Positions 1 to 64,000 of a stretch of 64,000 bases of DNA are shown one piece after another. Position 1 is the stretch's first letter; every line of letters begins with the position of its first letter. The stretch comes from Candidatus Avilachnospira sp. (GTDB taxonomy: Bacteria > Bacillota > Clostridia > Oscillospirales > Oscillospiraceae). The stretch lies in the NCBI GenBank assembly GCA_045580485.1, contig JAZNNW010000129.1, positions 723-64,722 on the forward strand, in the 5' to 3' direction. Made by a program: the position numbers and the translations under genes. Under the pieces are notes generated by a model, which saw only the letters and a program-made list of their open reading frames with translations, did no database searches and was not told where the DNA came from.

Positions 1-864
1 TCCTGTGCGTCCACGAAGTCAATGTCCTCGGGACGGATGACCACATCCACAGGCTCCTTGGGTGCAAAGCCCTTGTCCAGGCACTTGAATTTCCGACCGA
101 AGAACTCCACGCAGTAGTCTTCGATCATGACGCCGTCGAGAATGTTACTTTCACCGATGAAGTCGGCAACAAAGGCATTCTTCGGCTCGTTGTAGATATC
201 CTCGGGCGTGCCGATCTGCTGGATATGACCCTTGTCCATGACGACCACTGTATCGGACATGGAGAGGGCTTCTTCCTGATCGTGGGTGACATAGACGAAG
301 GTGATGTTGGTCTCCTGCTGAATGCGCTTGAGTTCATTCTGCATATCTTTCCGCAGGCGCAGATCCAGTGCGCCCAGAGGCTCATCCAGGAGCAGCACCT
401 TGGGCTTGTTGACCAGTGCTCTTGCAATGGCAACACGCTGCTGCTGACCGCCGGAAAGCTGATGGACTTTCCGGTTTTCAAAGCCACGAAGGCTGACGAT
501 ATCCAGCATTTCTTCTACCCGGCGGTCGATCTCCAGCTCCGGCAGCTTGGCGATTCGCAGACCGAAAGCGATGTTGTCGTACACATCCAGATGGGGGAAC
601 AGAGCATACCGCTGGAAGACCGTATTGATCTGCCGTTTATAGGCCGGCACATCGTTGATGCGCTGGCCATCAAATAACACATCGCCGGAGGTGGGCGTCA
701 AAAAACCGCCGATAATCCGCAGGGTCGTGGTCTTGCCGCAGCCACTGGGTCCCAGCAATGTGAGAAATTCGTGATCGTTGATATAAAGGTTGATATTGTC
801 GAGGATTCTGTCCCCGTCAAATTCCATGGTCAGATCCGTCAAACGGATCAACTCTTTTGCCATG
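1..864 (-). CDS. potA: ABC transporter ATP-binding protein, spermidine/putrescine (PotA)-like; 3' end runs off the window
   Basis: Own minus-strand translation from ATG 864-862; the ORF is absent from the track because it has no stop in the window. [17 protein letters not shown]...; Walker [10 protein letters not shown], signature [15 protein letters not shown], Walker [24 protein letters not shown] lies upstream. Confidence 0.85.
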
Positions 865-981
865 TATCCTCCCCCATTTCTCAGATAATTTCACCGAAAG
901 ACACATTTCAGCATATTACTTCCAATATATATGTTGGCGCTTGGAATGTCAATGGTTTGACGCTTTATTTCGCTGAATATT

Positions 982-1935
982 TTATCCGAAATATTCCCGG
1001 ACGAAATCCACATCCTCCACTTGGAATTCTTTGCCGTGGAGGTACTGGAGAATTCCGCCGTCAGTTTGGAAATCGAACAGCAGCTTATAGGAATAAAGGG
1101 CCTGGAATTTCCGGTCATAGCGCTTATCCAGCTTGCCGTATTTGCCGTCGCCCAGCAGAGGGTGTCCGGCATGGGCCATCTGGGCACGAATCTGGTGGGT
1201 ACGGCCGGTGATAAGCTGACATTCCACCAGGCTGAGCCCGTCTTTGGTCTGCAAGGTGCGGTAGTTGGTGGCACAGGTCTTGGCACCGGGCTGGCTCTTT
1301 TCGGAGACATAAACCCGGTTTTTCACCGCATCTTTGAATAAGTAACCCTTCAAAGTGCCTTCTCTGGGCTTGGGTGCTCCGTGGACGATGCACAGATACC
1401 GCTTATCCAGCTCCCGGTCTTTGATTTTTTGGTTGAGAATTCGCAGGGCTTCTGCATTTTTTGCTGCAATGACAATACCGCCGGTATTGCGGTCAATACG
1501 ATTGCACAGGGCAGGGGCAAAGCTATTTTCCTGGCGGGGTTTCCATTCGCCCTTGGCATAGAGGTAGGCCTGGATATGGTCGATGAGGGTCTTACCGTAC
1601 TCGGCACCGTCATGGGGATGGACGGCTTGCCCCGGCTTCTTGTCTGCCAGCAGGATGTTTTCATCCTCATAGACAATATGGATTTTCGGGGTGGATACCG
1701 TCAGATAGGCATTTTCCTCTCTGGGCGTATCGAAAAACTCATCGTTGATGTACATTTGCAGCACATCTCCGGCGTTCAGTCTGGCATCACGGACGGAGCC
1801 TTTGCCATTGACCTTGATTCGTTTCAGGCGGATATATTTTTGCAGCAGGGAAGCTGGCAGCAGAGGAACGGTCTTGGATACAAATCGGTCCAGCCTCTGA
1901 CCGGCATCATTTTTGCCTACGGTAAACTCCTTCAT
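982..1935 (-). CDS. RluA-family 23S rRNA pseudouridine synthase
   Basis: 317-aa track ORF with an S4-like N-terminus, catalytic-loop region NRIDRNTGGIVIAAK and GRTHQIRAQMAHAGHPLLGDGKYG. Confidence 0.85.
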   Translation of the reverse strand: MKEFTVGKNDAGQRLDRFVSKTVPLLPASLLQKYIRLKRIKVNGKGSVRDARLNAGDVLQMYINDEFFDTPREENAYLTVSTPKIHIVYEDENILLADKKPGQAVHPHDGAEYGKTLIDHIQAYLYAKGEWKPRQENSFAPALCNRIDRNTGGIVIAAKNAEALRILNQKIKDRELDKRYLCIVHGAPKPREGTLKGYLFKDAVKNRVYVSEKSQPGAKTCATNYRTLQTKDGLSLVECQLITGRTHQIRAQMAHAGHPLLGDGKYGKLDKRYDRKFQALYSYKLLFDFQTDGGILQYLHGKEFQVEDVDFVREYFG

Positions 1936-2055
1936 GGCGGGCTCCTTCTTCTTGCGTTTTTGACCAGTTTATTATATAGTATCCGTGGAAAAATGACAAT
2001 AGTCTTCGCCTTGAAGGAAAGTGTGAAATTTTACGGGATTTTGCGGAAAAAGTAT

Positions 2056-2084
2056 TTGACAACCGGCATCTATTCTTATATAAT
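2056..2084 (+). promoter_or_regulatory. Consensus sigma-A-type promoter for yceD-rpmF
   Basis: TTGACA (2056-2061), 17-nt spacer, TATAAT (2079-2084), read directly from the sequence. Confidence 0.6.
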
Positions 2085-2116
2085 AGCAAATGCACGATTA
2101 TGGATTGGAGAGAGCT

Positions 2117-2617
2117 ATGCTGTTAGGACTTTCTAAAATTATGGATTGCCCCGGCGGTGTGGTCCCCTTTGAAACAAGCCTTGATTTGAGCCAGATGGAA
2201 TTTGGCATCAGCCGCCCGCTGTGCGAACCTGTCCACGCCGTTGGTCAGGTGCGGAATACAGCCGGTGTCCTTGTTCTCACAGGCGAACTCACGACGCGCC
2301 TGAAGGGAGAATGTGACCGCTGCGCCAAGCCCTTTGAAAGGGACTTTTCCGTTTCGCTGGAGGCTGTGCTGGTCTCGAAGCTCGAAAATGAGGATTTTGA
2401 AGATCCCTGGACTTTTGAGCTGAATGGCACACAGGCAGACCTGGATGACATTCTGACCACTGCTGTTGTCCTCAATATGGACAGCAAGCTGCTTTGCAGC
2501 GAGGACTGCCAGGGCTTATGTCCCCGATGCGGCGCTGATCTGAACCATGGCCCCTGCAACTGTAAGCCGGAGCCGGATCCCAGAATGGCGGTGCTTCAGC
2601 AGTTACTGAACAAATAG
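2117..2617 (+). CDS. YceD/DUF177 family protein (ribosome-associated, precedes rpmF)
   Basis: Track ORF 2090-2617. Start moved to ATG 2117, which has a GGAGAG RBS and lies downstream of the -10 at 2079. C-terminal Cys cluster CQGLCPRCGADLNHGPCNC and the conserved position upstream of L32 support the call. Confidence 0.75.
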   Translation: MLLGLSKIMDCPGGVVPFETSLDLSQMEFGISRPLCEPVHAVGQVRNTAGVLVLTGELTTRLKGECDRCAKPFERDFSVSLEAVLVSKLENEDFEDPWTFELNGTQADLDDILTTAVVLNMDSKLLCSEDCQGLCPRCGADLNHGPCNCKPEPDPRMAVLQQLLNK

Positions 2618-2659
2618 ACAATATGCCCTGCGGCATTTCAACCAAGGAGGTGTTCCCAA

Positions 2660-2845
2660 ATGGCAGTTCCCAAGAGAAAGGTTTCCAAGGCAAGAAGAGA
2701 TAAGAGACGCAACTCCCACTGGAAGCTGGCGATCCCCGGTGTCGTCGCTTGCCCCAAGTGCGGTGAGCCCCGTCTGCCCCACAGAGCCTGCAAGGCTTGC
2801 GGTACCTACAATGGCCGTGAAGTCATCGCAGTCGAGGCAGAGTAA
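2660..2845 (+). CDS. rpmF: 50S ribosomal protein L32
   Basis: [23 protein letters not shown]... with CPKCG...CKACG zinc knuckles; RBS AAGGAGG upstream. Confidence 0.95.
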
Positions 2846-2861
2846 TTTGCGATACGAAAGT

Positions 2862-2895
2862 GAGAAGAGGGCATTATGCTCTCTTCTTTTCTTTT
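2862..2895 (+). terminator. Rho-independent terminator after rpmF
   Basis: GAGAAGAG...CTCTTCTT stem followed by a T-rich run (cttttctttttg). Confidence 0.6.
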
Positions 2896-2972
2896 TGTCA
2901 ATTTATTCTTGTATTTTACTCCCTTTTAGGGTAGAATCTAACAGATAAGAACGATCACAAGGAGGTGTCTGC

Positions 2973-4301
2973 ATGGCAAAGCCCATCGTCGCCATCGTAG
3001 GCCGCCCCAATGTGGGCAAATCCATGTTATTCAATAAACTGACCGGTCGCCGTATGGCCATCGTGGAGGATACCCCCGGCGTCACCCGTGACCGCCTTTA
3101 CGGTACCTGCGAATGGAACGGTCGGGAATTTACGCTGGTGGATACGGGCGGTATCGAACCCAGTACGGAAAACGAAATGCTGCAGTTCATGCGCCGTCAG
3201 GCGGAGATCGCCATCGCCACGGCTGATGTGATCGTCATGGTCACAGATGTCAAGGTGGGTATGACCGCTGCCGATAACGAAGTTGCCACCATGCTCAAGC
3301 GGGCAAAGAAGCCGGTCATTGTCGCTGTCAACAAGTGCGACAAGGTCGGCGGCGTAGATCCCGATTTCTATGAGTTCTACGGTCTGGGTCTGGGCGATCC
3401 CATTGAAGTCTCCGCCATCCACGGTCACGGAACCGGCGATCTGCTGGATGCCTGTGTGGAGCATTTCCCGGAGGTGGACGAGGAAGAAGAGGAAGAGGAT
3501 CGCATCAAGGTCGCCATCATCGGCAAGCCCAATGTGGGCAAATCCAGTCTGCTCAATCAGATTCTGGGCGTGGAGCGTGTCATCGTCTCCAATGTGGCAG
3601 GCACCACCCGGGCTGCCATCGACTCCAATTTTGAAAACCAGTTCGGCAAATACTGTTTTATTGATACAGCCGGTATGCGCCGGAAGTCCAAGGTGGATGA
3701 CGCCATCGAAAAGTATTCCAATCTGCGTTCTATTTCTGCCATTGACCGGGCTGATGTGTGCCTGATTCTGGTGGATGCCAACGAAGGCGTCACGGAGCAG
3801 GATACCAAGATCGCCGGCTTGGCCCATGAGGCAGGCAAGGCCTGTATCATCGTGGTCAACAAGTGGGATCTGGTGGAAAAAGAGACCAACACCATGGATA
3901 AGATGACCGATGAGATCCGTCGGGATCTGAGCTATATGTCCTATGCGCCGGTGCTGTTTATTTCCGCTTTGACCGGTCAGCGAGTGGACAAGCTCTATCA
4001 GCTCATCAACGAAGTGGCGGCTATGAGTGCCATGCGTGTCACCACCGGTATGCTCAACAACATTCTGGAGGATGCTACTGCCCGTGTGCAGCCCCCCAGT
4101 GACAAGGGCCGCCGTCTGAAGATCTATTATATGACCCAGGTGGGTGTGAAGCCCCCGCATTTCGTCATCTTCTGCAACGATGCCCGTCTGTTCCATTTCT
4201 CTTATCAGAGATATCTGGAAAACCAGCTCCGGGCTGTGTTTGGATTGATGGGTACGCCGGTTAAGCTGACGATCCGCCAGAAGGGCGATAAGGAAGACTG
4301 A
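2973..4301 (+). CDS. der: Ribosome-associated GTPase Der/EngA (tandem GTPase domains + KH)
   Basis: Two G1 motifs, GRPNVGKS and GKPNVGKS, plus two NKCD/NKWD G4 motifs in a 442-aa ORF. Confidence 0.95.
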   Translation: MAKPIVAIVGRPNVGKSMLFNKLTGRRMAIVEDTPGVTRDRLYGTCEWNGREFTLVDTGGIEPSTENEMLQFMRRQAEIAIATADVIVMVTDVKVGMTAADNEVATMLKRAKKPVIVAVNKCDKVGGVDPDFYEFYGLGLGDPIEVSAIHGHGTGDLLDACVEHFPEVDEEEEEEDRIKVAIIGKPNVGKSSLLNQILGVERVIVSNVAGTTRAAIDSNFENQFGKYCFIDTAGMRRKSKVDDAIEKYSNLRSISAIDRADVCLILVDANEGVTEQDTKIAGLAHEAGKACIIVVNKWDLVEKETNTMDKMTDEIRRDLSYMSYAPVLFISALTGQRVDKLYQLINEVAAMSAMRVTTGMLNNILEDATARVQPPSDKGRRLKIYYMTQVGVKPPHFVIFCNDARLFHFSYQRYLENQLRAVFGLMGTPVKLTIRQKGDKED

Positions 4302-4318
4302 TTTACGGAGAAAGTGAT

Positions 4319-4936
4319 ATGCAGATATTCTTTTGGATTCTGATCGTTGTTCTTGGATACTGGCTGGGCAATATCAACGGTGCTATCATCATTTCCAAAG
4401 TATTGATGAAGGACGATGTCCGCAGCCACGGCAGCGGCAATGCCGGATTGACCAACTTTTTCCGCACATACGGCGGCTTCCAGTCCCTTTTGGTTATCCT
4501 TCTGGATGCCGGTAAATGTGTGGCGGCATGTCTGATTGCACGGGATATCATAAATGTTCCGGAATACAGACTCCTTACTGCATTGGTGGCAGGTTCTGCC
4601 ACCATCCTGGGACACAGTTACCCTGCTGCTGCCGGTTTCCGGGGCGGAAAGGGTATCATGTGCGGCGCGGCACTGGCAGCTTGTGCAGATTGGCGTGTGT
4701 TTGTACTGATCCTGTCGGTGTTCATTGTGACACTGATACTGACAAAGTATGTGTCTTTGGGATCTGTATTGGCGGCAACGGCTTTTGCGGCTGGCTTTCT
4801 GGTGTTCCACTGGGGAAATTGGGCTGTCTGTATCCTTGCTGTGACAACGGCGGCTTTTGTGATCTTCCGCCACAGGACCAATATTGTCCGACTGCTGAAG
4901 GGAACCGAATCCAAACTGACCTTTCGCAAAAAGTAG
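4319..4936 (+). CDS. plsY: Glycerol-3-phosphate acyltransferase PlsY
   Basis: Polytopic 205-aa ORF with the PlsY hallmark SHGSGNAGLTNFFR; conserved der-plsY-gpsA order. Confidence 0.9.
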   Translation: MQIFFWILIVVLGYWLGNINGAIIISKVLMKDDVRSHGSGNAGLTNFFRTYGGFQSLLVILLDAGKCVAACLIARDIINVPEYRLLTALVAGSATILGHSYPAAAGFRGGKGIMCGAALAACADWRVFVLILSVFIVTLILTKYVSLGSVLAATAFAAGFLVFHWGNWAVCILAVTTAAFVIFRHRTNIVRLLKGTESKLTFRKK

Positions 4937-4945
4937 GAGGTCGTT

Positions 4946-5926
4946 ATGAATATTATGATGCTTGGCAGCGGTGCCTGGGGCACGGCGCTGGCCAATCTTC
5001 TGTGTGAAAACGGTCATCATGTCATTTTGTGGAACCGCTCCGAGGACAAAGCTGCCCAAATGGCACAAAGCAGAAGAAATCCTCGGTTGAAGGATGTGAA
5101 ACTGCATCCTGCCATGGAAGTAACAGCGGATATTTCAAGAGCACAGAACCGTGAGATGGTTGTATTTGCAACACCTTCTTTTGCGATCCGTGAAACGGCT
5201 GCAAAGGTAAAGCCTTACCTGAGACAGGATGCGATTCTGGTTTCTGTGACCAAGGGTGTGGAAGCTGAGACCGGTCTGCGGATGACGCAGATCATCGAGG
5301 CGGAAACAGGCATGGAAGCCGTTGCCCTGTCCGGTCCCTCCCATGCGGAGGAGGTCTCTCAGGGTCTGCCTACGGGCTGCGTGGCGGCCTGCGGCCACAT
5401 TGGGTTGGCAGAGCAGGTGCAGGATGTCTTTATGAATGACAGCTTCCGCATTTACACCAGCGATGATGTGGTGGGTGTGGAGCTCAGCGGTGCCATGAAG
5501 AATGTCATTGCTCTTTGCGCCGGTGTCTGTGACGGTCTGGGTTTTGGCGATAATTCCAAGGCACTGCTGATGACCCGTGGCTTGGCGGAACTGGGCGGAC
5601 TGGTGGAAGCGTTGGGCGGTCGTCCCAACACCTTTGCCGGTCTTGCCGGTGTGGGAGATACCATCGTCACCTGTACCTCCATGCATTCCAGAAACCGCCG
5701 TGCCGGTATCCTCATCGGGCAGGGTGTGCCTGTGGAACAGGCCATGGAGCAGGTGGGTGCTGTGGTGGAAGGCTACTATGCAGCCGGTTCCGTGTTTCAT
5801 CTGAGTCAAAAGGCCAAGGTGGAAATGCCCATCTGTCAGCAGGCCTATGCGGTCCTGTATGAAGGGAAAGATCCTGCCGAAACGGTCCATACCCTGATGG
5901 GTCGGGAGAAAAAAACGGAATTTTAA
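4946..5926 (+). CDS. gpsA: NAD(P)H-dependent glycerol-3-phosphate dehydrogenase
   Basis: N-terminal Rossmann GSGAWGTALA and the GVELSGAMKNVIA region in a 326-aa ORF. Confidence 0.9.
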   Translation: MNIMMLGSGAWGTALANLLCENGHHVILWNRSEDKAAQMAQSRRNPRLKDVKLHPAMEVTADISRAQNREMVVFATPSFAIRETAAKVKPYLRQDAILVSVTKGVEAETGLRMTQIIEAETGMEAVALSGPSHAEEVSQGLPTGCVAACGHIGLAEQVQDVFMNDSFRIYTSDDVVGVELSGAMKNVIALCAGVCDGLGFGDNSKALLMTRGLAELGGLVEALGGRPNTFAGLAGVGDTIVTCTSMHSRNRRAGILIGQGVPVEQAMEQVGAVVEGYYAAGSVFHLSQKAKVEMPICQQAYAVLYEGKDPAETVHTLMGREKKTEF

Positions 5927-5935
5927 CAAAACAAA

Positions 5936-5963
5936 AACAGCTTCGGAAAATTCCGAAGCTGTT
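5936..5963. terminator. Bidirectional hairpin terminator between convergent gpsA and rpmB
   Basis: AACAGCTTCGGAA / TTCCGAAGCTGTT, a perfect 13-bp stem flanked by A/T runs. Confidence 0.7.
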
Positions 5964-5978
5964 ATTGTTATACGGTAA

Positions 5979-6167
5979 TCAGATGGCGCGTTCCACCTTG
6001 TTGGAACGAAGGCATCTTGTACAGACATGTACATGGCGAGGAGTACCGTCAACAATAGCCTTAACGCGCTTGACGTTGGGCTTCACAGGACGATTGGACC
6101 GTCTATGGGAGTGAGAGACATTGATACCGAAAGTCACGCCCTTGCCGCAGATATCGCACTTTGCCAC
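5979..6167 (-). CDS. rpmB: 50S ribosomal protein L28
   Basis: VAKCDICGKGVTFGINVSHSHRRSNRPVKPNVKRV...VCTRCLRS. Track ORF starts at 6200, but AAGGAGGTG sits 6 nt before the in-frame GTG at 6167, so the shorter form is preferred. Confidence 0.9.
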   Translation of the reverse strand: MAKCDICGKGVTFGINVSHSHRRSNRPVKPNVKRVKAIVDGTPRHVHVCTRCLRSNKVERAI

Positions 6168-6337
6168 TTGCTGCACCTCCTTGCCGTTAAGATTTTTCAT
6201 AGTACGCCCTAAAGACGCCCCTACATCATAGCAGACTTAAACAAAAAATGCAAGGAAAAGTTTGCAAAAATACGAAAAAATTTTGTGCGGTTGCGGAAAC
6301 GGGAAAAAAAGGCTATAATGAACGGGAGGTGAGGTCC

Positions 6338-7288
6338 ATGGGTCCCATTTACAGTGTTCCGCTGACCAAACTGGCGGAAGAATTCAATCTGATCCCCCTT
6401 CATAAAGCGACAGATTATGAGAAGATCTGCATCACCGTGGATGATATCAGCCGTCCCGGTCTGCAGCTGGCAGGTTTCTTTGACCACTTTGAGCCTATGC
6501 GTTTGCAGGTTCTCGGCAATGTGGAAACTTCCTACCTGCAGAAGCTCAGCAGCGAACAGCGGGCGATCATCTTCGATCATCTGTTTTCCTATAAGATCCC
6601 TACTTTGATCATTGCCCGGGGTCTGGAGGCTCTGCCGGAGTGCCTGGAGATGGCTCAGAAGCATGATATCACCATCCTCCGCAGTATGGAGACCACCTCC
6701 TACACGGTTTCCAGTCTCATTACGGCGCTGAAGGCATACCTTGCACCCCGTGTGACCCGTCATGGCGTTCTGGTTGAAATTTACGGTCAGGGTATTTTCA
6801 TCACCGGTGACAGCGGTATCGGTAAAAGTGAGACCGCCATCGAGCTGGTGAAGCGTGGTCACCGTCTGGTTGCCGATGATGCGGTGGAACTGAAGAAGAT
6901 TTCTTCTTCGGAACTGGTGGGCAGTGCGCCGGAGGTTCTGCGGCACTATATTGAGCTCCGAGGCATCGGCGTTATCAATGTGGCAAAGCTCTTCGGTATG
7001 GGCGCCATCAAGGAAAGCTCCAGCATCGATCTCATCATCAACATCGTCCACTGGCAGGATGGGGAGGTCTATGACCGATTGGGTCTGGAATCCCATTATA
7101 CGGAGATTTTGGGCGTAAAAGTTCCCTCCATCACTGTTCCCGTTACCCCCGGACGAAACATGGCGGTCATCTTTGAGGTTGCCGCTATGAACAACCGCCA
7201 GAAGCAGATGGGCTACAACCCTGCCGAGGAATTTACGGAACAGCTGAGCCGGTTCTTCCAGCAGTCCGGCGATGCCATGGCATTTTGA
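6338..7288 (+). CDS. hprK: HPr kinase/phosphorylase
   Basis: Walker A GDSGIGKSETAIELVKRGHRLVADD. Start set at ATG 6338 after the GGGAGGTGAGG RBS; the upstream part of the track ORF is non-homologous. Confidence 0.9.
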   Translation: MGPIYSVPLTKLAEEFNLIPLHKATDYEKICITVDDISRPGLQLAGFFDHFEPMRLQVLGNVETSYLQKLSSEQRAIIFDHLFSYKIPTLIIARGLEALPECLEMAQKHDITILRSMETTSYTVSSLITALKAYLAPRVTRHGVLVEIYGQGIFITGDSGIGKSETAIELVKRGHRLVADDAVELKKISSSELVGSAPEVLRHYIELRGIGVINVAKLFGMGAIKESSSIDLIINIVHWQDGEVYDRLGLESHYTEILGVKVPSITVPVTPGRNMAVIFEVAAMNNRQKQMGYNPAEEFTEQLSRFFQQSGDAMAF

Positions 7289-7295
7289 GAAAAAC

Positions 7296-7330
7296 ACAGC
7301 TTCCTTTTTATAAAGGAGGCTGTTTTTCTT
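7296..7330 (+). terminator. Rho-independent terminator after hprK
   Basis: ACAGCTTCCTT...AAGGAGGCTGT stem followed by TTTT. Confidence 0.6.
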
Positions 7331-7410
7331 TCCATAAAAGTTCAATTTCCGGTTTTCTTTTCCGGTTGGATGTGGTAAGATAAATAGATAACAAACACCC
7401 GGAGGCGTTT

Positions 7411-8304
7411 ATGACCTTTTTTGATATGTTAACCCAGCGTTTTCCCGGTTTGGAACTGCACCGTGCAGAGCCCATGGCAAACCATACATCCTTCCGTATC
7501 GGCGGTCCTGCGCCCATGGCATTTCCTGCCTCGGCGGAAGAACTGACGGAATTGTACCGCTATTGTCTGGAGCAGAAAGTTTGTCCTTTGATTTTGGGAG
7601 CAGGCACCAATGTTCTTGCCCCCGATGAGGGCTTGGAAACTTTGGTCATCTGCACCAAGGGCCTCTCCAAAATCACGGATATGGGCAACGGCATGATCGA
7701 GGCAGAAGCCGGCGTGCCTATGGCGAAGCTGGCCTGCTTTGCCCGTGACCTCGGTCTGACGGGACTGGAATTCTCCCATGGAATTCCCGGCACTGTCGGC
7801 GGTGGTGTGTACATGAACGGCGGTGCCTACGGCGGTGAAATGTGTCAGGTGGCTGTCTCCACCGTGGCACTGCTGCCCGATGGCAGCCTGTGGGAGGCAG
7901 CAGGGGAGGCGCAGGAATTTTCCTACCGAAACAGTGCCTTCCAAAAGAAAAATGCCCTTATTCTGAAAACAAGATTTCAGCTGAAACAGGGAAAATCTGA
8001 AGATATCGCTGAGAAAATGCGGGAACTGATGGAAAAACGCAGAAGCTCTCAGCCTCTGGAACTACCCTCTGCCGGTTCTTTTTTTAAGCGTCCGGAAGGT
8101 AACTTTGCAGGAACGCTCATTGAAAAGGCAGGCTTGAAGGGGAAAGGTGTCGGTAAGGCTGCCGTTTCGGAAAAGCATGCCGGTTTTTTGGTGAATTTAG
8201 GCGGAGCCACCGCTGCGGATGTGCTGGCAACCATGGCTCTGGTACAGGAAAAAGTGAAAGAATATTCCGGCGTGCAATTAGAGCCGGAAGTGCGGATTTG
8301 GTAG
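7411..8304 (+). CDS. murB: UDP-N-acetylenolpyruvoylglucosamine reductase
   Basis: FAD-binding pattern NHTSFRIGGPA...ILGAGTNVL and C-terminal SAGSFFKRP in a 297-aa ORF. Confidence 0.9.
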   Translation: MTFFDMLTQRFPGLELHRAEPMANHTSFRIGGPAPMAFPASAEELTELYRYCLEQKVCPLILGAGTNVLAPDEGLETLVICTKGLSKITDMGNGMIEAEAGVPMAKLACFARDLGLTGLEFSHGIPGTVGGGVYMNGGAYGGEMCQVAVSTVALLPDGSLWEAAGEAQEFSYRNSAFQKKNALILKTRFQLKQGKSEDIAEKMRELMEKRRSSQPLELPSAGSFFKRPEGNFAGTLIEKAGLKGKGVGKAAVSEKHAGFLVNLGGATAADVLATMALVQEKVKEYSGVQLEPEVRIW

Positions 8305-8311
8305 GTGTTTT

Positions 8312-9172
8312 ATGCAATTTGTGATTGTTTCCGGCCTTTCCGGTGCCGGTAAAAGTAAAGCAGCCTCTTTTTTGGAGGATATCGGTTTTTACTGTGTGGA
8401 CAATATGCCCGCAGATTTGATCCCCCAGTTTGCACAGCTTTGTCTGGCCACAAAGGGTCGCTATGAGCGTGTGGCACTGGTGACGGATGTCCGTGCCAAT
8501 CTGACCTTTGACGGTTTGTTCAAGGCTCTGGACAGCCTCGACCAGATGGATCTGAAATACACCATTGTTTTTGTGGAAGCAGAAACGGATGTCATCATCA
8601 AGCGGTACAAGGAGACCCGCCGGAAGCATCCCCTTGCCAAGGATGGAGCTGAACTGGCATCCGTTGTGGAGCGGGAACGGGAACTGCTGGAGCCTATCCG
8701 CAACCGGGCCAATGCCATCATCAACACTTCTGCGCTCTCCGTGGCAAAACTCCGGGGCGAAGTTATCAACTTGGTGGCAGGTGATCTGAAGGATCATGCC
8801 ATGTCAGTGACGGTGACTTCCTTTGGTTTTAAGTACGGTCTGCCGGTGGATGCCGATCTGGTGTTCGATGTGCGGTTTTTGCCTAACCCTTATTATATTG
8901 CGGAGCTGAAAAACAAGACCGGCTTGGACGCAGAAGTCAAAGATTTTGTGTTTTCCTACCAGCAAACCAAAGACTTTTTGGAAAAAGTGGAGGAATTGCT
9001 GGCTTTTTGCCTGCCTTCCTATGTGGATGAAGGCAAGACCAATCTGGTCGTTGCCATTGGCTGTACCGGCGGCAAGCACCGCTCGGTGTCTGTGGCGAAA
9101 GAGTTGGGAGAATTTATCTCCCAGAAGGGCTATGTTACCACGGTCAGCCACCGTGACCTTGGACGCAGATAA
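8312..9172 (+). CDS. rapZ: RNase adapter protein RapZ (YvcJ family P-loop protein)
   Basis: MQFVIVSGLSGAGKSKAASFLEDIGFYCVDNMP and C-terminal GCTGGKHRSV. Confidence 0.9.
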   Translation: MQFVIVSGLSGAGKSKAASFLEDIGFYCVDNMPADLIPQFAQLCLATKGRYERVALVTDVRANLTFDGLFKALDSLDQMDLKYTIVFVEAETDVIIKRYKETRRKHPLAKDGAELASVVERERELLEPIRNRANAIINTSALSVAKLRGEVINLVAGDLKDHAMSVTVTSFGFKYGLPVDADLVFDVRFLPNPYYIAELKNKTGLDAEVKDFVFSYQQTKDFLEKVEELLAFCLPSYVDEGKTNLVVAIGCTGGKHRSVSVAKELGEFISQKGYVTTVSHRDLGRR

Positions 9173-9186
9173 GAGAGGAAATTGCC

Positions 9187-10080
9187 ATGTCCTTTTGTTC
9201 TCAAGTGAAAGCGGAGCTTTGCCGCCTGCCTCTGCATAAAAGCTGCTGCGCCGTGGCGGAGGCCTATGGCGTACTGCTGTTTTGCAATACTTTCTCCCGA
9301 AACGGCATCCGAATCGTGACGGAAAGTGTGGACTTTGCCCAACGGCTGCCTCGGTTGTTCAAAAAGGCTTTCGGTCTGGAATTCGACCAGCTTCCCGAAG
9401 CGGAACGGGGAAAACTGGTATTCTCCATGGATGCGCCGGAAAAGATTGTGGCTGTTTATGAGGCCTTCGGACTGGAGCCGGAGACCATGGTGGCTCTGCA
9501 TATGAACCTGGGCGTTCTGGAGGATGAATGCTGCAAGATCAGCTTCCTGCGCGGTGCTTTCATGGCCGGTGGCTCTGTTACCGATCCGGAAAAGCGGTAT
9601 CATCTGGAACTGGCCACCTCCCATCATCATGTGAGCCGGGAGGTTTACAGCCTGCTGATGGAACTGGGCTTTTTCCCCAAGAGCGTCGCCAGAGGCGGCA
9701 ATAGCATTTTGTATTTTAAGCAGAGCGATTATATTGAGGATGTCTTGACCACCCTTGGTGCGCCGGTCAATGCCATGCGCATTATGGAGGCCAAGGTGGA
9801 AAAGGATCTGCGCAACGATGTGAACCGCCGTGTCAATTGCGAGACGGCGAACCTTGGAAAGGCCGTGGATGCTGCCCAGGAGCAGCTGGCAGCCATCCGA
9901 AAGCTAGAGGCCAGCGGTGCTTATGCCGAGCTGCCGGACAAGCTCCGGAAGACGGCAGAACTGCGGAAACAGCATCCCGAAGCCACCTTGACGGAATTGG
10001 CGCAGATGCAGGATCCGCCCCTGACGAAATCTGCCATCAACCATCGGATGCGGAAATTGTTAGAACTCTCTAAACAATAA
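9187..10080 (+). CDS. whiA: DNA-binding sporulation/cell-division regulator WhiA
   Basis: MSFCSQVKAEL...CCAVAEAYGVLLF, LAGLIDADG-like core and C-terminal HTH (SKSAINHRMRKL). Confidence 0.9.
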   Translation: MSFCSQVKAELCRLPLHKSCCAVAEAYGVLLFCNTFSRNGIRIVTESVDFAQRLPRLFKKAFGLEFDQLPEAERGKLVFSMDAPEKIVAVYEAFGLEPETMVALHMNLGVLEDECCKISFLRGAFMAGGSVTDPEKRYHLELATSHHHVSREVYSLLMELGFFPKSVARGGNSILYFKQSDYIEDVLTTLGAPVNAMRIMEAKVEKDLRNDVNRRVNCETANLGKAVDAAQEQLAAIRKLEASGAYAELPDKLRKTAELRKQHPEATLTELAQMQDPPLTKSAINHRMRKLLELSKQ

Positions 10081-10096
10081 GGAAAGGAGCCTGACC

Positions 10097-13000
10097 ATGG
10101 GCTTTGTTCATCTACATGTTCATACGGAATACAGCCTTTTGGACGGCGCCTGCCGCATCAAGGGGATCATGGACCGTGTCAAGGAGATCGGGCAGGAGGC
10201 CATTGCCATCACCGATCACGGCGTTATGTATGGCGTTATCGATTTTTACAGAGCGGCAAAGAAGGCCGGGATCAAGCCCATCATTGGCTGCGAGGTCTAT
10301 GTGGCACCCAGAAGTCGCCATGACAAAACCTACGGCGTGGATCACGAAGCATTCCATCTGGTGCTTCTCTGTGAAAACGAAACCGGCTACCGCAATCTGA
10401 GCTACATGGTCTCTCAGGCCTTTGTGGAAGGCTTTTACGGCAAGCCCCGTGTGGATCTGGAACTGCTCCGTGCCCATCATGAGGGTATCATTGCCCTGTC
10501 TGCCTGTGTGGCAGGCCAGATTCCGCAGCTGATTCTTTCCAAAGACTATGACGGCGCCAAGGCCAAGGCTTTGGAGCTTTCGGGTATATTCGGCGAAGGC
10601 AATTTCTATCTGGAACTGCAGGATCACGGTCTTGCAGAGCAGCAGGAAATCAATCAGGGAATCCTGCGCCTGTCCAGAGAAACAGGTATGCCTTTGGTCA
10701 TTACCAACGATGCCCACTATCTGCGCAAAGAGGACAGCCGTATGCAGGATGTGCTCATGTGCGTGCAGATGGGAAAGACGGTGGATGATCCCAACCGAAT
10801 GCGGTTTGAGACCGATGAATTCTATCTGAAATCCGAAGAGGAGCTGCGCCAGCTGTTCCCCCAGCAGGCGGAGGCCTTTGAAAATACAGTGAAAATTGCA
10901 GAACGCTGCAATGTGGAATTTACCTTCGGCAAGTATCATTTGCCGGAGTTCCAGCTGCCGGAGGGCTACGATTCTCTCACTTATCTGAAAGAGCTGTGCG
11001 GCAAGGGCTTTGAAGAACGCTACGGCGGAACGCACCCCGAATACCGTCAGCAGCTGGATTACGAGATCGATATGATCGAGAAAATGGGTTTTACGGACTA
11101 TTTTCTCATTGTTTCGGACTTTGTTCGTTATGCGAAATCTGTGGGTATTCCCGTGGGCCCCGGTCGTGGCAGTGCGGCAGGCTCCATGGTCTCCTATACC
11201 CTCCATATCACCGATCTGGACCCTATGCAGTACAGCTTGTACTTTGAGCGGTTCCTGAACCCGGAACGAATTTCCATGCCCGATATCGATATGGACTTCG
11301 GTGACACCCGCCGTGGGGAAGTGGTGGATTATGTCCGGGAAAAGTACGGCGAAGACCGGGTGGCTCAGATCGTCACCTTCGGCACCATGGCTGCCAGAGG
11401 TGCCATCCGTGATGTGGGCAGAGCCTTGAATTTTACCTATGCTGAGACTGATGTGGTGGCGAAGCTGGTGCCCACCATGCCTTTGCATATCACCTTGGAT
11501 GAGGCATTGAAGGTCTCTCCGCAGCTGAAAGAGATGTACGATGACGATGAGCGGGTGCGGGAGCTTATCGACACTGCCAGAAGTCTGGAGGGTATGCCCC
11601 GCAACACCTCCACCCATGCTGCCGGTGTGGTCATCACAAAGAATCCCGTCCACACCTATGTGCCTCTGGCCACCAATGACGATGTGATCGTCACCCAGTA
11701 CACCATGACCACACTGGAAGAACTGGGCCTTCTGAAAATGGACTTTTTGGGTCTGCGAAATCTGACGGTCATTGAAGATGCCGTGCAGGATATCCGCAAA
11801 AAAGTGCCGGATTTTGATATGAGCAGAATCCCCGATGATGATCCCGACACCTTTGCCATGCTTTCGGCGGGTCAGACCTCCGGTGTGTTCCAGATGGAAT
11901 CTGCCGGTATGACCGGCGTGTGTGTCCAGCTGAAGCCCCAGTCCATTGAGGATATCACGGCTATTGTGGCGCTGTACCGACCGGGCCCCATGGAATCCAT
12001 TCCCAGATTTGTGCAAAACAAGTTCAATCCCCAGTCGGTCGTCTACAAGCATCCCATGCTCCAACCCATTCTGCAGGTCACCTACGGCTGCATCGTCTAT
12101 CAGGAGCAGGTCATTGAGATCTTCCGTCGACTGGGCGGTTTCAGTCTTGGTCAGGCGGATAATGTCCGCCGAGCTATCTCCAAGAAAAAGCAGGATATCA
12201 TCGTGGCAGAGCGAAAGGCGTTCGTCTACGGCGATCCTCAGCGGAACATCCATGGCGCTGTGGCGGTGGGTGTGCCGGAGGATGTGGCAAACGCTATCTA
12301 TGATGAGATCTTCGATTTTGCAAACTATGCCTTTAACAAGGCTCATGCGGTCTGCTATGCCAAGGTCGCCTATGATACGGCTTATCTGAAGTGCCATTAT
12401 CCCAAGGAATATATGGCGGCGCTGATGACCTCGGTGCTGGACAGCTCTGTGAAGGTCTCCGGTTATATCGGCGACTGCAAGGAACTGGGAATCGCTGTTC
12501 TGCCCCCCGATATCAACGAGTCCAATGCCCACTTTACGGTAGTACCGGAGGGTATCCGCTTCGGTTTGGCAGCGGTGAAGAATATCGGCAGAGGATTTAT
12601 TCAGAAAGTTGCATCGGAGCGGGAAAGCGGAGGAAAATTCCGCAGTCTGGAAGATTTTTGTTCCCGTCTTCATGGAACGGAACTGAACAAGCGTGCTGTG
12701 GAAAACCTCATCAAATGCGGTGCCTGTGACTGCTTCGGTCTTCATCGCAGTCAGCTGCTGTATATCTATGAAGCGGTGATGGATTCTGTTGCCGACAGCA
12801 GAAGACGGAATGTGGAAGGGCAGATGGACTTGTTTGGCTTTGGCGGAGAAACGGAAGAGTCTGCCGTATCCGTCGATGTTCCCAACCTGCCGGAACTGAG
12901 CCCCCAGGACCGGATGTCCATGGAAAAGGAAGTAACGGGTCTGTACCTGTCCGGTCATCCTATGGATGACTACCGTGCCATGCTGAAACAGTCTCAGGTG

Positions 13001-13558
13001 GCTGCCATCGGCGAGATTCTGGAGTGCTTTGAGACCGGTGGTACGGAGTTTGCCGATGAGCAGGTGGTCACTGTTGCCGGTATGGTGCAGCAGATGAAAA
13101 TGAAGACCACCAGAAACAACTCTCTCATGGCCTACATCACTTTGGAGGATGACACCGGCGCTATGGAAATGCTGGTGTTCTCCAACTCCATCGACCGCTA
13201 CGGCGGATATCTGACGGAAAATGCAGCGGTAGTCATCTCCGGCAAGATCTCTGTCCGGGATGAAAAAGCCCCTCAGATGATCGTCAATCAGGTGTGGCCT
13301 CTGGATGCCTATGCCAAAAACCGTCCTGCCCAGGCACAGCAGCCCAAGGCAGGGAAGCTCTATCTGCAGATCCCTTCGGATAACACCTCTCAGGATCGTC
13401 GGACCCGTGCGGTGTTGCAGATGTTCCCCGGCAAAATGCCTGCGGTTTTGTACTACGCCGATACCAAAATCCGGCGGCAGACCTTCTGTGATCCCAAGGA
13501 AGAATTGCTGCAGGAACTGCAGGAGATTCTCGGAGAGAAAAATGTTGTCCTAAAATGA
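10097..13558 (+). CDS. dnaE: DNA polymerase III alpha subunit (DnaE type)
   Basis: 1153-aa ORF with PHP domain start FVHLHVHTEYSLLDG, polymerase core and a C-terminal OB fold. Confidence 0.95.
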   Translation: MGFVHLHVHTEYSLLDGACRIKGIMDRVKEIGQEAIAITDHGVMYGVIDFYRAAKKAGIKPIIGCEVYVAPRSRHDKTYGVDHEAFHLVLLCENETGYRNLSYMVSQAFVEGFYGKPRVDLELLRAHHEGIIALSACVAGQIPQLILSKDYDGAKAKALELSGIFGEGNFYLELQDHGLAEQQEINQGILRLSRETGMPLVITNDAHYLRKEDSRMQDVLMCVQMGKTVDDPNRMRFETDEFYLKSEEELRQLFPQQAEAFENTVKIAERCNVEFTFGKYHLPEFQLPEGYDSLTYLKELCGKGFEERYGGTHPEYRQQLDYEIDMIEKMGFTDYFLIVSDFVRYAKSVGIPVGPGRGSAAGSMVSYTLHITDLDPMQYSLYFERFLNPERISMPDIDMDFGDTRRGEVVDYVREKYGEDRVAQIVTFGTMAARGAIRDVGRALNFTYAETDVVAKLVPTMPLHITLDEALKVSPQLKEMYDDDERVRELIDTARSLEGMPRNTSTHAAGVVITKNPVHTYVPLATNDDVIVTQYTMTTLEELGLLKMDFLGLRNLTVIEDAVQDIRKKVPDFDMSRIPDDDPDTFAMLSAGQTSGVFQMESAGMTGVCVQLKPQSIEDITAIVALYRPGPMESIPRFVQNKFNPQSVVYKHPMLQPILQVTYGCIVYQEQVIEIFRRLGGFSLGQADNVRRAISKKKQDIIVAERKAFVYGDPQRNIHGAVAVGVPEDVANAIYDEIFDFANYAFNKAHAVCYAKVAYDTAYLKCHYPKEYMAALMTSVLDSSVKVSGYIGDCKELGIAVLPPDINESNAHFTVVPEGIRFGLAAVKNIGRGFIQKVASERESGGKFRSLEDFCSRLHGTELNKRAVENLIKCGACDCFGLHRSQLLYIYEAVMDSVADSRRRNVEGQMDLFGFGGETEESAVSVDVPNLPELSPQDRMSMEKEVTGLYLSGHPMDDYRAMLKQSQVAAIGEILECFETGGTEFADEQVVTVAGMVQQMKMKTTRNNSLMAYITLEDDTGAMEMLVFSNSIDRYGGYLTENAAVVISGKISVRDEKAPQMIVNQVWPLDAYAKNRPAQAQQPKAGKLYLQIPSDNTSQDRRTRAVLQMFPGKMPAVLYYADTKIRRQTFCDPKEELLQELQEILGEKNVVLK

Positions 13559-13644
13559 GATAAAATTCACACTTGGGCTACAAATTTCGAAAAAAATGTG
13601 ATATACTCTTATGTTGGAAAAGAGCATGGGAAAGGAGTCTGCTC

Positions 13645-14985
13645 ATGAGAAGAAAAAAGCATATTTTGATCTTGGCAGCGGCCCTTTTCTGTGCACTCTT
13701 ATGCACAGGCTGCGTTGGTCAGCCGGCAGATACTCTGTATGCTCTGCCCAGACAGCCCGATGAGTATTATGAGCTGCAAAGCGCCATCGATCAGGTGCTG
13801 GGCACCGGCGCATCCTACTCCGGCCCCTTGACCGGCTCCAATCAGCAGGCGGTACAGCTTGCGGATCTGGATGGAGACGGACAGGACGAAGCCATTGTTT
13901 TTGTGAAGGTGGCCGGTCCTAAGGCCTTGAAGGCCTATATCTTTGACAGCGAGCAGGACGGCACCTATCAAAACACAGCCGTGATCGAAGGGGACGGCAG
14001 TGCCTTCGACTCTGCCGACTATGTGCAGATCGATGGAGAGCCGGGGCTGGAGATCATTGTAGGCCGCCAGCTCAGCGAGCAGATATCCCAGTCCCTTGGT
14101 GCTTATGCTTATCGGGAAGGTCGGTTGGTGGAACTGATGACTGCCAACTATGCCGAGTATACGGCGGTGGATCTGGACGGCGATGACTGCCGGGATATTT
14201 TCATTCTTCGGCAGGAGGTCGATGACCGCACCGATGCGGCAGAGTTATACCGCTACGAAAACGGGCGGATGGTTCGGGAACCGGAAGTGAGCCTTTCCAC
14301 CGGTGCAAAAGAGATCAAACGCATGGTCACCGGTTATGTCTCTCCCGGTGTTCCGGCTGTATTCGTAGCCAGTACTTATAGCCAGGAAGAGATCGTTACG
14401 GATATTTTCGCATTCCTGGACGGAGCGTTCCGCAACATTTCCACCAATGCCGAGACCGGACTCAGCGCACAGACTGTCCGAAATTACAATGTCTATGCGG
14501 CAGATATCGACAAAGACGGGCTGGTGGAGCTGCCGACGCCGGTGGCACTGCCCAGCACCCTTGCCACGGAAGAGACCTTCTGGGTCATCGACTGGTTCAA
14601 TCTGAATGTGGACGGACGGCGCGTGACAAAAATGACCACCTTCCACAGTTATCAGGATGGCTGGTATCTGGAGCTGCCGGAAAGCTGGCATGATAAAATG
14701 ACCGTATCCCGTACAGTTACGGATCTGGATGTCCATGGATACACCTTCTCCAAATGGAACGGACGGGGCGCTGCTACCGAGGAGATTTTTACGGTCTATG
14801 CCTTTACCGGTGAAAACCGGTTGGAGCGTGCAGAGACAGCAGGCTGCTTCCTTCTGGCCGAAAAGGGCGAAACGGCCTATGCAGCTTCCTTTGGAAACTG
14901 CCCCTGGGCAAAAGAACTGACTGAAAATGATTTGCAAGCCATGTTCCACTTCATTCAGGTGGACTGGAACAGCGGTGAAATATAA
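13645..14985 (+). CDS. Lipoprotein with FG-GAP/VCBS-like Asp-rich repeats, function unknown
   Basis: Start reset to ATG 13645 (RBS AAAGGAG). Signal peptide plus lipobox LLCTGC; repeated DLDGDGQDE / DLDGDDCRD / DIDKDGLVE motifs. Confidence 0.7.
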   Translation: MRRKKHILILAAALFCALLCTGCVGQPADTLYALPRQPDEYYELQSAIDQVLGTGASYSGPLTGSNQQAVQLADLDGDGQDEAIVFVKVAGPKALKAYIFDSEQDGTYQNTAVIEGDGSAFDSADYVQIDGEPGLEIIVGRQLSEQISQSLGAYAYREGRLVELMTANYAEYTAVDLDGDDCRDIFILRQEVDDRTDAAELYRYENGRMVREPEVSLSTGAKEIKRMVTGYVSPGVPAVFVASTYSQEEIVTDIFAFLDGAFRNISTNAETGLSAQTVRNYNVYAADIDKDGLVELPTPVALPSTLATEETFWVIDWFNLNVDGRRVTKMTTFHSYQDGWYLELPESWHDKMTVSRTVTDLDVHGYTFSKWNGRGAATEEIFTVYAFTGENRLERAETAGCFLLAEKGETAYAASFGNCPWAKELTENDLQAMFHFIQVDWNSGEI

Positions 14986-14996
14986 GGAGCATTGGA

Positions 14997-15683
14997 ATGA
15001 AGAAAGTTTTGATTTTGGAAGACGAAGTCAGCATCCGCAGTTTCGTCGTCATCAACTTGAGAAGAGCCGGTTATGAAGCCGTGGAAGCTGGCACAGGTAT
15101 GGAGGCTCTGGAGCAGCTGAAGAACCATCCCGACATCGGTGTGGCCATTCTGGACATCATGCTGCCGGACATCGACGGCTTTGAGGTCTGCCGCAATATC
15201 CGTGCCACCAACAAGCAGATCGGCATTATTATGTTAACTGCTCGCAGTCAGGAAATGGACAAGGTTACAGGTCTTATGACCGGTGCCGATGACTATATCA
15301 CCAAGCCCTTCAGTCCTGCAGAGCTGACTGCCCGTATCGATGCTCTGTATCGCCGAGTGGGCGGTGACTCTGCACCGGACTCCGTGGAAATGCAGCAGGG
15401 TCCCTTTGTGCTGAACACCCGCAACCGCACTCTGGATAAGGCCGGTCGGCGGATCAAGCTGACCCAGGTGGAGTATTCCATCATGAAGCTGTTTATGCAG
15501 AATCCCGGCAGAGCTCTGTCCCGTGAGGACATTCTGGCTTCCGTCTGGGGTCGTGACTACGATGGCGAGCTGAAGATCGTGGATGTGAATATCCGCCGCC
15601 TGCGTATCAAGATCGAGGACGATACGGCCAATCCTACCTATATCACCACTGTCTGGGGCTTCGGCTACAAGTGGGGCGCTTAA
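14997..15683 (+). CDS. OmpR/PhoB-family response regulator
   Basis: Receiver domain (ILDIMLPDIDG) plus a winged-helix C-terminus (TVWGFGYKW). Confidence 0.9.
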   Translation: MKKVLILEDEVSIRSFVVINLRRAGYEAVEAGTGMEALEQLKNHPDIGVAILDIMLPDIDGFEVCRNIRATNKQIGIIMLTARSQEMDKVTGLMTGADDYITKPFSPAELTARIDALYRRVGGDSAPDSVEMQQGPFVLNTRNRTLDKAGRRIKLTQVEYSIMKLFMQNPGRALSREDILASVWGRDYDGELKIVDVNIRRLRIKIEDDTANPTYITTVWGFGYKWGA

Positions 15684-15730
15684 AGACATAAAAATTACCC
15701 GCAGGGGAGTGAGACACACTGAAGAAGTTT

Positions 15731-17143
15731 TTGAAATACCAGGGCATCCAGCGCCGTTGGATCCGAAACAGCCTGAGCCTTGTGGTGGCACTGGTGCTGT
15801 GCTTTGTCATTGTGTTCTCCGTTTCCTTTACGGTTTACAGCTATTCGAATATCCGGGTGGGTCTGGAGGAAAAGGCCAAGACCACCACAGATTTTTTTGG
15901 CAACTATATCAGCCAGAGCTATAACGAGTATTATCAGTCCTGCATCCGTTATGCTCAGACCTTTGAGGATAAAAACCGTGTGGAGCTGCAGTTTATTTCC
16001 ACCAACGGCAAGCTGGTGGCATCCTCCTACGGACAGTGGGCAGGACAGGCTCCCCAGACTCCCGATGTGGCAGAGGCCATTGCCGGTCAGACCGTAGCTG
16101 CCTTCCGAGGCAGAAATCCCCAGACCGGGGAACGGATCATGGCTGTCTCCAATCCAATGGTCTATTCCAACGGCGAAGTCATCGGCGTTCTGCGCTTTGT
16201 GACCAGTCTGAAAAATGTGGACCGTCAGATTTGGAAGGGTGCAGGCGCAGCAGTCCTTTTAGGTGTGCTGTTCATTGCATTTATGCTCTACAGCAGCCGG
16301 TACTTCATGCGCTCCATTCTGGAGCCTGTGTCTGAAATCACCGCCACTGCCAAGCGTATTGCTGCCGGTTCCTACGGCGCAAGAATCAAGAAGCATCACG
16401 ATGATGAGATCGGCGAGCTGGCCGATACCATCAATGAAATGTCAGCCCAGATCGCCCAATCGGAAAAGACCCAGACGGAGTTTATCTCCTCGGTCTCTCA
16501 CGAATTGCGTACACCGCTGACTGCCATTACCGGCTGGGGTGAGACACTCCTTTCTCTGGAGGAGATGGACCCCACGGAAACACGGCGAGGCATGGCCATC
16601 ATCCTGCGGGAAGCCCGCAGACTGACCGGCATGGTGGAAGAACTTTTGGAATTCACCAGAATTCAGGACGGTCGGTTTACCCTCAATGTGACCATGTCGG
16701 ATATTTTATCTGAATTTGAAGATACGGTGTTCATGTACGGAAGCCGTCTGAAACAGGAAGGCATCCTGCTGGAATACCTGGAAAATGAGGACGATATCCC
16801 GGAAATCCCCTGTGATACCGCCAGAATTCGACAGGTTTTTTTGAACATTTTGGATAATGCCGCCAAGCACGGCGGCGAGGGAAAGAAAATCACCGCCTCT
16901 ATCCATCGGGAAGAGGAAGATGTGGTGGTTCGTATCCGGGACTTTGGACCCGGTATCCCCGAGGAGGAACTTCCTCATGTAAAGATGAAATTTTACAAGG
17001 GCAGCTCCAAGGCCAGAGGCAGCGGAATCGGTCTTTCCGTGTGCGAGGAGATCGTCACCATGCACGGTGGTACGCTGACGCTGGAAAATGCCGAGGGCGG
17101 CGGCACCCTTGTAACCATTGCACTCCCCATGGGAGAGGAGTAA
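15731..17143 (+). CDS. Sensor histidine kinase (2 TM, HAMP, HisKA, HATPase_c)
   Basis: H-box SHELRTPLTAI; N box NILDNAAKHG; G boxes DFGPGI / GSGIGLS. Confidence 0.9.
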   Translation: MKYQGIQRRWIRNSLSLVVALVLCFVIVFSVSFTVYSYSNIRVGLEEKAKTTTDFFGNYISQSYNEYYQSCIRYAQTFEDKNRVELQFISTNGKLVASSYGQWAGQAPQTPDVAEAIAGQTVAAFRGRNPQTGERIMAVSNPMVYSNGEVIGVLRFVTSLKNVDRQIWKGAGAAVLLGVLFIAFMLYSSRYFMRSILEPVSEITATAKRIAAGSYGARIKKHHDDEIGELADTINEMSAQIAQSEKTQTEFISSVSHELRTPLTAITGWGETLLSLEEMDPTETRRGMAIILREARRLTGMVEELLEFTRIQDGRFTLNVTMSDILSEFEDTVFMYGSRLKQEGILLEYLENEDDIPEIPCDTARIRQVFLNILDNAAKHGGEGKKITASIHREEEDVVVRIRDFGPGIPEEELPHVKMKFYKGSSKARGSGIGLSVCEEIVTMHGGTLTLENAEGGGTLVTIALPMGEE

Positions 17144-17147
17144 AATT

Positions 17148-18086
17148 ATGTCAACTAAAAACCAAGAGAAATTCAAAACTATGATCGGTGGACAGGCGCT
17201 TATCGAGGGTATCATGATGCGAGGCCCGGAGAAGCAATCCATTGTGGTACGCAGCCCCGAAGGGCTGGTGGTCAAAACAGAGGAGCTGAAGCTGACGAAG
17301 AAAAGCCCTCTTGCACGGCTGCCTCTGATCCGGGGTGTTATGACTTTCGGTGCCAGCATGGTGCAGGGTGTCAAAGCCCTCATGTACTCGGCAGAGTTCT
17401 TCCCGGAAGAACAGGAAGAACCCTCCAAGTTCGAGAAGTGGCTGGAAAAGAAGATCGGTTCCGAGAAAATGGAAAAGGCAGTGATCTATCTGGCTGCAGT
17501 GCTGGGCATTGCCATGTCCGTGGGTCTGTTCATTCTTTTGCCCACCTTCATTGCCGGTCTCATTCCCGGTCTGACCGGACACTATTTTGCAAGAAATCTC
17601 ATTGAGGGTCTGGTAAAAATCGTTGTTTTCATGGGATATATGATCTTAGTGTCCAAAATGAAGGACATGAAAAGAGTATTCTCATATCATGGGGCGGAAC
17701 ACAAGACCATCCGCTGCTATGAGGCACAGCTGCCCCTGACGGTGGAAAATGTCCGCCAGCAGACCAGAAAACACCCCCGCTGCGGCACCAGCTTTTTGTT
17801 GGTTGTGGTTTGCATCAGTATTCTGATGGGTGCAGTGATCCGTGTGGATCATATGCTTGCCCGCATGGGTCTGCATCTGTTGCTCCTGCTGCCCATCGTG
17901 GCGCTGGCTTATGAACTGAACCGCTGGGTGGGTCGTCATGATAACTGGCTCAGCCGTATTCTCACAGCACCCGGTCAATGGATGCAGAATTTTACCACCT
18001 ATGAACCCGATGATTCCATGATCGAAGTGGCCATCAAGGCACTGGAGGAAGTCCTGCCGGAGCAGGAGGGCGCTGACGAATGGTGA
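17148..18086 (+). CDS. DUF1385 (YqhQ-like) membrane protein
   Basis: IGGQALIEGIMMRGP and YHGAEHK motifs; start set at ATG 17148 after GGGAGAGGAG; usual neighbour of prmC. Confidence 0.8.
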   Translation: MSTKNQEKFKTMIGGQALIEGIMMRGPEKQSIVVRSPEGLVVKTEELKLTKKSPLARLPLIRGVMTFGASMVQGVKALMYSAEFFPEEQEEPSKFEKWLEKKIGSEKMEKAVIYLAAVLGIAMSVGLFILLPTFIAGLIPGLTGHYFARNLIEGLVKIVVFMGYMILVSKMKDMKRVFSYHGAEHKTIRCYEAQLPLTVENVRQQTRKHPRCGTSFLLVVVCISILMGAVIRVDHMLARMGLHLLLLLPIVALAYELNRWVGRHDNWLSRILTAPGQWMQNFTTYEPDDSMIEVAIKALEEVLPEQEGADEW

Positions 18087-18946
18087 CCTACGGGGAGCTG
18101 TATCGCCGTATCCGATTTGCTTTGGAGCATTCCGAAGGACAGCAGGCAGGCACCATCGCCAGAGAGCTGATAGCAATGGCCTCCGGTTATGAACCGGCTG
18201 CCATTATGGGAATGCAGTCTGTTTTCGTATCCGACTGCGTGGAGCGCAGTGCCATGGAGCTGACCGGTCGCTTTCTTGCAGGAGAGCCCCTTGCCTATAT
18301 TCTGGGCAAATGGAGCTTCTACGGCATGGAACTGACGGTGACGCCCGATGTGCTCATCCCCAGAGACGATACCATGGCTGTGGTGGATCTGGCTTTGGAA
18401 CAGCGGAAGTGGATGCCCTCCAATCCCAGAATTCTGGATCTTTGCACCGGCTCCGGCTGTATCGGGCTTGCGTTGGCAAGCCAGATCAAGGATGCCCGTG
18501 TGACCTTGGCGGATCTGTCTGCCAAAGCTTTGCGGATCGCAAAGAAGAATGTGACGGATCTGCGCCTGACAGGTCGGGTCTCCTGTATTCAGGCAGATGC
18601 CATGATGCCTGCCAGCAGCTTTTTGGGACAGTTCGATCTGCTGATCTCCAATCCTCCCTATATCACCGGTGCGGAAATGGAGCAGCTGCAGCCCTCTGTC
18701 CGTGACTACGAACCCCACATGGCGCTCCACGGCGGTGAGGACGGATTGGATTTCTACCGTGCCATCGTGAAGAATTACGCACCGGCGATCAAAGACGGCG
18801 GCTATCTGTGCTTTGAGTTCGGTATGGGACAGGAAAAAGCCGTCTGCGATATTCTGGAAGCAAACAAATTTGAAGTTCTGCGGCTCAAAGAAGACACCGG
18901 CCGCATTACCCGAGCAGTACTATCTAAAAAGAGAGAGGAAGCATGA
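18080..18946 (+). CDS. prmC: Release-factor glutamine N5-methyltransferase
   Basis: SAM motif [10 protein letters not shown] and catalytic NPPY (LISNPPYI). Confidence 0.9.
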
Positions 18947-20046
18947 ACATGAAGAAGGGTAACATGGAAACGCAGGCTCCCGCCAGCGACAAGAGAAAAG
19001 CACTGGATACTGCCATTGCGCAGATCGAAAAGAATTTCGGTAAGGGTACCGTTATGCGTCTGGGCGACCGTCCCGAGATGCAGGTGGATGCCATTCCCAC
19101 CGGCTCCCTGGCGTTGGATGCGGCACTGGGTATCGGTGGCGTTCCCAAGGGCAGAATCATTGAGATCTATGGACCGGAGTCCTCCGGTAAGACCACTCTG
19201 GCTCTGCATATCGTGGCCTCTGCCCAAAAGATGGGCGGCGAAGTGGCATTCGTGGATGCTGAGCATGCACTGGACCCCGACTATGCCGCTGCCATCGGCG
19301 TGGATATTGACAATATGCTGGTCTCTCAGCCCGATACCGGCGAGCAGGCACTGGAGATCACCGATGCACTGGTTCGTTCCGGTGCTGTGGATGTGGTGGT
19401 TGTGGACTCTGTTGCCGCTCTGACCCCCCGTGCTGAGATCGAAGGCGAAATGGGCGATACCTTTGTGGGTTTGCAGGCCAGACTCATGTCTCAGGCACTG
19501 AGAAAGCTGGCCGGCAACATTTCCAAGACCAACTGCGTGGTCATCTTCATCAACCAGCTGCGTATGAAGATCGGCGTCATGTACGGCAACCCCGAAACCA
19601 CCACCGGCGGCAACGCACTGAAGTTCTATGCCTCTGTCCGAATTGATATCCGCCGCACAGAAGCCATCAAGAACGGCTCTGAGATCATCGGCAACCGCAC
19701 CCGTGCCAAGATCGTCAAGAATAAAGTGGCACCTCCTTTCAAGGAAGCCATTTTTGATATCATGTACGGCGAAGGCATTTCCAAGTGGGGCGAACTGGTG
19801 GATCTGGCTGTGCAGCTGGATATCATCCAGAAGTCCGGCAGCTGGTTCTCCATGGGTGAGGAGCGCATCGGTCAGGGTCGTGATGCCGTCAAGGCCTATC
19901 TGATCGCCAATCCCGATGTGGCTGCTCAGGTGGAAGCCGAGGTTCGTGAGAACCTGTATAAGATCACCGGCGGCAAGCCCAAAATGGCTGCCAAGCCTGC
20001 TGCACAGGCTGTCAGCGTGGACGCGGAAGACTTTGATGATAATTGA
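18943..20046 (+). CDS. recA: Recombinase RecA
   Basis: [33 protein letters not shown] and the rest of the canonical RecA core. Confidence 0.97.
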
Positions 20047-20059
20047 GAAATTGGAGCCT

Positions 20060-20674
20060 ATGATCCGACAGGAGCACACTTTCCGTGTGCTCCTGTCGGA
20101 TGGCTCTGTTATTAAGACACAGGATTATGTGATCGCAGATCTGGGACTTTACCCGGGTATGGAGCTGGATGAAGATGCCCTGTCGGCATTGAAAGCTGCT
20201 GCTGCCAAGGCCTCTGCCAAACAGCGTGCGGTGAAGATCATCTCCGCTGCCGGTGTTTCCAAAGAGGAACTGCGCCGCCGTTTGACCCAAAAGGGGGAGA
20301 CGGCGGAAGATGCAGAGGAGGCTGTCCAATGGCTCAGCGAATTGCAGCTGCTGGATGATGCCAAAACGGCAGAGCAGATCGTCCGTTCTGCCATCCATAA
20401 AGGCTATGGGGAAGCCAGAATCAAGCAGATTTTGTTTGAAAAGCGTATTCCCAAAGAGTACTGGCAGCAGGCATTGCAGGAGATCCCTGCGATGGATGAT
20501 GCCATCGATCAGTTTCTCCGGCAGCGGCTTCGGGGCTGTCAGCCGGATCAAAAAGAAATCAAGCGCATGACCGATGCGCTTTTGCGCCGGGGCCACAGCT
20601 GGCAGGATATCCGTGCCGGTCTGAAACGGTACAATGAGGCTCTGGAACTGGAATGGGAGGAACCCTATGACTGA
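20060..20674 (+). CDS. recX: RecA regulator RecX
   Basis: Three-helix repeat protein immediately after recA. Start placed at ATG 20060 (GGAG RBS), past the recA stop; the track ORF start at 19916 overlaps recA. Confidence 0.75.
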   Translation: MIRQEHTFRVLLSDGSVIKTQDYVIADLGLYPGMELDEDALSALKAAAAKASAKQRAVKIISAAGVSKEELRRRLTQKGETAEDAEEAVQWLSELQLLDDAKTAEQIVRSAIHKGYGEARIKQILFEKRIPKEYWQQALQEIPAMDDAIDQFLRQRLRGCQPDQKEIKRMTDALLRRGHSWQDIRAGLKRYNEALELEWEEPYD

Positions 20675-22001
20675 ACGAATCGGTATGGTCAGCCTTGGCT
20701 GTGCCAAAAATCAGGTCAACGCAGAGCAGATGCTCTATTTACTGCAGGAGGCAGGCTATGCCATCTCCGGCGATCCCGATGGCTGTGATCTGGCCATCGT
20801 CAATACCTGCGGTTTTATCGACAGTGCCAAAACGGAAGCCATTGACAATATTCTGGCCCTGGGTGCTCTGAAAGCAGAAGACAGATTGGGAAAAATTCTG
20901 GTCACCGGCTGTCTGGCCCAGCGGTATCAGGAGGAGATTCTCCGGGAAATGCCGGAAGTGGACGGTATTTTAGGTACCGGCAGCTATGATGATATCGTGC
21001 CCACTGTCCGAAAGATACTGGACGGCAAGCAGGTCTGCGAGTTTGGTGACATTGATGCGCCCCTCAGCGAAACCGGTCGTGTACTGACCAGCCCGGACTA
21101 TTATGCCTACTTAAAAATTGCAGAAGGCTGCGACAATCACTGTGCTTATTGCGTCATTCCGTCCCTTCGGGGCAAGTACCGCAGCCGGGAACTGGATGAT
21201 GTGCTCTATGAAGCCCGGATGCTGGCACAGGACGGCGTTAAGGAAATCATCGTGGTGGCCCAGGATATCTGCCGCTACGGCATTGATCTGGACGACCATG
21301 AGATGCTCCTGCCCAAGCTCATGAGAGAGCTTTGCAAAATCGATGGGATTCATTGGGTGCGTCTGCACTATCTCTATCCCGATGTGCTCACAGACGAAAT
21401 GATCGATGTCATTGCCAGTGAGCCGAAGATCGTCAAGTATCTGGATATTCCCATCCAGCATATCAATTCCCAGATTCTGAAAAAAATGAACCGCCGTGGT
21501 GATCGGCAGTTCTTGGAGGCACTGTTCCGCAAGCTCCGTCAGCGAATTCCCGGTTTGGTGCTGCGTACCAGTCTCATTGCAGGTTTGCCCGGTGAGGGGG
21601 AAGAAGAATTCGAGGAATTGTGTCAGTTCCTGCGGGAGTTCCGTCTGGAGCGTGTGGGCGCCTTTGCGTTCTCTCCTGAAGAGGGAACGGTGGCTGCCGC
21701 CATGGAGTATCCGCCCACGGAAGTGGCGCAGCAGCGTGCTGAGCGGCTGGCTGAGATCCAGTCCCGGATTATGGATGAATACAATGACAGTTTGATCGGT
21801 AAGACCATGGAAGTCCTCTGCGAGGGCTGGGACGAGGAGGAAGAGGCCTACTACGGCCGTTCCTATGCTGATAGTCCCGACATTGACGGCAAGGTCTGGT
21901 TCGCTGCAGAGCGGACGGTCCGACCCGGTGAATTTGTCATGGTGCAGATCACCGATGTCTATGATGGAGAACTGATCGGAGAAATGGAGGAAGAACAATG
22001 A
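20667..22001 (+). CDS. rimO: Ribosomal protein S12 methylthiotransferase RimO (radical SAM + TRAM)
   Basis: MTTase N-domain VSLGCAKNQVNAE; radical-SAM CDNHCAYC; start ATG 20667 after GGGAGG, overlapping the recX stop. Confidence 0.85.
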   Translation: MTERIGMVSLGCAKNQVNAEQMLYLLQEAGYAISGDPDGCDLAIVNTCGFIDSAKTEAIDNILALGALKAEDRLGKILVTGCLAQRYQEEILREMPEVDGILGTGSYDDIVPTVRKILDGKQVCEFGDIDAPLSETGRVLTSPDYYAYLKIAEGCDNHCAYCVIPSLRGKYRSRELDDVLYEARMLAQDGVKEIIVVAQDICRYGIDLDDHEMLLPKLMRELCKIDGIHWVRLHYLYPDVLTDEMIDVIASEPKIVKYLDIPIQHINSQILKKMNRRGDRQFLEALFRKLRQRIPGLVLRTSLIAGLPGEGEEEFEELCQFLREFRLERVGAFAFSPEEGTVAAAMEYPPTEVAQQRAERLAEIQSRIMDEYNDSLIGKTMEVLCEGWDEEEEAYYGRSYADSPDIDGKVWFAAERTVRPGEFVMVQITDVYDGELIGEMEEEQ

Positions 22002-22507
22002 CAACCGCAACAAAAATTACTTTGGCCCGTGTGGCTTTGATTCCTGTGTTTATGGTGGTTCTGCTGCTGGGTTACAAGTGGCCTGCCATGATTATTTTTG
22101 CCATTGCCAGTCTGACGGATTTTGTGGATGGCTACATTGCTCGGCATTACAATCAGACCAGTGATTTTGGTAAGTTCCTGGACCCTCTGGCAGATAAGCT
22201 GCTGGTGGTGGCTGCCATGCTGATCTTTATCCAGCAGGGCCGTATGCCTGCCTGGGTGGTCATGCTGGTGCTGGCTCGTGAGTTTGCTGTCTCCGGTCTG
22301 CGGATGGTGGCTGCTAAAGAGGGTACCGTTCTGGCTGCCGGTTTCAGCGGCAAGGTCAAGACCTTCTCCACCATGGTCGGTCTGTGCGCCATGATGGTTC
22401 TGCCCTTTGTGTGGCTGGATTGGGTGGTCATTGCTGTCATCGCCGTAACGACCCTTTACTCCGGCATTGAGTATTTCGTCCAGAACTGGAAAGTATTTCA
22501 CTTCTAA
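21998..22507 (+). CDS. pgsA: CDP-diacylglycerol--glycerol-3-phosphate 3-phosphatidyltransferase
   Basis: CDP-alcohol phosphotransferase motif DFVDGYIARHYNQTSDFGKFLDPLADK. Confidence 0.9.
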   Translation: MTTATKITLARVALIPVFMVVLLLGYKWPAMIIFAIASLTDFVDGYIARHYNQTSDFGKFLDPLADKLLVVAAMLIFIQQGRMPAWVVMLVLAREFAVSGLRMVAAKEGTVLAAGFSGKVKTFSTMVGLCAMMVLPFVWLDWVVIAVIAVTTLYSGIEYFVQNWKVFHF

Positions 22508-22510
22508 AAA

Positions 22511-22545
22511 AAGTGTCGCTTCTGTCAAGAAGCGACACTTTTTTT
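22511..22545. terminator. Bidirectional terminator between pgsA and the convergent EamA gene
   Basis: AAGTGTCGCTTCT / AGAAGCGACACTT 13-bp stem flanked by A6 and T5 runs; the EamA stop codon lies in the loop. Confidence 0.75.
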
Positions 22546-23415
22546 AGAGGGGATCTGTGCCAGAACGACACCGGCAAAAACCAGACCGCAGCCGATCAGT
22601 TCCGGTAAGGACAGCCGCTCACCGATGAGCAGCCAACCGGACAGCACGGAGAATACAGACTCCAGACTCATCAGCAGAGAAGCGGTGGTGGGTTCCGTGC
22701 GGGCCTGACCCAGAATTTGAAGGGTATAACCGGCACCTGCGGAGAGGATGCCGGAAGAGGCGATGGGCAGCCAGCACTGTTTCAGAGAAGAAAGGGTAAT
22801 ATCTTCTGTAAAGACTGCGATGACCAGACAGATGATGCCGCAGACAAAGAACTGCAAACAGCTGAGCCGAACACCGTCCACATGGGGGCTGAAATGATCG
22901 ATCACCAGAATGTGACCGGAAAATGCCACAGCGCAGAGAATCAAAAGAATTTCACCAATACCCATGGTCATGTCCCCGGCGCACAGAAGGTACAGGCCGA
23001 TGAGTGCCAGTATAACGGCGAGCCAGACCCAGGGCGAGACCTTTTTTCGGAAGAACAAGCCGATGATAGGTACCAGAATGATGTACAGAGCTGTCAGGAA
23101 ACCGCCTTTACCGGCCTCGGTGGTCATAAGACCGACCTGCTGCAGGGCGCAGGCGGTAAAGAGAAACAGACCGCAGAAGCATCCTGCAATAAGCAGGGTT
23201 TTCTTCTCTTTTGGTGCAGTTGGCTTTTTACTGATGCCGCTTTTATCCAGTATGGCGATCACAGGCAGCAGCACCAGACTGCCCAGCAGAGACCGAACAG
23301 CCAGGAAGGTGAAGGGACCCACATAATCCAGCCCCACGACCTGGGCTACAAAGGAGGCACCCCAGATCATGGCTGCCAACAACAGCATACCATTGCCAAT
23401 CATTTGTTTCGACAT
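22525..23415 (-). CDS. EamA/DMT-superfamily transporter
   Basis: About 10 TM helices and a duplicated EamA pattern. Start set at ATG 23415 (RBS AAGAGG) rather than the TTG at 23436. Confidence 0.8.
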   Translation of the reverse strand: MSKQMIGNGMLLLAAMIWGASFVAQVVGLDYVGPFTFLAVRSLLGSLVLLPVIAILDKSGISKKPTAPKEKKTLLIAGCFCGLFLFTACALQQVGLMTTEAGKGGFLTALYIILVPIIGLFFRKKVSPWVWLAVILALIGLYLLCAGDMTMGIGEILLILCAVAFSGHILVIDHFSPHVDGVRLSCLQFFVCGIICLVIAVFTEDITLSSLKQCWLPIASSGILSAGAGYTLQILGQARTEPTTASLLMSLESVFSVLSGWLLIGERLSLPELIGCGLVFAGVVLAQIPSKKSVAS

Positions 23416-23526
23416 AACAAGACCTCTTTTTGCCAATTTCCGTTACAGTATCACTTTCCTGGGAGGAAGTCAAGAGGCTTGATGAACAGTAGGAAAACTG
23501 CTATAATAAAACAAAGGAGTGATTGG

Positions 23527-23793
23527 ATGGAAGACCTGTTTATCCCAACGCTGCATACATTTGAAAACAACAATATTTTTACCGGCAGCTGGGGTCAGCT
23601 TCGTTTCAAGGTTACCCCGGCCATCACCATGAAGACACCCAAAGAGGTGGATATGGAGGCCAGTTCCATGAAGGCAGAGTTCTGGCACGGTCTGTTTTGC
23701 TATGAAAAAAGCGACATCGAGGAGGAACGGGTGTTTCCCCTCAGCCCGGAAGGTCGGGAAGAAATGATCGCCTGGTTAAAGGAAAATACATGA
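23527..23793 (+). CDS. Hypothetical 88-aa protein
   Basis: Only the last 267 nt of track ORF 22717-23793 lie outside the EamA antisense region. ATG 23527 is preceded by AAAGGAG. No recognisable motif. Confidence 0.4.
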   Translation: MEDLFIPTLHTFENNNIFTGSWGQLRFKVTPAITMKTPKEVDMEASSMKAEFWHGLFCYEKSDIEEERVFPLSPEGREEMIAWLKENT

Positions 23794-23803
23794 AAGAGGT
23801 TGT

Positions 23804-23990
23804 CAAAGAACTACGAAATAGTCTTTTGTGACTGAGTAGCGGGGAAAGTGTGAAAGGGGCAAAAAGTCCCTTTCGCGTTCAATAAACAGGTTTTCTGAAC
23901 TTTCACAAAAAGTTCAGAAAACCGCACAGCGGGGCAAAAAGACTTTTTTGACACGCTGAAAGAGGTTGGCGCTTAGCGTCAACCTCTTTG
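23804..23990. repeat. Cluster of three strong hairpins with internally repeated motifs
   Basis: GAAAGGG..CCCTTTC; GGTTTTCTGAACTTT/AAGTTCAGAAAACC (about 15 bp); AAAGAGGTTGgCGC..GCGtCAACCTCTTT (the last serves as terminator of the Q/N gene). AAAGAGGTTG and GGGGCAAAAAG each occur twice. Confidence 0.6.
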
Positions 23991-23994
23991 CCAT

Positions 23995-24108
23995 TTATCT
24001 CTGGTTCTGTCTGCTGTTCTGATTGTTGTTCTGGTTGTTCTGCTGGTTCTGCTTCTGGTTATTGTTCTGGTTCTGCTTGTTGTTCTGGTTATTCTGATTC
24101 TGGTTCAT
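23995..24108 (-). CDS. 37-aa Gln/Asn-rich small protein (31 of 37 residues are N or Q)
   Basis: Own translation: MNQNQNNQNNKQNQNNNQKQNQQNNQNNNQNSRQNQR. AAGGAGG lies 8 nt before the ATG and a hairpin terminator follows directly. It is 57 nt downstream of spoVAE on the same strand and too short for the ORF track. Confidence 0.6.
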   Translation of the reverse strand: MNQNQNNQNNKQNQNNNQKQNQQNNQNNNQNSRQNQR

Positions 24109-24165
24109 TTCAGTTTCCTCCTTGTTTCGTAGTTGGGTACCGCGCCTTTAGTATGACCGCTTTTT

Positions 24166-24522
24166 TCAGGATTTATCCTTGGGCTTAAAAATCAGTGCCG
24201 CCAGCAGTCCAAAGAAGATCGCCGCAGTGATGCCGCCTGCAGAGGCTTTCAGACCACCGGTCAAAGCACCCAGCAGACCGTCCTGCTGTACGGCTTCTTT
24301 TACGCCCTTGGCAAGGGTGTTGCCAAAGCCGGTGAGGGGAATGGTGGCACCGGCGCCGCCCCATTTGACCAGGGGTTCATAAACACCCACGGCGCCCAGT
24401 ATGACACCGACGACCACATAGGCGACTAAAATTCGTGCCGGTGTCAGTTTTGTTTTATCAATGAGAATCTGACCGATGGCGCACAGAACACCGCCCAGTA
24501 AAAATGCTTTCAGATAATCCAT
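24166..24522 (-). CDS. spoVAE: Stage V sporulation protein AE
   Basis: MDYLKAFLLGGVLCAIGQILIDKTKLTPARILV...GGAGATIPLTGFGN. Start ATG 24522; the upstream part of the track ORF overlaps spoVAD. Confidence 0.85.
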   Translation of the reverse strand: MDYLKAFLLGGVLCAIGQILIDKTKLTPARILVAYVVVGVILGAVGVYEPLVKWGGAGATIPLTGFGNTLAKGVKEAVQQDGLLGALTGGLKASAGGITAAIFFGLLAALIFKPKDKS

Positions 24523-24523
24523 C

Positions 24524-25543
24524 TTATCTCCTTTCCGAACCGATGGAGACGGCATGGCAGACTGCCGGAATACTCTCACCCTGTTGGGTGGAGAGGGGAG
24601 AGAGCAAAGCACCGGTTCCGCAGAAAAGAATATTCTTATATTTCCCTTTTGCCATCTGGCGCAAAAGATAACCGCAGAGTACCACAGAACCGCAGCCGCA
24701 GCCGGAACCGCCTGCGTGGACATCCTGTTTTTGCAGGTCAAAGATCATGGTGCCGCAATCATCGTAAACGCCGCCAATGCCTGCACCGTCTCTGCGGAAC
24801 AGATCCAGCAGGATCTCCTTACCTACCAGACCCAGATCGCCGGTGACGATGAGATCATAGTCGGAAGGGGACAGGTTCAGATCGTCAAAATGGGCTCGGA
24901 TGGTTTCATAAGCGGCAGGCGCCATGGCAGCGCCCATATTATTGGCATCGGTGACACCCTGATCCACCACCGTTCCCGTGGTTGCTGCATTGATATACGG
25001 CCCGTGGTCACGGAGCCCCAAAAGGATGCACCCGGCACCGGTGACAGTCCACTGTGCCGTCGGCGTCCGCTGACCGCCATAGCCCAGAGGGAAGCGGTAC
25101 TGCCGCTCTGCTGAAGCGAAATGGGAGGAACTCATGACCCCTGCAATGGAGGCATATCCGCCATTGACGGACATGGCGGACAGACACAACCCCTCTGCCA
25201 TGGTGGAACAAGCCCCGTAGAGCCCCAGAAAGGGCACACCGGTGTTGCGGACGGCAAAACTGGAACTGATACACTGGTTCAGCAGATCACCGCCATACAG
25301 CGCATCCAGATTCTTGTCATGGAGACCGGCCTTTCGTTTGGCAGTTTCCAGAGCCAAAAACTGCATCTGCCGCTCTGCCTTCTCCCAGGTCTGTTGTTTG
25401 AAGGTGGTATCGGTGGTGGTATAGTCAAAATAAGCGGAAAGCGGTCCTTCCTGTTCCTTCTTGCCCACAATGGAGGCTGCGGACAAAATGGACGGATGCC
25501 GATCAAAAACAATACTTTGCCTGCCCTTGCGTAGGCTTCCCAA
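24524..25543 (-). CDS. spoVAD: Stage V sporulation protein AD (thiolase-like fold)
   Basis: 339-aa ORF, SILSAASIVGKKEQEGPL...YGACSTMAEGL; TTG start with an AAAGGAG RBS. Confidence 0.85.
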   Translation of the reverse strand: MGSLRKGRQSIVFDRHPSILSAASIVGKKEQEGPLSAYFDYTTTDTTFKQQTWEKAERQMQFLALETAKRKAGLHDKNLDALYGGDLLNQCISSSFAVRNTGVPFLGLYGACSTMAEGLCLSAMSVNGGYASIAGVMSSSHFASAERQYRFPLGYGGQRTPTAQWTVTGAGCILLGLRDHGPYINAATTGTVVDQGVTDANNMGAAMAPAAYETIRAHFDDLNLSPSDYDLIVTGDLGLVGKEILLDLFRRDGAGIGGVYDDCGTMIFDLQKQDVHAGGSGCGCGSVVLCGYLLRQMAKGKYKNILFCGTGALLSPLSTQQGESIPAVCHAVSIGSERR

Positions 25544-25600
25544 AGTTCATCACTCCTTTTGCCTTATTATGCGAGCAAATGATGAAATTATTGCAATCGG

Positions 25601-25629
25601 TTGTCTCAAAACGGGTTTTATGGTACAAT
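25601..25629 (+). promoter_or_regulatory. Sigma-A-type promoter with extended -10, upstream of dusB
   Basis: TTGTCT (25601-06), 17 nt, TGgTACAAT (25621-29). Confidence 0.5.
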
Positions 25630-25664
25630 CCTATGGAATGAATTTACCGAAACGGAGTGTTTCC

Positions 25665-26630
25665 ATGAAAATTGGAAATTTGGAAGTAAATGGACAGACT
25701 GCCCTTGCGCCTATGGCCGGGGTCACAGATTGGGCATACCGCACAGTCTGTGCAGAACTGGGTGCGGCTTTGACCGTGACAGAAATGGTCTCCTCCCGGG
25801 CATTGGTCTATCAGGATAAAAAAAGTGTGGGGCTTTTGAAAAAGACCCCCATGGGTATTTGCGGTGCACAGATTTTTGGCAATGACCCGGAGATCATGGC
25901 AAAAGGTGCTCAGTTGGCGCTGGGTCACAGTGGTTGTGATTTTATCGATATCAACATGGGCTGTCCCATGCCGAAGATCGTCAATAACGGTGACGGCAGT
26001 GCGCTGATGAAAGATCCGCAGCTGGCAGGAAGGATCGTCCGTGCCGTTGTGGATGCGGTTGATGTGCCTGTAACGGTCAAAACCAGAATTGGCTGGGATC
26101 GGGGCAGCATCAATGTGGTGGAACTGGCAAAAATAGTGGAAGATAACGGGGCTGCAGCTCTGGCAGTCCATGGAAGGACCAAGTCTATGCTCTATTCCGG
26201 TCGAGCCGATTGGGATACCATCCGGGAAGTAAAACAGTCGATCTCCATTCCCGTCATCGCCAACGGCGATATTTTCGGCGGCAAAGAGGCGGTGCAGTGT
26301 CTGGAACGGACAGGTGCCGACATGGTCATGATCGGCAGAAGCGCTTTCGGCAACCCATGGGTGTTCCGCGAGGCCAATGAGGCTTTGGCTGGCGAGGAAA
26401 TCTCTGAACTGCCGCCTCTCAGCCAGCGAATCGATGTAGCTTTGCGGCAGTATGAGCTGGCAAAAGAGGACAAAGGGGAGCATATCGCCTGCCTGGAGGC
26501 CAGAAAGCACTTTGCATGGTACTTGCGGGGTGTGGCTTACAGCAATTACTATAAAGAACAAATTTCTGCCATACAGACGGCAGAGGATGTATATAAGATC
26601 GCAGCAGGCATCAAGCGGGATCTGAGGTGA
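25665..26630 (+). CDS. dusB: tRNA-dihydrouridine synthase (DusB-like)
   Basis: LAPMAGVTDWAYR, INMGCPMPKIV and AVHGRT motifs; start ATG 25665. Confidence 0.88.
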   Translation: MKIGNLEVNGQTALAPMAGVTDWAYRTVCAELGAALTVTEMVSSRALVYQDKKSVGLLKKTPMGICGAQIFGNDPEIMAKGAQLALGHSGCDFIDINMGCPMPKIVNNGDGSALMKDPQLAGRIVRAVVDAVDVPVTVKTRIGWDRGSINVVELAKIVEDNGAAALAVHGRTKSMLYSGRADWDTIREVKQSISIPVIANGDIFGGKEAVQCLERTGADMVMIGRSAFGNPWVFREANEALAGEEISELPPLSQRIDVALRQYELAKEDKGEHIACLEARKHFAWYLRGVAYSNYYKEQISAIQTAEDVYKIAAGIKRDLR

Positions 26631-26633
26631 GTC

Positions 26634-27248
26634 ATGATGGATGAAAAAGCCCTCATCAGGCAAATATTGGCAGGAGATCAGGATGCGTTTGCCCAGTTGG
26701 TGCAGACCTATCAGAAGCCTGTGTATAACCTTTGCCTGCGAATGGTATCCAATCCCACAGATGCGGAAGATCTGGCCCAGGAGGCCTTTGTGAAGGCCTG
26801 GCGGGGGTTGCGGTTTTACAAGCATGAAGCGGCGTTTTCTACATGGCTGTATCGATTGACTTCCAATGTCTGTATTGACTTTCTGCGGAAACAGAAGCGG
26901 CAGAATACCATTTCTCTGACCATGGAAGAAGATGGCGAACAGGAACTGGAAGTGCCCGATACAGGGCCTTTGCCGGAGGAGCGGGTGCTCCACAGGGAAA
27001 AACAGCAGGCAGTTTCTGAAGCTATGGCACAGCTGGAGGAGGAATACCGTTTGGCTCTGACCTTGCGTGTGGTGAATGAACTGTCTTACGAACAAATCGC
27101 AGAGGTTCTGGACATCAAAGTGGGGACGGTCAAATCCCGCATTGCAAGAGCCAGAGAACGGCTGAGAAAGAACCTTCTTGAAAATGGGAACATTTTTGGG
27201 AATATTTCGTCCAATCAAACAGAGAGGAGGCGAGACCATGAAATGTGA
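26634..27248 (+). CDS. ECF-type RNA polymerase sigma-70 family factor
   Basis: Region 2 (DAEDLAQEAFVKAW, FSTWLYRLTSNVCIDFLR) and region 4 (LSYEQIAEVLDIKVGTVKSRIARAR). Confidence 0.9.
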   Translation: MMDEKALIRQILAGDQDAFAQLVQTYQKPVYNLCLRMVSNPTDAEDLAQEAFVKAWRGLRFYKHEAAFSTWLYRLTSNVCIDFLRKQKRQNTISLTMEEDGEQELEVPDTGPLPEERVLHREKQQAVSEAMAQLEEEYRLALTLRVVNELSYEQIAEVLDIKVGTVKSRIARARERLRKNLLENGNIFGNISSNQTERRRDHEM

Positions 27249-27852
27249 AGATGCGCTGCTGCTCATCAGCGGTCATATAGACGGGGAAAACACACCGCAA
27301 GAAGAACAACTGTTGCAGGAGCATTTGGCAGATTGTGAGGCTTGCAGAGCGGTTTTGCAGGCATACACAGAAGCGGATATGGGAATCGCCTCTTTGACCG
27401 AAGAAGCGCCTGCCGACCTGTGTGAGAAGGTCATGGCTTCCATCGGTGCACCGAAGAAAAAGCAAAGATGGCTGCCTGTGCTGGCGGCAGCGGCAGCTGT
27501 TGCACTGGTGATCGGTCTCGGCTCCGGTCATATGCCTGCGATGCAGCAGGAAGAAGCCGTGCCGATGGTGGCAAGAACTATGGATGTGGAATTTGCAGAG
27601 CCTGCAAACTTCTTCCCGGAGATCAACGGTCAGATTCTTTCCGATGTCCGCAGAGCCTATGTGGTGGAAGTCTCTGAACTGCTGCCGGAGATGGAGAACT
27701 GTCCTTATGAGGAATTGGAAGACGGCTCCTTGCTGTATTTGCTGCCCTCAATGGAAATGGCTGTGGAATTGAGCGAAACATACGATCTGGAGCTGTTTTT
27801 CCATCAACAGGCAGAAAAAGCCTATGCTTTGCTGACCGTAAAGGGGGAGTGA
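27238..27852 (+). CDS. Anti-sigma factor (zf-HC2 type, single TM)
   Basis: MKCEDALLLISGHIDGE...HLADCEACR. It overlaps the sigma-factor stop and has a central TM helix (WLPVLAAAAAVALVIGL). Confidence 0.8.
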   Translation: MKCEDALLLISGHIDGENTPQEEQLLQEHLADCEACRAVLQAYTEADMGIASLTEEAPADLCEKVMASIGAPKKKQRWLPVLAAAAAVALVIGLGSGHMPAMQQEEAVPMVARTMDVEFAEPANFFPEINGQILSDVRRAYVVEVSELLPEMENCPYEELEDGSLLYLLPSMEMAVELSETYDLELFFHQQAEKAYALLTVKGE

Positions 27853-28469
27853 TTGTGCTTAGGAATATCGTGTTTGATATGGGAAATGTGCTGCTCCGCT
27901 TTGAGCCGGATCTGTTTATTGAGGCGCTGGGTGTCACCGATCCCGAAGTTCACAGCCTGCTCAGGCGGGAAGTGTTTGGTTCTGTGGAATGGGTTTTGCA
28001 GGACTGGGGCACGCTGACAGAAGCAGAATCCTCTGAAATCGTCTGCGCCCGCCTGCCGGAAGAACTGCGGCAGATGGCAAGAGATTTGATCTTCCGCTGG
28101 GATGAGCCCATCCGACCCATTGCAGGCATGGCAGAACTGATCCGTGACTGCAAAGAAGCGGGACTGGGCATCTATTTGCTTTCCAATGCCTCTGTCCGCC
28201 TGCCGGAATACTGGCCCCATGTCCCCGGACAGGAATACTTTGACGGCATTGCCGTTTCGGGACTGCTGCACATGGTCAAGCCCATGCCGGAGATCTATCG
28301 CCATGTGCTGGATACATACGGTTTGAAGGCAGAGGAGTGCCTCTTTGTGGATGATATGCCATTGAATGTCTCCGGCGCTCTGCAGGTGGGCATGAAGGGC
28401 TTTGTCTTCCGTGGTGATGCTGATGGATTGCGGCAGGAACTGAAAAATCAAGGCGTTGCCCTTGCATAA
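27849..28469 (+). CDS. HAD-superfamily hydrolase (subfamily IA-like)
   Basis: Motif I VFDMGNVL and motif IV FVDDMPLNV. Confidence 0.8.
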   Translation: MIVLRNIVFDMGNVLLRFEPDLFIEALGVTDPEVHSLLRREVFGSVEWVLQDWGTLTEAESSEIVCARLPEELRQMARDLIFRWDEPIRPIAGMAELIRDCKEAGLGIYLLSNASVRLPEYWPHVPGQEYFDGIAVSGLLHMVKPMPEIYRHVLDTYGLKAEECLFVDDMPLNVSGALQVGMKGFVFRGDADGLRQELKNQGVALA

Positions 28470-28477
28470 AAAGGAAA

Positions 28478-28513
28478 AACTCCTTTGTGCCGTTGGCACA
28501 AAGGAGTTTTTTG
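28478..28513. terminator. Bidirectional hairpin terminator
   Basis: AAACTCCTTTGTGCC / GGCACAAAGGAGTTT perfect stem followed by TTTT. Confidence 0.75.
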
Positions 28514-28517
28514 AATA

Positions 28518-28870
28518 TCATTCTTCCGGAAGAAGCTCAGCTTGACGGGCAACGCGGGCCATTTCTTTTCGGCTCTGTTTCAGGGCAATGGTCTGCATGA
28601 CAATGACCACAGCCATCAAAACGGTGAATACGGCAAAGGCCAGCTTATAGTCGCCAAAAATATCGTAGCATACATTTCCGAAGGGAGAACCGATGGCAAA
28701 GCCTGCATAGTTGGCTGCTGCATAGCAGCCGACTATTTTATCAAAGCTCTTGTCGCCAAAGAATTCGGAGGCGAAGATCGGCAGCATAACGGTTTCCAGA
28801 GGCATGGCAAGATTGTTGATGGGCATCCGAATCCAAGCCAAAGCCTGTCCGGCGGGTGTATTACTTAAAA
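28518..28870 (-). pseudogene. C-terminal remnant of an MFS-type transporter gene
   Basis: Only the last ~115 codons read like a transporter (MLPIFASEFFGDKSFDKIVGCYAAANYAGFAIGSPFGN...). The rest of track ORF 28518-29045 crosses a 21-bp palindrome and shows no TM pattern. Confidence 0.5.
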
Positions 28871-28971
28871 ATATAAACCGATACAGTAGAAAACATGGCA
28901 CAGCCCAGACTGACAAACAACGGCAGCTTGATGCCAAAACGGTCGTTCTTGCAAAATTGCGTGAAGTTTTG

Positions 28972-29016
28972 AATACTGCTACATATTGAAATGCGATTTC
29001 AATATGTAGCAGTATT
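28972..29016. repeat. Perfect 21-bp inverted repeat with a 3-nt loop
   Basis: AATACTGCTACATATTGAAAT gcg ATTTCAATATGTAGCAGTATT, read directly. It lies between the ssrA terminator and the transporter remnant. Confidence 0.9.
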
Positions 29017-29043
29017 TTGAGTCCGGTAGTTTGAATGTCATAC

Positions 29044-29076
29044 AAAAAGAAAAAGAACGCAAACAGTTTGTTCGCG
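29044..29076 (-). terminator. Rho-independent terminator of ssrA
   Basis: On the minus strand, CGCGAAC-AAACU-GUUUGCG followed by a UUCUUUUUCUUUUU run. Confidence 0.6.
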
Positions 29077-29084
29077 TCCTTCTT

Positions 29085-29437
29085 TGGTGGAGATGATGGG
29101 AATCGAACCCATGTCCGAAAATAACTTGACAGGACTTTCTTCGGGCGGAGTTTGTTATTTAAATTCCCTTACCATGGCGTGAACAAACACACTCCACAGC
29201 TTGGTAGAGTCATTATGCATGGGCGAGTCAACTCTTTCCCGCCGCACGGTCACCACTCAAATCACACCCAAGCCCGGCTCGTGGTCCTTCCGGGGAGGAT
29301 GGGCCGCTAATTAAGCAGCAGCCAGAACAGAGTTATTTCTGTCAGTTAATTTTAAAAGAATTGCCCGGTTTAAAGAGGTCAGACACCTCTGCCCGCTTAT
29401 CCAGCCTCACTATCCCCGTCGAAACCAGTGCATCCCC
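29085..29437 (-). ncRNA. ssrA: tmRNA (SsrA)
   Basis: 5' GGGGAUGCACUGGUUUCGACGGGG and 3' GGACAUGGGUUCGAUUCCCAUCAUCUCCACCA give an acceptor stem with G3:U. The internal tag frame ends ...AAT AAC TCT GTT CTG GCT GCT GCT TAA (..NNSVLAAA). smpB lies upstream on the same strand. Confidence 0.93.
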
Positions 29438-29473
29438 ATGTAGGGGGCGAGTCAACTCGCCCCGTAGAAAGCA

Positions 29474-30022
29474 TTAGAAGCGACCGTAGGGATCCTTCAG
29501 TTTTTCAGGTTCGGGATACTCTTCGCCGAAAGTCTCCACAGTGATGGAGGCGATCTTTTGCTCGGTGAGAGGACGATCCTGCATATTGGTCTTGACGGCT
29601 GCGATGGCATCCACCACATCCATGCCCTCGGTGACCATGCCAAAAGCGGCATACTGACCGTCCAGGAAGTCGCCGTCTTCATGCATGATGAAGAACTGGC
29701 TGCCTGCGGAGTTGGGGGACTGGGCTCTTGCCATGGACAGGACGCCACGCTTGTGGGTCAGGGGGTTGGCAACGCCATTGAGCTTGAATTCACCCTTGAT
29801 GCAGTAGCCGGGACCACCGGTGCCGGTGCCCTGAGGGCAGCCGCCCTGGATCATAAAGCCGGAGATGACCCGATGGAAGATCAGACCGTTGTAGTAGCCC
29901 TTATTGGCCAGAGAGATGAAATTCCGTACGGACTGAGGAGCGATCTCGGGGTACAGCTCAGCGACGATCTTGCCGCCGTTGGCCATTTCAATTGTAACAA
30001 CAGGATTTGCCATATCAAACAT
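29474..30022 (-). CDS. ppiB: Cyclophilin-type peptidyl-prolyl cis-trans isomerase
   Basis: [22 protein letters not shown]...[17 protein letters not shown]. Confidence 0.92.
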
Positions 30023-30479
30023 TCCTTTCTTTCAAGGCACGGTCCATCTGCCGTTTGGCATCCTTTTTGGCCGCATCCTCGCGTTTGTCATAGAGTTTTT
30101 TGCCCTTGGCAAGGGCGATTTCCACCTTCACCAGGGAACCCCGGAGATAAACTGACAGGGGAATGAGGGCGTAGCCGTCCTGCTTGACCTTGCCGAAGAG
30201 GTGGTTGATCTCACGCTTATGCATCAGCAGCCGTCGGGGACGCAGGGGGTCTTTGTTGAAGATATTACCCTGCTCATAGGGACTGATGTGCATCTGCTTG
30301 ATCCAGAGTTCTCCGTCCTTGATCTGGCACCAGGCTTCTTTCAGATGCATGGTACCTTTGCGGATGGATTTGACCTCTGTGCCGAACAGCTCGATGCCGG
30401 CTTCAAATTTGTCTTCCACGAAATATTCATGATAAGCCTTGTTGTTTTTGGCAATGATTTTGATGCTGTCTTTCGCCAT
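30015..30479 (-). CDS. smpB: SsrA-binding protein SmpB
   Basis: [32 protein letters not shown]...LLMHKREI. Confidence 0.95.
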
Positions 30480-30578
30480 GCCGGTTCACCTCGCTGGAAC
30501 ATCAGTATAACATATTTCCCCGAAAATGAAAAGAGCAAACAGGAAATTTCCATGGTGGAACATACCACTTGCAATTAT

Positions 30579-30615
30579 CGAACAAATGTGCTAATATAAA
30601 ACAAACAAATGTTCG
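30579..30615 (+). promoter_or_regulatory. Two LexA (Cheo/SOS) box candidates
   Basis: CGAACAAATGTGCT (30579-92) and CAAACAAATGTTCG (30602-15, 13/14) compared with the Firmicute consensus CGAACnnnnGTTCG. Both sit just upstream of the 89-aa ORF and dinB. Confidence 0.6.
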
Positions 30616-30627
30616 AGGTGAGAAGCG

Positions 30628-30897
30628 ATGGACTGTGAAAATCTGCCCATTCAGGTCATCGTCCATTGCGATGCCCAAGGGGAACTGCGACCGCTGCGGT
30701 TTCGGTATGAAGACCAGCAGCATCAGATCCACACCATTCAGGTGGAACAGGTCACAGACAGCCGGAAAGTGGAATTCGTGGGAATTGAGGCGATTTTATA
30801 CCTGTGTAAGGCCCAAGTAGACGGCAAAGAACACCTGTACGAACTGAAATATACGGTACAGACCCATAAATGGGTGTTGTTCCGGCAGATTTATTGA
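30628..30897 (+). CDS. Hypothetical 89-aa protein, first gene of the putative SOS operon with dinB
   Basis: Track ORF with a GAGGTGAGAAG RBS; its stop is 8 nt before the dinB ATG; no known motif. Confidence 0.55.
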   Translation: MDCENLPIQVIVHCDAQGELRPLRFRYEDQQHQIHTIQVEQVTDSRKVEFVGIEAILYLCKAQVDGKEHLYELKYTVQTHKWVLFRQIY

Positions 30898-30905
30898 GGT
30901 CGGTC

Positions 30906-32147
30906 ATGGCGGAGAAGATTATTTTTCATATCGATGTGAATAGTGCCTTTCTCTCCTGGACGGCTGCTTATCGGTGCAAAGTATTGGGGGAGGCGTTTGA
31001 CCTGCGGGAAGTGCCGTCGGTCATTGCGGGGCAGAAGGACTCTCGGCGAAGTATCGTTCTGGCCAAAAGTACGCCGGCGAAGAAATATGGCATCAAAACA
31101 GGGGAACCTCTTGGGATGGCACGGGAGAAATGTCCCAATTTGCAGGTGGCGGAGCCGGATTATGACCTGTATCTGTCTGCCTCCCGGAAGCTAATGGAGC
31201 TGTTGCGGCAGGTGTCGCCCTTGGTGGAGCAGTTTTCCGTTGATGAAGCATGGGTGGATATGACCGGTACCCAGCGGCTCTACGGCAGCCCTGTATTTGC
31301 TGCCCAATGGCTGAAAGACCGCATTTACCAGGAGCTGGGTTTTACAGTGAATATTGGCGTTTCTTCCAATAAAATGCTGGCAAAAATGGCAGGAGAACTG
31401 GAAAAACCCAACAAGGTCATAACTTTGTTCCCTTGGGAAATGGAGAAAAAACTGTGGCCGTTACCTGTCCGGGAGCTGTTTTATGTGGGCAAAGCCACAG
31501 AGGATAAGCTGCACCGTATGGGCATTTATACCATCGGTCAGCTGGCAAAAGCAGACCCCGGAGAGCTGCGGAAGAAACTCTATAAACATGGCGAGACCAT
31601 CTGGCATTTGGCCAACGGACGCAATGCAGACCCGGTGCTGCCGGAACTGCCGGAAAATAAAGGCTATGGCAATGCTATGACCACCCCACGGGATGTGACG
31701 GATCTGGCCTATGCCCAGCAGGTGCTGCTGAGCCTTTGTGAAACGGTGGCGGCACGGATGCGGCGGGATGGACAGACCGGTCGGTGTGTGTCTCTGCAAT
31801 GGCGCACAGCCCAGTTTGAGAATTTTTCCAGTCAGCGGCAGCTTCCTTCAGCCACAAACAGTACCACAGAGATCTACGAGGCAGCCTGTGGGATTTTGGA
31901 ACAGGTGTGGGATAAAAAGACACCCCTGCGGCAGCTGGGTGTCCAGCTGAGCAGGGTGTCTCATGAGCCTTATCGGCAGTATAGCATGTTTGATACCAGA
32001 CGGTTTGATAAACTGGAAAAGCTGGATACAGCCATAGATGCCATCCGGGAGAAGTTTGGCGAGGAAGCTGTTTGCCGAGCATCTGTGCTTTCTTTCCAGG
32101 ATCCCAGAAAAGGCTCCCGATCTGTGGCTTTTCATGTCCAGCTGTAA
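30906..32147 (+). CDS. dinB: Y-family DNA polymerase IV
   Basis: IFHIDVNSAFLSW, SVDEAWVDMT, and little-finger region. Start ATG 30906. Confidence 0.9.
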   Translation: MAEKIIFHIDVNSAFLSWTAAYRCKVLGEAFDLREVPSVIAGQKDSRRSIVLAKSTPAKKYGIKTGEPLGMAREKCPNLQVAEPDYDLYLSASRKLMELLRQVSPLVEQFSVDEAWVDMTGTQRLYGSPVFAAQWLKDRIYQELGFTVNIGVSSNKMLAKMAGELEKPNKVITLFPWEMEKKLWPLPVRELFYVGKATEDKLHRMGIYTIGQLAKADPGELRKKLYKHGETIWHLANGRNADPVLPELPENKGYGNAMTTPRDVTDLAYAQQVLLSLCETVAARMRRDGQTGRCVSLQWRTAQFENFSSQRQLPSATNSTTEIYEAACGILEQVWDKKTPLRQLGVQLSRVSHEPYRQYSMFDTRRFDKLEKLDTAIDAIREKFGEEAVCRASVLSFQDPRKGSRSVAFHVQL

Positions 32148-32380
32148 AGGAAAATGCCCATCTGAAGCAGCAGAATCACTGGCAGACCGATGGAGAAAAG
32201 CGGTTTTCTGGTCTTATGGCGAAAAAATACCATGCCGCAAATGATACCAAGGCTACCGCCAAGAATACCGATGCCTAAAAGCACCTTTTCCGGGATACGG
32301 AATTGATGCTTTTGGGCTTTTCTTTTGTCAATCAGCATAAGAAGGCAGGCTGCTGCATTGATTAAAATAAGGTAGAGCAT
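32132..32380 (-). CDS. DUF1294 family small membrane protein
   Basis: IDKRKAQKHQFRIPEKVLLGIGILGGSLGIICGMVFFRHKTRK, a typical DUF1294 core. Confidence 0.8.
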   Translation of the reverse strand: MLYLILINAAACLLMLIDKRKAQKHQFRIPEKVLLGIGILGGSLGIICGMVFFRHKTRKPLFSIGLPVILLLQMGIFLYSWT

Positions 32381-32405
32381 AAATCATCCTTTCGGAGGTG
32401 GCGAC

Positions 32406-32900
32406 ATGAAACTTTTGGTGTTGATTTCTCTTATTTTGGTACTAAGCGGCTGCAGCTTACAGACCGCAGCATGGGAAACCGTCACAGACAGTGTATCCCA
32501 ACAGAAACAGGCAGCTTATGATATTACAGTTGGTCTGTCGGAGAGTGCTCTGACAGACCAGACGGATCTATGCAGTCGATACGAAACCCAGTCCTTGCAG
32601 GTAGAAACGCAGATCTTTCAGGCGGCAGATCTGAATGGGGCAGTTCGATACCTCAGCGGTTTCGAGGCGGAAAAACTGACGATTTTGCAGACAAGCCGCT
32701 TTGATCTGCCGGAATATCAGTTCGCATGGTACAGCCAGACGGAAGAGGGCGGCAGACTGTATCGAGCCGATTTGGTTATGGACGGAATGAATTGCTATGC
32801 AGTGGTGTGCAGCTTCCCGGAACAGGCAGGGGAGTCCGCGTGGACAGAAGCAAGACAGGTCTTTTCTTCCTTTGGACTGTCGCCTACGGAACTGGTATAA
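32406..32900 (+). CDS. Hypothetical lipoprotein
   Basis: Signal peptide with lipobox LVLSGC; RBS GGAGGTGG. Confidence 0.6.
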   Translation: MKLLVLISLILVLSGCSLQTAAWETVTDSVSQQKQAAYDITVGLSESALTDQTDLCSRYETQSLQVETQIFQAADLNGAVRYLSGFEAEKLTILQTSRFDLPEYQFAWYSQTEEGGRLYRADLVMDGMNCYAVVCSFPEQAGESAWTEARQVFSSFGLSPTELV

Positions 32901-32920
32901 AGGAAGCAGATCGTATCCTC

Positions 32921-33370
32921 TTACAGCAGTTTGTTGAGAAGTGCAATGCAGCCTGCGGTCACATCATTCCAGGTGGCGTCAAAATCGCCGGTGTACCAAG
33001 GATCAGCAACGCTTCGACTGCTGTCGGCGTGCTCCAGTAACAGAGACACTTTGCCTTCGGGATCGCTGCCGATAATGCGGTCCAGATAACGAAGGTTGGA
33101 GGTATCCATGCAAATCAGATAGTCATAGTGGGCATAGTCAGATTTGGTTACCTGACGGGCGAATTTACCATCACAGGAAATACCGTTTTCAGCCAGCTTT
33201 CTTCTGGCAGGCGGATAGACCGGATTTCCTAACTCCTCACGGCTGACAGCAGCGGAGGCAATCTCAAACCGGTCAGCAACACCGGCCTTTTTCACCAAAT
33301 CCTTCATAACAAACTCAGCCATAGGGCTGCGGCAGATATTGCCGTGGCATACGAAAAGAATTTTAATCAT
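32921..33370 (-). CDS. Low-molecular-weight protein-tyrosine phosphatase
   Basis: P-loop CHGNICRSPMAE at the N-terminus and DPWY near the C-terminus. Start ATG 33370 with an AAGGTGA RBS. Its first ~7 codons, RBS and promoter lie inside element A. Confidence 0.88.
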   Translation of the reverse strand: MIKILFVCHGNICRSPMAEFVMKDLVKKAGVADRFEIASAAVSREELGNPVYPPARRKLAENGISCDGKFARQVTKSDYAHYDYLICMDTSNLRYLDRIIGSDPEGKVSLLLEHADSSRSVADPWYTGDFDATWNDVTAGCIALLNKLL

Positions 33371-33505
33371 ATATAAAATCACCTTAAAATGTGTAAATTT
33401 TCTTGTTATTTCAATGTTTTCTTTACTTTTTGAACGAATAATTTCTTGTCTGTTTTCTGAGTGAACTTATAAATCTACATAAATCTTTATAACTTTTCTC
33501 GCAAA

Positions 33506-33536
33506 TGGTGTCAAATTGGTGTCAGTTTTGGTGTCA
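33506..33536 (+). repeat. Three direct TGGTGTCA repeats (putative arm-type integrase sites, int-proximal)
   Basis: Copies at 33506-13, 33517-24 and 33529-36, spaced 11-12 nt. The same motif recurs at 44166-84. Confidence 0.6.
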
Positions 33537-33563
33537 GCTAAAACGGGAAAAGATTCTTTGATT

Positions 33564-34724
33564 TCAGCGATTTGCGGCAATCTTTGCGTGCGCTTTTTCG
33601 GCGGCAACATAGCTGGAATGGGTGTAGGTGTTGAGTGTAGTATAAGCATCAGCGTGTCCCATAAGGTATTGCAGGTTTTTGATCTCCATTCCCGCATTTG
33701 CCATCTCAGTACAAAAGGTATGGCGCAACACATGAGGCGTAATTGAAGGTAATTTGTCATCGTGACTCTTATTGTAGTTGTCGATGATCCGCTTCATTGC
33801 GTGTTCCAAATGTCCTGCAACTTTCGGTTTTCCGTCCTTGTCCAAGAAGAGAAAACCAGAATGCCCATTTATCAGCATTTCGACCTTCGGTGTCTTGCGG
33901 TTTTGAATCACATTCTGAAATGCCTGATACACTGCACCATCCATCGGAACATAGCGTTCTCCACTGTCAGTTTTGGGTTTTTCAATATAATACTCACAGT
34001 TTCGGGTGCGTGTGAGCTGCCGCTCTACTCTGATTCTGCGTTCTTTGAAGTCAATATCCGACTTAGTAAGGCCGTACAATTCAGAGATTCTAAGGCCAGT
34101 CCCAAGCAGTATAATGATTTCGTCATAGTATCTTCTGCGGCATTTATCGCCTAAGACATATGCCAGATACTTTTCCTTTTCCTCTTGGCTGAGAGCCTTG
34201 CGGGTTACAGAATCATTAGGGACAACATCAACCACACGGAAAGAAAATGGATTGCGGCGAACAATGTCATCCTCAACCGCCATCTCAAACGCTGGTCTAA
34301 GTACGCCTCGTACTGTGGTTATGGAACTGTACTTATACCCATCATCATGCAGTTTTATAAACCACTGCTTTGCATCAGAAGGCTTTATGTCCTTTATCTG
34401 ACGATAGGCAAAATCCTCCTTCTTCAGAAGGTTGAGTACAAAATTATATCCAACCTTGGTATTATAGCGTACACCCTGACGCTGAGGAATGTAGCGTTCC
34501 ACCAATGCAAGCACAGTAATTGATCCTGCTGCATAGTCAATACCGTCCTGAAGGTCACGCTGAATCAGTTGCTCCTTTTCTCGCAATTCGGTTAGTGTCT
34601 GAGCGTAGATACATTTCCGATTACCCCGATTGTCCATGTAGCGGTACATATATCTGCCGTCAGAACGATAGCTTTCACCGTCTTTTAGAATCCTTCCTTT
34701 TTTATCCTTGCGCTTTTCAGACAA
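33564..34724 (-). CDS. int: Tyrosine site-specific integrase (Tn916 Int-like), element A
   Basis: 386 aa with an N-terminal arm-binding-like domain, TGLRISEL (Arg), HVLRHTF (HxxR), and LMGHADAYTTLNTYTH (His..Tyr). TTG start after AAAGGAGAG. Confidence 0.9.
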   Translation of the reverse strand: MSEKRKDKKGRILKDGESYRSDGRYMYRYMDNRGNRKCIYAQTLTELREKEQLIQRDLQDGIDYAAGSITVLALVERYIPQRQGVRYNTKVGYNFVLNLLKKEDFAYRQIKDIKPSDAKQWFIKLHDDGYKYSSITTVRGVLRPAFEMAVEDDIVRRNPFSFRVVDVVPNDSVTRKALSQEEKEKYLAYVLGDKCRRRYYDEIIILLGTGLRISELYGLTKSDIDFKERRIRVERQLTRTRNCEYYIEKPKTDSGERYVPMDGAVYQAFQNVIQNRKTPKVEMLINGHSGFLFLDKDGKPKVAGHLEHAMKRIIDNYNKSHDDKLPSITPHVLRHTFCTEMANAGMEIKNLQYLMGHADAYTTLNTYTHSSYVAAEKAHAKIAANR

Positions 34725-34802
34725 TTTTCAACTCTCTCCTTTCTGGAAAAGCGCCCGATATGGTAAGGACATTCTACCACATCGGAGTCCTTTTTTCCAT
34801 AT

Positions 34803-34997
34803 TCAGATTGAGTATGCGGCATTAAAATAACTCTCGCATTGCTTGCGCTTGATAAGCCTTTTATTACCCACCCAAAGGACAAACTTACACTTGCCATCGT
34901 TGGTGATCTCTCTAAGTTTGTTAATACCTACGCCAAAATAAGCTGCGGCCTCTTCCAGCGTCAGGTTTGCTTTCTCCCACACGGGAACATTGATCAT
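34803..34997 (-). CDS. xis: Excisionase / MerR-like HTH DNA-binding protein (Tn916 Xis-like)
   Basis: 64 aa, LTLEEAAAYFGVGINKLREI; strong AGGAGG RBS; directly upstream of int. Confidence 0.8.
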   Translation of the reverse strand: MINVPVWEKANLTLEEAAAYFGVGINKLREITNDGKCKFVLWVGNKRLIKRKQCESYFNAAYSI

Positions 34998-35385
34998 AGC
35001 GTCCTCCTTCCTGCAATTTTTTCAATCGCTTGTACCGACCCTCCCGCCCTGCTGTTATCGTGATCCTGTGGAGTCATGTAACCTTGTGTGATGTGTTTTC
35101 TTGTATCGTTAAGCCCTGCGGGGCAGGGCGAATAATCTTGTTCGGTGTGTAGTCTTGCTCTGCTTTTTAATCTTTTTACTGTTCTACTCAAAATATCATC
35201 GGAATTTTTCACCGATCCGATGATGCAAAATGATACCTTTTCCAGATGGTAATTCAAGCCCAAATGCCCATATAATGGTCATATTGCGATGAATGCTCGA
35301 TGACATAGAATATGCAACAACAGTGTTACTCTTCCGGGCGAAGTCTCCAAACGACCATAATCATGGCAGTTATACGACTTTGAGT

Positions 35386-35478
35386 TAAAAATAAAAAACC
35401 ATAAAGGGATATAATTTCCCCTTTGATAAGGGGACTGAGCGGGACATTGCAAACCTGAGTTTACTCAGGTACGGCAAT
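35386..35478 (-). promoter_or_regulatory. Mutually exclusive hairpins plus U-run (attenuator-like) and an adjacent interrupted hairpin
   Basis: On the minus strand, CCCCUU-AUCA-AAGGGG competes with AAAGGG..CCCUUU followed by AUGGUUUUUUAUUUUU. Upstream lies AUUGC-CGUA-CCUGAG-UAAA-CUCAGG-UUU-GCAAU. The region sits between the ATPase gene and xis-int. Confidence 0.35.
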
Positions 35479-35591
35479 TCCTGCAAAGAGGGGTTAGACA
35501 ATAACCTTAGCCCTAAACTTTCTTTTAAAGGCTACATCTTAAAAAGCCCATCCCAATGGGAGTTTTATTTTTTGTTTTGAACTTACTAAGT

Positions 35592-36863
35592 TCACGGAAT
35601 ATGAGGAACACACAACCAATCACATAACAAATTGCGCATTCTGGACGATGGGATATAGAGGTTGACTGGCTCTTTATTCCGTATTGCGCTACGCCATATC
35701 CATTGTAGCATTTCGCTTAGAGCGAATTGATCATCGCTTAAATTAAAGCCACGGGCAGAAAAATATTTTCTATGCTCAGGATTCGGATAACGGTTTAATA
35801 GGTAAATCAGAGTTCGTCTATTTGCATAATCATTTGTCGCCCTTGCATTACAGGGAACAAACTGTTCCAGCAATTTGAGTTGTGACGCTGGCTGTTGTTT
35901 CTCTTCAGAAGTCAGTTTTTTCAAGTAGCGGAAGCCTTTGGCGTGTTGTAGTTTGTTATACAACGGCGTATCCATTATCGTTGTCCACATTATTTCGGAG
36001 GTTTTTGCACCGATGTGATTCTTATAATTCCTCACAGTCTTTTGTATTTGCTCACTCTGCTGCTGATCCAGTTTTGTTAGCCAGCTCTTGGAGAATGAGT
36101 AATTACGCCCTCCAATACGATTGAATTTCCCAGAATATATGTTAATTAACCCGGCATATTCCTCACGGAGCTGCTTTGCTGTTGTATACTTACCCAGCAT
36201 ATACCGCTCATTTGATCGCTCTACGGAAAGCATTTCATAATTGAAACCGTACAGCGAGAAGTAAGCATCCAGCATTGTGTTTTGAAATAGGTAAGTTAAA
36301 ACATATATTGAGGAAAATGCACGAAATACAGTTGGAGGGTATTCCCAATATAGAGAATTATCAATACATTTCAATGTTCCGTTTTTTGCAAGCCGCTGTA
36401 TTTCTGCATAATGAAATGCATTATCTATTGTGACATTTCCATTCCATAGGACATTGTATTTGTCATCGGCTGAAATGTAACCTTCATTCATGAGCCATTT
36501 TACATCTCCCGAATTTACTTTCTTGTCCTTTGGGGCAACTGAGTTGTATTCACATAGCACTTCCAAGGCTTCATCCATCACTAAAATGTATTTGCCTTCA
36601 TGGATCAAATGAATGGTTTCCTCGGTTGCCATTAAAAACAGGGCATGGGTGGTTGCGATGTTTTTTTCGTTTAACAACAGATCATGTAACGAATCAAGTT
36701 TACCTTTTCCAAGATCGACAGGCTGCGTAAAGTCTCGCGTATTATCTATAACTCGTTCAACTTCCGTCAAAAATGGTGTTACGAAGATAAACCGCAAACT
36801 ATAACCACGATTCATTGTATCGATCATTGCGGTAGTTTTTCCGCTGCCCATAATCGAATCCAC
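35592..36863 (-). CDS. P-loop NTPase, helicase-like (Walker A/B); 5' end probably frameshifted
   Basis: Walker A IMGSGKTT, Walker B ILVMDEALE, C-terminal QWIWRSAIRN (motif VI-like). The track start is a GTG without an RBS. A good RBS+ATG at 36933 is out of frame by one base across an A5 run. Confidence 0.6.
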   Translation of the reverse strand: MDSIMGSGKTTAMIDTMNRGYSLRFIFVTPFLTEVERVIDNTRDFTQPVDLGKGKLDSLHDLLLNEKNIATTHALFLMATEETIHLIHEGKYILVMDEALEVLCEYNSVAPKDKKVNSGDVKWLMNEGYISADDKYNVLWNGNVTIDNAFHYAEIQRLAKNGTLKCIDNSLYWEYPPTVFRAFSSIYVLTYLFQNTMLDAYFSLYGFNYEMLSVERSNERYMLGKYTTAKQLREEYAGLINIYSGKFNRIGGRNYSFSKSWLTKLDQQQSEQIQKTVRNYKNHIGAKTSEIMWTTIMDTPLYNKLQHAKGFRYLKKLTSEEKQQPASQLKLLEQFVPCNARATNDYANRRTLIYLLNRYPNPEHRKYFSARGFNLSDDQFALSEMLQWIWRSAIRNKEPVNLYIPSSRMRNLLCDWLCVPHIP

Positions 36864-36942
36864 GATTACGGTTTTAATCTGGTCACTCTCTTTAAGCCAA
36901 TAGGGTTTATTTAGTTTTTCTCTGATACTGCATCACTCCTTC

Positions 36943-37545
36943 TTAATATAAATCTATACCATGAGTTGCGTTTAAAATTTCATACGCCTGAGCGTTTTCT
37001 ATGGCTTTGTCAAGCAATTCTACAATATTCCTTTTAAGCGAAATCAAAAAGTTTGCCCGATTATGTTCTGAAGCTGCAATATCAAAAGAGCGAACTATTG
37101 CATATAAAACAGGCCGCAGGGCATCATTTGACCCAATATCCATAATTTTGTTGAACACTGCCGTTTCTCCATCAATAAAGGATATCAGATCTTCAAACTC
37201 AATAAACGCTCTGCCTTTTCCTTTGAGATAGTAATCAATTCTGCTAATTGTGTTCCTCTCATTTTTAAGAGCTGCTTCGTGTTGGGAAAACAAAAACGCT
37301 TCTTTAGACTCTTGTTTTTCCGATTGTAGTAGAGCATCAATTTCCTGTTTATTTTCGTCTGTAAGCGCTCCTAAAAGACGCTCTGGAACGCCAAAAATCT
37401 GTGACATTTCTGCTAATCTACTTCCGGGAATCGCACAAGTACCATGCTCCCATTGTGAAATTGTTTGCCTTGTAATTCCCATTCGTTTGCCCAGCGTATC
37501 CAAACTCATACCGTGGGCTTTACGAATATATTGCAATCCATTCAT
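36943..37545 (-). CDS. XRE-family HTH regulator with an uncharacterised C-terminal domain
   Basis: MNGLQYIRKAHGMSLDTLGKRMGITRQTISQWEHG; start ATG 37545 after AAAGGAG; stop is 10 nt before the ATPase RBS/ATG. Confidence 0.8.
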   Translation of the reverse strand: MNGLQYIRKAHGMSLDTLGKRMGITRQTISQWEHGTCAIPGSRLAEMSQIFGVPERLLGALTDENKQEIDALLQSEKQESKEAFLFSQHEAALKNERNTISRIDYYLKGKGRAFIEFEDLISFIDGETAVFNKIMDIGSNDALRPVLYAIVRSFDIAASEHNRANFLISLKRNIVELLDKAIENAQAYEILNATHGIDLY

Positions 37546-37726
37546 AACTAAAACTCCTTTACCTGACATATGATTTGTAAGGTTGATTACATCATACCAC
37601 CTGACATTTAATTTGTCAAGTGAGTTGCATGATTTTTTTCTCACTACATTGCTTTTCCGACATTGGACGAAAAACCGCCCTGCTCAGTATTGAACAAGGC
37701 GGCTTTTTGTTTTTTGTGATTGCCTG

Positions 37727-38263
37727 TTAGGGACAAATTGGGAAGATAACGCTATCTGTTTCGCAGGTTGCTCCCCACCAGCTCAAACAGCGGTGTTGTT
37801 CTGCGTTGTTACACTGGCTGCTGTAACAATAGGACAACGAAAAATGCGTTTCATCGCCATTGCGGTCAAAAAGGTTCAACTCCTTATTCATGGTGAAATC
37901 TGATCTATATACTTCCTGTGCTTTTTCCCATTGTGGATCTTCTTCAAACTTTGCCCTAAAGTATTGGATTGCATAATCTGTGGCAGACAAGCCACTATTC
38001 CAGAACAACTTGTTTGCCTCTATATCTACCATTGAAATATATCTGTATTTGCTCTTATCGCCGCCAAAACGGACAAAGTATTTTTGTCGAGGTAAAATCC
38101 TCTTGTTGTAGAAATTGCAATGCTCCCTGATTTGATGCTCTACACCGTCCCATACATCCATCTGCTTTAGTTGAGCATCCCATACCGCCACTTGACGAGC
38201 GGCGGCGTTCTGCTGCAACCGTTCACCAGCGATAACGCCCAAAAATAACGCTTCCAATAGCAT
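37727..38263 (-). CDS. Hypothetical protein, Cys-rich C-terminus
   Basis: Track ORF 37727-38377. Start reset to ATG 38263 (RBS GGGAGGT, 9-nt spacer). No recognisable domain. Confidence 0.5.
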   Translation of the reverse strand: MLLEALFLGVIAGERLQQNAAARQVAVWDAQLKQMDVWDGVEHQIREHCNFYNKRILPRQKYFVRFGGDKSKYRYISMVDIEANKLFWNSGLSATDYAIQYFRAKFEEDPQWEKAQEVYRSDFTMNKELNLFDRNGDETHFSLSYCYSSQCNNAEQHRCLSWWGATCETDSVIFPICP

Positions 38264-38369
38264 AATTAATATACCTCCCACTCTATTTACTCTAAATATT
38301 ATCTCATATGCCATATCCAATAAAACGGACAATAGGCAGGGGTTGCAGTTCGTTCCCTGCCTTAGTCTA

Positions 38370-39200
38370 TTAACCAATAATCAAGTCAACAGCTTTGGAA
38401 GCTGCGCCGCTGGCTTGTACGATCATTCGTTTATCATTTTTCAATGCACTCAACCAGCTTTGGACATATGCGGCATTGTTACGCAGTGATTTTTTCGTTT
38501 CAATGCCTGTGTAGTTTAGAAGGGCGGCGGCTCCGATCTCTGCAACCAATTCTTCTTTGCTATACTCAGCATTGCCGAAATGCGCTGTTGCCTTCAGACG
38601 ATTTAGGCGGCTGTAATGACCTGTGCTGTGCGCCAGTTCATGAAAGGCTGTGCTAAAATACTCTGACACGCTGTTAAATTGCTCTCTAAGCGGCAAAACT
38701 ACGCAATCTCTTGACGGACTATAATAGGCTTCATCGCCCCGCTGATGACGAATTGCAAGGTTCACCCGCTGGCAGTAATCAGAGATAATATGGTCGGCGG
38801 CGGGATGGGTGATCTCTATCGTTTGCCGCTGCTGTAACTCAATGCCTTCGCACTGATCCACATGAAAGACACTGTAATATTTAAGCATTGGAATTGTTTT
38901 ATCAATCGGCTGTCCTACTTCGTCCTGCTCAGTAACCTTGACTTGTTTCCAGAATACTACAATCTGCGCTTTTTCGTCCTTGCGAACATGACCGCCTTTT
39001 GCCAATACCTGATTATAGGTGTAATATTCTCCGGGCTTGCCCAATAGCATTTGATTCAGCAAGCTATATGCTTTACCTGTTGCACCGCTGATTGCGCCGC
39101 TCTGTGTGCCTGTCCACGGCTTTTCCCATGGAATTACACCTTTTTCCAACTGCCCTATGATCCTATCTGTAATAACACTGTAAATATCGAAATTAGCCAT
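38370..39200 (-). CDS. ardC: ArdC-like antirestriction protein (ssDNA-binding N-domain + zincin metalloprotease)
   Basis: N-terminal IPWEKPW and YSVFHVDQCEGI; HExxH = FHELAHSTGH. Confidence 0.85.
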   Translation of the reverse strand: MANFDIYSVITDRIIGQLEKGVIPWEKPWTGTQSGAISGATGKAYSLLNQMLLGKPGEYYTYNQVLAKGGHVRKDEKAQIVVFWKQVKVTEQDEVGQPIDKTIPMLKYYSVFHVDQCEGIELQQRQTIEITHPAADHIISDYCQRVNLAIRHQRGDEAYYSPSRDCVVLPLREQFNSVSEYFSTAFHELAHSTGHYSRLNRLKATAHFGNAEYSKEELVAEIGAAALLNYTGIETKKSLRNNAAYVQSWLSALKNDKRMIVQASGAASKAVDLIIG

Positions 39201-39324
39201 TGCTCCTGATCCTTTCTAATTGAAAGACGGGACAGCCTGTGTTATACTGTTTACGCTGCCCCGCCGTGGGTGGTGTCAAGTCCTATGCGCTCTTGCTTTG
39301 GTCGGCTGGCGCATGGGGCTTTTC

Positions 39325-39603
39325 TTATGCGCTTACAGAGAAGCGGCGGCTTGCGCTCTGTTTTGTGAAACTTTTATACAGATCGCCATGCTCTTTTTTG
39401 AATGCAGAACTATCAAAGCGGTTGCTGATTACGGAAGTCCAGCGGATAATATAGCGTCCTGCTTGTAATTCCTCCGTGTCTCTTTCAAGCATTTCGGCTT
39501 TCAAACTGTCTTTGATCGCTTCTGCTTCGGCTGCGGCCTCAGCTGCAAGTGCCTCCCATTCCTGCATCTTTGCAATGCGTACTTCCATTTCGTTGATACT
39601 CAT
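39325..39603 (-). CDS. Hypothetical 92-aa coiled-coil protein
   Basis: Track ORF with an AAAGGAG RBS; no domain recognised. Confidence 0.5.
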   Translation of the reverse strand: MSINEMEVRIAKMQEWEALAAEAAAEAEAIKDSLKAEMLERDTEELQAGRYIIRWTSVISNRFDSSAFKKEHGDLYKSFTKQSASRRFSVSA

Positions 39604-39656
39604 GCTTCTATCTCCTTTCTGTTATTTGGCTTTATGTTGCCTTGTGCTTGTATTAT

Positions 39657-39771
39657 AAAGGAAAACCTTGATAATGTCAAGGACAAAATTTAAGGTTTTC
39701 CTTTAAATTGTGTTTATAATTTTGCTATTATAAAGGTTATCATTGACATTGCGACATTTTGGTGGTAAAAT
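39657..39771. promoter_or_regulatory. Divergent control region: 13-bp inverted repeat operator plus consensus promoter
   Basis: AAAGGAAAACCTT (39657-69) / AAGGTTTTCCTTT (39692-704) with an inner CCTTGA..TCAAGG. Promoter is TTGACA (39743-48), 17 nt, TAAAAT (39766-71). Confidence 0.55.
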
Positions 39772-39793
39772 CAACTCGAAAGGAAGTGATACC

Positions 39794-40003
39794 GTGACGA
39801 ATGCGCAGAAGATCAAAATGGCTTTGGCATATAAGAACATGAGCGAATCGGAGTTAGCAAGACAGTTTGGGAGTAGTCCGCAAGCCTTTAATCAAAGAAT
39901 GAAAACCGATAAGTTTACTACAGCTGATTTGGAGAAGATTGCTGCTATTTTGGGAGCAAAGTATATTTTTGCTTTTGAGTTTGAGGATGGGACAAAAATA
40001 TAA
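39794..40003 (+). CDS. Small XRE-family HTH protein
   Basis: MSESELARQFGSSPQAFNQRMK; GTG 39794 after AAAGGAAGTGA. Confidence 0.65.
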   Translation: MTNAQKIKMALAYKNMSESELARQFGSSPQAFNQRMKTDKFTTADLEKIAAILGAKYIFAFEFEDGTKI

Positions 40004-40129
40004 AAGTTCGTATAATTCCAATAATACGAACAGCAAAATCCAGTAATTTTGGAATATTTCCATAATCAACAGAATTTTACGAACTATTACTCGGAAAAAT
40101 ACGAACTTTTCAAAGATGGGGGCGGGAAC

Positions 40130-40693
40130 ATGAACAAGAAAACTGTGGCACTAACAACAGAAAAATATAGAGAAATAATTGATACAATGCGCTGCGGCTT
40201 TTGTGGTTGTCGTCCTAATGATCGAATTGCAACGGCTCTTGTGCTGGAAGGGAATCTTGGTATCAGAATCAGCGATATACTCAAGTTGCACCCGTGTGAT
40301 ATTGTGCGGGATGGTGATAGATACCGCCTTGAGATCACCGAACAGAAAACAGGGAAAAGCAGAGTGTTTACAGTTCCGCTTGTAATCCACCAGTATATTG
40401 AAAACTATTGCTTGCGTAATGGTATAGGCCGCAATGATTTGATATTTCCCATATCAGAAAGAGCAGTACAAAAACAACTAAAGATCGTTTGTGATTACCT
40501 CGGCTTTGAGGGTATCAGCACACACAGCTTCCGCAAATGGTATGCAACAGAGATTTATAAGGCAAACGATTATGATATTTCCCTTGTTCAGCGTTTGCTT
40601 CAGCACAGTAGCGCCGCTGTGACGCAAAAATATATTGGTATTGAACCGCAGAGAATCGAACAGGCAATTTCTAACCATGCGTTATTGATGTAG
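40130..40693 (+). CDS. Short (187-aa) tyrosine recombinase, catalytic domain only (FimB/FimE-sized)
   Basis: GIRISDIL (Arg), HSFRKWYAT (HxxR), LQHSSAAVTQKYI (His..Tyr). Start ATG 40130. Confidence 0.75.
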   Translation: MNKKTVALTTEKYREIIDTMRCGFCGCRPNDRIATALVLEGNLGIRISDILKLHPCDIVRDGDRYRLEITEQKTGKSRVFTVPLVIHQYIENYCLRNGIGRNDLIFPISERAVQKQLKIVCDYLGFEGISTHSFRKWYATEIYKANDYDISLVQRLLQHSSAAVTQKYIGIEPQRIEQAISNHALLM

Positions 40694-40849
40694 TCCACCG
40701 GGGATGTAGTAAAAGAGGGGGGTGCTTTTCGGCTTTTTTGCTTTTTTATTTTCATTTTTACCCTTAGTACACTCACTCAAAATATATGAGCAAAATTTTT
40801 TCGATACGCTAAATAACCGCTGTAACCTCTAATCATAAGGTTACGGCGG

Positions 40850-41161
40850 TTATTTTTGCACTAATCTTTTTGTAAAATCAAGGATGCGTTCAAAATCTTC
40901 ATAGTCCAACCGCTTAATCAATTCCATAATTTCATGCATCTTCTCTGGATCATCTGTGCCTTCATCAAAAAATTCAGACATTGTTATGTCAAAGTAATCA
41001 GCCAGGTTGAAAAGCTGTTTTACAGAAGGCAGTGCTTTGCCAGAAGTAATTCCCTGAATGTAGCTTTTGCTTTGACCTAATTCCAAGGACATACGATATT
41101 CAGATACATTCTTTTTCATTCGCAACGCAGTGATCCGCTCAGCAATAAAGCGTTCATCCAT
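40850..41161 (-). CDS. XRE-family HTH regulator
   Basis: NVSEYRMSLELGQSKSYIQGITSGK; ATG 41161 after GAGGTGA; divergent from the three-gene module at 41364-43919. Confidence 0.8.
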   Translation of the reverse strand: MDERFIAERITALRMKKNVSEYRMSLELGQSKSYIQGITSGKALPSVKQLFNLADYFDITMSEFFDEGTDDPEKMHEIMELIKRLDYEDFERILDFTKRLVQK

Positions 41162-41260
41162 CGGCAATCACCTCATGTATATGATACAAAAACTAAAGCA
41201 AGCAGAGTCTGATATTATCAGCTAATTTCTTGCATCAGTTGCTGATATTACCGATATGCC

Positions 41261-41290
41261 TTGTAATCTACCGCCAAAATCTGCTATAAT
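41261..41290 (+). promoter_or_regulatory. Promoter with extended -10 for the 41364-43919 module
   Basis: TTGTAA (41261-66), 18 nt, TGcTATAAT (41282-90). A CTGATAtTATCAG palindrome lies upstream. Confidence 0.45.
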
Positions 41291-41363
41291 AAAGCACAAA
41301 CAGTGGGTTTGCACAGAAATTATCGGTAATTCGATTGTTGACGAAGAAATGAGGTGCGCTACC

Positions 41364-42290
41364 ATGATTGATCAGGCAATCATACAAAGATATATTGACG
41401 CATCATGCGCCAACAGAAATGAAAAGAGTAAAAACAACCTTGCTGTGCTTTTGGCCAAGTTTTTCAGCCTAAGCCCTGGCTTAAGCCTTGATAATCTTAC
41501 AAGGCAACACTTAATACAGATGCTTACTGAGTCCAGCATTATGTCAATGAACACATTTGACTCATTTAAGTCCAAAGTCAAGGGCTTCTTAAAGTGGCTG
41601 TGTGACAACGGGTACTGCCCTGAAGAATTGCTTGAAAGCTGGCAGAGCATACGCTTTTCTGACATTGATCGTTCAGATTTTTACGACAGATTTTATTTTA
41701 AAGACTACTCCGATCTGTATGACACGATACAGGTTGTGTTTGGAGATGCTTCTTCCGAATACGATACATTCAAAGCGGCGGCAACATTGGTATGGTTTGG
41801 CATCGACATTAATGATTTGCCCAATATTTTGAAGGATGATCTTTTCGAAACTGCCGGGTATATAATTGCTCCTGTGACAAAAAGGAGGATATATCTGCCC
41901 AAGGTTGCTGTAAAGCAACTCGAATCCTATAAAAATGCAGACGCTTATGACTCTGCTAAATTTGGTGGTTGCATCGTACCATATGTTGAAAGCCAATATT
42001 TGTTCCGTAGCTATAAAAATGAACGGCTTACAGTTAAACAGTTAACTAATATATCTGCTGCGGCAAATCGTGTTGCCGCTGATTTCCCAAAAACATTTCA
42101 ATGGAATAGGATATTCCTTTCTGGCCTGTATAAGAGGCTGCTTGACACCGAAAACCAGTTTGGGGAAATCGGAAAGACAAACTATGATAAGCTGAGAGAT
42201 TTCTTTGGTGAATCCCTCTCAGAGCAGATACTTTCACAAAAATACAAAGAGTATCAGTCTTACAGGGAGTATATGTACTCCCAATATTAA
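41364..42290 (+). CDS. Tyrosine-recombinase-like protein apparently lacking catalytic residues
   Basis: N-terminal SAM-like core-binding pattern (FKSKVKGFLKWLCDNGY). The C-terminal half is colinear with integrase folds, but I cannot find the R..HxxR..Y residues by eye. Confidence 0.5.
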   Translation: MIDQAIIQRYIDASCANRNEKSKNNLAVLLAKFFSLSPGLSLDNLTRQHLIQMLTESSIMSMNTFDSFKSKVKGFLKWLCDNGYCPEELLESWQSIRFSDIDRSDFYDRFYFKDYSDLYDTIQVVFGDASSEYDTFKAAATLVWFGIDINDLPNILKDDLFETAGYIIAPVTKRRIYLPKVAVKQLESYKNADAYDSAKFGGCIVPYVESQYLFRSYKNERLTVKQLTNISAAANRVAADFPKTFQWNRIFLSGLYKRLLDTENQFGEIGKTNYDKLRDFFGESLSEQILSQKYKEYQSYREYMYSQY

Positions 42291-42328
42291 ATTGCTGCCT
42301 TGAATGCTTCGCACAAAGGAGGAGTTAT

Positions 42329-43459
42329 ATGGCCGCTATTTTTGTGTTAATTGCGCTTGGTTTTGCTTTTATGATCCACATGGCAAAAGGAGGCCATGTT
42401 GGAATAGGCGGCGTAATACTTGTTCTTTTTGTAATAGCTCTCATAATTAGTGCGGCATTTTCTGTTGACTTTTCTATTGTTGTTATTCTTATGCTCGGTG
42501 TTATTGCGATTGTAGTAGCATGTTCCGTTCTTACTTCTATCGAAGACAGCAAAGAACAAGAGAAAAAACAACAGGAAGAAAATATTTCTAAACAGGATTT
42601 CGCTAATGCGTTGAAAACCCAGCTTAAACAAGCCACTAATCATGTTGAATTGCATGATTATTTTGCGTGGATTACTGATACCGACTTTTGTTGGTGTGAT
42701 AAAATTTGGAGCGGATTAGGTACAGAATTAACGGTGAATAGAGTTGCTATTGATGATATTAATTATTTCATCAGTTATTGTTCTATGTCCGATATAAGCA
42801 AAATTGCTCCACTTGAAGGTCGGTTTGGTGTAATTCCTAAATGGAAAATTAAAAATCAGAACTCCACAAAAATGCTGTATATTAAGGACAACACAGATTG
42901 TGTAATTGATTTCCATTATAATGATTATTCTATCATCATTGGTCTGCTACCCGAAAAAGCGCAAGAAAAGTTTATAACGCATAAACGGGACGCTGCCCTT
43001 CTTACCATGATGAAGAAAACACCCTATAAGGCATTTGCGCAGTTGGCAGATGAAATTGATGATGGAATGTTTGGCATCAAAGACGAAATACGAATAATCA
43101 GCCTACTAAAGAAGGAAATTTGTCCTCACAAAATTTGCAAGTGGGAAAACGGTAAAACTGTTTGGGTATATCTGTCATTAGAGGAACTTCGCCAAGAATT
43201 GTCACTTGAACGCTCAGTATATGAAATAGACGATTATAGATCAGGCATTCATAGTATTACAGAGTTAGAAAAACAGTCCAGAGATGTCCGAAATAACACA
43301 TCAAAACGACGAAAGTTGGCTAATACAAAGATCAAGGATTATATTTGGAAGCATTATCATGAACTAATCACTGCGGCTAATGTGGAAGAGTCTTTCCAAC
43401 GATGGAGTTATAGATTTGAAAAAAGTTATAAGGAGGTTGTAACACATGGCCCTAATTAA
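42329..43459 (+). CDS. Membrane-anchored hypothetical protein (3 N-terminal TM helices, 376 aa)
   Basis: Hydrophobic N-terminus, then a charged linker (EDSKEQEKKQQEE) and a large soluble domain without known motifs. Confidence 0.6.
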   Translation: MAAIFVLIALGFAFMIHMAKGGHVGIGGVILVLFVIALIISAAFSVDFSIVVILMLGVIAIVVACSVLTSIEDSKEQEKKQQEENISKQDFANALKTQLKQATNHVELHDYFAWITDTDFCWCDKIWSGLGTELTVNRVAIDDINYFISYCSMSDISKIAPLEGRFGVIPKWKIKNQNSTKMLYIKDNTDCVIDFHYNDYSIIIGLLPEKAQEKFITHKRDAALLTMMKKTPYKAFAQLADEIDDGMFGIKDEIRIISLLKKEICPHKICKWENGKTVWVYLSLEELRQELSLERSVYEIDDYRSGIHSITELEKQSRDVRNNTSKRRKLANTKIKDYIWKHYHELITAANVEESFQRWSYRFEKSYKEVVTHGPN

Positions 43460-43919
43460 ATGTCCTGAATGCGGTAAACAAGTTAGTGATAAAGCTCCTA
43501 CTTGTATCAATTGTGGCTGTCCATTAAATTTTCAATCAAAGAAAATCATTAGATATGGAAAACCAACCAAGTCATTCAAAACGGAAATTTTATTCAAAGA
43601 AATTTTCCCCAATTTAGGCTGGGAAGCATTGTATGCCGGACAAGAATATATAGTAATAGATGGTATTACTGAGAATTTCGCTAAAGATGTATTGCTCAAA
43701 TTTTCCGGTACGGATTTAAAGTTGGATATAGAAGATTCCTGTGAAGAAGTTCAGTATGCAAGCTACAGAGATCATGATATTATTTCTTGTCCTCGGTGTG
43801 GCTCAACAAAGTATCATGCTGGTGCAAGAGGGTATAGCATTGTTACTGGATTTATCGGAAGCGGAAAAACTATGTTGACTTGCTTAAAATGCAATCATCG
43901 CTGGAATCCGGGAAAATGA
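43446..43919 (+). CDS. Double zinc-ribbon protein (157 aa)
   Basis: CPECG..CINCGC at the N-terminus and CPRCG..CLKCNHRW at the C-terminus. Its start overlaps the preceding gene by 14 nt. Confidence 0.6.
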   Translation: MALIKCPECGKQVSDKAPTCINCGCPLNFQSKKIIRYGKPTKSFKTEILFKEIFPNLGWEALYAGQEYIVIDGITENFAKDVLLKFSGTDLKLDIEDSCEEVQYASYRDHDIISCPRCGSTKYHAGARGYSIVTGFIGSGKTMLTCLKCNHRWNPGK

Positions 43920-44164
43920 ATACATCTCTGCTATATTTAGGACAGTCCCCAATTATGGCAAATAAGATATCCTGCAAATCTCTATCGTCATAGCCTTCCA
44001 AAAGCACGGAGCGGGACACATCAATGGCGGCAACAGCTCTGCGCATTATTGTAAAGATAGCAGATTTTGTGTTGCAGTAGGTAGCATCGGCATTTCAGTT
44101 CGCCAAAGCAAAAAAAGACCGATACTCAGTGTTGAGTGTCGGTCATCTTTCATATCGGACGCAA

Positions 44165-44187
44165 CTGGTGTCAAACTGGTGTCAAAA
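44165..44187 (+). repeat. Two direct CTGGTGTCAAA repeats (int-distal arm sites of element A)
   Basis: TGGTGTCA at 44166-73 and 44177-84; same orientation and 11-nt phasing as the copies at 33506-36. Confidence 0.6.
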
Positions 44188-44240
44188 TCACTCTGACCAC
44201 TCAAAAAGTCCCCATAATTATGGGCATTTTAAGATAGATT

Positions 44241-44279
44241 TCAAATCCTGCCGTGGCAAATAAACAAGATTTTAATCAT
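44241..44279 (-). pseudogene. Displaced 5' fragment of the phosphatase gene (attachment-site scar)
   Basis: ATG ATT AAA ATC TTG TTT ATT TGC CAC GGC AGG ATT TGA = MIKILFICHGRI*, with its own AAGGAAG RBS. Colinear with 33340-33370; differences are mostly synonymous. Confidence 0.75.
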
Positions 44280-44413
44280 CGATTTTCTTCCTTAAATATA
44301 CCAATTTATACAAAACTATACCTGGTTATTCGTGACACTTTTGGGTGGTTTGCGCATCTTTGATAACTGTATTTTGGTTTCCTTTGGTATCGCTTGGTAT
44401 GGGTTTTCCATCA

Positions 44414-44456
44414 AGTGTCGTAAAAGTGTCGTAAATTCGAGAGTGTTTACGACACT
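44414..44456. repeat. AGTGTCGTAAA 11-mer: two tandem direct copies plus one inverted copy
   Basis: Copies at 44414-24 and 44425-35, with the inverted copy at 44446-56 overlapping the int stop. Candidate arm-type sites for integrase B. Confidence 0.55.
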
Positions 44457-45685
44457 CTTTTTTTACGCGGCAGACGAACATTCTCCTGTGGCAGAGAACC
44501 GATCTCCAACATCTCTTTCTGGGCATCTTCGTAGCCGATATGGGTGTAGGTGTTCAGGGTAACACCAATGTCGCTGTGGCCCATAATGTACTGCAATGTC
44601 TTGGGATTCATACCGGATTTCGCTGCGTTTGAACAGAAGGTGTGCCTGCATACGTGGGGAGTGATTTTGGGCATCTGCACCTTGTAGATGCTGTTGTACT
44701 TGTCGCAGATATGCTGAAAGTACTTCTCCCAATGCAGTGCCACCATGGGCATCCCGTTCTTATCCAGATAGAGGAAACGGCTTTTACCGCCGATGATGGG
44801 TTCTCTTTTCTGCTTCTTTCGGTTTGCGATAATGGTCACAAAGCAGTCCCGCACTTCCGGCGTCATGGGCACCATTCGAGTTCCGCAACTGGTCTTGGTC
44901 GGCTCAATGAGATACTTCATATCACGGGTGCGCTGCAGCTGATGATCGACAATAATGCGATTGTTTTCAAAGTCCACATCGTCAACAGTCAAGCCTACAA
45001 ATTCGGAGATGCGCAGCCCCGTCTTGAAGAGAATGAAAATCCCTTCGTAGTACTTGCAGAAATGCGGGTCATTCCGGACAAACTCCAGAAAGGCTCGTTC
45101 CTGCTGCCGGCTGATGGCTTCGCGGGTCACGCTGTCGTTGACCACAACCGTGTGCAACTGGAACTCAAAGGGGCTCTTCGCGAGCCAATCGTTCTCGACA
45201 GCCATCCGAAAAGCCGGTCTTACCACACCGCGGATGGAGTAGATTGTGCTGTAACCGCGCCCATCCTCCTGCAGCTTGATCAGCCATGCTTTGGCATCGT
45301 AGATCTTGACCTTGTCGATCCGTCTTTGGCCAAAGGGTTCCTTCTTGAGGATGTTCACCACAAAATTGTAATTGGCCTGTGTGTTGTGGCGCACACCTCG
45401 TTTTTGGCTGAGGTATCTCTGTACAAGCTCCAGCACCGTCAGATCTCCGCCGCCCGGGATAAGATTGTTGCTCAAGTCCTTCTGGATCTGCTGTTCTTTT
45501 TCTCTGAGAGAAAGGTCGTTCCGCTTACCTTTGGGTACTGTATCAGATGGTGTCAACTTCCAACTGTAAACAGTTCTCCGCTTGCCACCGGCATCCTGAT
45601 ACTTGTATTCGTACTTACCATCCTTGCGCTGGCTCTCTCCGTTCCATAATCTTCGACCCTTATGGTCTTTTCTTATTTCGGACAT
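44447..45685 (-). CDS. int: Tyrosine site-specific integrase (Tn916 Int-like), element B
   Basis: 412 aa, colinear with integrase A; TGLRISEF, HVCRHTF, IMGHSDIGVTLNTYTH. ATG 45685 after AAAGGAGA. Confidence 0.9.
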   Translation of the reverse strand: MSEIRKDHKGRRLWNGESQRKDGKYEYKYQDAGGKRRTVYSWKLTPSDTVPKGKRNDLSLREKEQQIQKDLSNNLIPGGGDLTVLELVQRYLSQKRGVRHNTQANYNFVVNILKKEPFGQRRIDKVKIYDAKAWLIKLQEDGRGYSTIYSIRGVVRPAFRMAVENDWLAKSPFEFQLHTVVVNDSVTREAISRQQERAFLEFVRNDPHFCKYYEGIFILFKTGLRISEFVGLTVDDVDFENNRIIVDHQLQRTRDMKYLIEPTKTSCGTRMVPMTPEVRDCFVTIIANRKKQKREPIIGGKSRFLYLDKNGMPMVALHWEKYFQHICDKYNSIYKVQMPKITPHVCRHTFCSNAAKSGMNPKTLQYIMGHSDIGVTLNTYTHIGYEDAQKEMLEIGSLPQENVRLPRKKRVS

Positions 45686-45776
45686 CAATGTCTCCTTTCT
45701 TAGGGAAAAGAGCCGAGCTATGATGTGTTTACTATATCACATATCCGGCTTATTTTCTACATGGGAGTTTGGTCTT

Positions 45777-46013
45777 TTAGATGGCGGTCATATGTTCATC
45801 CAGATACTGCTCAAACAGCTTCCGCTTGATTTGTGGACGGGTTCCGTTCCAGAGGATGTAGTTGGCATTGGGATTTTCCTCAATCAGTTTCCGCATCTTT
45901 TTATCTCCAATGCGGAAATACTTGGCGGCCTCCTGCACACTCAGGGTGTACTTCCTCCAAATCGGGATATCGCTATAATCAAAAGTTTGTTTTTCTTCTC
46001 TGGACATAGACAT
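45777..46013 (-). CDS. xis: Excisionase-like HTH protein, element B
   Basis: [23 protein letters not shown]...[19 protein letters not shown]; parallels xis of element A; start ATG 46013 or 46007. Confidence 0.75.
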
Positions 46014-46354
46014 CAACTTCCTGCTTTGTACTCGTCTGCACTTTACGGGTGCAAAAGTGTAGATTAACATAATGTTATTCTGGGAATGAAGAGTATCTCT
46101 ACCTGCAGAATAAAACGGGATACAGCTGAAGTCAACCCCAAATATTGAATTTTTTTGGTAGAAATGAAAATCGAACCCCATCTGATGGGGTATAATTTCG
46201 AATTTTTAACAATGATTAGTGAATAAGAAGTTAGAAATTCTTGAAAATTGAGTTTATAAAGTTAGGTATTAGTGTGCAAAATGTAAGGTTTACATAATCT
46301 TAAACAATTTTCGAGTTTTTAATTTGAAAATCGGAAATTATATGATGCCTCCCT

Positions 46355-47224
46355 TTATTGGCTCCCGGAATGGACAGGATAGGTTTTCAGCAGATCATCA
46401 ATGGGTACTTCCAGAAGCTCAGAAATCTTTTGATAGATGGTGACAGGACAAGAACGGACTCCCTTTTCATAAAGACACAGATGGTTTTGCAAAATATTCA
46501 GCATTTCTGCCAGTTGAGTTTGGGTCAAATTACGTTGCTGTCGGTGGTAGGTAATGCCACAGATATCGGTGCTTCTGGGTGTCATGGAGCAAGTGTAATT
46601 GCTGGGATAGATCTGCAGAGGACTCATGGTGGCAAAATCCAAAACATCCAGCTGCTGGTTAGGCTGTCCCCAGTTGGAGAAACGGTAGATCAGATAAGAC
46701 TTCCCCAACTGGGTCACCTTTTTGGCAGTATCATGTTCACGACTGGTAAGGGTAAAGTCGGTATCCGAAGGTCCTTCTGTAGTTTTGACTTCAATAAAGA
46801 TCGGTTTGGCATTTTCGTCAAAGGAAAGAATATCATAACCGGGGGAGTGCGTTCGCAGCTTGTAGTAGGGCAGTACCAGATGGGAAAGGGTGGGGGAAAT
46901 CCTGGTGACTCTTTCTTGTTCCATGCGAAGCGCTTCATCTTCACCATTACGACCGATCTTCGAACGAGCACCTTCCTTACACTTGCAATACGGACGATGA
47001 GGATGGGTGTCAAAGAAAGACAAGGGGACAGTGGTGAAATCGTTGGTAACCAGCGTATGGACGGGAACATCCAATACGGCAGCCAGCCGTCTGTATTTCT
47101 CGATACTCCCATAGGGGGGACGGGACTCCATTTCGCTGAGATCGGCCTGTGTGATGTTTGCCTGCTTGGCCAAGGTCACTTGGTTGATGCCCAGATACTC
47201 TCGAAGAACTGTAATGATGTGCAT
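46355..47224 (-). CDS. HTH(XRE)-DUF3883-HTH(XRE) protein
   Basis: N-terminal HTH (INQVTLAKQANITQADLSEME). Central DUF3883-like nuclease-fold core (IGRNGEDEAL...GYDILSFDENAKPIFIEVKTT...FTLTSREHDTA...YLIYRF). C-terminal HTH (LTQTQLAEMLNILQNHLCLYEKG). ATG 47224 after GGAGG. Confidence 0.7.
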   Translation of the reverse strand: MHIITVLREYLGINQVTLAKQANITQADLSEMESRPPYGSIEKYRRLAAVLDVPVHTLVTNDFTTVPLSFFDTHPHRPYCKCKEGARSKIGRNGEDEALRMEQERVTRISPTLSHLVLPYYKLRTHSPGYDILSFDENAKPIFIEVKTTEGPSDTDFTLTSREHDTAKKVTQLGKSYLIYRFSNWGQPNQQLDVLDFATMSPLQIYPSNYTCSMTPRSTDICGITYHRQQRNLTQTQLAEMLNILQNHLCLYEKGVRSCPVTIYQKISELLEVPIDDLLKTYPVHSGSQ

Positions 47225-47245
47225 ATGTATACCTCCAAATAAGTT

Positions 47246-47346
47246 GACTGACAAATATAGAATAATGTATGTCGACTGATTTTGCAAGATGGCATAATAC
47301 ACAAATTAAAAGGCGACTGACACAACATGTTGCATAAGTTGACTTA
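47246..47346 (+). promoter_or_regulatory. Iterated GACTGA/GACTTA motifs in a divergent intergenic region
   Basis: tTGACTGAca (47246-51), tcGACTGAtt (47274-79), gcGACTGAca (47315-20) and tTGACTTAtt (47341-46), between the DUF3883 gene and the small + strand gene. Confidence 0.4.
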
Positions 47347-47385
47347 TTGAGAGAATTGGACTATACTTTATCTGAGGTGGTAAGT

Positions 47386-47580
47386 ATGTCTTCGGAAGCT
47401 CATAGAAAAGCTGTGGCAAAATTTCAGGCCACAAAGGCACGGGTCAATATCTGGATGTCCCCGGAAGGGAAAGAGAAGCTAACGGCTCACGCCGGAACAA
47501 CACCGGAGAAGTCTGTGCAAAAATATTTACTGCGCCTGATCAAAGAGGACGCAGGGATTGACTGTGATCCAAAAGAGTAA
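47386..47580 (+). CDS. Small hypothetical protein (64 aa), possibly ribbon-helix-helix-like
   Basis: ATG 47386 after GAGGTGG; basic N-terminus HRKAVAKFQATKARVNIWMSPEG. Confidence 0.45.
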   Translation: MSSEAHRKAVAKFQATKARVNIWMSPEGKEKLTAHAGTTPEKSVQKYLLRLIKEDAGIDCDPKE

Positions 47581-47721
47581 CGCACATATGGACAGAAAAG
47601 ATCGAGGGCGAAATTACCCTCGATCATTGTCTTTTGTATCTCAAAAAATAGGTTTCAAAAAGTGCTCAAAAACCCGCATTGTTTCGTTGTAAAAAGTAGA
47701 TTAACAAGCACTGGGTGTATA

Positions 47722-47830
47722 GTGTCATCCAACTATGACACAATCCACCCGTTTTAGGGGTCTCCTACCCCTATTACCCCGCCTCCATAAAAACAGCTGT
47801 TCTTAGTGGAGTTGCGTGTGATACACGCAA
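47722..47830 (+). other. oriT-like inverted repeats upstream of the MobC-like gene
   Basis: GTGTCAT-6 nt-ATGACAC (47722-41) and TTGCGTGT-gat-ACACGCAA (47812-30). Confidence 0.35.
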
Positions 47831-47892
47831 TCGGTTACACCTCAAGGATTGGTGGTTCCACCCCCCAAAACCCTCAAAAAGGAGAATGAAAT

Positions 47893-48714
47893 ATGCCGAG
47901 AAAAAAGAAAAAAACATCTTCTGAAACAAGAGCAGTAGAGATTTTTGCACTTAGATTCCCTCTCTCCAATAGCGTTTATGTGGGTCGTTCCACATGTAGA
48001 AAGCACTGGGATCTTTACGATTATTACTACAAAGGAAGGAATATAACGACGAAAAAAGCGGTAGAACAGCACATTGCAAAGGATGTATACCCTCAATTAT
48101 TCATTCTGGATACGGTGGAAAAAACAAAATATGCTGCGTATCAAGAGCGTCTTGCATGGTATAAATACTTTATACAGCATGGTTTTTCTGTTGAATGTGA
48201 GCCTTCAACAAAGGATATTCTTTCTGATTTTGACGGAAAAGCAGAGGAAATTTATCAGAAAATTAAAGATTTTCCACTTGATTCGATTATTGCGCCGGAG
48301 AAAGATGTCGCTGCTGGATATAGAAGAAAAAAGCCTGACCAAACAGTTCCAAAAGAAAATCCGAGGTATAATGTCAGATTTACAGCCAAAGAGTATGAGA
48401 TTGTTAAAGCCAAAGCAGCAGAATTCGGAATGTCGATTAATGATTTTTTGGTTTCATCGGCAATAAAATCTATTATTAACAGAATAGAGTTTGATGTCTA
48501 TCCGATTATAGAATGTACGAATAAAATAGACCAGATCAGCTGTAAATTGGATGGTTTAATCAGTACAATCATTCTATCTAGGGTGTATTTTCCTGCTGAT
48601 ATTGCAGAAATAAAGGATATTGAAAATAAGCTTATCGAGACAATCGATGGCCTTAAAGGTTACTTAATAGATGAGGTGTACGATATTGAACGCAAGGTGA
48701 ATAGGTACAGGTAA
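47893..48714 (+). CDS. MobC-like relaxosome accessory protein with a GIY-YIG-like N-terminal region
   Basis: RHH segment VRFTAKEYEIVKAKAAEFGMSINDFL. The N-terminal FALRF..SVYVGRS...AAYQERLAWYKYF resembles GIY-YIG, but only weakly. Confidence 0.55.
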   Translation: MPRKKKKTSSETRAVEIFALRFPLSNSVYVGRSTCRKHWDLYDYYYKGRNITTKKAVEQHIAKDVYPQLFILDTVEKTKYAAYQERLAWYKYFIQHGFSVECEPSTKDILSDFDGKAEEIYQKIKDFPLDSIIAPEKDVAAGYRRKKPDQTVPKENPRYNVRFTAKEYEIVKAKAAEFGMSINDFLVSSAIKSIINRIEFDVYPIIECTNKIDQISCKLDGLISTIILSRVYFPADIAEIKDIENKLIETIDGLKGYLIDEVYDIERKVNRYR

Positions 48715-48981
48715 ACTAATGGAACCCCCAATTTGTTTCCTCGCGATGAGATTGTAGAAGCAAACAAAAATAAGAAAATTTCGCAGATATTGCATGCGGT
48801 AATCATTAAAGATTTGGATTAATAACTTTACACCCGGGTTCCGCAGGGAACCGGGGTGTTTGTTTGAAAAAAGAGTTTGCTGACTGTCGGCAATATTTTG
48901 GAATAACAGATGATATAATTGTTTGATATTTTGCCGATAAAGTGATATAATGAATGTAAGAACTTTTGCCGGGAGGTAGTT

Positions 48982-49869
48982 ATGGAGTACGTATCTGTTG
49001 CCAAAATGGCAGAAATCTGGGAGATTTCCGAACGAAGTGTGCGAAATTATTGTGCCAATGGCAGGATTGATGGAGCAAAGATTATCGGCAAGACTTGGTA
49101 CATTCCGGAGACGGCACAGAAGCCGGAGCGGGTAAATAAGAAAAAGAGTACAGTGACTTTGCTGCAGATCCTTCGGGAACAGAAAGCTGCCAAAATGACC
49201 GGTGGGATTTATCATAAGGTGCAGATCGATCTGACATACAACTCCAATCATATGGAAGGTAGTCGGCTGACGCACGATCAGACTCGGTACATCTTTGAAA
49301 CGAACACCATTGGTTTTGAGAACGAAGCGGTGAATGTGGATGATGTGATCGAAACGGCTAATCACTTCCGCTGCATCGATATGGTGATCGACCAGGCAGG
49401 AAATATGCTGACGGAGAAATTCATCAAGGAGTTGCATGGAACCTTAAAGACGGGTACCAGCGATAGCCGCAAGGATTGGTTTGCAGTAGGCGAATATAAG
49501 AAGTTCCCCAATGAAGTAGGGGGAAGGGTCACTGCGTTACCTGAAAATGTAGCATTCGAAATGCGAAATCTGTTGGGGAACTATAATTCCCTAACGACCA
49601 AGACTTTTGAAGACATTGTAGCCTTCCATGTGGCCTTTGAACGCATCCATCCCTTCCAGGACGGAAATGGCCGCGTGGGCCGTCTGATCCTCTTCAAGGA
49701 ATGTCTGAAGCACAATATCGTGCCGTTTATCATTGAAGATGATCTGAAGCTGTTTTACTACCGTGGTCTGAAGGAATGGGACAACGAAAAGGGCTTCCTT
49801 ATGGATACCTGCCTCACCGCCCAAGACCGCTTCAAGGCATATCTGGACTATTTCAGAATTGCATATTGA
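48982..49869 (+). CDS. Fic/DOC family protein with N-terminal HTH and an internal inhibitory motif
   Basis: Canonical HPFQDGNGRVGR; SNHMEG matches the (S/T)xxxE(G/N) inhibitory helix; N-terminal MerR/Xis-like HTH (VAKMAEIWEISERSVRNY). Confidence 0.88.
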   Translation: MEYVSVAKMAEIWEISERSVRNYCANGRIDGAKIIGKTWYIPETAQKPERVNKKKSTVTLLQILREQKAAKMTGGIYHKVQIDLTYNSNHMEGSRLTHDQTRYIFETNTIGFENEAVNVDDVIETANHFRCIDMVIDQAGNMLTEKFIKELHGTLKTGTSDSRKDWFAVGEYKKFPNEVGGRVTALPENVAFEMRNLLGNYNSLTTKTFEDIVAFHVAFERIHPFQDGNGRVGRLILFKECLKHNIVPFIIEDDLKLFYYRGLKEWDNEKGFLMDTCLTAQDRFKAYLDYFRIAY

Positions 49870-49875
49870 TATAAA

Positions 49876-49915
49876 AGCCCCCGGAAACTGACTAGTATTG
49901 TAGTTTCCGGGGCTT
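49876..49915 (+). terminator. Terminator after fic
   Basis: AGCCCCCGGAAACT...AGTTTCCGGGGCT stem with one bulged C. Confidence 0.6.
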
Positions 49916-49953
49916 GTGCTCATGTGACGCTTTCGCTAACTTCCTACAGGGCG

Positions 49954-50240
49954 TAGGAATGAATGGTGGAGCTGAGGCGTTGATGCTCATTATAGCAAAA
50001 AAGCAAAGATGACGGGACTGGCTAAAATGGCTATAACACCCGACATGATAAGGAAATCCATCGTGCTATTTTTACTGTCCAAAACTGATTTTAGAGGGGT
50101 AAGGGAGGATCATATGAGCAATCGTCCTATCGCCAACACTCAAAATCAGCCCTCTGGATGCCAAAATCTGTTGCTAAAATGGACATTAATCATATACGCA
50201 CATGGGGGACTTGTTGCTAAAATGGGCAATAATGAGGTTC
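49954..50240 (+). repeat. Left copy of the imperfect direct repeat bracketing the WYL cassette
   Basis: Colinear without indels with 57380-57611. By hand count, the first 76 nt (from 49957 / 57383) match at 73 positions. The middle is diverged, and the 3' block TGTTGCTAAAATGGnCA is duplicated in this copy. Confidence 0.85.
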
Positions 50241-50333
50241 CGATCATGCCTGTACTATTTTTTGTGCATAGCATGTTGTATTCTTTTGGACATAGAACCA
50301 ATGAGTCATAAATACAGATGAGAAGGTGATTAT

Positions 50334-50933
50334 GTGGGTTGTATGGTCGAGGCACTGCGAAGCGGCTATCGGATGATAGTTGCATATCTTCGGAGCAACC
50401 GCAAATGGTGCTGGATGACGGTGCTCGCACTTGCAGAAATACTTGTATTCGCGTGTCTGCATACGGACGCTGATCATCATTATGAGATATATTTGGCGGA
50501 GACGATGGGGCAGTACGATGCGTTGCTGGGGCATATATTCTGGGAAAACCTCCGAACTGCCTTGATGACAGTGCTGATTGGCTCGATTCCGTTTGGTATT
50601 GGTATTTTATTTAACTCGTATTTCACATGTTCCGGGTTGGTTGCAACAGCGAAACTGCTGTTGCCCAGAGTCGGTGGGATGAGTCTTCTGCTGAGTGTTG
50701 CACCGCACGGCATTTTTGAAATTCCTGCGATCGTTTTTAGTTTCATACTTTCTGTGCTATGGAGCAGAGCGATCACTTTCGTACTGCTTCGGTTGCGCAG
50801 GGAAAAGTCAAAACTGAAAACAGATTGCAAGTTCCTGTTCCAGGCTGTTGTTTTTGTGTTGATTCCTCTGACTCTGGTTGCTGCCGTAACAGAGACATAC
50901 ATCTCTGCATTGGTTATTGAGATGATAATCTGA
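50334..50933 (+). CDS. SpoIIM/DUF95-like polytopic membrane protein
   Basis: About 5 TM helices with the signature-like APHGIFEIPAIVFSF. GTG start after AGAAGGTGA. Confidence 0.6.
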   Translation: MGCMVEALRSGYRMIVAYLRSNRKWCWMTVLALAEILVFACLHTDADHHYEIYLAETMGQYDALLGHIFWENLRTALMTVLIGSIPFGIGILFNSYFTCSGLVATAKLLLPRVGGMSLLLSVAPHGIFEIPAIVFSFILSVLWSRAITFVLLRLRREKSKLKTDCKFLFQAVVFVLIPLTLVAAVTETYISALVIEMII

Positions 50934-50956
50934 ATAGAAACCGGCTAAAACACGGC

Positions 50957-50992
50957 CATACACCCTGTACAAATGATTGTACAGGGTGTATG
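50957..50992. promoter_or_regulatory. Perfect 16-bp inverted repeat just upstream of the WYL gene (operator and/or terminator)
   Basis: CATACACCCTGTACAA atga TTGTACAGGGTGTATG, read directly; it ends 24 nt before the WYL ATG. Confidence 0.5.
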
Positions 50993-51015
50993 CTATTATT
51001 ATAGAAAAGGAGGCG

Positions 51016-51981
51016 ATGGCTATGCTGAGCACAAAGGCCAATACCATTTGCATTTTGGAAATTTTGAAGGAATTTTCCGACGAGCAGCACATCTTGACCA
51101 TGAGCGAGATCATTTCCAAAATGAATATCGTTTATGGCTTGAAACTGGATCGTCGAACGGTTTACAGCTCTGTGGCACTGCTGATCGATCTGGGTTATGA
51201 TATTTCTGTTTATGAAGAAAACGGTATCGGTTATTTCTTGCGAAAGCGGGAATTGGAACAATCGGAAGTGTTGCTGTTGACTGATGCGGTGTACTCTTTC
51301 CCGTTTTTGCCTGCCAAGCATTCTGAGCAGCTGATTGCAAAGTTGCAGACCTTCCTCAGTAAGCACCAGCGAAAGAAATACCGCCATCTGACCATTGTCC
51401 GGCAGGAGCATAAAACAGAAAACCGGCAGGTGTTTTTGAATGTGGAACTACTGGATGAAGCCATTTCGGAGAAAAAACAGGTCAGCTTTACTTATTTGGC
51501 CTACGGTGCTGATAAAAAACTCCACCCCAGACGGGAAAAACCTTATACAGTCAACCCCTATGGTATGGTGTATTTGAATGAGCACTATTATCTGGTCTGT
51601 AATCTCAGTAGCTATCCCAATACAAGTCTGTATCGCATCGATATGATGCAGAATTTGATCCAGTTGGACACGCCGTGGGACAGAGAACCCAGCGGAAAAG
51701 AGGAAGTCAGCAATGCGGTTTATGCATTTTCCGGTCAGCCGGAGCGGATTGTCCTGCGCTGCCAAGAAGGATTGATTGGAGATGTGATCGATCAGTTCGG
51801 AACGGAGATCTTTGTCGCACTGGATGGTGACGGCATGCTTTCTGTCAGTTTCAGCGCACCGCCCAGAGGAATCAAATATTGGGCTTTGCAGTATCTGTCC
51901 TATGTAGAAGTCCTTCAGCCCCAGTGGCTGCGAGAAGAGATCGTGGAAAGTGTCAAAAAATGCGTGTATAAATCCTTGTAG
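51016..51981 (+). CDS. WYL-domain transcriptional regulator (wHTH-WYL-C-terminal extension; BrxR/CapW-like architecture)
   Basis: wHTH ILEILKEFSDEQHILTMSEIISKM..LDRRTVYSSVALL; WYL-type strand YTVNPYGMVYLNEHYYLVCN. ATG 51016 after AAAGGAGG. Confidence 0.8.
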   Translation: MAMLSTKANTICILEILKEFSDEQHILTMSEIISKMNIVYGLKLDRRTVYSSVALLIDLGYDISVYEENGIGYFLRKRELEQSEVLLLTDAVYSFPFLPAKHSEQLIAKLQTFLSKHQRKKYRHLTIVRQEHKTENRQVFLNVELLDEAISEKKQVSFTYLAYGADKKLHPRREKPYTVNPYGMVYLNEHYYLVCNLSSYPNTSLYRIDMMQNLIQLDTPWDREPSGKEEVSNAVYAFSGQPERIVLRCQEGLIGDVIDQFGTEIFVALDGDGMLSVSFSAPPRGIKYWALQYLSYVEVLQPQWLREEIVESVKKCVYKSL

Positions 51982-51997
51982 ATAGGAGGGAAAGTGA

Positions 51998-52792
51998 ATG
52001 AAAGAAATAACGCTGAAAGAAACGATTGCCCAGTTAATTGAATCCAATCCAAACACAATCTTTCTGGTGGACGGAGATTCTTTGAGAGGCGATTGTTCAA
52101 AAATTAAGGGGTTCAATCGAGATAAATTTATTTTTGTGCGCGATTACATGGCGGTAGGAACAGCGGCGCCGGAGGTTCTTTCTCCCGAATTTATATCATT
52201 ACGAATAGAGTCACTTTGTGGTCCCTTTGGAAATAAGCTGTATTCAGAAAAAGCCTATGAGCAGGAATGTATCTCCGGACTAAGAAGTCTTGCCCATATG
52301 CCAGCTGCGGAGATTGTGCTGATCCAGTATGATTGTTATGTTTCTCGGATATGGCAGATGACCATGATGGCCTATATTGAACAATTGGGGTGCAGTAATT
52401 GCGTTAAAAGAATATTGTTTTATGATGGGGAGAGGACTTTTGGTGTCAGTCGAATGGATGACATCTCTGTGGAAGGTGCGCACGAAGCATATTGCCGGAT
52501 TGTATGTGAAAAAAAGATGATAGATCTGTCGCAGTATCTGATTTCAGAAGAAGCAGTTGCGTGCTATTTTGATATCAACTCTTCCGATGGGAAACTGCGG
52601 CAATACATCCGAGATGTGAGTTCCGGTTATGACAAGCATGCTTCGGCAACGGGTCAATTTTTATATGATTTTGCAGATTGGGGTTTGGGAGATGGGGAGT
52701 TTATACGAATTGCCTACCAGACACTTTCTGAGGATCCGCGATTTGAGGCCGTGGCGAAAAAGTGGAAAAAATCAATGAAACTATGGTATTAG
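51998..52792 (+). CDS. Hypothetical 264-aa protein
   Basis: AGGAGGG RBS, 16 nt after the WYL stop. The N-terminal TIFLVDGDS...FIFVRDY is faintly LabA/NYN (PIN-like)-like, which is too weak to call. Confidence 0.6.
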   Translation: MKEITLKETIAQLIESNPNTIFLVDGDSLRGDCSKIKGFNRDKFIFVRDYMAVGTAAPEVLSPEFISLRIESLCGPFGNKLYSEKAYEQECISGLRSLAHMPAAEIVLIQYDCYVSRIWQMTMMAYIEQLGCSNCVKRILFYDGERTFGVSRMDDISVEGAHEAYCRIVCEKKMIDLSQYLISEEAVACYFDINSSDGKLRQYIRDVSSGYDKHASATGQFLYDFADWGLGDGEFIRIAYQTLSEDPRFEAVAKKWKKSMKLWY

Positions 52793-52798
52793 AATTCT

Positions 52799-52876
52799 AT
52801 GCTGAGAGATGAGTTTGTTAAAAGTGTCAAAAATTGCGTGTATCATGAAAATACCACAAATAATAGGAAGGTGTAA
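52799..52876 (+). pseudogene. Remnant of the 3' end of a second WYL-regulator gene
   Basis: CTGAGAGATGAGTTTGTTAAAAGTGTCAAAAATTGCGTGTAT matches WYL gene 51928-51969 at 35 of 42 nt by hand count. Peptide LRDEFVKSVKNCVY compares with LREEIVESVKKCVY. Confidence 0.7.
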
Positions 52877-52878
52877 AT

Positions 52879-54000
52879 ATGGAAAAGAATAATCTGTTTC
52901 AATATGCAACAAAAGAGTTGTCGCAAGATGCCTTTTTCTGTTGGCTAATCAATTGGATTAATTATCCTGATGCTCCTATGTATCCTGCAGGAGTAGCGGC
53001 ACTAAATCTATTCCTTGGTAAGAATAAACAGAAGGATTATACTGACGTGGAAGTTTTACGCCAGTATAAGAAAATCGATGTGCTGGTTCTGTTCAACAAA
53101 AAGTATGCGTTGATAATTGAAGACAAAACCAATACAACGGAACATGGTGAGCAAATTGCTCGATACAAGAATCTTTTGCAAGAAGATTATCCTGACAGAG
53201 AAATCTTTACCGCTTATGTCAAAACTGGTATTATGTATGATGAAGATGCTAGAATTATCAATAAAGTAGATGCCGTTGTGACACTGAACGATTTACTCAA
53301 TACCTTTAATCCGATCAAAGAAGATGCAGCTTCTGAGATTTTCAGCGATTATTTAGAATATATTTCAACGATTGCTGAGGAACGGCGTAAAATTAATCGG
53401 CAGATTGAGACTGGCGAATACAGCCGCGCATTAGATACCTATTTTGGGCAGTTCTCTTTTATGGACCGGATTTTTGCGAATCGTACAAAAGGAACGGAAA
53501 TTGGAAAAACATATACCGTTGAGGATAAAAATCCTCCTGTGCTGATCGATCAAGTTTATGCCGGTACCAACAATGGTGGTACGCCGTGGATACAGTACTG
53601 CTTCTGGGGACAGGCTTACCCCGAACAGATCAAGCAAGTTGGGACTATTGAGTATCAATATTTGTTCTGGAGAATTGATTGCAATTGGGTTCGGAGAGAT
53701 AAGAGCGATCCTAATAGCGAATATGATCCGGAGTATTACATCGCATTGAGGCACTACGATGAAAACACCAAGGTGAACGACTACACTCGTCAGAGGAAAA
53801 AGACAGCATATTACACCTTCCGGAATATCTGCAAAGAAATTGAAAATGGGAATCCTGCCATTTTTAAGCCTATCGGAACACGAGAAAACTATAAAGAAAG
53901 TGACCTGTTGTTTATTCCGCTTAACCGGATTGAAACGATGACTTTCGACGAGGTGAAAAGACTTCTGACGGAAATCACAACTAAAATTTTAATGAATTGA
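52879..54000 (+). CDS. PD-(D/E)XK-like nuclease-fold protein (373 aa)
   Basis: N-terminal ELSQDAFFCW, then IDVLVLF..(7)..ALIIEDKT fits the D...ExK pattern. The large C-terminal domain is unknown. Confidence 0.6.
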   Translation: MEKNNLFQYATKELSQDAFFCWLINWINYPDAPMYPAGVAALNLFLGKNKQKDYTDVEVLRQYKKIDVLVLFNKKYALIIEDKTNTTEHGEQIARYKNLLQEDYPDREIFTAYVKTGIMYDEDARIINKVDAVVTLNDLLNTFNPIKEDAASEIFSDYLEYISTIAEERRKINRQIETGEYSRALDTYFGQFSFMDRIFANRTKGTEIGKTYTVEDKNPPVLIDQVYAGTNNGGTPWIQYCFWGQAYPEQIKQVGTIEYQYLFWRIDCNWVRRDKSDPNSEYDPEYYIALRHYDENTKVNDYTRQRKKTAYYTFRNICKEIENGNPAIFKPIGTRENYKESDLLFIPLNRIETMTFDEVKRLLTEITTKILMN

Positions 54001-54005
54001 TGAAG

Positions 54006-54033
54006 CCCCCTGTGCAGAGATTTGCACAGGGGG
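54006..54033 (+). terminator. Hairpin CCCCCTGTGCA-gagatt-TGCACAGGGGG (copy 1)
   Basis: 11-bp stem followed by tgcTTTT; the identical stem-loop recurs at 55686-55715. Confidence 0.7.
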
Positions 54034-54080
54034 TGCTTTTATGATAGTTGTAGCCGATTAAACAAAAGGGGGCCTCTATC

Positions 54081-55679
54081 ATGCAGGAAGCGGTCAGCCG
54101 CATGGAAGTTACATCTAAATATCAAATAAGACATCACTCTGTATCTATGGATGCTGATGAAGCATTGGAGTTTATGCGTTCCGATTTCTTGGGCTTATAT
54201 ACAACTGCTCGCAGAGAAGAGGACGGCTCTATAGCGCTTCAGGTAACCTCTTTGATCTGCCCCTATTGTGGGAGTAAGGAACAGTTAAAGGCATCGGGAA
54301 AGATTACCAATGAACATCTGGAACTTATGGAAAAATGGGCAGATCCGCAGCTTATCATGCCGGATGATATTCCGAAAGAAATCATCTTTCTGAATACGGA
54401 TATTGAAGAATTCCGATGCCCTCACTGTGGCGTTTCTTCCGGTAGAAAGGATAATCGCACAACCATTTCCGTAATTAGGAGAAAGAAATCCGTTCTGCTC
54501 AGATGTGAAGTCCATGATCTGTCAAGAATTCTTACGCTCCCCCATATGCCGGAACAGACTTTTTCGCTGAAATTACCGCTATACGAGCAGTTGGAATTTA
54601 ACATTGGAAAGGGCAGGGTGTGCGTTCGGATATCAGATGACGAGGGGAATGTTTTGAGAACACAGGATGTTACAAATTCTCCAAGGTGGTTATCCAAAAC
54701 CGCACTTTCTGAGTGGTTTGATAAAAGTGCGGAACTTCGGGGGATAATTCTTGCGGAGTTTCAAACGGCATCAAAAGAAGTAGTCCCCTTCAACCTGTAT
54801 AACATTACGCTGGAAGACCTTTTGTTCTTTACGCGATTCATTGGCTATGAACAGTCATTTTATGATGCCATACCCTACGAACTGGATACCCACAAGCTAG
54901 ATGATTCTTTTGCATGTTTGCAGGAACTCCATACGAAAAAGTCTGCCATTGCGTATTTGCGGTCTTTTTCGTTGGCAAAATTCAAATCGATAAGAAAACA
55001 AATTCTGGAAAGTCCTGGACTGTTGTTTTATTTGCCCCAGTGCGAGCTGCTGTTGCAGGCCTTTGGCGATGTGAATCTTTTTAGGAATATTTTAACTGGC
55101 AATAATATATTTTATATTTTATCGGCACTGAAGCAGAGCCCTGTGCTTGCAGAGTTTCTGCTGGATTATTGCAAAGTGATGGGTGCGGCGGCTCTTTGCA
55201 AGAGCGTTATGAGTGAATGGTATTGGTCGAGACAATACGGGGCGCACTACTGCTCTCTGAACGCCGAAGCAAGGCGAGTGGAACAGTATAAATGGAGGCA
55301 TGAAAGGAATTGCATCGAAGATTACGAAGTTTATCCCTATTCTTTGCCGCAAAGGTGTAAACCGCCTAAGGATGTGTCTTGTGTAATTGATGGCTTTACG
55401 TTTCTGCTGTTGGGCAATACTGCAGCATGCCGGCGTGCAGGGAGAGAATTGCATAATTGTTTACAGCGTGTGACTTATGAATCGTCGGTGATTATTGCGG
55501 TTTGCTGCGGAAAAGTGACCGTAGCCGCGATCGATGTTTTCCAAAATGAGATCAGGCAGGCTTATACATTTCATAATGGATGTATACGGAGCATAGACGG
55601 ATTGGAGCCTGCAATTGCCAAATGGGCAGAAAGAAATTCTCTGAGCTTTTGTTCAAAAGATTTTACCGAGGATTGGTAA
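54081..55679 (+). CDS. Zinc-ribbon + PcfJ-like domain protein (532 aa)
   Basis: CPYCG ... CPHCG pairs in the N-terminal part. The C-terminal AGRELHNCLQRVTYESSVIIAVCCGKVTVAAIDVFQNEIRQAYTFHNG resembles the PcfJ-like core (E..HC...Y...I...N). Confidence 0.6.
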   Translation: MQEAVSRMEVTSKYQIRHHSVSMDADEALEFMRSDFLGLYTTARREEDGSIALQVTSLICPYCGSKEQLKASGKITNEHLELMEKWADPQLIMPDDIPKEIIFLNTDIEEFRCPHCGVSSGRKDNRTTISVIRRKKSVLLRCEVHDLSRILTLPHMPEQTFSLKLPLYEQLEFNIGKGRVCVRISDDEGNVLRTQDVTNSPRWLSKTALSEWFDKSAELRGIILAEFQTASKEVVPFNLYNITLEDLLFFTRFIGYEQSFYDAIPYELDTHKLDDSFACLQELHTKKSAIAYLRSFSLAKFKSIRKQILESPGLLFYLPQCELLLQAFGDVNLFRNILTGNNIFYILSALKQSPVLAEFLLDYCKVMGAAALCKSVMSEWYWSRQYGAHYCSLNAEARRVEQYKWRHERNCIEDYEVYPYSLPQRCKPPKDVSCVIDGFTFLLLGNTAACRRAGRELHNCLQRVTYESSVIIAVCCGKVTVAAIDVFQNEIRQAYTFHNGCIRSIDGLEPAIAKWAERNSLSFCSKDFTEDW

Positions 55680-55685
55680 GGTATG

Positions 55686-55715
55686 CCCCCCTGTGCAGAG
55701 ATTTGCACAGGGGGG
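55686..55715 (+). terminator. Hairpin CCCCCCTGTGCA-gagatt-TGCACAGGGGGG (copy 2)
   Basis: Same stem-loop as 54006-54033, directly after the PcfJ-like stop. Confidence 0.65.
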
Positions 55716-55775
55716 TGTGTTATTTATATAAAGGGAAACGTAGATGAAATCCGAATTATATATGAGGTGATTTGT

Positions 55776-55910
55776 ATGAGCGATGGTAAGAAAGTTCTTT
55801 TGATTGTGGGTGCGGTTGTAATTGTTGCGGTGATTGTTTTGTCGATGATATTTGGCTCTGCGGTCTTTGACATTTTTGTTGCGGCGGTCACTTTGGTACA
55901 GTTTGTATAG
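55776..55910 (+). CDS. 44-aa single-pass membrane peptide
   Basis: MSDGKKVLLIVGAVVIVAVIVLSMIFGSAVFDIFVAAVTLVQFV; GAGGTGA RBS 5 nt upstream. Confidence 0.45.
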   Translation: MSDGKKVLLIVGAVVIVAVIVLSMIFGSAVFDIFVAAVTLVQFV

Positions 55911-55960
55911 AAAATATGCTCCATTGCGCCTGAAATCACGATCAGAAATGAAACAAACAG

Positions 55961-56005
55961 AACCTCCTATCGGATGAACAATTATAATTCATCTGATAGG
56001 AGGTT
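55961..56005. terminator. 18-bp hairpin between convergent genes
   Basis: AACCTCCTATCGGATGAA / TTCATCTGATAGGAGGTT (one G:U). Confidence 0.65.
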
Positions 56006-56097
56006 GATATATTATAGGCGGCAAATAAGTTGTTGGATTGCTGTTTAAAACTTAATTGCAAGAGATGAATGTGGCTTTGATATATTGTGAACGGGAA

Positions 56098-57006
56098 TTA
56101 TACTAAGTGCTTAGGAACGCCAGAAGCAGAATTCATGATCTTTGCTTTTTCACTATCACGGATCCGATCAGCCATCTTCTGTATTCTGTTTGTAATCCAC
56201 ATATAGGCCGTAGTACCTTCGGAATAATCGGCTTCTGCATACATGTCTACACGACCATCCTCTCGCATTTGTTCTACCTGTTGCATTGCTGCGGTATTGC
56301 CCTTTGGATAAATTGCAAAAGTGGCACCCCCATTCTTTTTAACAACAGAGAATGCAGGAATATCGCTAGGACCATCTGCAATATAAATCATGTTTTCAAA
56401 ATGAACGCGACGAAGATCTTCGGGAATTTTTGAATTTACTTCAATAGTTTCAATTTTGTTACTTCCTTTGTTAATCTCAAAAATTGCACGAGTCTTTGTG
56501 GTATTATCAATTGTGTAAAGGACTTCGCTGATAACATTCTCTCCACTTTCGTTGGAAGAATCCAACAATTCACAACCCCAAACTCCGTCCACAAATGGCA
56601 TCAAATTCGAGCCTCGAATAACTTCTGCAAAACCAGTACTCACAATGTAGTGTTCTACTTGGATACCGTATTCTGTGTAGCTTTTATCATCTCTGAACAT
56701 TTTCTTTGTTTGTTCAAAGATTTCCGGGATTCCCTTGTAGAACTTCTGTTTTGCGCCATATTCGTGAAGCTTATTGTTGTTCAATCCTGAAAATGTACCA
56801 TCCTGAGCACATTTGATGAAATAGTTTAAATAATATGTATCCTTATTTACCCGAATGCCTTTTGCTGCGTATTCATCAGCGATGCCATTCACTTTTTTCC
56901 AAAAATCGCCAGCTTTAACATTATAATCTTCAAAAATGGGATCTTGCATATATCCGTCAATCAAAGTTTTGTCACAGTCCCAGATAACAGCGATAATATT
57001 TGCCAT
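56098..57006 (-). CDS. HAD-fold hydrolase-like protein (302 aa), atypically long cap region
   Basis: Motif I WDCDKTL (DxDxT) and motif IV YIADGPSDIP. Confidence 0.7.
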   Translation of the reverse strand: MANIIAVIWDCDKTLIDGYMQDPIFEDYNVKAGDFWKKVNGIADEYAAKGIRVNKDTYYLNYFIKCAQDGTFSGLNNNKLHEYGAKQKFYKGIPEIFEQTKKMFRDDKSYTEYGIQVEHYIVSTGFAEVIRGSNLMPFVDGVWGCELLDSSNESGENVISEVLYTIDNTTKTRAIFEINKGSNKIETIEVNSKIPEDLRRVHFENMIYIADGPSDIPAFSVVKKNGGATFAIYPKGNTAAMQQVEQMREDGRVDMYAEADYSEGTTAYMWITNRIQKMADRIRDSEKAKIMNSASGVPKHLV

Positions 57007-57320
57007 AGCTTTTCCTCTTTTCTATAATTCTATAATAAGCATACTGAATGACAAGAGATTTTGATAAAATTTCCTATAATTTATAATATAACAGTTTTTT
57101 CTAGGTGCGTCAATGATGACAGGGGTTGGACGCGAAAAATGGGGCAGGAGGGCGGTTTTGGGTAGGGGATATGGTAACTTGCTGATTTTGCCCATTGTCC
57201 ATTTTAGCGAGGATAGACTGGATAGAAAAGGTTACCGACGCTTCTGTTTCTCATCTGCTCATACATGCAAAATTCTGCAAAATTTCCGTTTCAAGCTGAT
57301 CCTCGATGGCACAAACAAAG

Positions 57321-57362
57321 ACGCCGTATGGCAAGCAAAGCTTAGCCATACGGCGTTCTTTA
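57321..57362. terminator. Strong hairpin just left of the right-hand repeat
   Basis: ACGCCGTATGGC / GCCATACGGCGT 12-bp stem followed by TCTTTAT. Confidence 0.55.
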
Positions 57363-57379
57363 TAAATTCTCACGTTTTG

Positions 57380-57625
57380 TAAGAATGAATGGTGGAGCTG
57401 AGGCGTTAATGCTCATTATAGCAAAAAAACAAAGATGACGGGACTGGATAAAATGGCTGCCACAGCCGACATGGCAAGGAAATCCAATCAGCCATTTTCA
57501 CCGCCTTAAACCCATTTTGGAGGGGCAGGAGAGGTGCGCAAGCCCAACCATCCCGCCGCCAACACCCAAATCCAACCCTCTGACCACCAAAATCTGTTGC
57601 TAAAATGGGCAATAACGATTACCAA
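57380..57625 (+). repeat. Right copy of the imperfect direct repeat bracketing the WYL cassette
   Basis: See 49954-50240. It begins GAATGAATGGTGGAGCTGAGGCGTT and ends CTGTTGCTAAAATGGGCAATAA. Confidence 0.85.
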
Positions 57626-57662
57626 ATCCTGTCTGCCATAAACATTTTGACGGGTCAGTTGA

Positions 57663-58535
57663 TCAGTAAGACAATAGAGATGGATCCTTGCGTAGTTCCC
57701 GCGGCGTGATGCCCTTGTGCTTTTTGAAGGCCTTGTTGAAGTTTACCGTATTGTTGAATCCGCATTGCAGGGCGATCTCCAGCATGGTCAGAGCCTTATC
57801 CCCGGAGCGGATCAGCCGCACTGCCAGTTCAACGCGCTTGGCGGTGATATACTCCCACAGGGAGATGCCGTTAAGCTTTTTGAACAGATGGGACAGGTAG
57901 TTGGGACTGAGGTTCGCCAGCTTTGCCAGTTCCTGCAGGGTGATCTCCTCCTCCAAATGACCGTCAATATAATCAAAGACCTCCAATAATTCAAAGTGCT
58001 TGTCATGGATGGTATTGGGGTCCTGATAGCCGTGGGTGCGGAGAAGCTCTACCAGCATTAGCTGCAGGTGGGCCCGGATGGCAAGGGGATGCTGGGTATG
58101 AGCCTGTTGAAATTCCCGTTTTATTTGCTCCAGATGACTGCGAATCACAGATGCCTGTGCCGCCGGTATGCGGTTTTGAAAAGAAGGAGCGTGGGAATAG
58201 CAGAAACTGATATAGCTTTCTCCTGCCACCTCAAAGAACTCCTCGCTGAGGTATCTGGGTTCAAAGTGGAGGTTGGTCATATACAGCCCTTCCGGTCCTG
58301 CCTTGGTGATGCAGTGAACTTCGTTGGAGGAAAAGACAAACACATCCCCCGGCGCTATGGGGTAGACCGACCGTTCTGTGGTGTATTCGCCACTACCGGA
58401 GACTACTGCCGTGAACTCAAACCGGGTATGAGAGTGCCTCACAAAGGGGCGGCTTCGCAGCTCCACATCCACATCCCACATTTTCAAAAGAGGATTGCCG
58501 CTGCCCAGAAGCAGCTGCCCTACGGGTTTTTGCAT
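57663..58535 (-). CDS. AraC-family transcriptional regulator (cupin + HTH)
   Basis: Cupin HSHTRFEF..GDVFVFSSNEVH and C-terminal AraC HTH (LANLSPNYLSHLFKK, CGFNNTVNFNKAFKK). ATG 58535. Confidence 0.88.
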   Translation of the reverse strand: MQKPVGQLLLGSGNPLLKMWDVDVELRSRPFVRHSHTRFEFTAVVSGSGEYTTERSVYPIAPGDVFVFSSNEVHCITKAGPEGLYMTNLHFEPRYLSEEFFEVAGESYISFCYSHAPSFQNRIPAAQASVIRSHLEQIKREFQQAHTQHPLAIRAHLQLMLVELLRTHGYQDPNTIHDKHFELLEVFDYIDGHLEEEITLQELAKLANLSPNYLSHLFKKLNGISLWEYITAKRVELAVRLIRSGDKALTMLEIALQCGFNNTVNFNKAFKKHKGITPRELRKDPSLLSY

Positions 58536-58657
58536 AATATCGCTCCGTATCGTAAAATAGTTTTGAAATTCGGTAATAAAATTGGCGATTTTTCTGTTTC
58601 GGTGTAATATCATTATTATAAGAAAGCAAAGAAACCATGTCAATAAGGAGAACTGCT

Positions 58658-59995
58658 ATGAACTACTGTTCCAACCCCTCTGAACTGAAAATCACCGACA
58701 TGCGGTTCGTGGACATTGATGGCGCACCCAAGCGCTGCACCATTCTGCGAATCGACACCAACCAGGGCATCAGCGGCTTCGGCGAAGTCCGTGACGCCTC
58801 CTCCAAGACCTATGCGCTGATGCTCAAGAGCCGCATTCTGGGCGAAAATCCCTGCAATGTGGACAAGATCTTCCGTAAGATCAAGCAGTTTGGCGGCCCC
58901 TCCCGTCAGGGCGGCGGTGTTTCCGGCATTGAGATCGCCCTTTGGGATCTGGCCGGCAAGGCCTATGGCGTGCCTCTGTACCAGCTGCTGGGCGGTAAGT
59001 TCCGCGATGAGATCCGCGTCTACTGCGATACCGATGTGGACGGTAAGCACACCGGCCATGACATGGGTCTGGCTCTGAAGAAGCGCATGGACATGGGCTT
59101 TACCTTTCTGAAGATGGATCTGGGCATCGGCCTGCTGTTGGATGAGCCCGGCACTCTCAACGCTCCTCTGGGCTTCATCGAAGATATGAAGCAGTACGCT
59201 TCTCATATTCTGAATGTACAGGGCGGCAGCGTTACCGCTGACATGGTTCGCCATCAGAAGAGCTACTCCATCGTCACCACCGCCCACCCCCACACCGGCA
59301 TCCATCTGACCGAAAAGGGTCTGGACTATCTGGAAAACTATGTGAAGGAAGTCCGCGAGGTCATCGGCTACGAAGTGCCTCTGGCCATTGACCACTTCGG
59401 CCACATCTGCGTGGAGGACTGCATCCGCTTCGCCAAGCGCATGGAGCCCTATAATCTGGCATGGATCGAAGATATGGTGCCATGGATGTACACCGATCAG
59501 TATGTCCGCCTGCGCAACAGCACCACCATTCCCGTCTGCACCGGCGAGGATATCTATCTGAAGGAAGGCTTCGAGACCCTCATCAAGGCCGGCGGCGTTT
59601 CCGTCATCCACCCCGACATCCTCACCTGCGGCGGTGCGCTGGAACTGAAGAAGATCGCAGATATTGCCGATGAGCACGGTGTTGCCACCGCCATCCACAT
59701 GGCAGAGAGCCCTGTGGCCTGTCTGGCAGCCGTCCATACCGCAGCCGCTATGCACAATGTTCTGGCTTTGGAATTCCACTCGGTGGATGTGCCGTGGTGG
59801 GCAGACATGGTCACGGGTATCGACAACCCCATCTTCAAGGACGGCTTTATCAAAGTACCTGAAAAGCCCGGCCTTGGCTTTGATGATTTGAACGAGGAAG
59901 TTCTGAGAGCCCATATCAATCCCGCCATCCCCGGCTATTTTGAGCCGACGGATGAATGGAACAAAGAATTTTCCAACGACAGAATCTGGAGCTGA
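58658..59995 (+). CDS. Enolase-superfamily (mandelate racemase/muconate lactonizing enzyme family) acid-sugar dehydratase-like protein
   Basis: KITDMRFVDI...ILRIDTNQGISGFGEVRD, AIDHFGH, WIEDM. ATG 58658 after AAGGAG. Confidence 0.8.
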   Translation: MNYCSNPSELKITDMRFVDIDGAPKRCTILRIDTNQGISGFGEVRDASSKTYALMLKSRILGENPCNVDKIFRKIKQFGGPSRQGGGVSGIEIALWDLAGKAYGVPLYQLLGGKFRDEIRVYCDTDVDGKHTGHDMGLALKKRMDMGFTFLKMDLGIGLLLDEPGTLNAPLGFIEDMKQYASHILNVQGGSVTADMVRHQKSYSIVTTAHPHTGIHLTEKGLDYLENYVKEVREVIGYEVPLAIDHFGHICVEDCIRFAKRMEPYNLAWIEDMVPWMYTDQYVRLRNSTTIPVCTGEDIYLKEGFETLIKAGGVSVIHPDILTCGGALELKKIADIADEHGVATAIHMAESPVACLAAVHTAAAMHNVLALEFHSVDVPWWADMVTGIDNPIFKDGFIKVPEKPGLGFDDLNEEVLRAHINPAIPGYFEPTDEWNKEFSNDRIWS

Positions 59996-60624
59996 TGGCG
60001 ATGGAACAAAAATTTGTATCGGCATCCGGAAAAACACTGCAATACCTGCGGTTTGTACCGGAAAAAGAGGGTAAGCTGCCCCTTGTTCTCTACATACACG
60101 GAGCCGGATCCCGCGGCGAAGATCTGGCTGTGCTCAGAGACAATCCGGCTTTGGGCGGAATTCTGGCTCATGGCGGTAAAGATGCCATTGTAACAGCACC
60201 CCAATGCCATGCCGATACGTGGTTTGAGTTGTACGAAACCCTGCTGGAATTCATAGATTTCCAGATCCGGCAGCCCAATGTGGATGACGCCAGAGTTTAC
60301 ATCACGGGAGCCAGCATGGGCGGATACACGACATGGCAGCTATGTATGTCACGCCCCCATTGGTTTGCAGCGGCTGTGCCCATCTGCGGCGGCGGTATGT
60401 ACTGGAATGCCGCCCGGCTGAAAGATCTGCCCATCTGGGCTTTTCACGGTGCGCTGGACACAACCGTGTATGCCGAAGAAAGCATAAAAATGGTACGGGC
60501 CGTCAATCAAAACGGCGGCAGCGCCAAATTGACCGTATTCCCGCAGGACAGCCACGATTCCTGGACAAGCGCCTATGGGGCTGAAGAATTGTGGACATGG
60601 CTGTTTCAACAGAAAAGGAGCTGA
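59995..60624 (+). CDS. Alpha/beta-hydrolase esterase
   Basis: LVLYIHGAGSRG, nucleophile elbow GASMGG, FHGALDTTV..DSHDSW. The start overlaps the previous stop (TGATG). Confidence 0.75.
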   Translation: MAMEQKFVSASGKTLQYLRFVPEKEGKLPLVLYIHGAGSRGEDLAVLRDNPALGGILAHGGKDAIVTAPQCHADTWFELYETLLEFIDFQIRQPNVDDARVYITGASMGGYTTWQLCMSRPHWFAAAVPICGGGMYWNAARLKDLPIWAFHGALDTTVYAEESIKMVRAVNQNGGSAKLTVFPQDSHDSWTSAYGAEELWTWLFQQKRS

Positions 60625-60629
60625 AATCC

Positions 60630-61544
60630 ATGAATTTTAACGACAGAAAGAAAATTATCCAACTGACACCCCTGTGGAAAGGCGAGCGTCTGCCCGACGG
60701 CAGACCCAAGGTAGAAGACAAGTATCTCGATGCCCTCTACGGCATGACGCTGGAGGAGGTCTGGAAACCGATTTTCGTCCTCGGCTATGAGCATCAGTTT
60801 GTTGGCGGCGGCGAAAACCCCATGCATACCCTCCATGACGACGGACGGAAGCTGGTTGGCCGTGCCGTGACCTGCACTTACTGCCCCACCCGTCCCGATC
60901 TGCATGACGTGCAGTTTGGCCGCGGTGCGGAGGACGGTCTGCAGGGCAACTACAACCAGTGGGTCATCGACCGGCTCTATGAGCGGGATGTCGTTGTCTG
61001 CGATATGTACGACAAAATTTACAAGGGCACCTTCCTTGGCGGCAACCTGACCACCGCACTGCAGAAGCATACCAAAACCGGCGGCGCCGTCATCTGGGGC
61101 GGCATCCGCGATGTGGAGCAGATGAAAAAGGTGCCCGATGTGCAGGTCTATTACAGAGGCATCGATCCCACACCCATCCGCGAGTTTGTCATGAAGGACT
61201 GGAACGATATTACCAACTTCGGCGGTGCAGTCTGTCTGCCCGGTGACATCGTCTTCGGTGCCGGCGGCGGTGTGCTGTTCATCCCTGCCCATCTGGTGGC
61301 AGATGTGGTGGAAGGTGCAGCCAAGACCCATGTGAAGGACGATTTCGGTTTTGAAATGATCGGTCAGGGCAAGTTTACCACCGCCCAGATCGACCGCAAT
61401 ACCTGGACAGAGGAAATGCTGGATATGCTGACCCATTGGATCGCCACCGACCCCAGAGGAGAAGCCTATCGGGATCTGGATTGGTCCAAGGAATATGACC
61501 TTGCCAGAAACGGCGACCCCAACGACACCCAGACTGCTCTGTAA
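60630..61544 (+). CDS. RraA-family / class II pyruvate (HMG/CHA-type) aldolase-like protein
   Basis: GRAVTC...VVVCDM..FLGGNLTTAL...GAVIWGGIRDVEQM...GGAVCLPGDIVFGAGGGVLFIP. Confidence 0.7.
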   Translation: MNFNDRKKIIQLTPLWKGERLPDGRPKVEDKYLDALYGMTLEEVWKPIFVLGYEHQFVGGGENPMHTLHDDGRKLVGRAVTCTYCPTRPDLHDVQFGRGAEDGLQGNYNQWVIDRLYERDVVVCDMYDKIYKGTFLGGNLTTALQKHTKTGGAVIWGGIRDVEQMKKVPDVQVYYRGIDPTPIREFVMKDWNDITNFGGAVCLPGDIVFGAGGGVLFIPAHLVADVVEGAAKTHVKDDFGFEMIGQGKFTTAQIDRNTWTEEMLDMLTHWIATDPRGEAYRDLDWSKEYDLARNGDPNDTQTAL

Positions 61545-61556
61545 GGAGGCAATACG

Positions 61557-62285
61557 ATGAAAACAGCACTTGTGACCGGTTCCTCCAGAGGCATTGGCAG
61601 AGCCATCGCCATCCGTCTGGCAAAGGACGGGTACCGGGTTCTGGTCCACGCCGCGGTCAATATGGCAAAAGCCGAAGAAACCAAAGCTGTAATTCTCAAA
61701 AACGGCGGTGAGGCAGAGATTCTCGTTGCCAACCTGACCGATCTGGAGCAGACTAAAGTCCTTTGTGAAAAAATGGGTGAGGTGGATGTACTGGTGCTCA
61801 ACGCCTCCATTCAGTACCGCACTCCCTGGCAGGAAATTTCCCCCGAAGCCTGCTGTGAGCAGCTGAACTGCAACTTCACCTCCTCCATGCTGCTCATTCA
61901 GGCAGCCGCCAAGCACATGAAGCAGCAGAAGTGGGGCAGAGTGGTTACCATCGGCTCCGTGCAGGAAGCCAAGCCTCATCCTGATATGCTGGTCTATGCC
62001 GCTTCCAAGGCCGCCCAGACCAATATGATGCAGTCCCTTTCCCTGCAGCTGGCAAAGGACGGCATCACCGTCAACAATGTAGCACCCGGCGTCATCTACA
62101 CCGATCGGAATGTGGCAGCACTTTCCGATGCGGAATATGCCCAAAAGGTCACCAATTCCATCCCCGTAGGCTTTTACGGCGTGCCGGAGGACTGTGCCGG
62201 TATCGTCAGCCTGCTTTGCTCCGAGGAAGGCCGCTATATCACCGGTCAAAGCATCTATGTGGACGGCGGCAAGAGCATCCAGTAA
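61557..62285 (+). CDS. SDR-family oxidoreductase
   Basis: TGSSRGIGRAIA, NASI, YAASKAA, and PG..YTD. Confidence 0.88.
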   Translation: MKTALVTGSSRGIGRAIAIRLAKDGYRVLVHAAVNMAKAEETKAVILKNGGEAEILVANLTDLEQTKVLCEKMGEVDVLVLNASIQYRTPWQEISPEACCEQLNCNFTSSMLLIQAAAKHMKQQKWGRVVTIGSVQEAKPHPDMLVYAASKAAQTNMMQSLSLQLAKDGITVNNVAPGVIYTDRNVAALSDAEYAQKVTNSIPVGFYGVPEDCAGIVSLLCSEEGRYITGQSIYVDGGKSIQ

Positions 62286-62296
62286 GAGGTGACAGT

Positions 62297-62986
62297 ATGA
62301 AACTGACATGGATCGGCCAAAGCGGCTATGTGCTGGAAACAGCACGGACAAAAATTATCCTCGACCCCTATCTTTCCGATGTGGTCAACCGTGTGGCAGG
62401 CAGACCCCGCTTGGTGGAAGCACCCTTCGCACCCAGAGATGTGAACGCCGATGCCATCATCTGCACCCATGACCATCTGGATCATCTGGATGTGGACGCG
62501 GTGGCGGAGATGAATCGGAACATCCCCTTTCTCACCACCAAAGAGGGCAAAGTGAAACTGGAGAACATGGGTTTCACCAAGGTCACGGCTCTGGGAGCAG
62601 GCCAGTCTGCCCTGCTGGGCGATGTGACCATTCACGCAGTCTTCGCTCACCATACAGTAGAGGCCTTTGGTGTGGTCATAGAAGCAGAGGGACAGACCCT
62701 CTACTTCTCCGGCGATACCCTCTATGACGAAGAACTTTTCTCCATTGCCGATTTCTGTCCGGATTTTACCTTTATCTGCATCAACGGCAAGCTGGGAAAC
62801 ATGAATGTGGTGGAAGCAGCCCTCACCGCAAACAGGATCGGTGCCAAGGTCAGCATCCCCACCCATTATGGCATGTTCGCCTCCAACACGGAGGACCCTA
62901 CCCGGTTTACGGCATTGGTGAACAACAGCCGGATTCTGGAATACAACCAAACATACGACACAGTAGAATTGCTGAGAGGAGAATGA
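62297..62986 (+). CDS. MBL-fold metallo-hydrolase (possible lactonase)
   Basis: ICTHDHLDHLD (HxHxDH). ATG 62297 after AAGAGGTGA. Confidence 0.8.
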   Translation: MKLTWIGQSGYVLETARTKIILDPYLSDVVNRVAGRPRLVEAPFAPRDVNADAIICTHDHLDHLDVDAVAEMNRNIPFLTTKEGKVKLENMGFTKVTALGAGQSALLGDVTIHAVFAHHTVEAFGVVIEAEGQTLYFSGDTLYDEELFSIADFCPDFTFICINGKLGNMNVVEAALTANRIGAKVSIPTHYGMFASNTEDPTRFTALVNNSRILEYNQTYDTVELLRGE

Positions 62987-62990
62987 TCTT

Positions 62991-64000
62991 ATGTCTGACA
63001 GAAGAAAGGTTCTGGACCTGTTTGAGGCCCAGAAGGAGTATATGGAAAGCCGTGTGGAGCATGGCATTGAGCAGTACCGCAAGGGCTTCGGCTATATCAC
63101 CGTCACCGATTCCGAAGGCAAGGCAGTTCCCAATGCACAGGTGAAGGTAAAGCAGACCGGACATGAATTCCGTTTCGGTGCCAACATTTTCATGCTGGAC
63201 GAACTGGAGACCCCCGAGAAGAACGAGGCCTACAAGAAGCACTTTGCAGAGCTGTTCAACATGGCCACCCTGCCCTTCTACTGGGATGCGACTGAGCCGG
63301 AAGAGGGCAAGACCCGCTACGAAAAGGGCAGCAGCCCCCTCTACCGCCGTCCGCCCATTGATCTTTGCATGGAATTCTGCAAGGAACACGGCATCGAGCC
63401 CAGAGAGCATGCCCTGTGCTTTGAGCAGTTCTTCCCCAAGTGGCTGGAGGGCAAGCCCACCACCGAAGTGAAAAAGCAGCTGAAAAAGCGCTTCGCCCAG
63501 ATCGCGGAACGCTATGCCGACAAGATCAACACCATCGAAGTGACCAACGAGATGTTCTGGTACAAGCCCAAGACCGAGTTCTACAACGATTCGGAGTACA
63601 TCACCTGGTGCTTCAAGCTGGCAGAGCAGTATTTCCCCAACAACCAGCTGGTCATCAACGAGGCGACTCCCTACGCATGGGGGGAAAATGCCCGCTTCAC
63701 CGATCGCTACTTCGCTTACGTTGAAAATGCTATGCTCAAGGGCGCCCGAATTGATGCCATCGGTATGCAGTTCCACCACTTCACTCGGAAGGAAAATGAG
63801 TACGATACCGGCCGTCAGTATTACAGCCCCGAACGGGTATATCTGCATCTGGACCAGTATGCCACCCTGGGCAAGCCCATCCAGATCACGGAAGTCACCC
63901 TGCCCGCCTACTCCTGGGAGCAGGAAGATGAGGAAATTCAGGCCAAGCTCATCGAGTACCTCTATTCCATCTGGTTCTCCCATCCCAATGTGGAGCAGAT
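62991..64000 (+). CDS. Glycoside hydrolase family 10 (endo-1,4-beta-xylanase)-like protein; 3' end runs off the window
   Basis: Own translation, open to the window end and absent from the ORF track: MSDRRKVLDLFEAQ...FRFGANIF...LPFYWDATEPEEG...IEVTNEM (acid/base-like)...GMQFH...IQITEVT (nucleophile-like). Confidence 0.7.
   Translation, partial: MSDRRKVLDLFEAQKEYMESRVEHGIEQYRKGFGYITVTDSEGKAVPNAQVKVKQTGHEFRFGANIFMLDELETPEKNEAYKKHFAELFNMATLPFYWDATEPEEGKTRYEKGSSPLYRRPPIDLCMEFCKEHGIEPREHALCFEQFFPKWLEGKPTTEVKKQLKKRFAQIAERYADKINTIEVTNEMFWYKPKTEFYNDSEYITWCFKLAEQYFPNNQLVINEATPYAWGENARFTDRYFAYVENAMLKGARIDAIGMQFHHFTRKENEYDTGRQYYSPERVYLHLDQYATLGKPIQITEVTLPAYSWEQEDEEIQAKLIEYLYSIWFSHPNVEQ

Follow-up and report, generated by a model that had tools for sequence, protein, structure and literature searches.

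Gene content and genomic setting

Five closely spaced genes, all on the + strand as the first-pass annotation had described, follow a palindrome in the 64-kb window (the whole stretch of DNA analysed). They encode a WYL transcription factor, a 264-aa protein (g2), a PD-(D/E)XK nuclease (g3), a PcfJ-like protein (g4) and a hydrophobic peptide (g5) (Table 1). The surrounding region has the features of a mobile island: the GC content falls from ~0.53 to ~0.40 between ~33 and 58 kb of the window, and the genes present include Tn916-type integrases, ArdC and a NikA-like gene. A pair of 237-nt direct repeats, for which there was no Rfam match, encloses a SpoIIM-like gene, the WYL operon and a HAD-like gene. 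Part of this repeat is also found 5′ of VbhA-Fic in a related locus, L102. Together with the comparison to L102 given below, the GC drop, integrases and repeats bear out the earlier picture of an AT-rich mobile island with flanking repeats and module shuffling. Neighbouring island genes match the PADLOC candidates PDC-S04 (1.8e-111) and PDC-S34 (6.8e-60), and a further gene is PDC-S36-like; FicTA adjoins the locus in L102, and McrBC is located near the locus in L007.

Table 1. Positions of genes, repeats and palindromic elements at the WYL locus (window coordinates)
Feature	Position	Strand	Remarks
237-nt direct repeat, left copy	49953..50189	+	80% identity to right copy
J1, perfect 16+16 palindrome	50957..50992	+	core TGTACA-N6-TGTACA at 50966-50983
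wHTH-WYL-WCX transcription factor	51016..51981	+	Pfam WYL 2.5e-10, WCX 1.3e-7; PADLOC WYL 1e-26
g2, 264-aa protein	51998..52792	+	optional module between WYL and nuclease
WYL gene 3′-end relic, WYL-to-nuclease intergenic region and ribosome-binding site	52801..52875	+	repeat family D4
g3, 373-aa PD-(D/E)XK nuclease, PDDEXK_4 type (nuclease slot)	52879..54000	+	Pfam PDDEXK_4 7.8e-5
J2, GC-clamped hairpin	54005..54034	+	core TGTGCA-N6-TGCACA at 54011-54028; T-tract follows
g4, 532-aa PcfJ-like protein	54081..55679	+	alignments A1, A4; 671 family representatives
J3, third palindrome copy	55680..55721	+	core 55692-55709; repeat family D3
g5, 44-aa hydrophobic ORF	55777..55910	+	single transmembrane; unit 3 cargo; GAGGTG ribosome-binding site
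Hairpin AACCTCCTATCGGATGAA...TTCATCTGATAGGAGGTT	55961..56005	.	between g5 and convergent HAD-like gene; read directly
237-nt direct repeat, right copy	57379..57615	+	coincides with right edge of low-GC island

Palindromic junctions

The perfect 16-bp palindrome reported upstream of the WYL gene was recovered exactly. J1 reads CATACACCCTGTACAA-ATGA-TTGTACAGGGTGTATG, with 16 nt arms, a 4 nt loop and 100% complementarity. Copies of its core, TGTRCA-N6-TGYACA, are located 5′ of WYL, in the gap separating g3 from g4, and 3′ of g4; J2 and J3 have an identical 28-mer in common (repeat family D3). The extended pattern CTGTRCA-N6-TGYACAG has 4 matches within the window against 0.00 expected from shuffles, and 3 of the 4 lie in the WYL operon. 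A −10 box follows the core at 10–11 nt, with the −35 absent: TATTAT (50994-50999) after 10 nt at J1 and TATGAT (54040-54045) after 11 nt at J2 are clean, and the box at J3, TATTTA/TATATA, is weaker.

Related loci carry the core at matching junctions. It occurs 53–90 nt 5′ of WYL in L001, L007, L010-12, L018-20, L022-38 and L102, in the nuclease/g4 gap of every trio locus (L001, L010-12, L018-20, L022-38 and L102; see below), and inside the divergent WYL/g2 promoter region of L013. TAnnnT stands exactly 11 nt past the core in 33 of 74 contexts found with the relaxed pattern, a set that takes in essentially all of the operon-linked ones. Within the stem, 10 of 16 pairs have changed on both sides, and the observed covariation score was reached by 0 of 500 shuffles.

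The palindrome is retained 5′ of WYL orthologs whose proteins are as little as 58% identical, in agreement with its earlier description as a good operator candidate; the palindromes are very good candidates for operators to which WYL is predicted to bind. The operon is divided into at least three predicted units, each opening with its own palindrome copy. J1 would serve unit 1 as promoter and WYL operator, and may double as the terminator hairpin of the upstream SpoIIM-like gene. J2 would terminate unit 1 and act as operator and promoter for the g4 unit, and J3 would terminate that unit and provide the promoter for unit 3. The terminator scan left the hairpin beyond g5 unscored; the operon likely ends there.

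The WYL regulator

The Pfam matches to WYL and WCX uphold the identification of the first gene as a wHTH-WYL regulator. Its true start is probably the ATG at 51022, 7 nt past AAGGAGG. Orthologs in related loci are 58–95% identical. Against the PDB, the WYL profile matched DriD (1e-5) and PafBC (3e-3), and no solved BrxR or CapW sequence was matched at E 0.01. Judged by sequence and promoter layout, DriD and PafBC are the closest solved relatives of this regulator; the earlier label of BrxR/CapW-like needs correcting, since both the PDB profile and the promoter layout are nearer to these activators than to the BrxR and CapW repressors. Genes headed by WYL orthologs encode WG-repeat proteins, MoxR with DUF2201, ADP-ribosylglycohydrolase and AAA ATPases.

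Proteins encoded by the cargo genes

No match to g2 was found in Pfam, PADLOC, NCBIfam or PHROGs, in keeping with its description as a protein without clear domain. The suggestion of a faint NYN/PIN-like N-terminus did not hold: the Asp of LVDGD is unconserved, and the confident AF2 model (pLDDT 88.9) has no fold match in the PDB. There are 10 homologs, with 1 locus among 185,579 species genomes, and g2 is missing from most trios, including those of Solobacterium and L102. The relic between g2 and g3 is 84% identical to window positions 51927-51969 (family D4) and 87% identical to positions 2320-2395 of L102. These alignments mark the relic as a recombination scar left by the insertion of g2, and g2 as an optional module that was inserted later.

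The PD-(D/E)XK core noted for the 373-aa protein is borne out. Residues E13, Q16, D17, D67, E81, D82 and K83 of g3 are invariant (44 homologs), and more than 264 full-length homologs exist. PADLOC PDC-S26 matches g3 at 4e-14 over residues 49–179, a match restricted to the nuclease core (about 50–130 aa depending on the member). Two parts are family-specific, the NNLFxYATKELSQDA motif at the N-terminus and the entire C-terminal half. Nucleases of the g3 family occur solo in many genomes, in large clusters, one of which is 49% identical to the protein of the window; g3 therefore has no need of g4 or WYL.

The layout of g4 comprises a beta-rich N-terminal domain with a four-Cys zinc ribbon, a helical middle and a PcfJ-like C-terminal domain. 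Both CxxC pairs pointed out previously are conserved across 75 relatives: C60, C63 and C113 without exception, and C116 in at least 90%. In a direct search the PcfJ-like C-terminus of g4 itself fell below Pfam significance. The suggestion of such a C-terminus is nevertheless supported transitively, 25 of the 75 relatives matching PF14284, and also by fold, the top BFVD matches of the AF2 model (pLDDT 78.7) being phage PcfJ-like proteins (E 8.5e-14); there was no match in the PDB. The canonical PcfJ motif is HCV, and that of g4 reads NCL. Relatives of g4 adjoin WYL genes in five different architectures. A literature search returned no reported function for any PcfJ-like protein.

The predicted 44-aa transmembrane peptide is present as a hydrophobic ORF with its ribosome-binding site, and has no family match in Pfam, PADLOC, NCBIfam or PHROGs. 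A tblastn match to g5 in L013 was rejected as a homolog, as it reflects the translated palindrome only.

Recurrence of the trio and exchange of the nuclease

The trio of WYL, PD-(D/E)XK and PcfJ-like genes is also present in further bacteria of the gut and mouth. It is found in 13 of 25 g3 clusters, in every case where the flanking sequence permits a test, including Solobacterium moorei, whose contigs have WYL, g3 and g4 in the same order at 59, 40 and 33% identity. The earlier reading needs amending in that the genes do not make up a single fixed set of four to five: g2 is optional, g3 often solo and the nuclease slot swappable.

In L102, the closest relative, WYL is 95% and g4 69% identical to the window, yet a Mrr_cat nuclease replaces g3; the J3 junction and leader are kept up to the start codon, and the cargo beyond differs. 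Likewise, the backbones of L001 and L010-12 are 83–96% identical and their nucleases merely 34.5%. These comparisons show that the nuclease slot has been swapped between near-identical backbones, an arms-race signature.

Comparison with known systems

The earlier view that the gene combination is unlike any named system is supported, in that no component had a full match to a system in PADLOC v2 (2023). DriD (Caulobacter) and PafBC (mycobacteria) are ssDNA-sensing WYL activators. In DriD promoters, which lack a −35 box, the site covers the −35 position at a constant distance from the −10 (PMC13004042); DriD and PafBC resemble the present locus in the site at the −35 position, the fixed −10 spacing and the use of one regulator for several promoters. 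They differ in that the locus is in a Firmicute-type host on a mobile island, forms a contiguous array of swappable cargo rather than chromosomal repair/division genes, and has its sites embedded in terminator hairpins. With BrxR and CapW the locus shares the wHTH-WYL-WCX order, a palindrome at the regulator's own promoter and a regulator placed ahead of varied, defence-like cargo on islands; the broader concept of immune genes switched by a WYL protein is common to both (PMC9122601 and PMC11662680). However, BREX and CBASS genes are absent from the locus, its promoter layout better fits an activator, and it has several internal operator copies instead of one.

PDC-S26 and other single-gene PDDEXK_4 candidates are like g3 in catalytic core, size (~400 aa) and the existence of solo relatives, whereas g3 forms a pair with g4 and is predicted to be controlled by WYL. 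The PcfJ-like proteins (PF14284) of conjugative plasmids and phages are like g4, which has the fold and length class of the phage members; unlike them, the g4 family is consistently beside WYL genes, with a nuclease added in trios. Integron gene-cassette arrays also have variable cargo between conserved imperfect palindromes and exchange among similar backbones, but no integron integrase is present here, the junctions carry their own predicted promoters and terminators, and cargo appears to be exchanged by homologous recombination, at the junctions and within the WYL 3′ end, rather than by site-specific attC recombination.

Proposed function and alternative explanations

In the scheme we favour, a wHTH-WYL-WCX dimer would recognise T(G/A)T(A/G)CA-N6-TG(T/C)A(C/T)A at J1, J2 and J3. 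At J1 and J2 this predicted site occupies the −35 position, 10–11 nt 5′ of a good −10 hexamer, the box at J3 being weaker. The hairpin and T-tract of J2 and J3 would allow each junction to close one unit and open the next, giving the putative units WYL–g2–nuclease g3, PcfJ-like g4, and the small membrane peptide g5. DriD and PafBC suggest by analogy that single-stranded DNA, or a related nucleic-acid cue, is the probable ligand of the WYL domain; such a cue arises when phages replicate, when DNA is damaged or during conjugative transfer. The cue-bound regulator would activate all units together, or alternatively repression would be relieved by the same cue. The output would be a PD-(D/E)XK nuclease acting with its zinc-ribbon PcfJ-like partner; the two might attack invading or replicating DNA, or kill the infected cell, which would make the locus an inducible defence or anti-mobile-element module. 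The sequence comparisons show the cis element with its conservation, the layout of the units, the conserved trio, the nuclease swapping and the insertion of g2; what we infer is the ligand, activation as opposed to repression, any cooperation of the nuclease with g4, and a defence phenotype.

The foremost competitor, possible but rather unlikely in our estimation, is a co-regulated mosaic in which a generic WYL switch governs g2, nuclease, g4 and g5 as independent cargo (single-gene defence, toxin or accessory genes) that has in common just the portable terminator-operator-promoter junctions and was shuffled by recombination at them. Every module comes with a junction and predicted promoter of its own, and g3 and g4 stand in separate predicted transcription units, an arrangement likewise compatible with independent modules. 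The late insertion of g2, the solo relatives of g3, the very different cargo headed by WYL orthologs and the change of cargo past the conserved J3 leader of L102 all favour it. Against a module, too, are the same-operator WYL orthologs of L007 and L013, which head operons without g3 and g4, and the −10 boxes of J1 and J3, which are weaker or offset. Yet the slot just 5′ of g4 always holds a PD-(D/E)XK nuclease, even if of an unrelated type (Mrr_cat in L102, divergent g3 alleles), which is unexpected for random cargo, and nuclease, J2 and g4 keep their order over g4 identities ranging from 100 to 33%. Since all trio lineages share one WYL clade, gene order could be partly inherited and not selected.

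It is also conceivable, if unlikely, that a DriD/PafBC-like activator senses ssDNA produced by damage or by conjugative or rolling-circle transfer and switches on the PcfJ-like protein and nuclease in the service of the mobile element or of a DNA-damage response, for DNA processing, establishment, anti-defence or repair. Among solved structures, the regulators nearest to that of the locus are activators of the DNA-damage response with a like promoter layout; PcfJ is named after a gene of a conjugative plasmid; and the PcfJ-like family, found also in phages (where its structural homologs are annotated) and adjoining a VirD4/TraG-type coupling protein, would fit such a role and counts against the module. 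ArdC, the NikA-like gene and the Tn916-type integrases of the island point the same way. However, no T4SS, relaxase or replication genes are found in or beside the operon in the window or the trio loci, the Solobacterium trios sit among housekeeping genes, and rapid nuclease swapping and neighbouring candidate defence genes are more typical of immunity loci. Nor does a damage signal argue against defence, since CapW-type repressors controlling defence systems also sense ssDNA (PMC11662680).

That the palindromes are mere intrinsic terminators or REP-like repeats with no part in WYL binding is very improbable: all three were scored terminator-like, with GC clamps, T-tracts and covariation in the outer stems at J2 and J3, but the apical 6+6 core is kept across loci with proteins merely 33–60% identical while the outer stems vary, WYL-upstream copies in L001, L010-12 and L018 retain the core without an extended stem, a −10 box at a fixed 10–11 nt offset is no property of a terminator, and the motif was found solely at WYL-linked loci.

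Returning to the favoured reading, the genomic context suggests a possible defence function. The WYL–nuclease–PcfJ-like locus looks like an undescribed inducible defence module; as a WYL-switched, modular and inducible gene array on an integrative mobilisable island, and a candidate for defence or action against mobile elements, it has in our judgement about an even chance of being correctly described.

Operon layout and genomic setting

The WYL regulator gene and the genes g2 to g5 occupy the places assigned to them in the first-pass annotation, including the 44-aa ORF g5 that follows g4. They lie within an AT-richer mobile island, as had been proposed: over about 33–58 kb of the window the GC fraction falls from ~0.53 to ~0.40, and within this stretch lie ArdC, a NikA-like gene and a pair of integrases of the Tn916 type. 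Three further genes of the low-GC stretch match the PADLOC candidate systems PDC-S04, PDC-S34 and PDC-S36-like. These are candidate single-gene systems and neighbours of the operon, and the whole stretch behaves as a defence island.

A direct repeat of 237 nt (80 % identity between copies) encloses the SpoIIM-like gene, the WYL operon and the HAD-like gene, in agreement with the flanking repeats noticed previously. Three copies of a short unit, TGTTGCTAAAATGG, are present as well. L102, a related locus with a near-identical WYL gene, contains part of the 237-nt repeat upstream of VbhA-Fic. Rfam gave no match over 30–64 kb of the window, so the repeat corresponds to no known RNA; possible readings are the att-like end of an element that accreted here, or else a leader or RNA of an unknown kind. 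The integrase set also includes a third short integrase-like ORF, and its ArdC combines ArdcN with a zincin peptidase; the set suggests tandem integrative mobilisable elements. A tmRNA gene lies a few kb from these genes.

Coordinates of features in the window and, where a locus is named, in related loci
Feature	Location	Strand	Description
WYL regulator	51016-51981	+	321-aa ORF; AAGGAGG ribosome-binding site ahead; better-spaced start ATG 51022
g2	51998-52792	+	264 aa; same strand as WYL
g3	52879-54000	+	373 aa; Pfam PDDEXK_4 7.8e-5
g4	54081-55679	+	532 aa; weak zinc-ribbon matches and C-terminal phrog_16315 match
g5	55777-55910	+	44-aa hydrophobic ORF with own ribosome-binding site
Junction J1	50957-50992		upstream of WYL
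Junction J2	54005-54034		between g3 and g4
Junction J3	55680-55721		just after g4
Fourth palindrome match	13689-13708		inside 470-aa ORF
Weaker operator-like site	50251-50268		TGTACT-N6-TGTGCA; TATTCT 10 nt downstream
SpoIIM-like membrane gene	50334-50933		downstream of the weaker operator-like site
g2-g3 gap	52801-52875		75 nt, g2 stop to g3 start
HTH-Fic protein	48982-49869	+	PADLOC PDC-S04, 1.8e-111
HAD-like protein	56098-57006	-	302 aa; PADLOC PDC-S34, 6.8e-60
Double-HTH + NOV_C protein	46355-47302	-	PADLOC PDC-S36-like, 5e-15
Integrase / ArdC / NikA-like set	33564-34724 (-), 38370-39200 (-), 40049-40693 (+), 44447-45688 (-), 47893-48714 (+)		mobile-element genes
tmRNA gene	29085-29437	-
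237-nt direct repeat	49953-50189 and 57379-57615		also 50169-50252 and 57595-57635
Motif-like site	L018-L020, 5513-5530		TGGGCA-N6-TGCACA; 461 nt upstream of WYL
Extra cargo	L001, 3792-13867		also in L010-L012
Distant WYL with g4 relative	L002, 8001-16751
Distant WYL with g4 relative	L021, 3-6075
g2 locus with g3-like remnant	L005, 8817-11428		also L006
Leader after J3	L102, 5278-5394

Junction palindromes

The 16-bp palindrome reported ahead of the WYL gene was recovered as the perfect inverted repeat CATACACCCTGTACAA-ATGA-TTGTACAGGGTGTATG. A terminator and promoter scan found two further hairpins with the same apical sequence (J2 and J3), and an identical 28-mer is common to these second and third copies. 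In the 64 kb the pattern CTGTRCA-N6-TGYACAG matches four times, where 0.00 matches are expected. Three of the four sites belong to the operon; the remaining one is probably a chance match, since it is internal to an ORF and is not followed by a -10 box. The core TGTRCA-N6-TGYACA, a predicted binding site, is conserved 53–90 nt upstream of the WYL gene in all orthologues examined. In every related locus fetched it is found at the equivalent places, which include the gap between the nuclease gene and the g4 homologue; in L013 it lies within the divergent WYL/g2 promoter region.

A TAnnnT hexamer (TATAAT, TATGAT or TATTAT) stands exactly 11 nt past the core in 33 of 74 contexts found with a relaxed pattern, and essentially all operon-linked sites are among these 33. 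At J1 the distance from core to -10 box is 10 nt, in the window as in L102. No -35 hexamer was matched at the operon-linked sites, and the right half-site of the palindrome was rejected as a -35 box because that would leave a spacer of just 12 nt. A CCCC/GGGG clamp and a T-tract are additional features of the intergenic copies. Across 16 junctions, 10 of 16 stem pairs change on both sides, giving a covariation score reached by none of 500 shuffles. The recurrent motif, fixed -10 offset, clamp with T-tract and covarying stems lead us to read each junction as a putative compact terminator, operator and promoter, which would split the operon into three units: WYL-g2-g3, g4 and g5. On this reading transcription would start near 51006, 54052 and 55733 and terminate at J2 and J3.

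An integron cassette array with attC-like sites was also considered and rejected. There is no IntI, the integrases of the window are all of the Tn916 type and at least 5 kb away, and the junctions carry -10 boxes, unlike promoterless cassettes.

Two additional sites resemble the motif. The weaker one in the window stands upstream of the SpoIIM-like membrane gene, which might be a member of the WYL regulon too. The other, in three Solobacterium moorei contigs (L018-L020), is near a divergent 154-aa gene.

Regulator

The regulator matches Pfam WYL (PF13280, 2.5e-10, above cutoff), Pfam WCX (PF25583, 1.3e-7; 32.3 bits against a cutoff of 23.9) and a PADLOC WYL model (1e-26). Its N-terminal 90 residues are the most conserved among orthologues, with no Pfam HTH match at E 0.1, and the alignment to PADLOC PDLC01457 begins at residue 27. 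When a profile of 13 orthologues was compared with solved structures, DriD was the best match (7u02, 7tzv, 8tp8; ~1e-5), followed by PafBC (3e-3). The earlier BrxR/CapW-like label is not supported: with a threshold of E 0.01 this PDB search yielded only DriD, PafBC and unnamed WYL proteins, so neither BrxR nor CapW appeared, and PADLOC found no BREX or CBASS match among the operon's neighbours.

A cryo-EM study of DriD reports that in its promoters the DriD site covers the -35 position, with a constant spacing to a recognisable -10 box and no -35 motif (PMC13004042). The layout of the junctions is the same, which by analogy favours an ssDNA-triggered activator. CapW-type repressors likewise sense ssDNA (PMC11662680), and a repressor is therefore retained as the alternative.

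Nuclease, PcfJ-like protein and g2

The PD-(D/E)XK core noticed in g3 is borne out by Pfam PDDEXK_4 (23.1 bits against a cutoff of 22.3), and the motif residues of IDVLV (D67) and IIEDK (E81, D82, K83) are invariant in 44 homologues. Assignment of g3 to PADLOC PDC-S26 was rejected because the alignment covers residues 49–179 of 373, the nuclease core only. Five more family members align to PDC-S26 over just ~40–60 residues, and a full-length match to the model was not obtained.

A word search with g4 gave only 8 matches; a full HMM search with a threshold of E 1e-3 gave 671 representatives, almost all of them full-length proteins of ~540 aa. Pfam PcfJ (PF14284) is matched by 25 of 75 family members (best 3.1e-7), while g4 of the window has no match to it at E 0.1. 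A Foldseek search with the AF2 model of g4 (pLDDT 78.7) found nothing in the PDB at E 0.001. In BFVD the top matches were phage proteins annotated as PcfJ-like, 475–549 aa long (E 8.5e-14 to 1e-4, probability 0.99–1.00). The PcfJ-like call, made originally for the C-terminus, therefore extends to the whole protein, with g4 related to PF14284 via intermediates and fold and not by a direct Pfam match.

That g2 has no clear domain was confirmed in Pfam, PADLOC, NCBIfam and PHROGs, none of which gave a family match. The suggested NYN/PIN-like N-terminus was rejected, as the Asp is not conserved and the confident AF2 model (pLDDT 88.9) has no fold match in the PDB by Foldseek at E 0.001. The gene is rare (10 homologues; one locus in 185,579 species genomes), always in loci with the WYL operator and often alongside WG-repeat proteins. 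The gap between g2 and g3 is 87 % identical to the WYL 3′ end plus WYL-to-nuclease intergenic region of L102, and 84 % identical to the WYL 3′ end of the window itself. These identities indicate an ancestral WYL-nuclease-g4 backbone into which g2 was spliced by recombination within the WYL 3′ end.

In keeping with the earlier impression that no named system was present, no component fully matches a system model in PADLOC-DB v2.0.0: the regulator matches only generic models, g3 only the partial PDC-S26 core, and g2, g4 and g5 nothing significant (the sole g4 match, PDC-M14A at E 0.006, has no passing stretch). PDB sequence searches with all four proteins and profile searches with g2, g3 and g4 returned nothing useful, and a scan of viral contigs with alignment A6 found no relatives. 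The literature searched nowhere describes this gene combination and gives no function for PcfJ-like proteins.

Recurrence and exchange of modules

WYL genes adjoin g4 relatives in five architectures: those of the window, L001/L010-12, L018-20, L002/3 with L021, and L102. The S. moorei contigs have the plain order WYL-g3-g4. In L001 and L010-12 the order is WYL-g2-ADP-ribosylglycohydrolase-small genes-g3-g4-125 aa-MoxR-DUF2201-AAA-WG repeat. In L002/3, g4 is divergent from a distant WYL gene heading a helicase-MoxR-DUF2201 operon; in L021 it is likewise divergent, with a 1017-aa gene assigned to no family downstream of the WYL gene.

The gene combination of the window recurs in part. After 92 g3-containing loci were grouped into 25 clusters at 80 % identity, the full WYL-g3-g4 trio was present in 13, wherever the flanks permit a test, and three have WYL and g3 without g4; g2 is optional, and solo g3 genes make up several large clusters, one of them 49 % identical to the window protein. 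The module shuffling noted at first pass is also evident. In L102 (WYL 95 % and g4 69 % identical to the window, with the same three junctions) an unrelated Mrr_cat nuclease takes the place of g2 and g3, and between L001 and L010-12 the flanking genes are 83–96 % identical and the g3 alleles only 34.5 %. The nuclease slot is swappable. Past J3, L102 and the window share a conserved leader as far as the ATG and then differ in cargo: L102 has a short ORF and then a protein beginning MTKNVGLFFYVNGEFLFHSC, cut by the contig end.

The extra cargo of L001 and L010-L012 comprises an ADP-ribosylglycohydrolase, MoxR (AAA_3) with DUF2201 (VWA/metallopeptidase-like), a CbbX-like AAA ATPase, WG-repeat proteins and a tubulin/FtsZ-like protein similar at its N-terminus to the WG-repeat protein. 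The g4-125 aa-MoxR-DUF2201 block is bounded by two junction palindromes. In L002 and L021 the distant g4 relatives show 28–29 % identity and the distant WYL gene 30 %. The L002 WYL gene heads a 1149-aa SNF2/ResIII-type helicase, MoxR and DUF2201. Compared with their counterparts downstream of g4 in L001/L011, MoxR is 52–57 % and DUF2201 36 % identical, which suggests a second recurrent partnership for g4. In one g2 locus (L005/L006) a g3-like gene is reduced to its first 21 codons, and a reverse transcriptase (RVT_1, 303 aa) and a 311-aa ORF come next; a retroelement may have inserted in the nuclease slot or taken its place.

Proposed function

The data show the regulatory anatomy and the comparative pattern of these loci; the ligand, the sign of regulation, the nuclease-g4 cooperation and the phenotype are inferred. 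A DriD/PafBC-like WYL factor is predicted to bind the operators at all three junctions and, when cued by a nucleic acid, to co-induce the PD-(D/E)XK nuclease, its zinc-ribbon PcfJ-like partner and accessory modules, which would act jointly as an inducible defence or anti-mobile-element module. We put the chance that this is correct at about even.

The cargo modules could instead be independent and merely share the WYL switch, since solo g3 genes exist, the modules are in separate transcription units and WYL orthologues head quite different cargo; yet a nuclease of whatever type is always directly upstream of g4, and we regard such independence as possible but on the unlikely side. Service to a mobile element or in a DNA-damage response is improbable. 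Plasmids and phages are the typical home of PcfJ-like proteins. The operon is not embedded in conjugation machinery: no T4SS or relaxase genes were found in or beside it in the window, L102 or the Solobacterium loci, and one distant g4 relative (27 % identity), without a WYL gene, does adjoin a VirD4/TraG-type gene. That the palindromes serve as terminators only is highly implausible, given the conserved core and the -10 box at a fixed offset.

A bolder form of the co-induced defence module is doubtful, though of interest: a recombinase-independent 'plug-and-play' immune array, in which a portable junction of ~40–60 nt unites the WYL operator with a -10 box and a terminator hairpin, so that any gene could be spliced into a regulon triggered by ssDNA. 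The swappable PD-(D/E)XK nuclease and the PcfJ-like zinc-ribbon protein would then be an undescribed two-component anti-phage or anti-plasmid effector, and g2 an accessory protein of new fold. If true, this would give the widespread PcfJ-like family its first function.

The locus is real and conserved, many candidate defence loci of this general kind exist, and a WYL-switched, nuclease-based island module is a known theme. What looks new is the effector pair, the multi-copy junctions, a promoter layout of the activator type in defence-like surroundings and the fold of g2, whose confident prediction without a PDB match adds interest. Operators and promoters are predicted with enough precision for direct testing, and the compact terminator-operator-promoter junction, repeated between swappable modules, offers a testable model of how mobile islands could build up co-induced gene sets with no dedicated recombinase. 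Should the trio work as a defence module, the repertoire of immune genes under WYL switches would gain a new effector pair, and there would be a first functional handle on the PcfJ-like family, which has about 670 representatives at 50 % identity across plasmids, phages and chromosomes.
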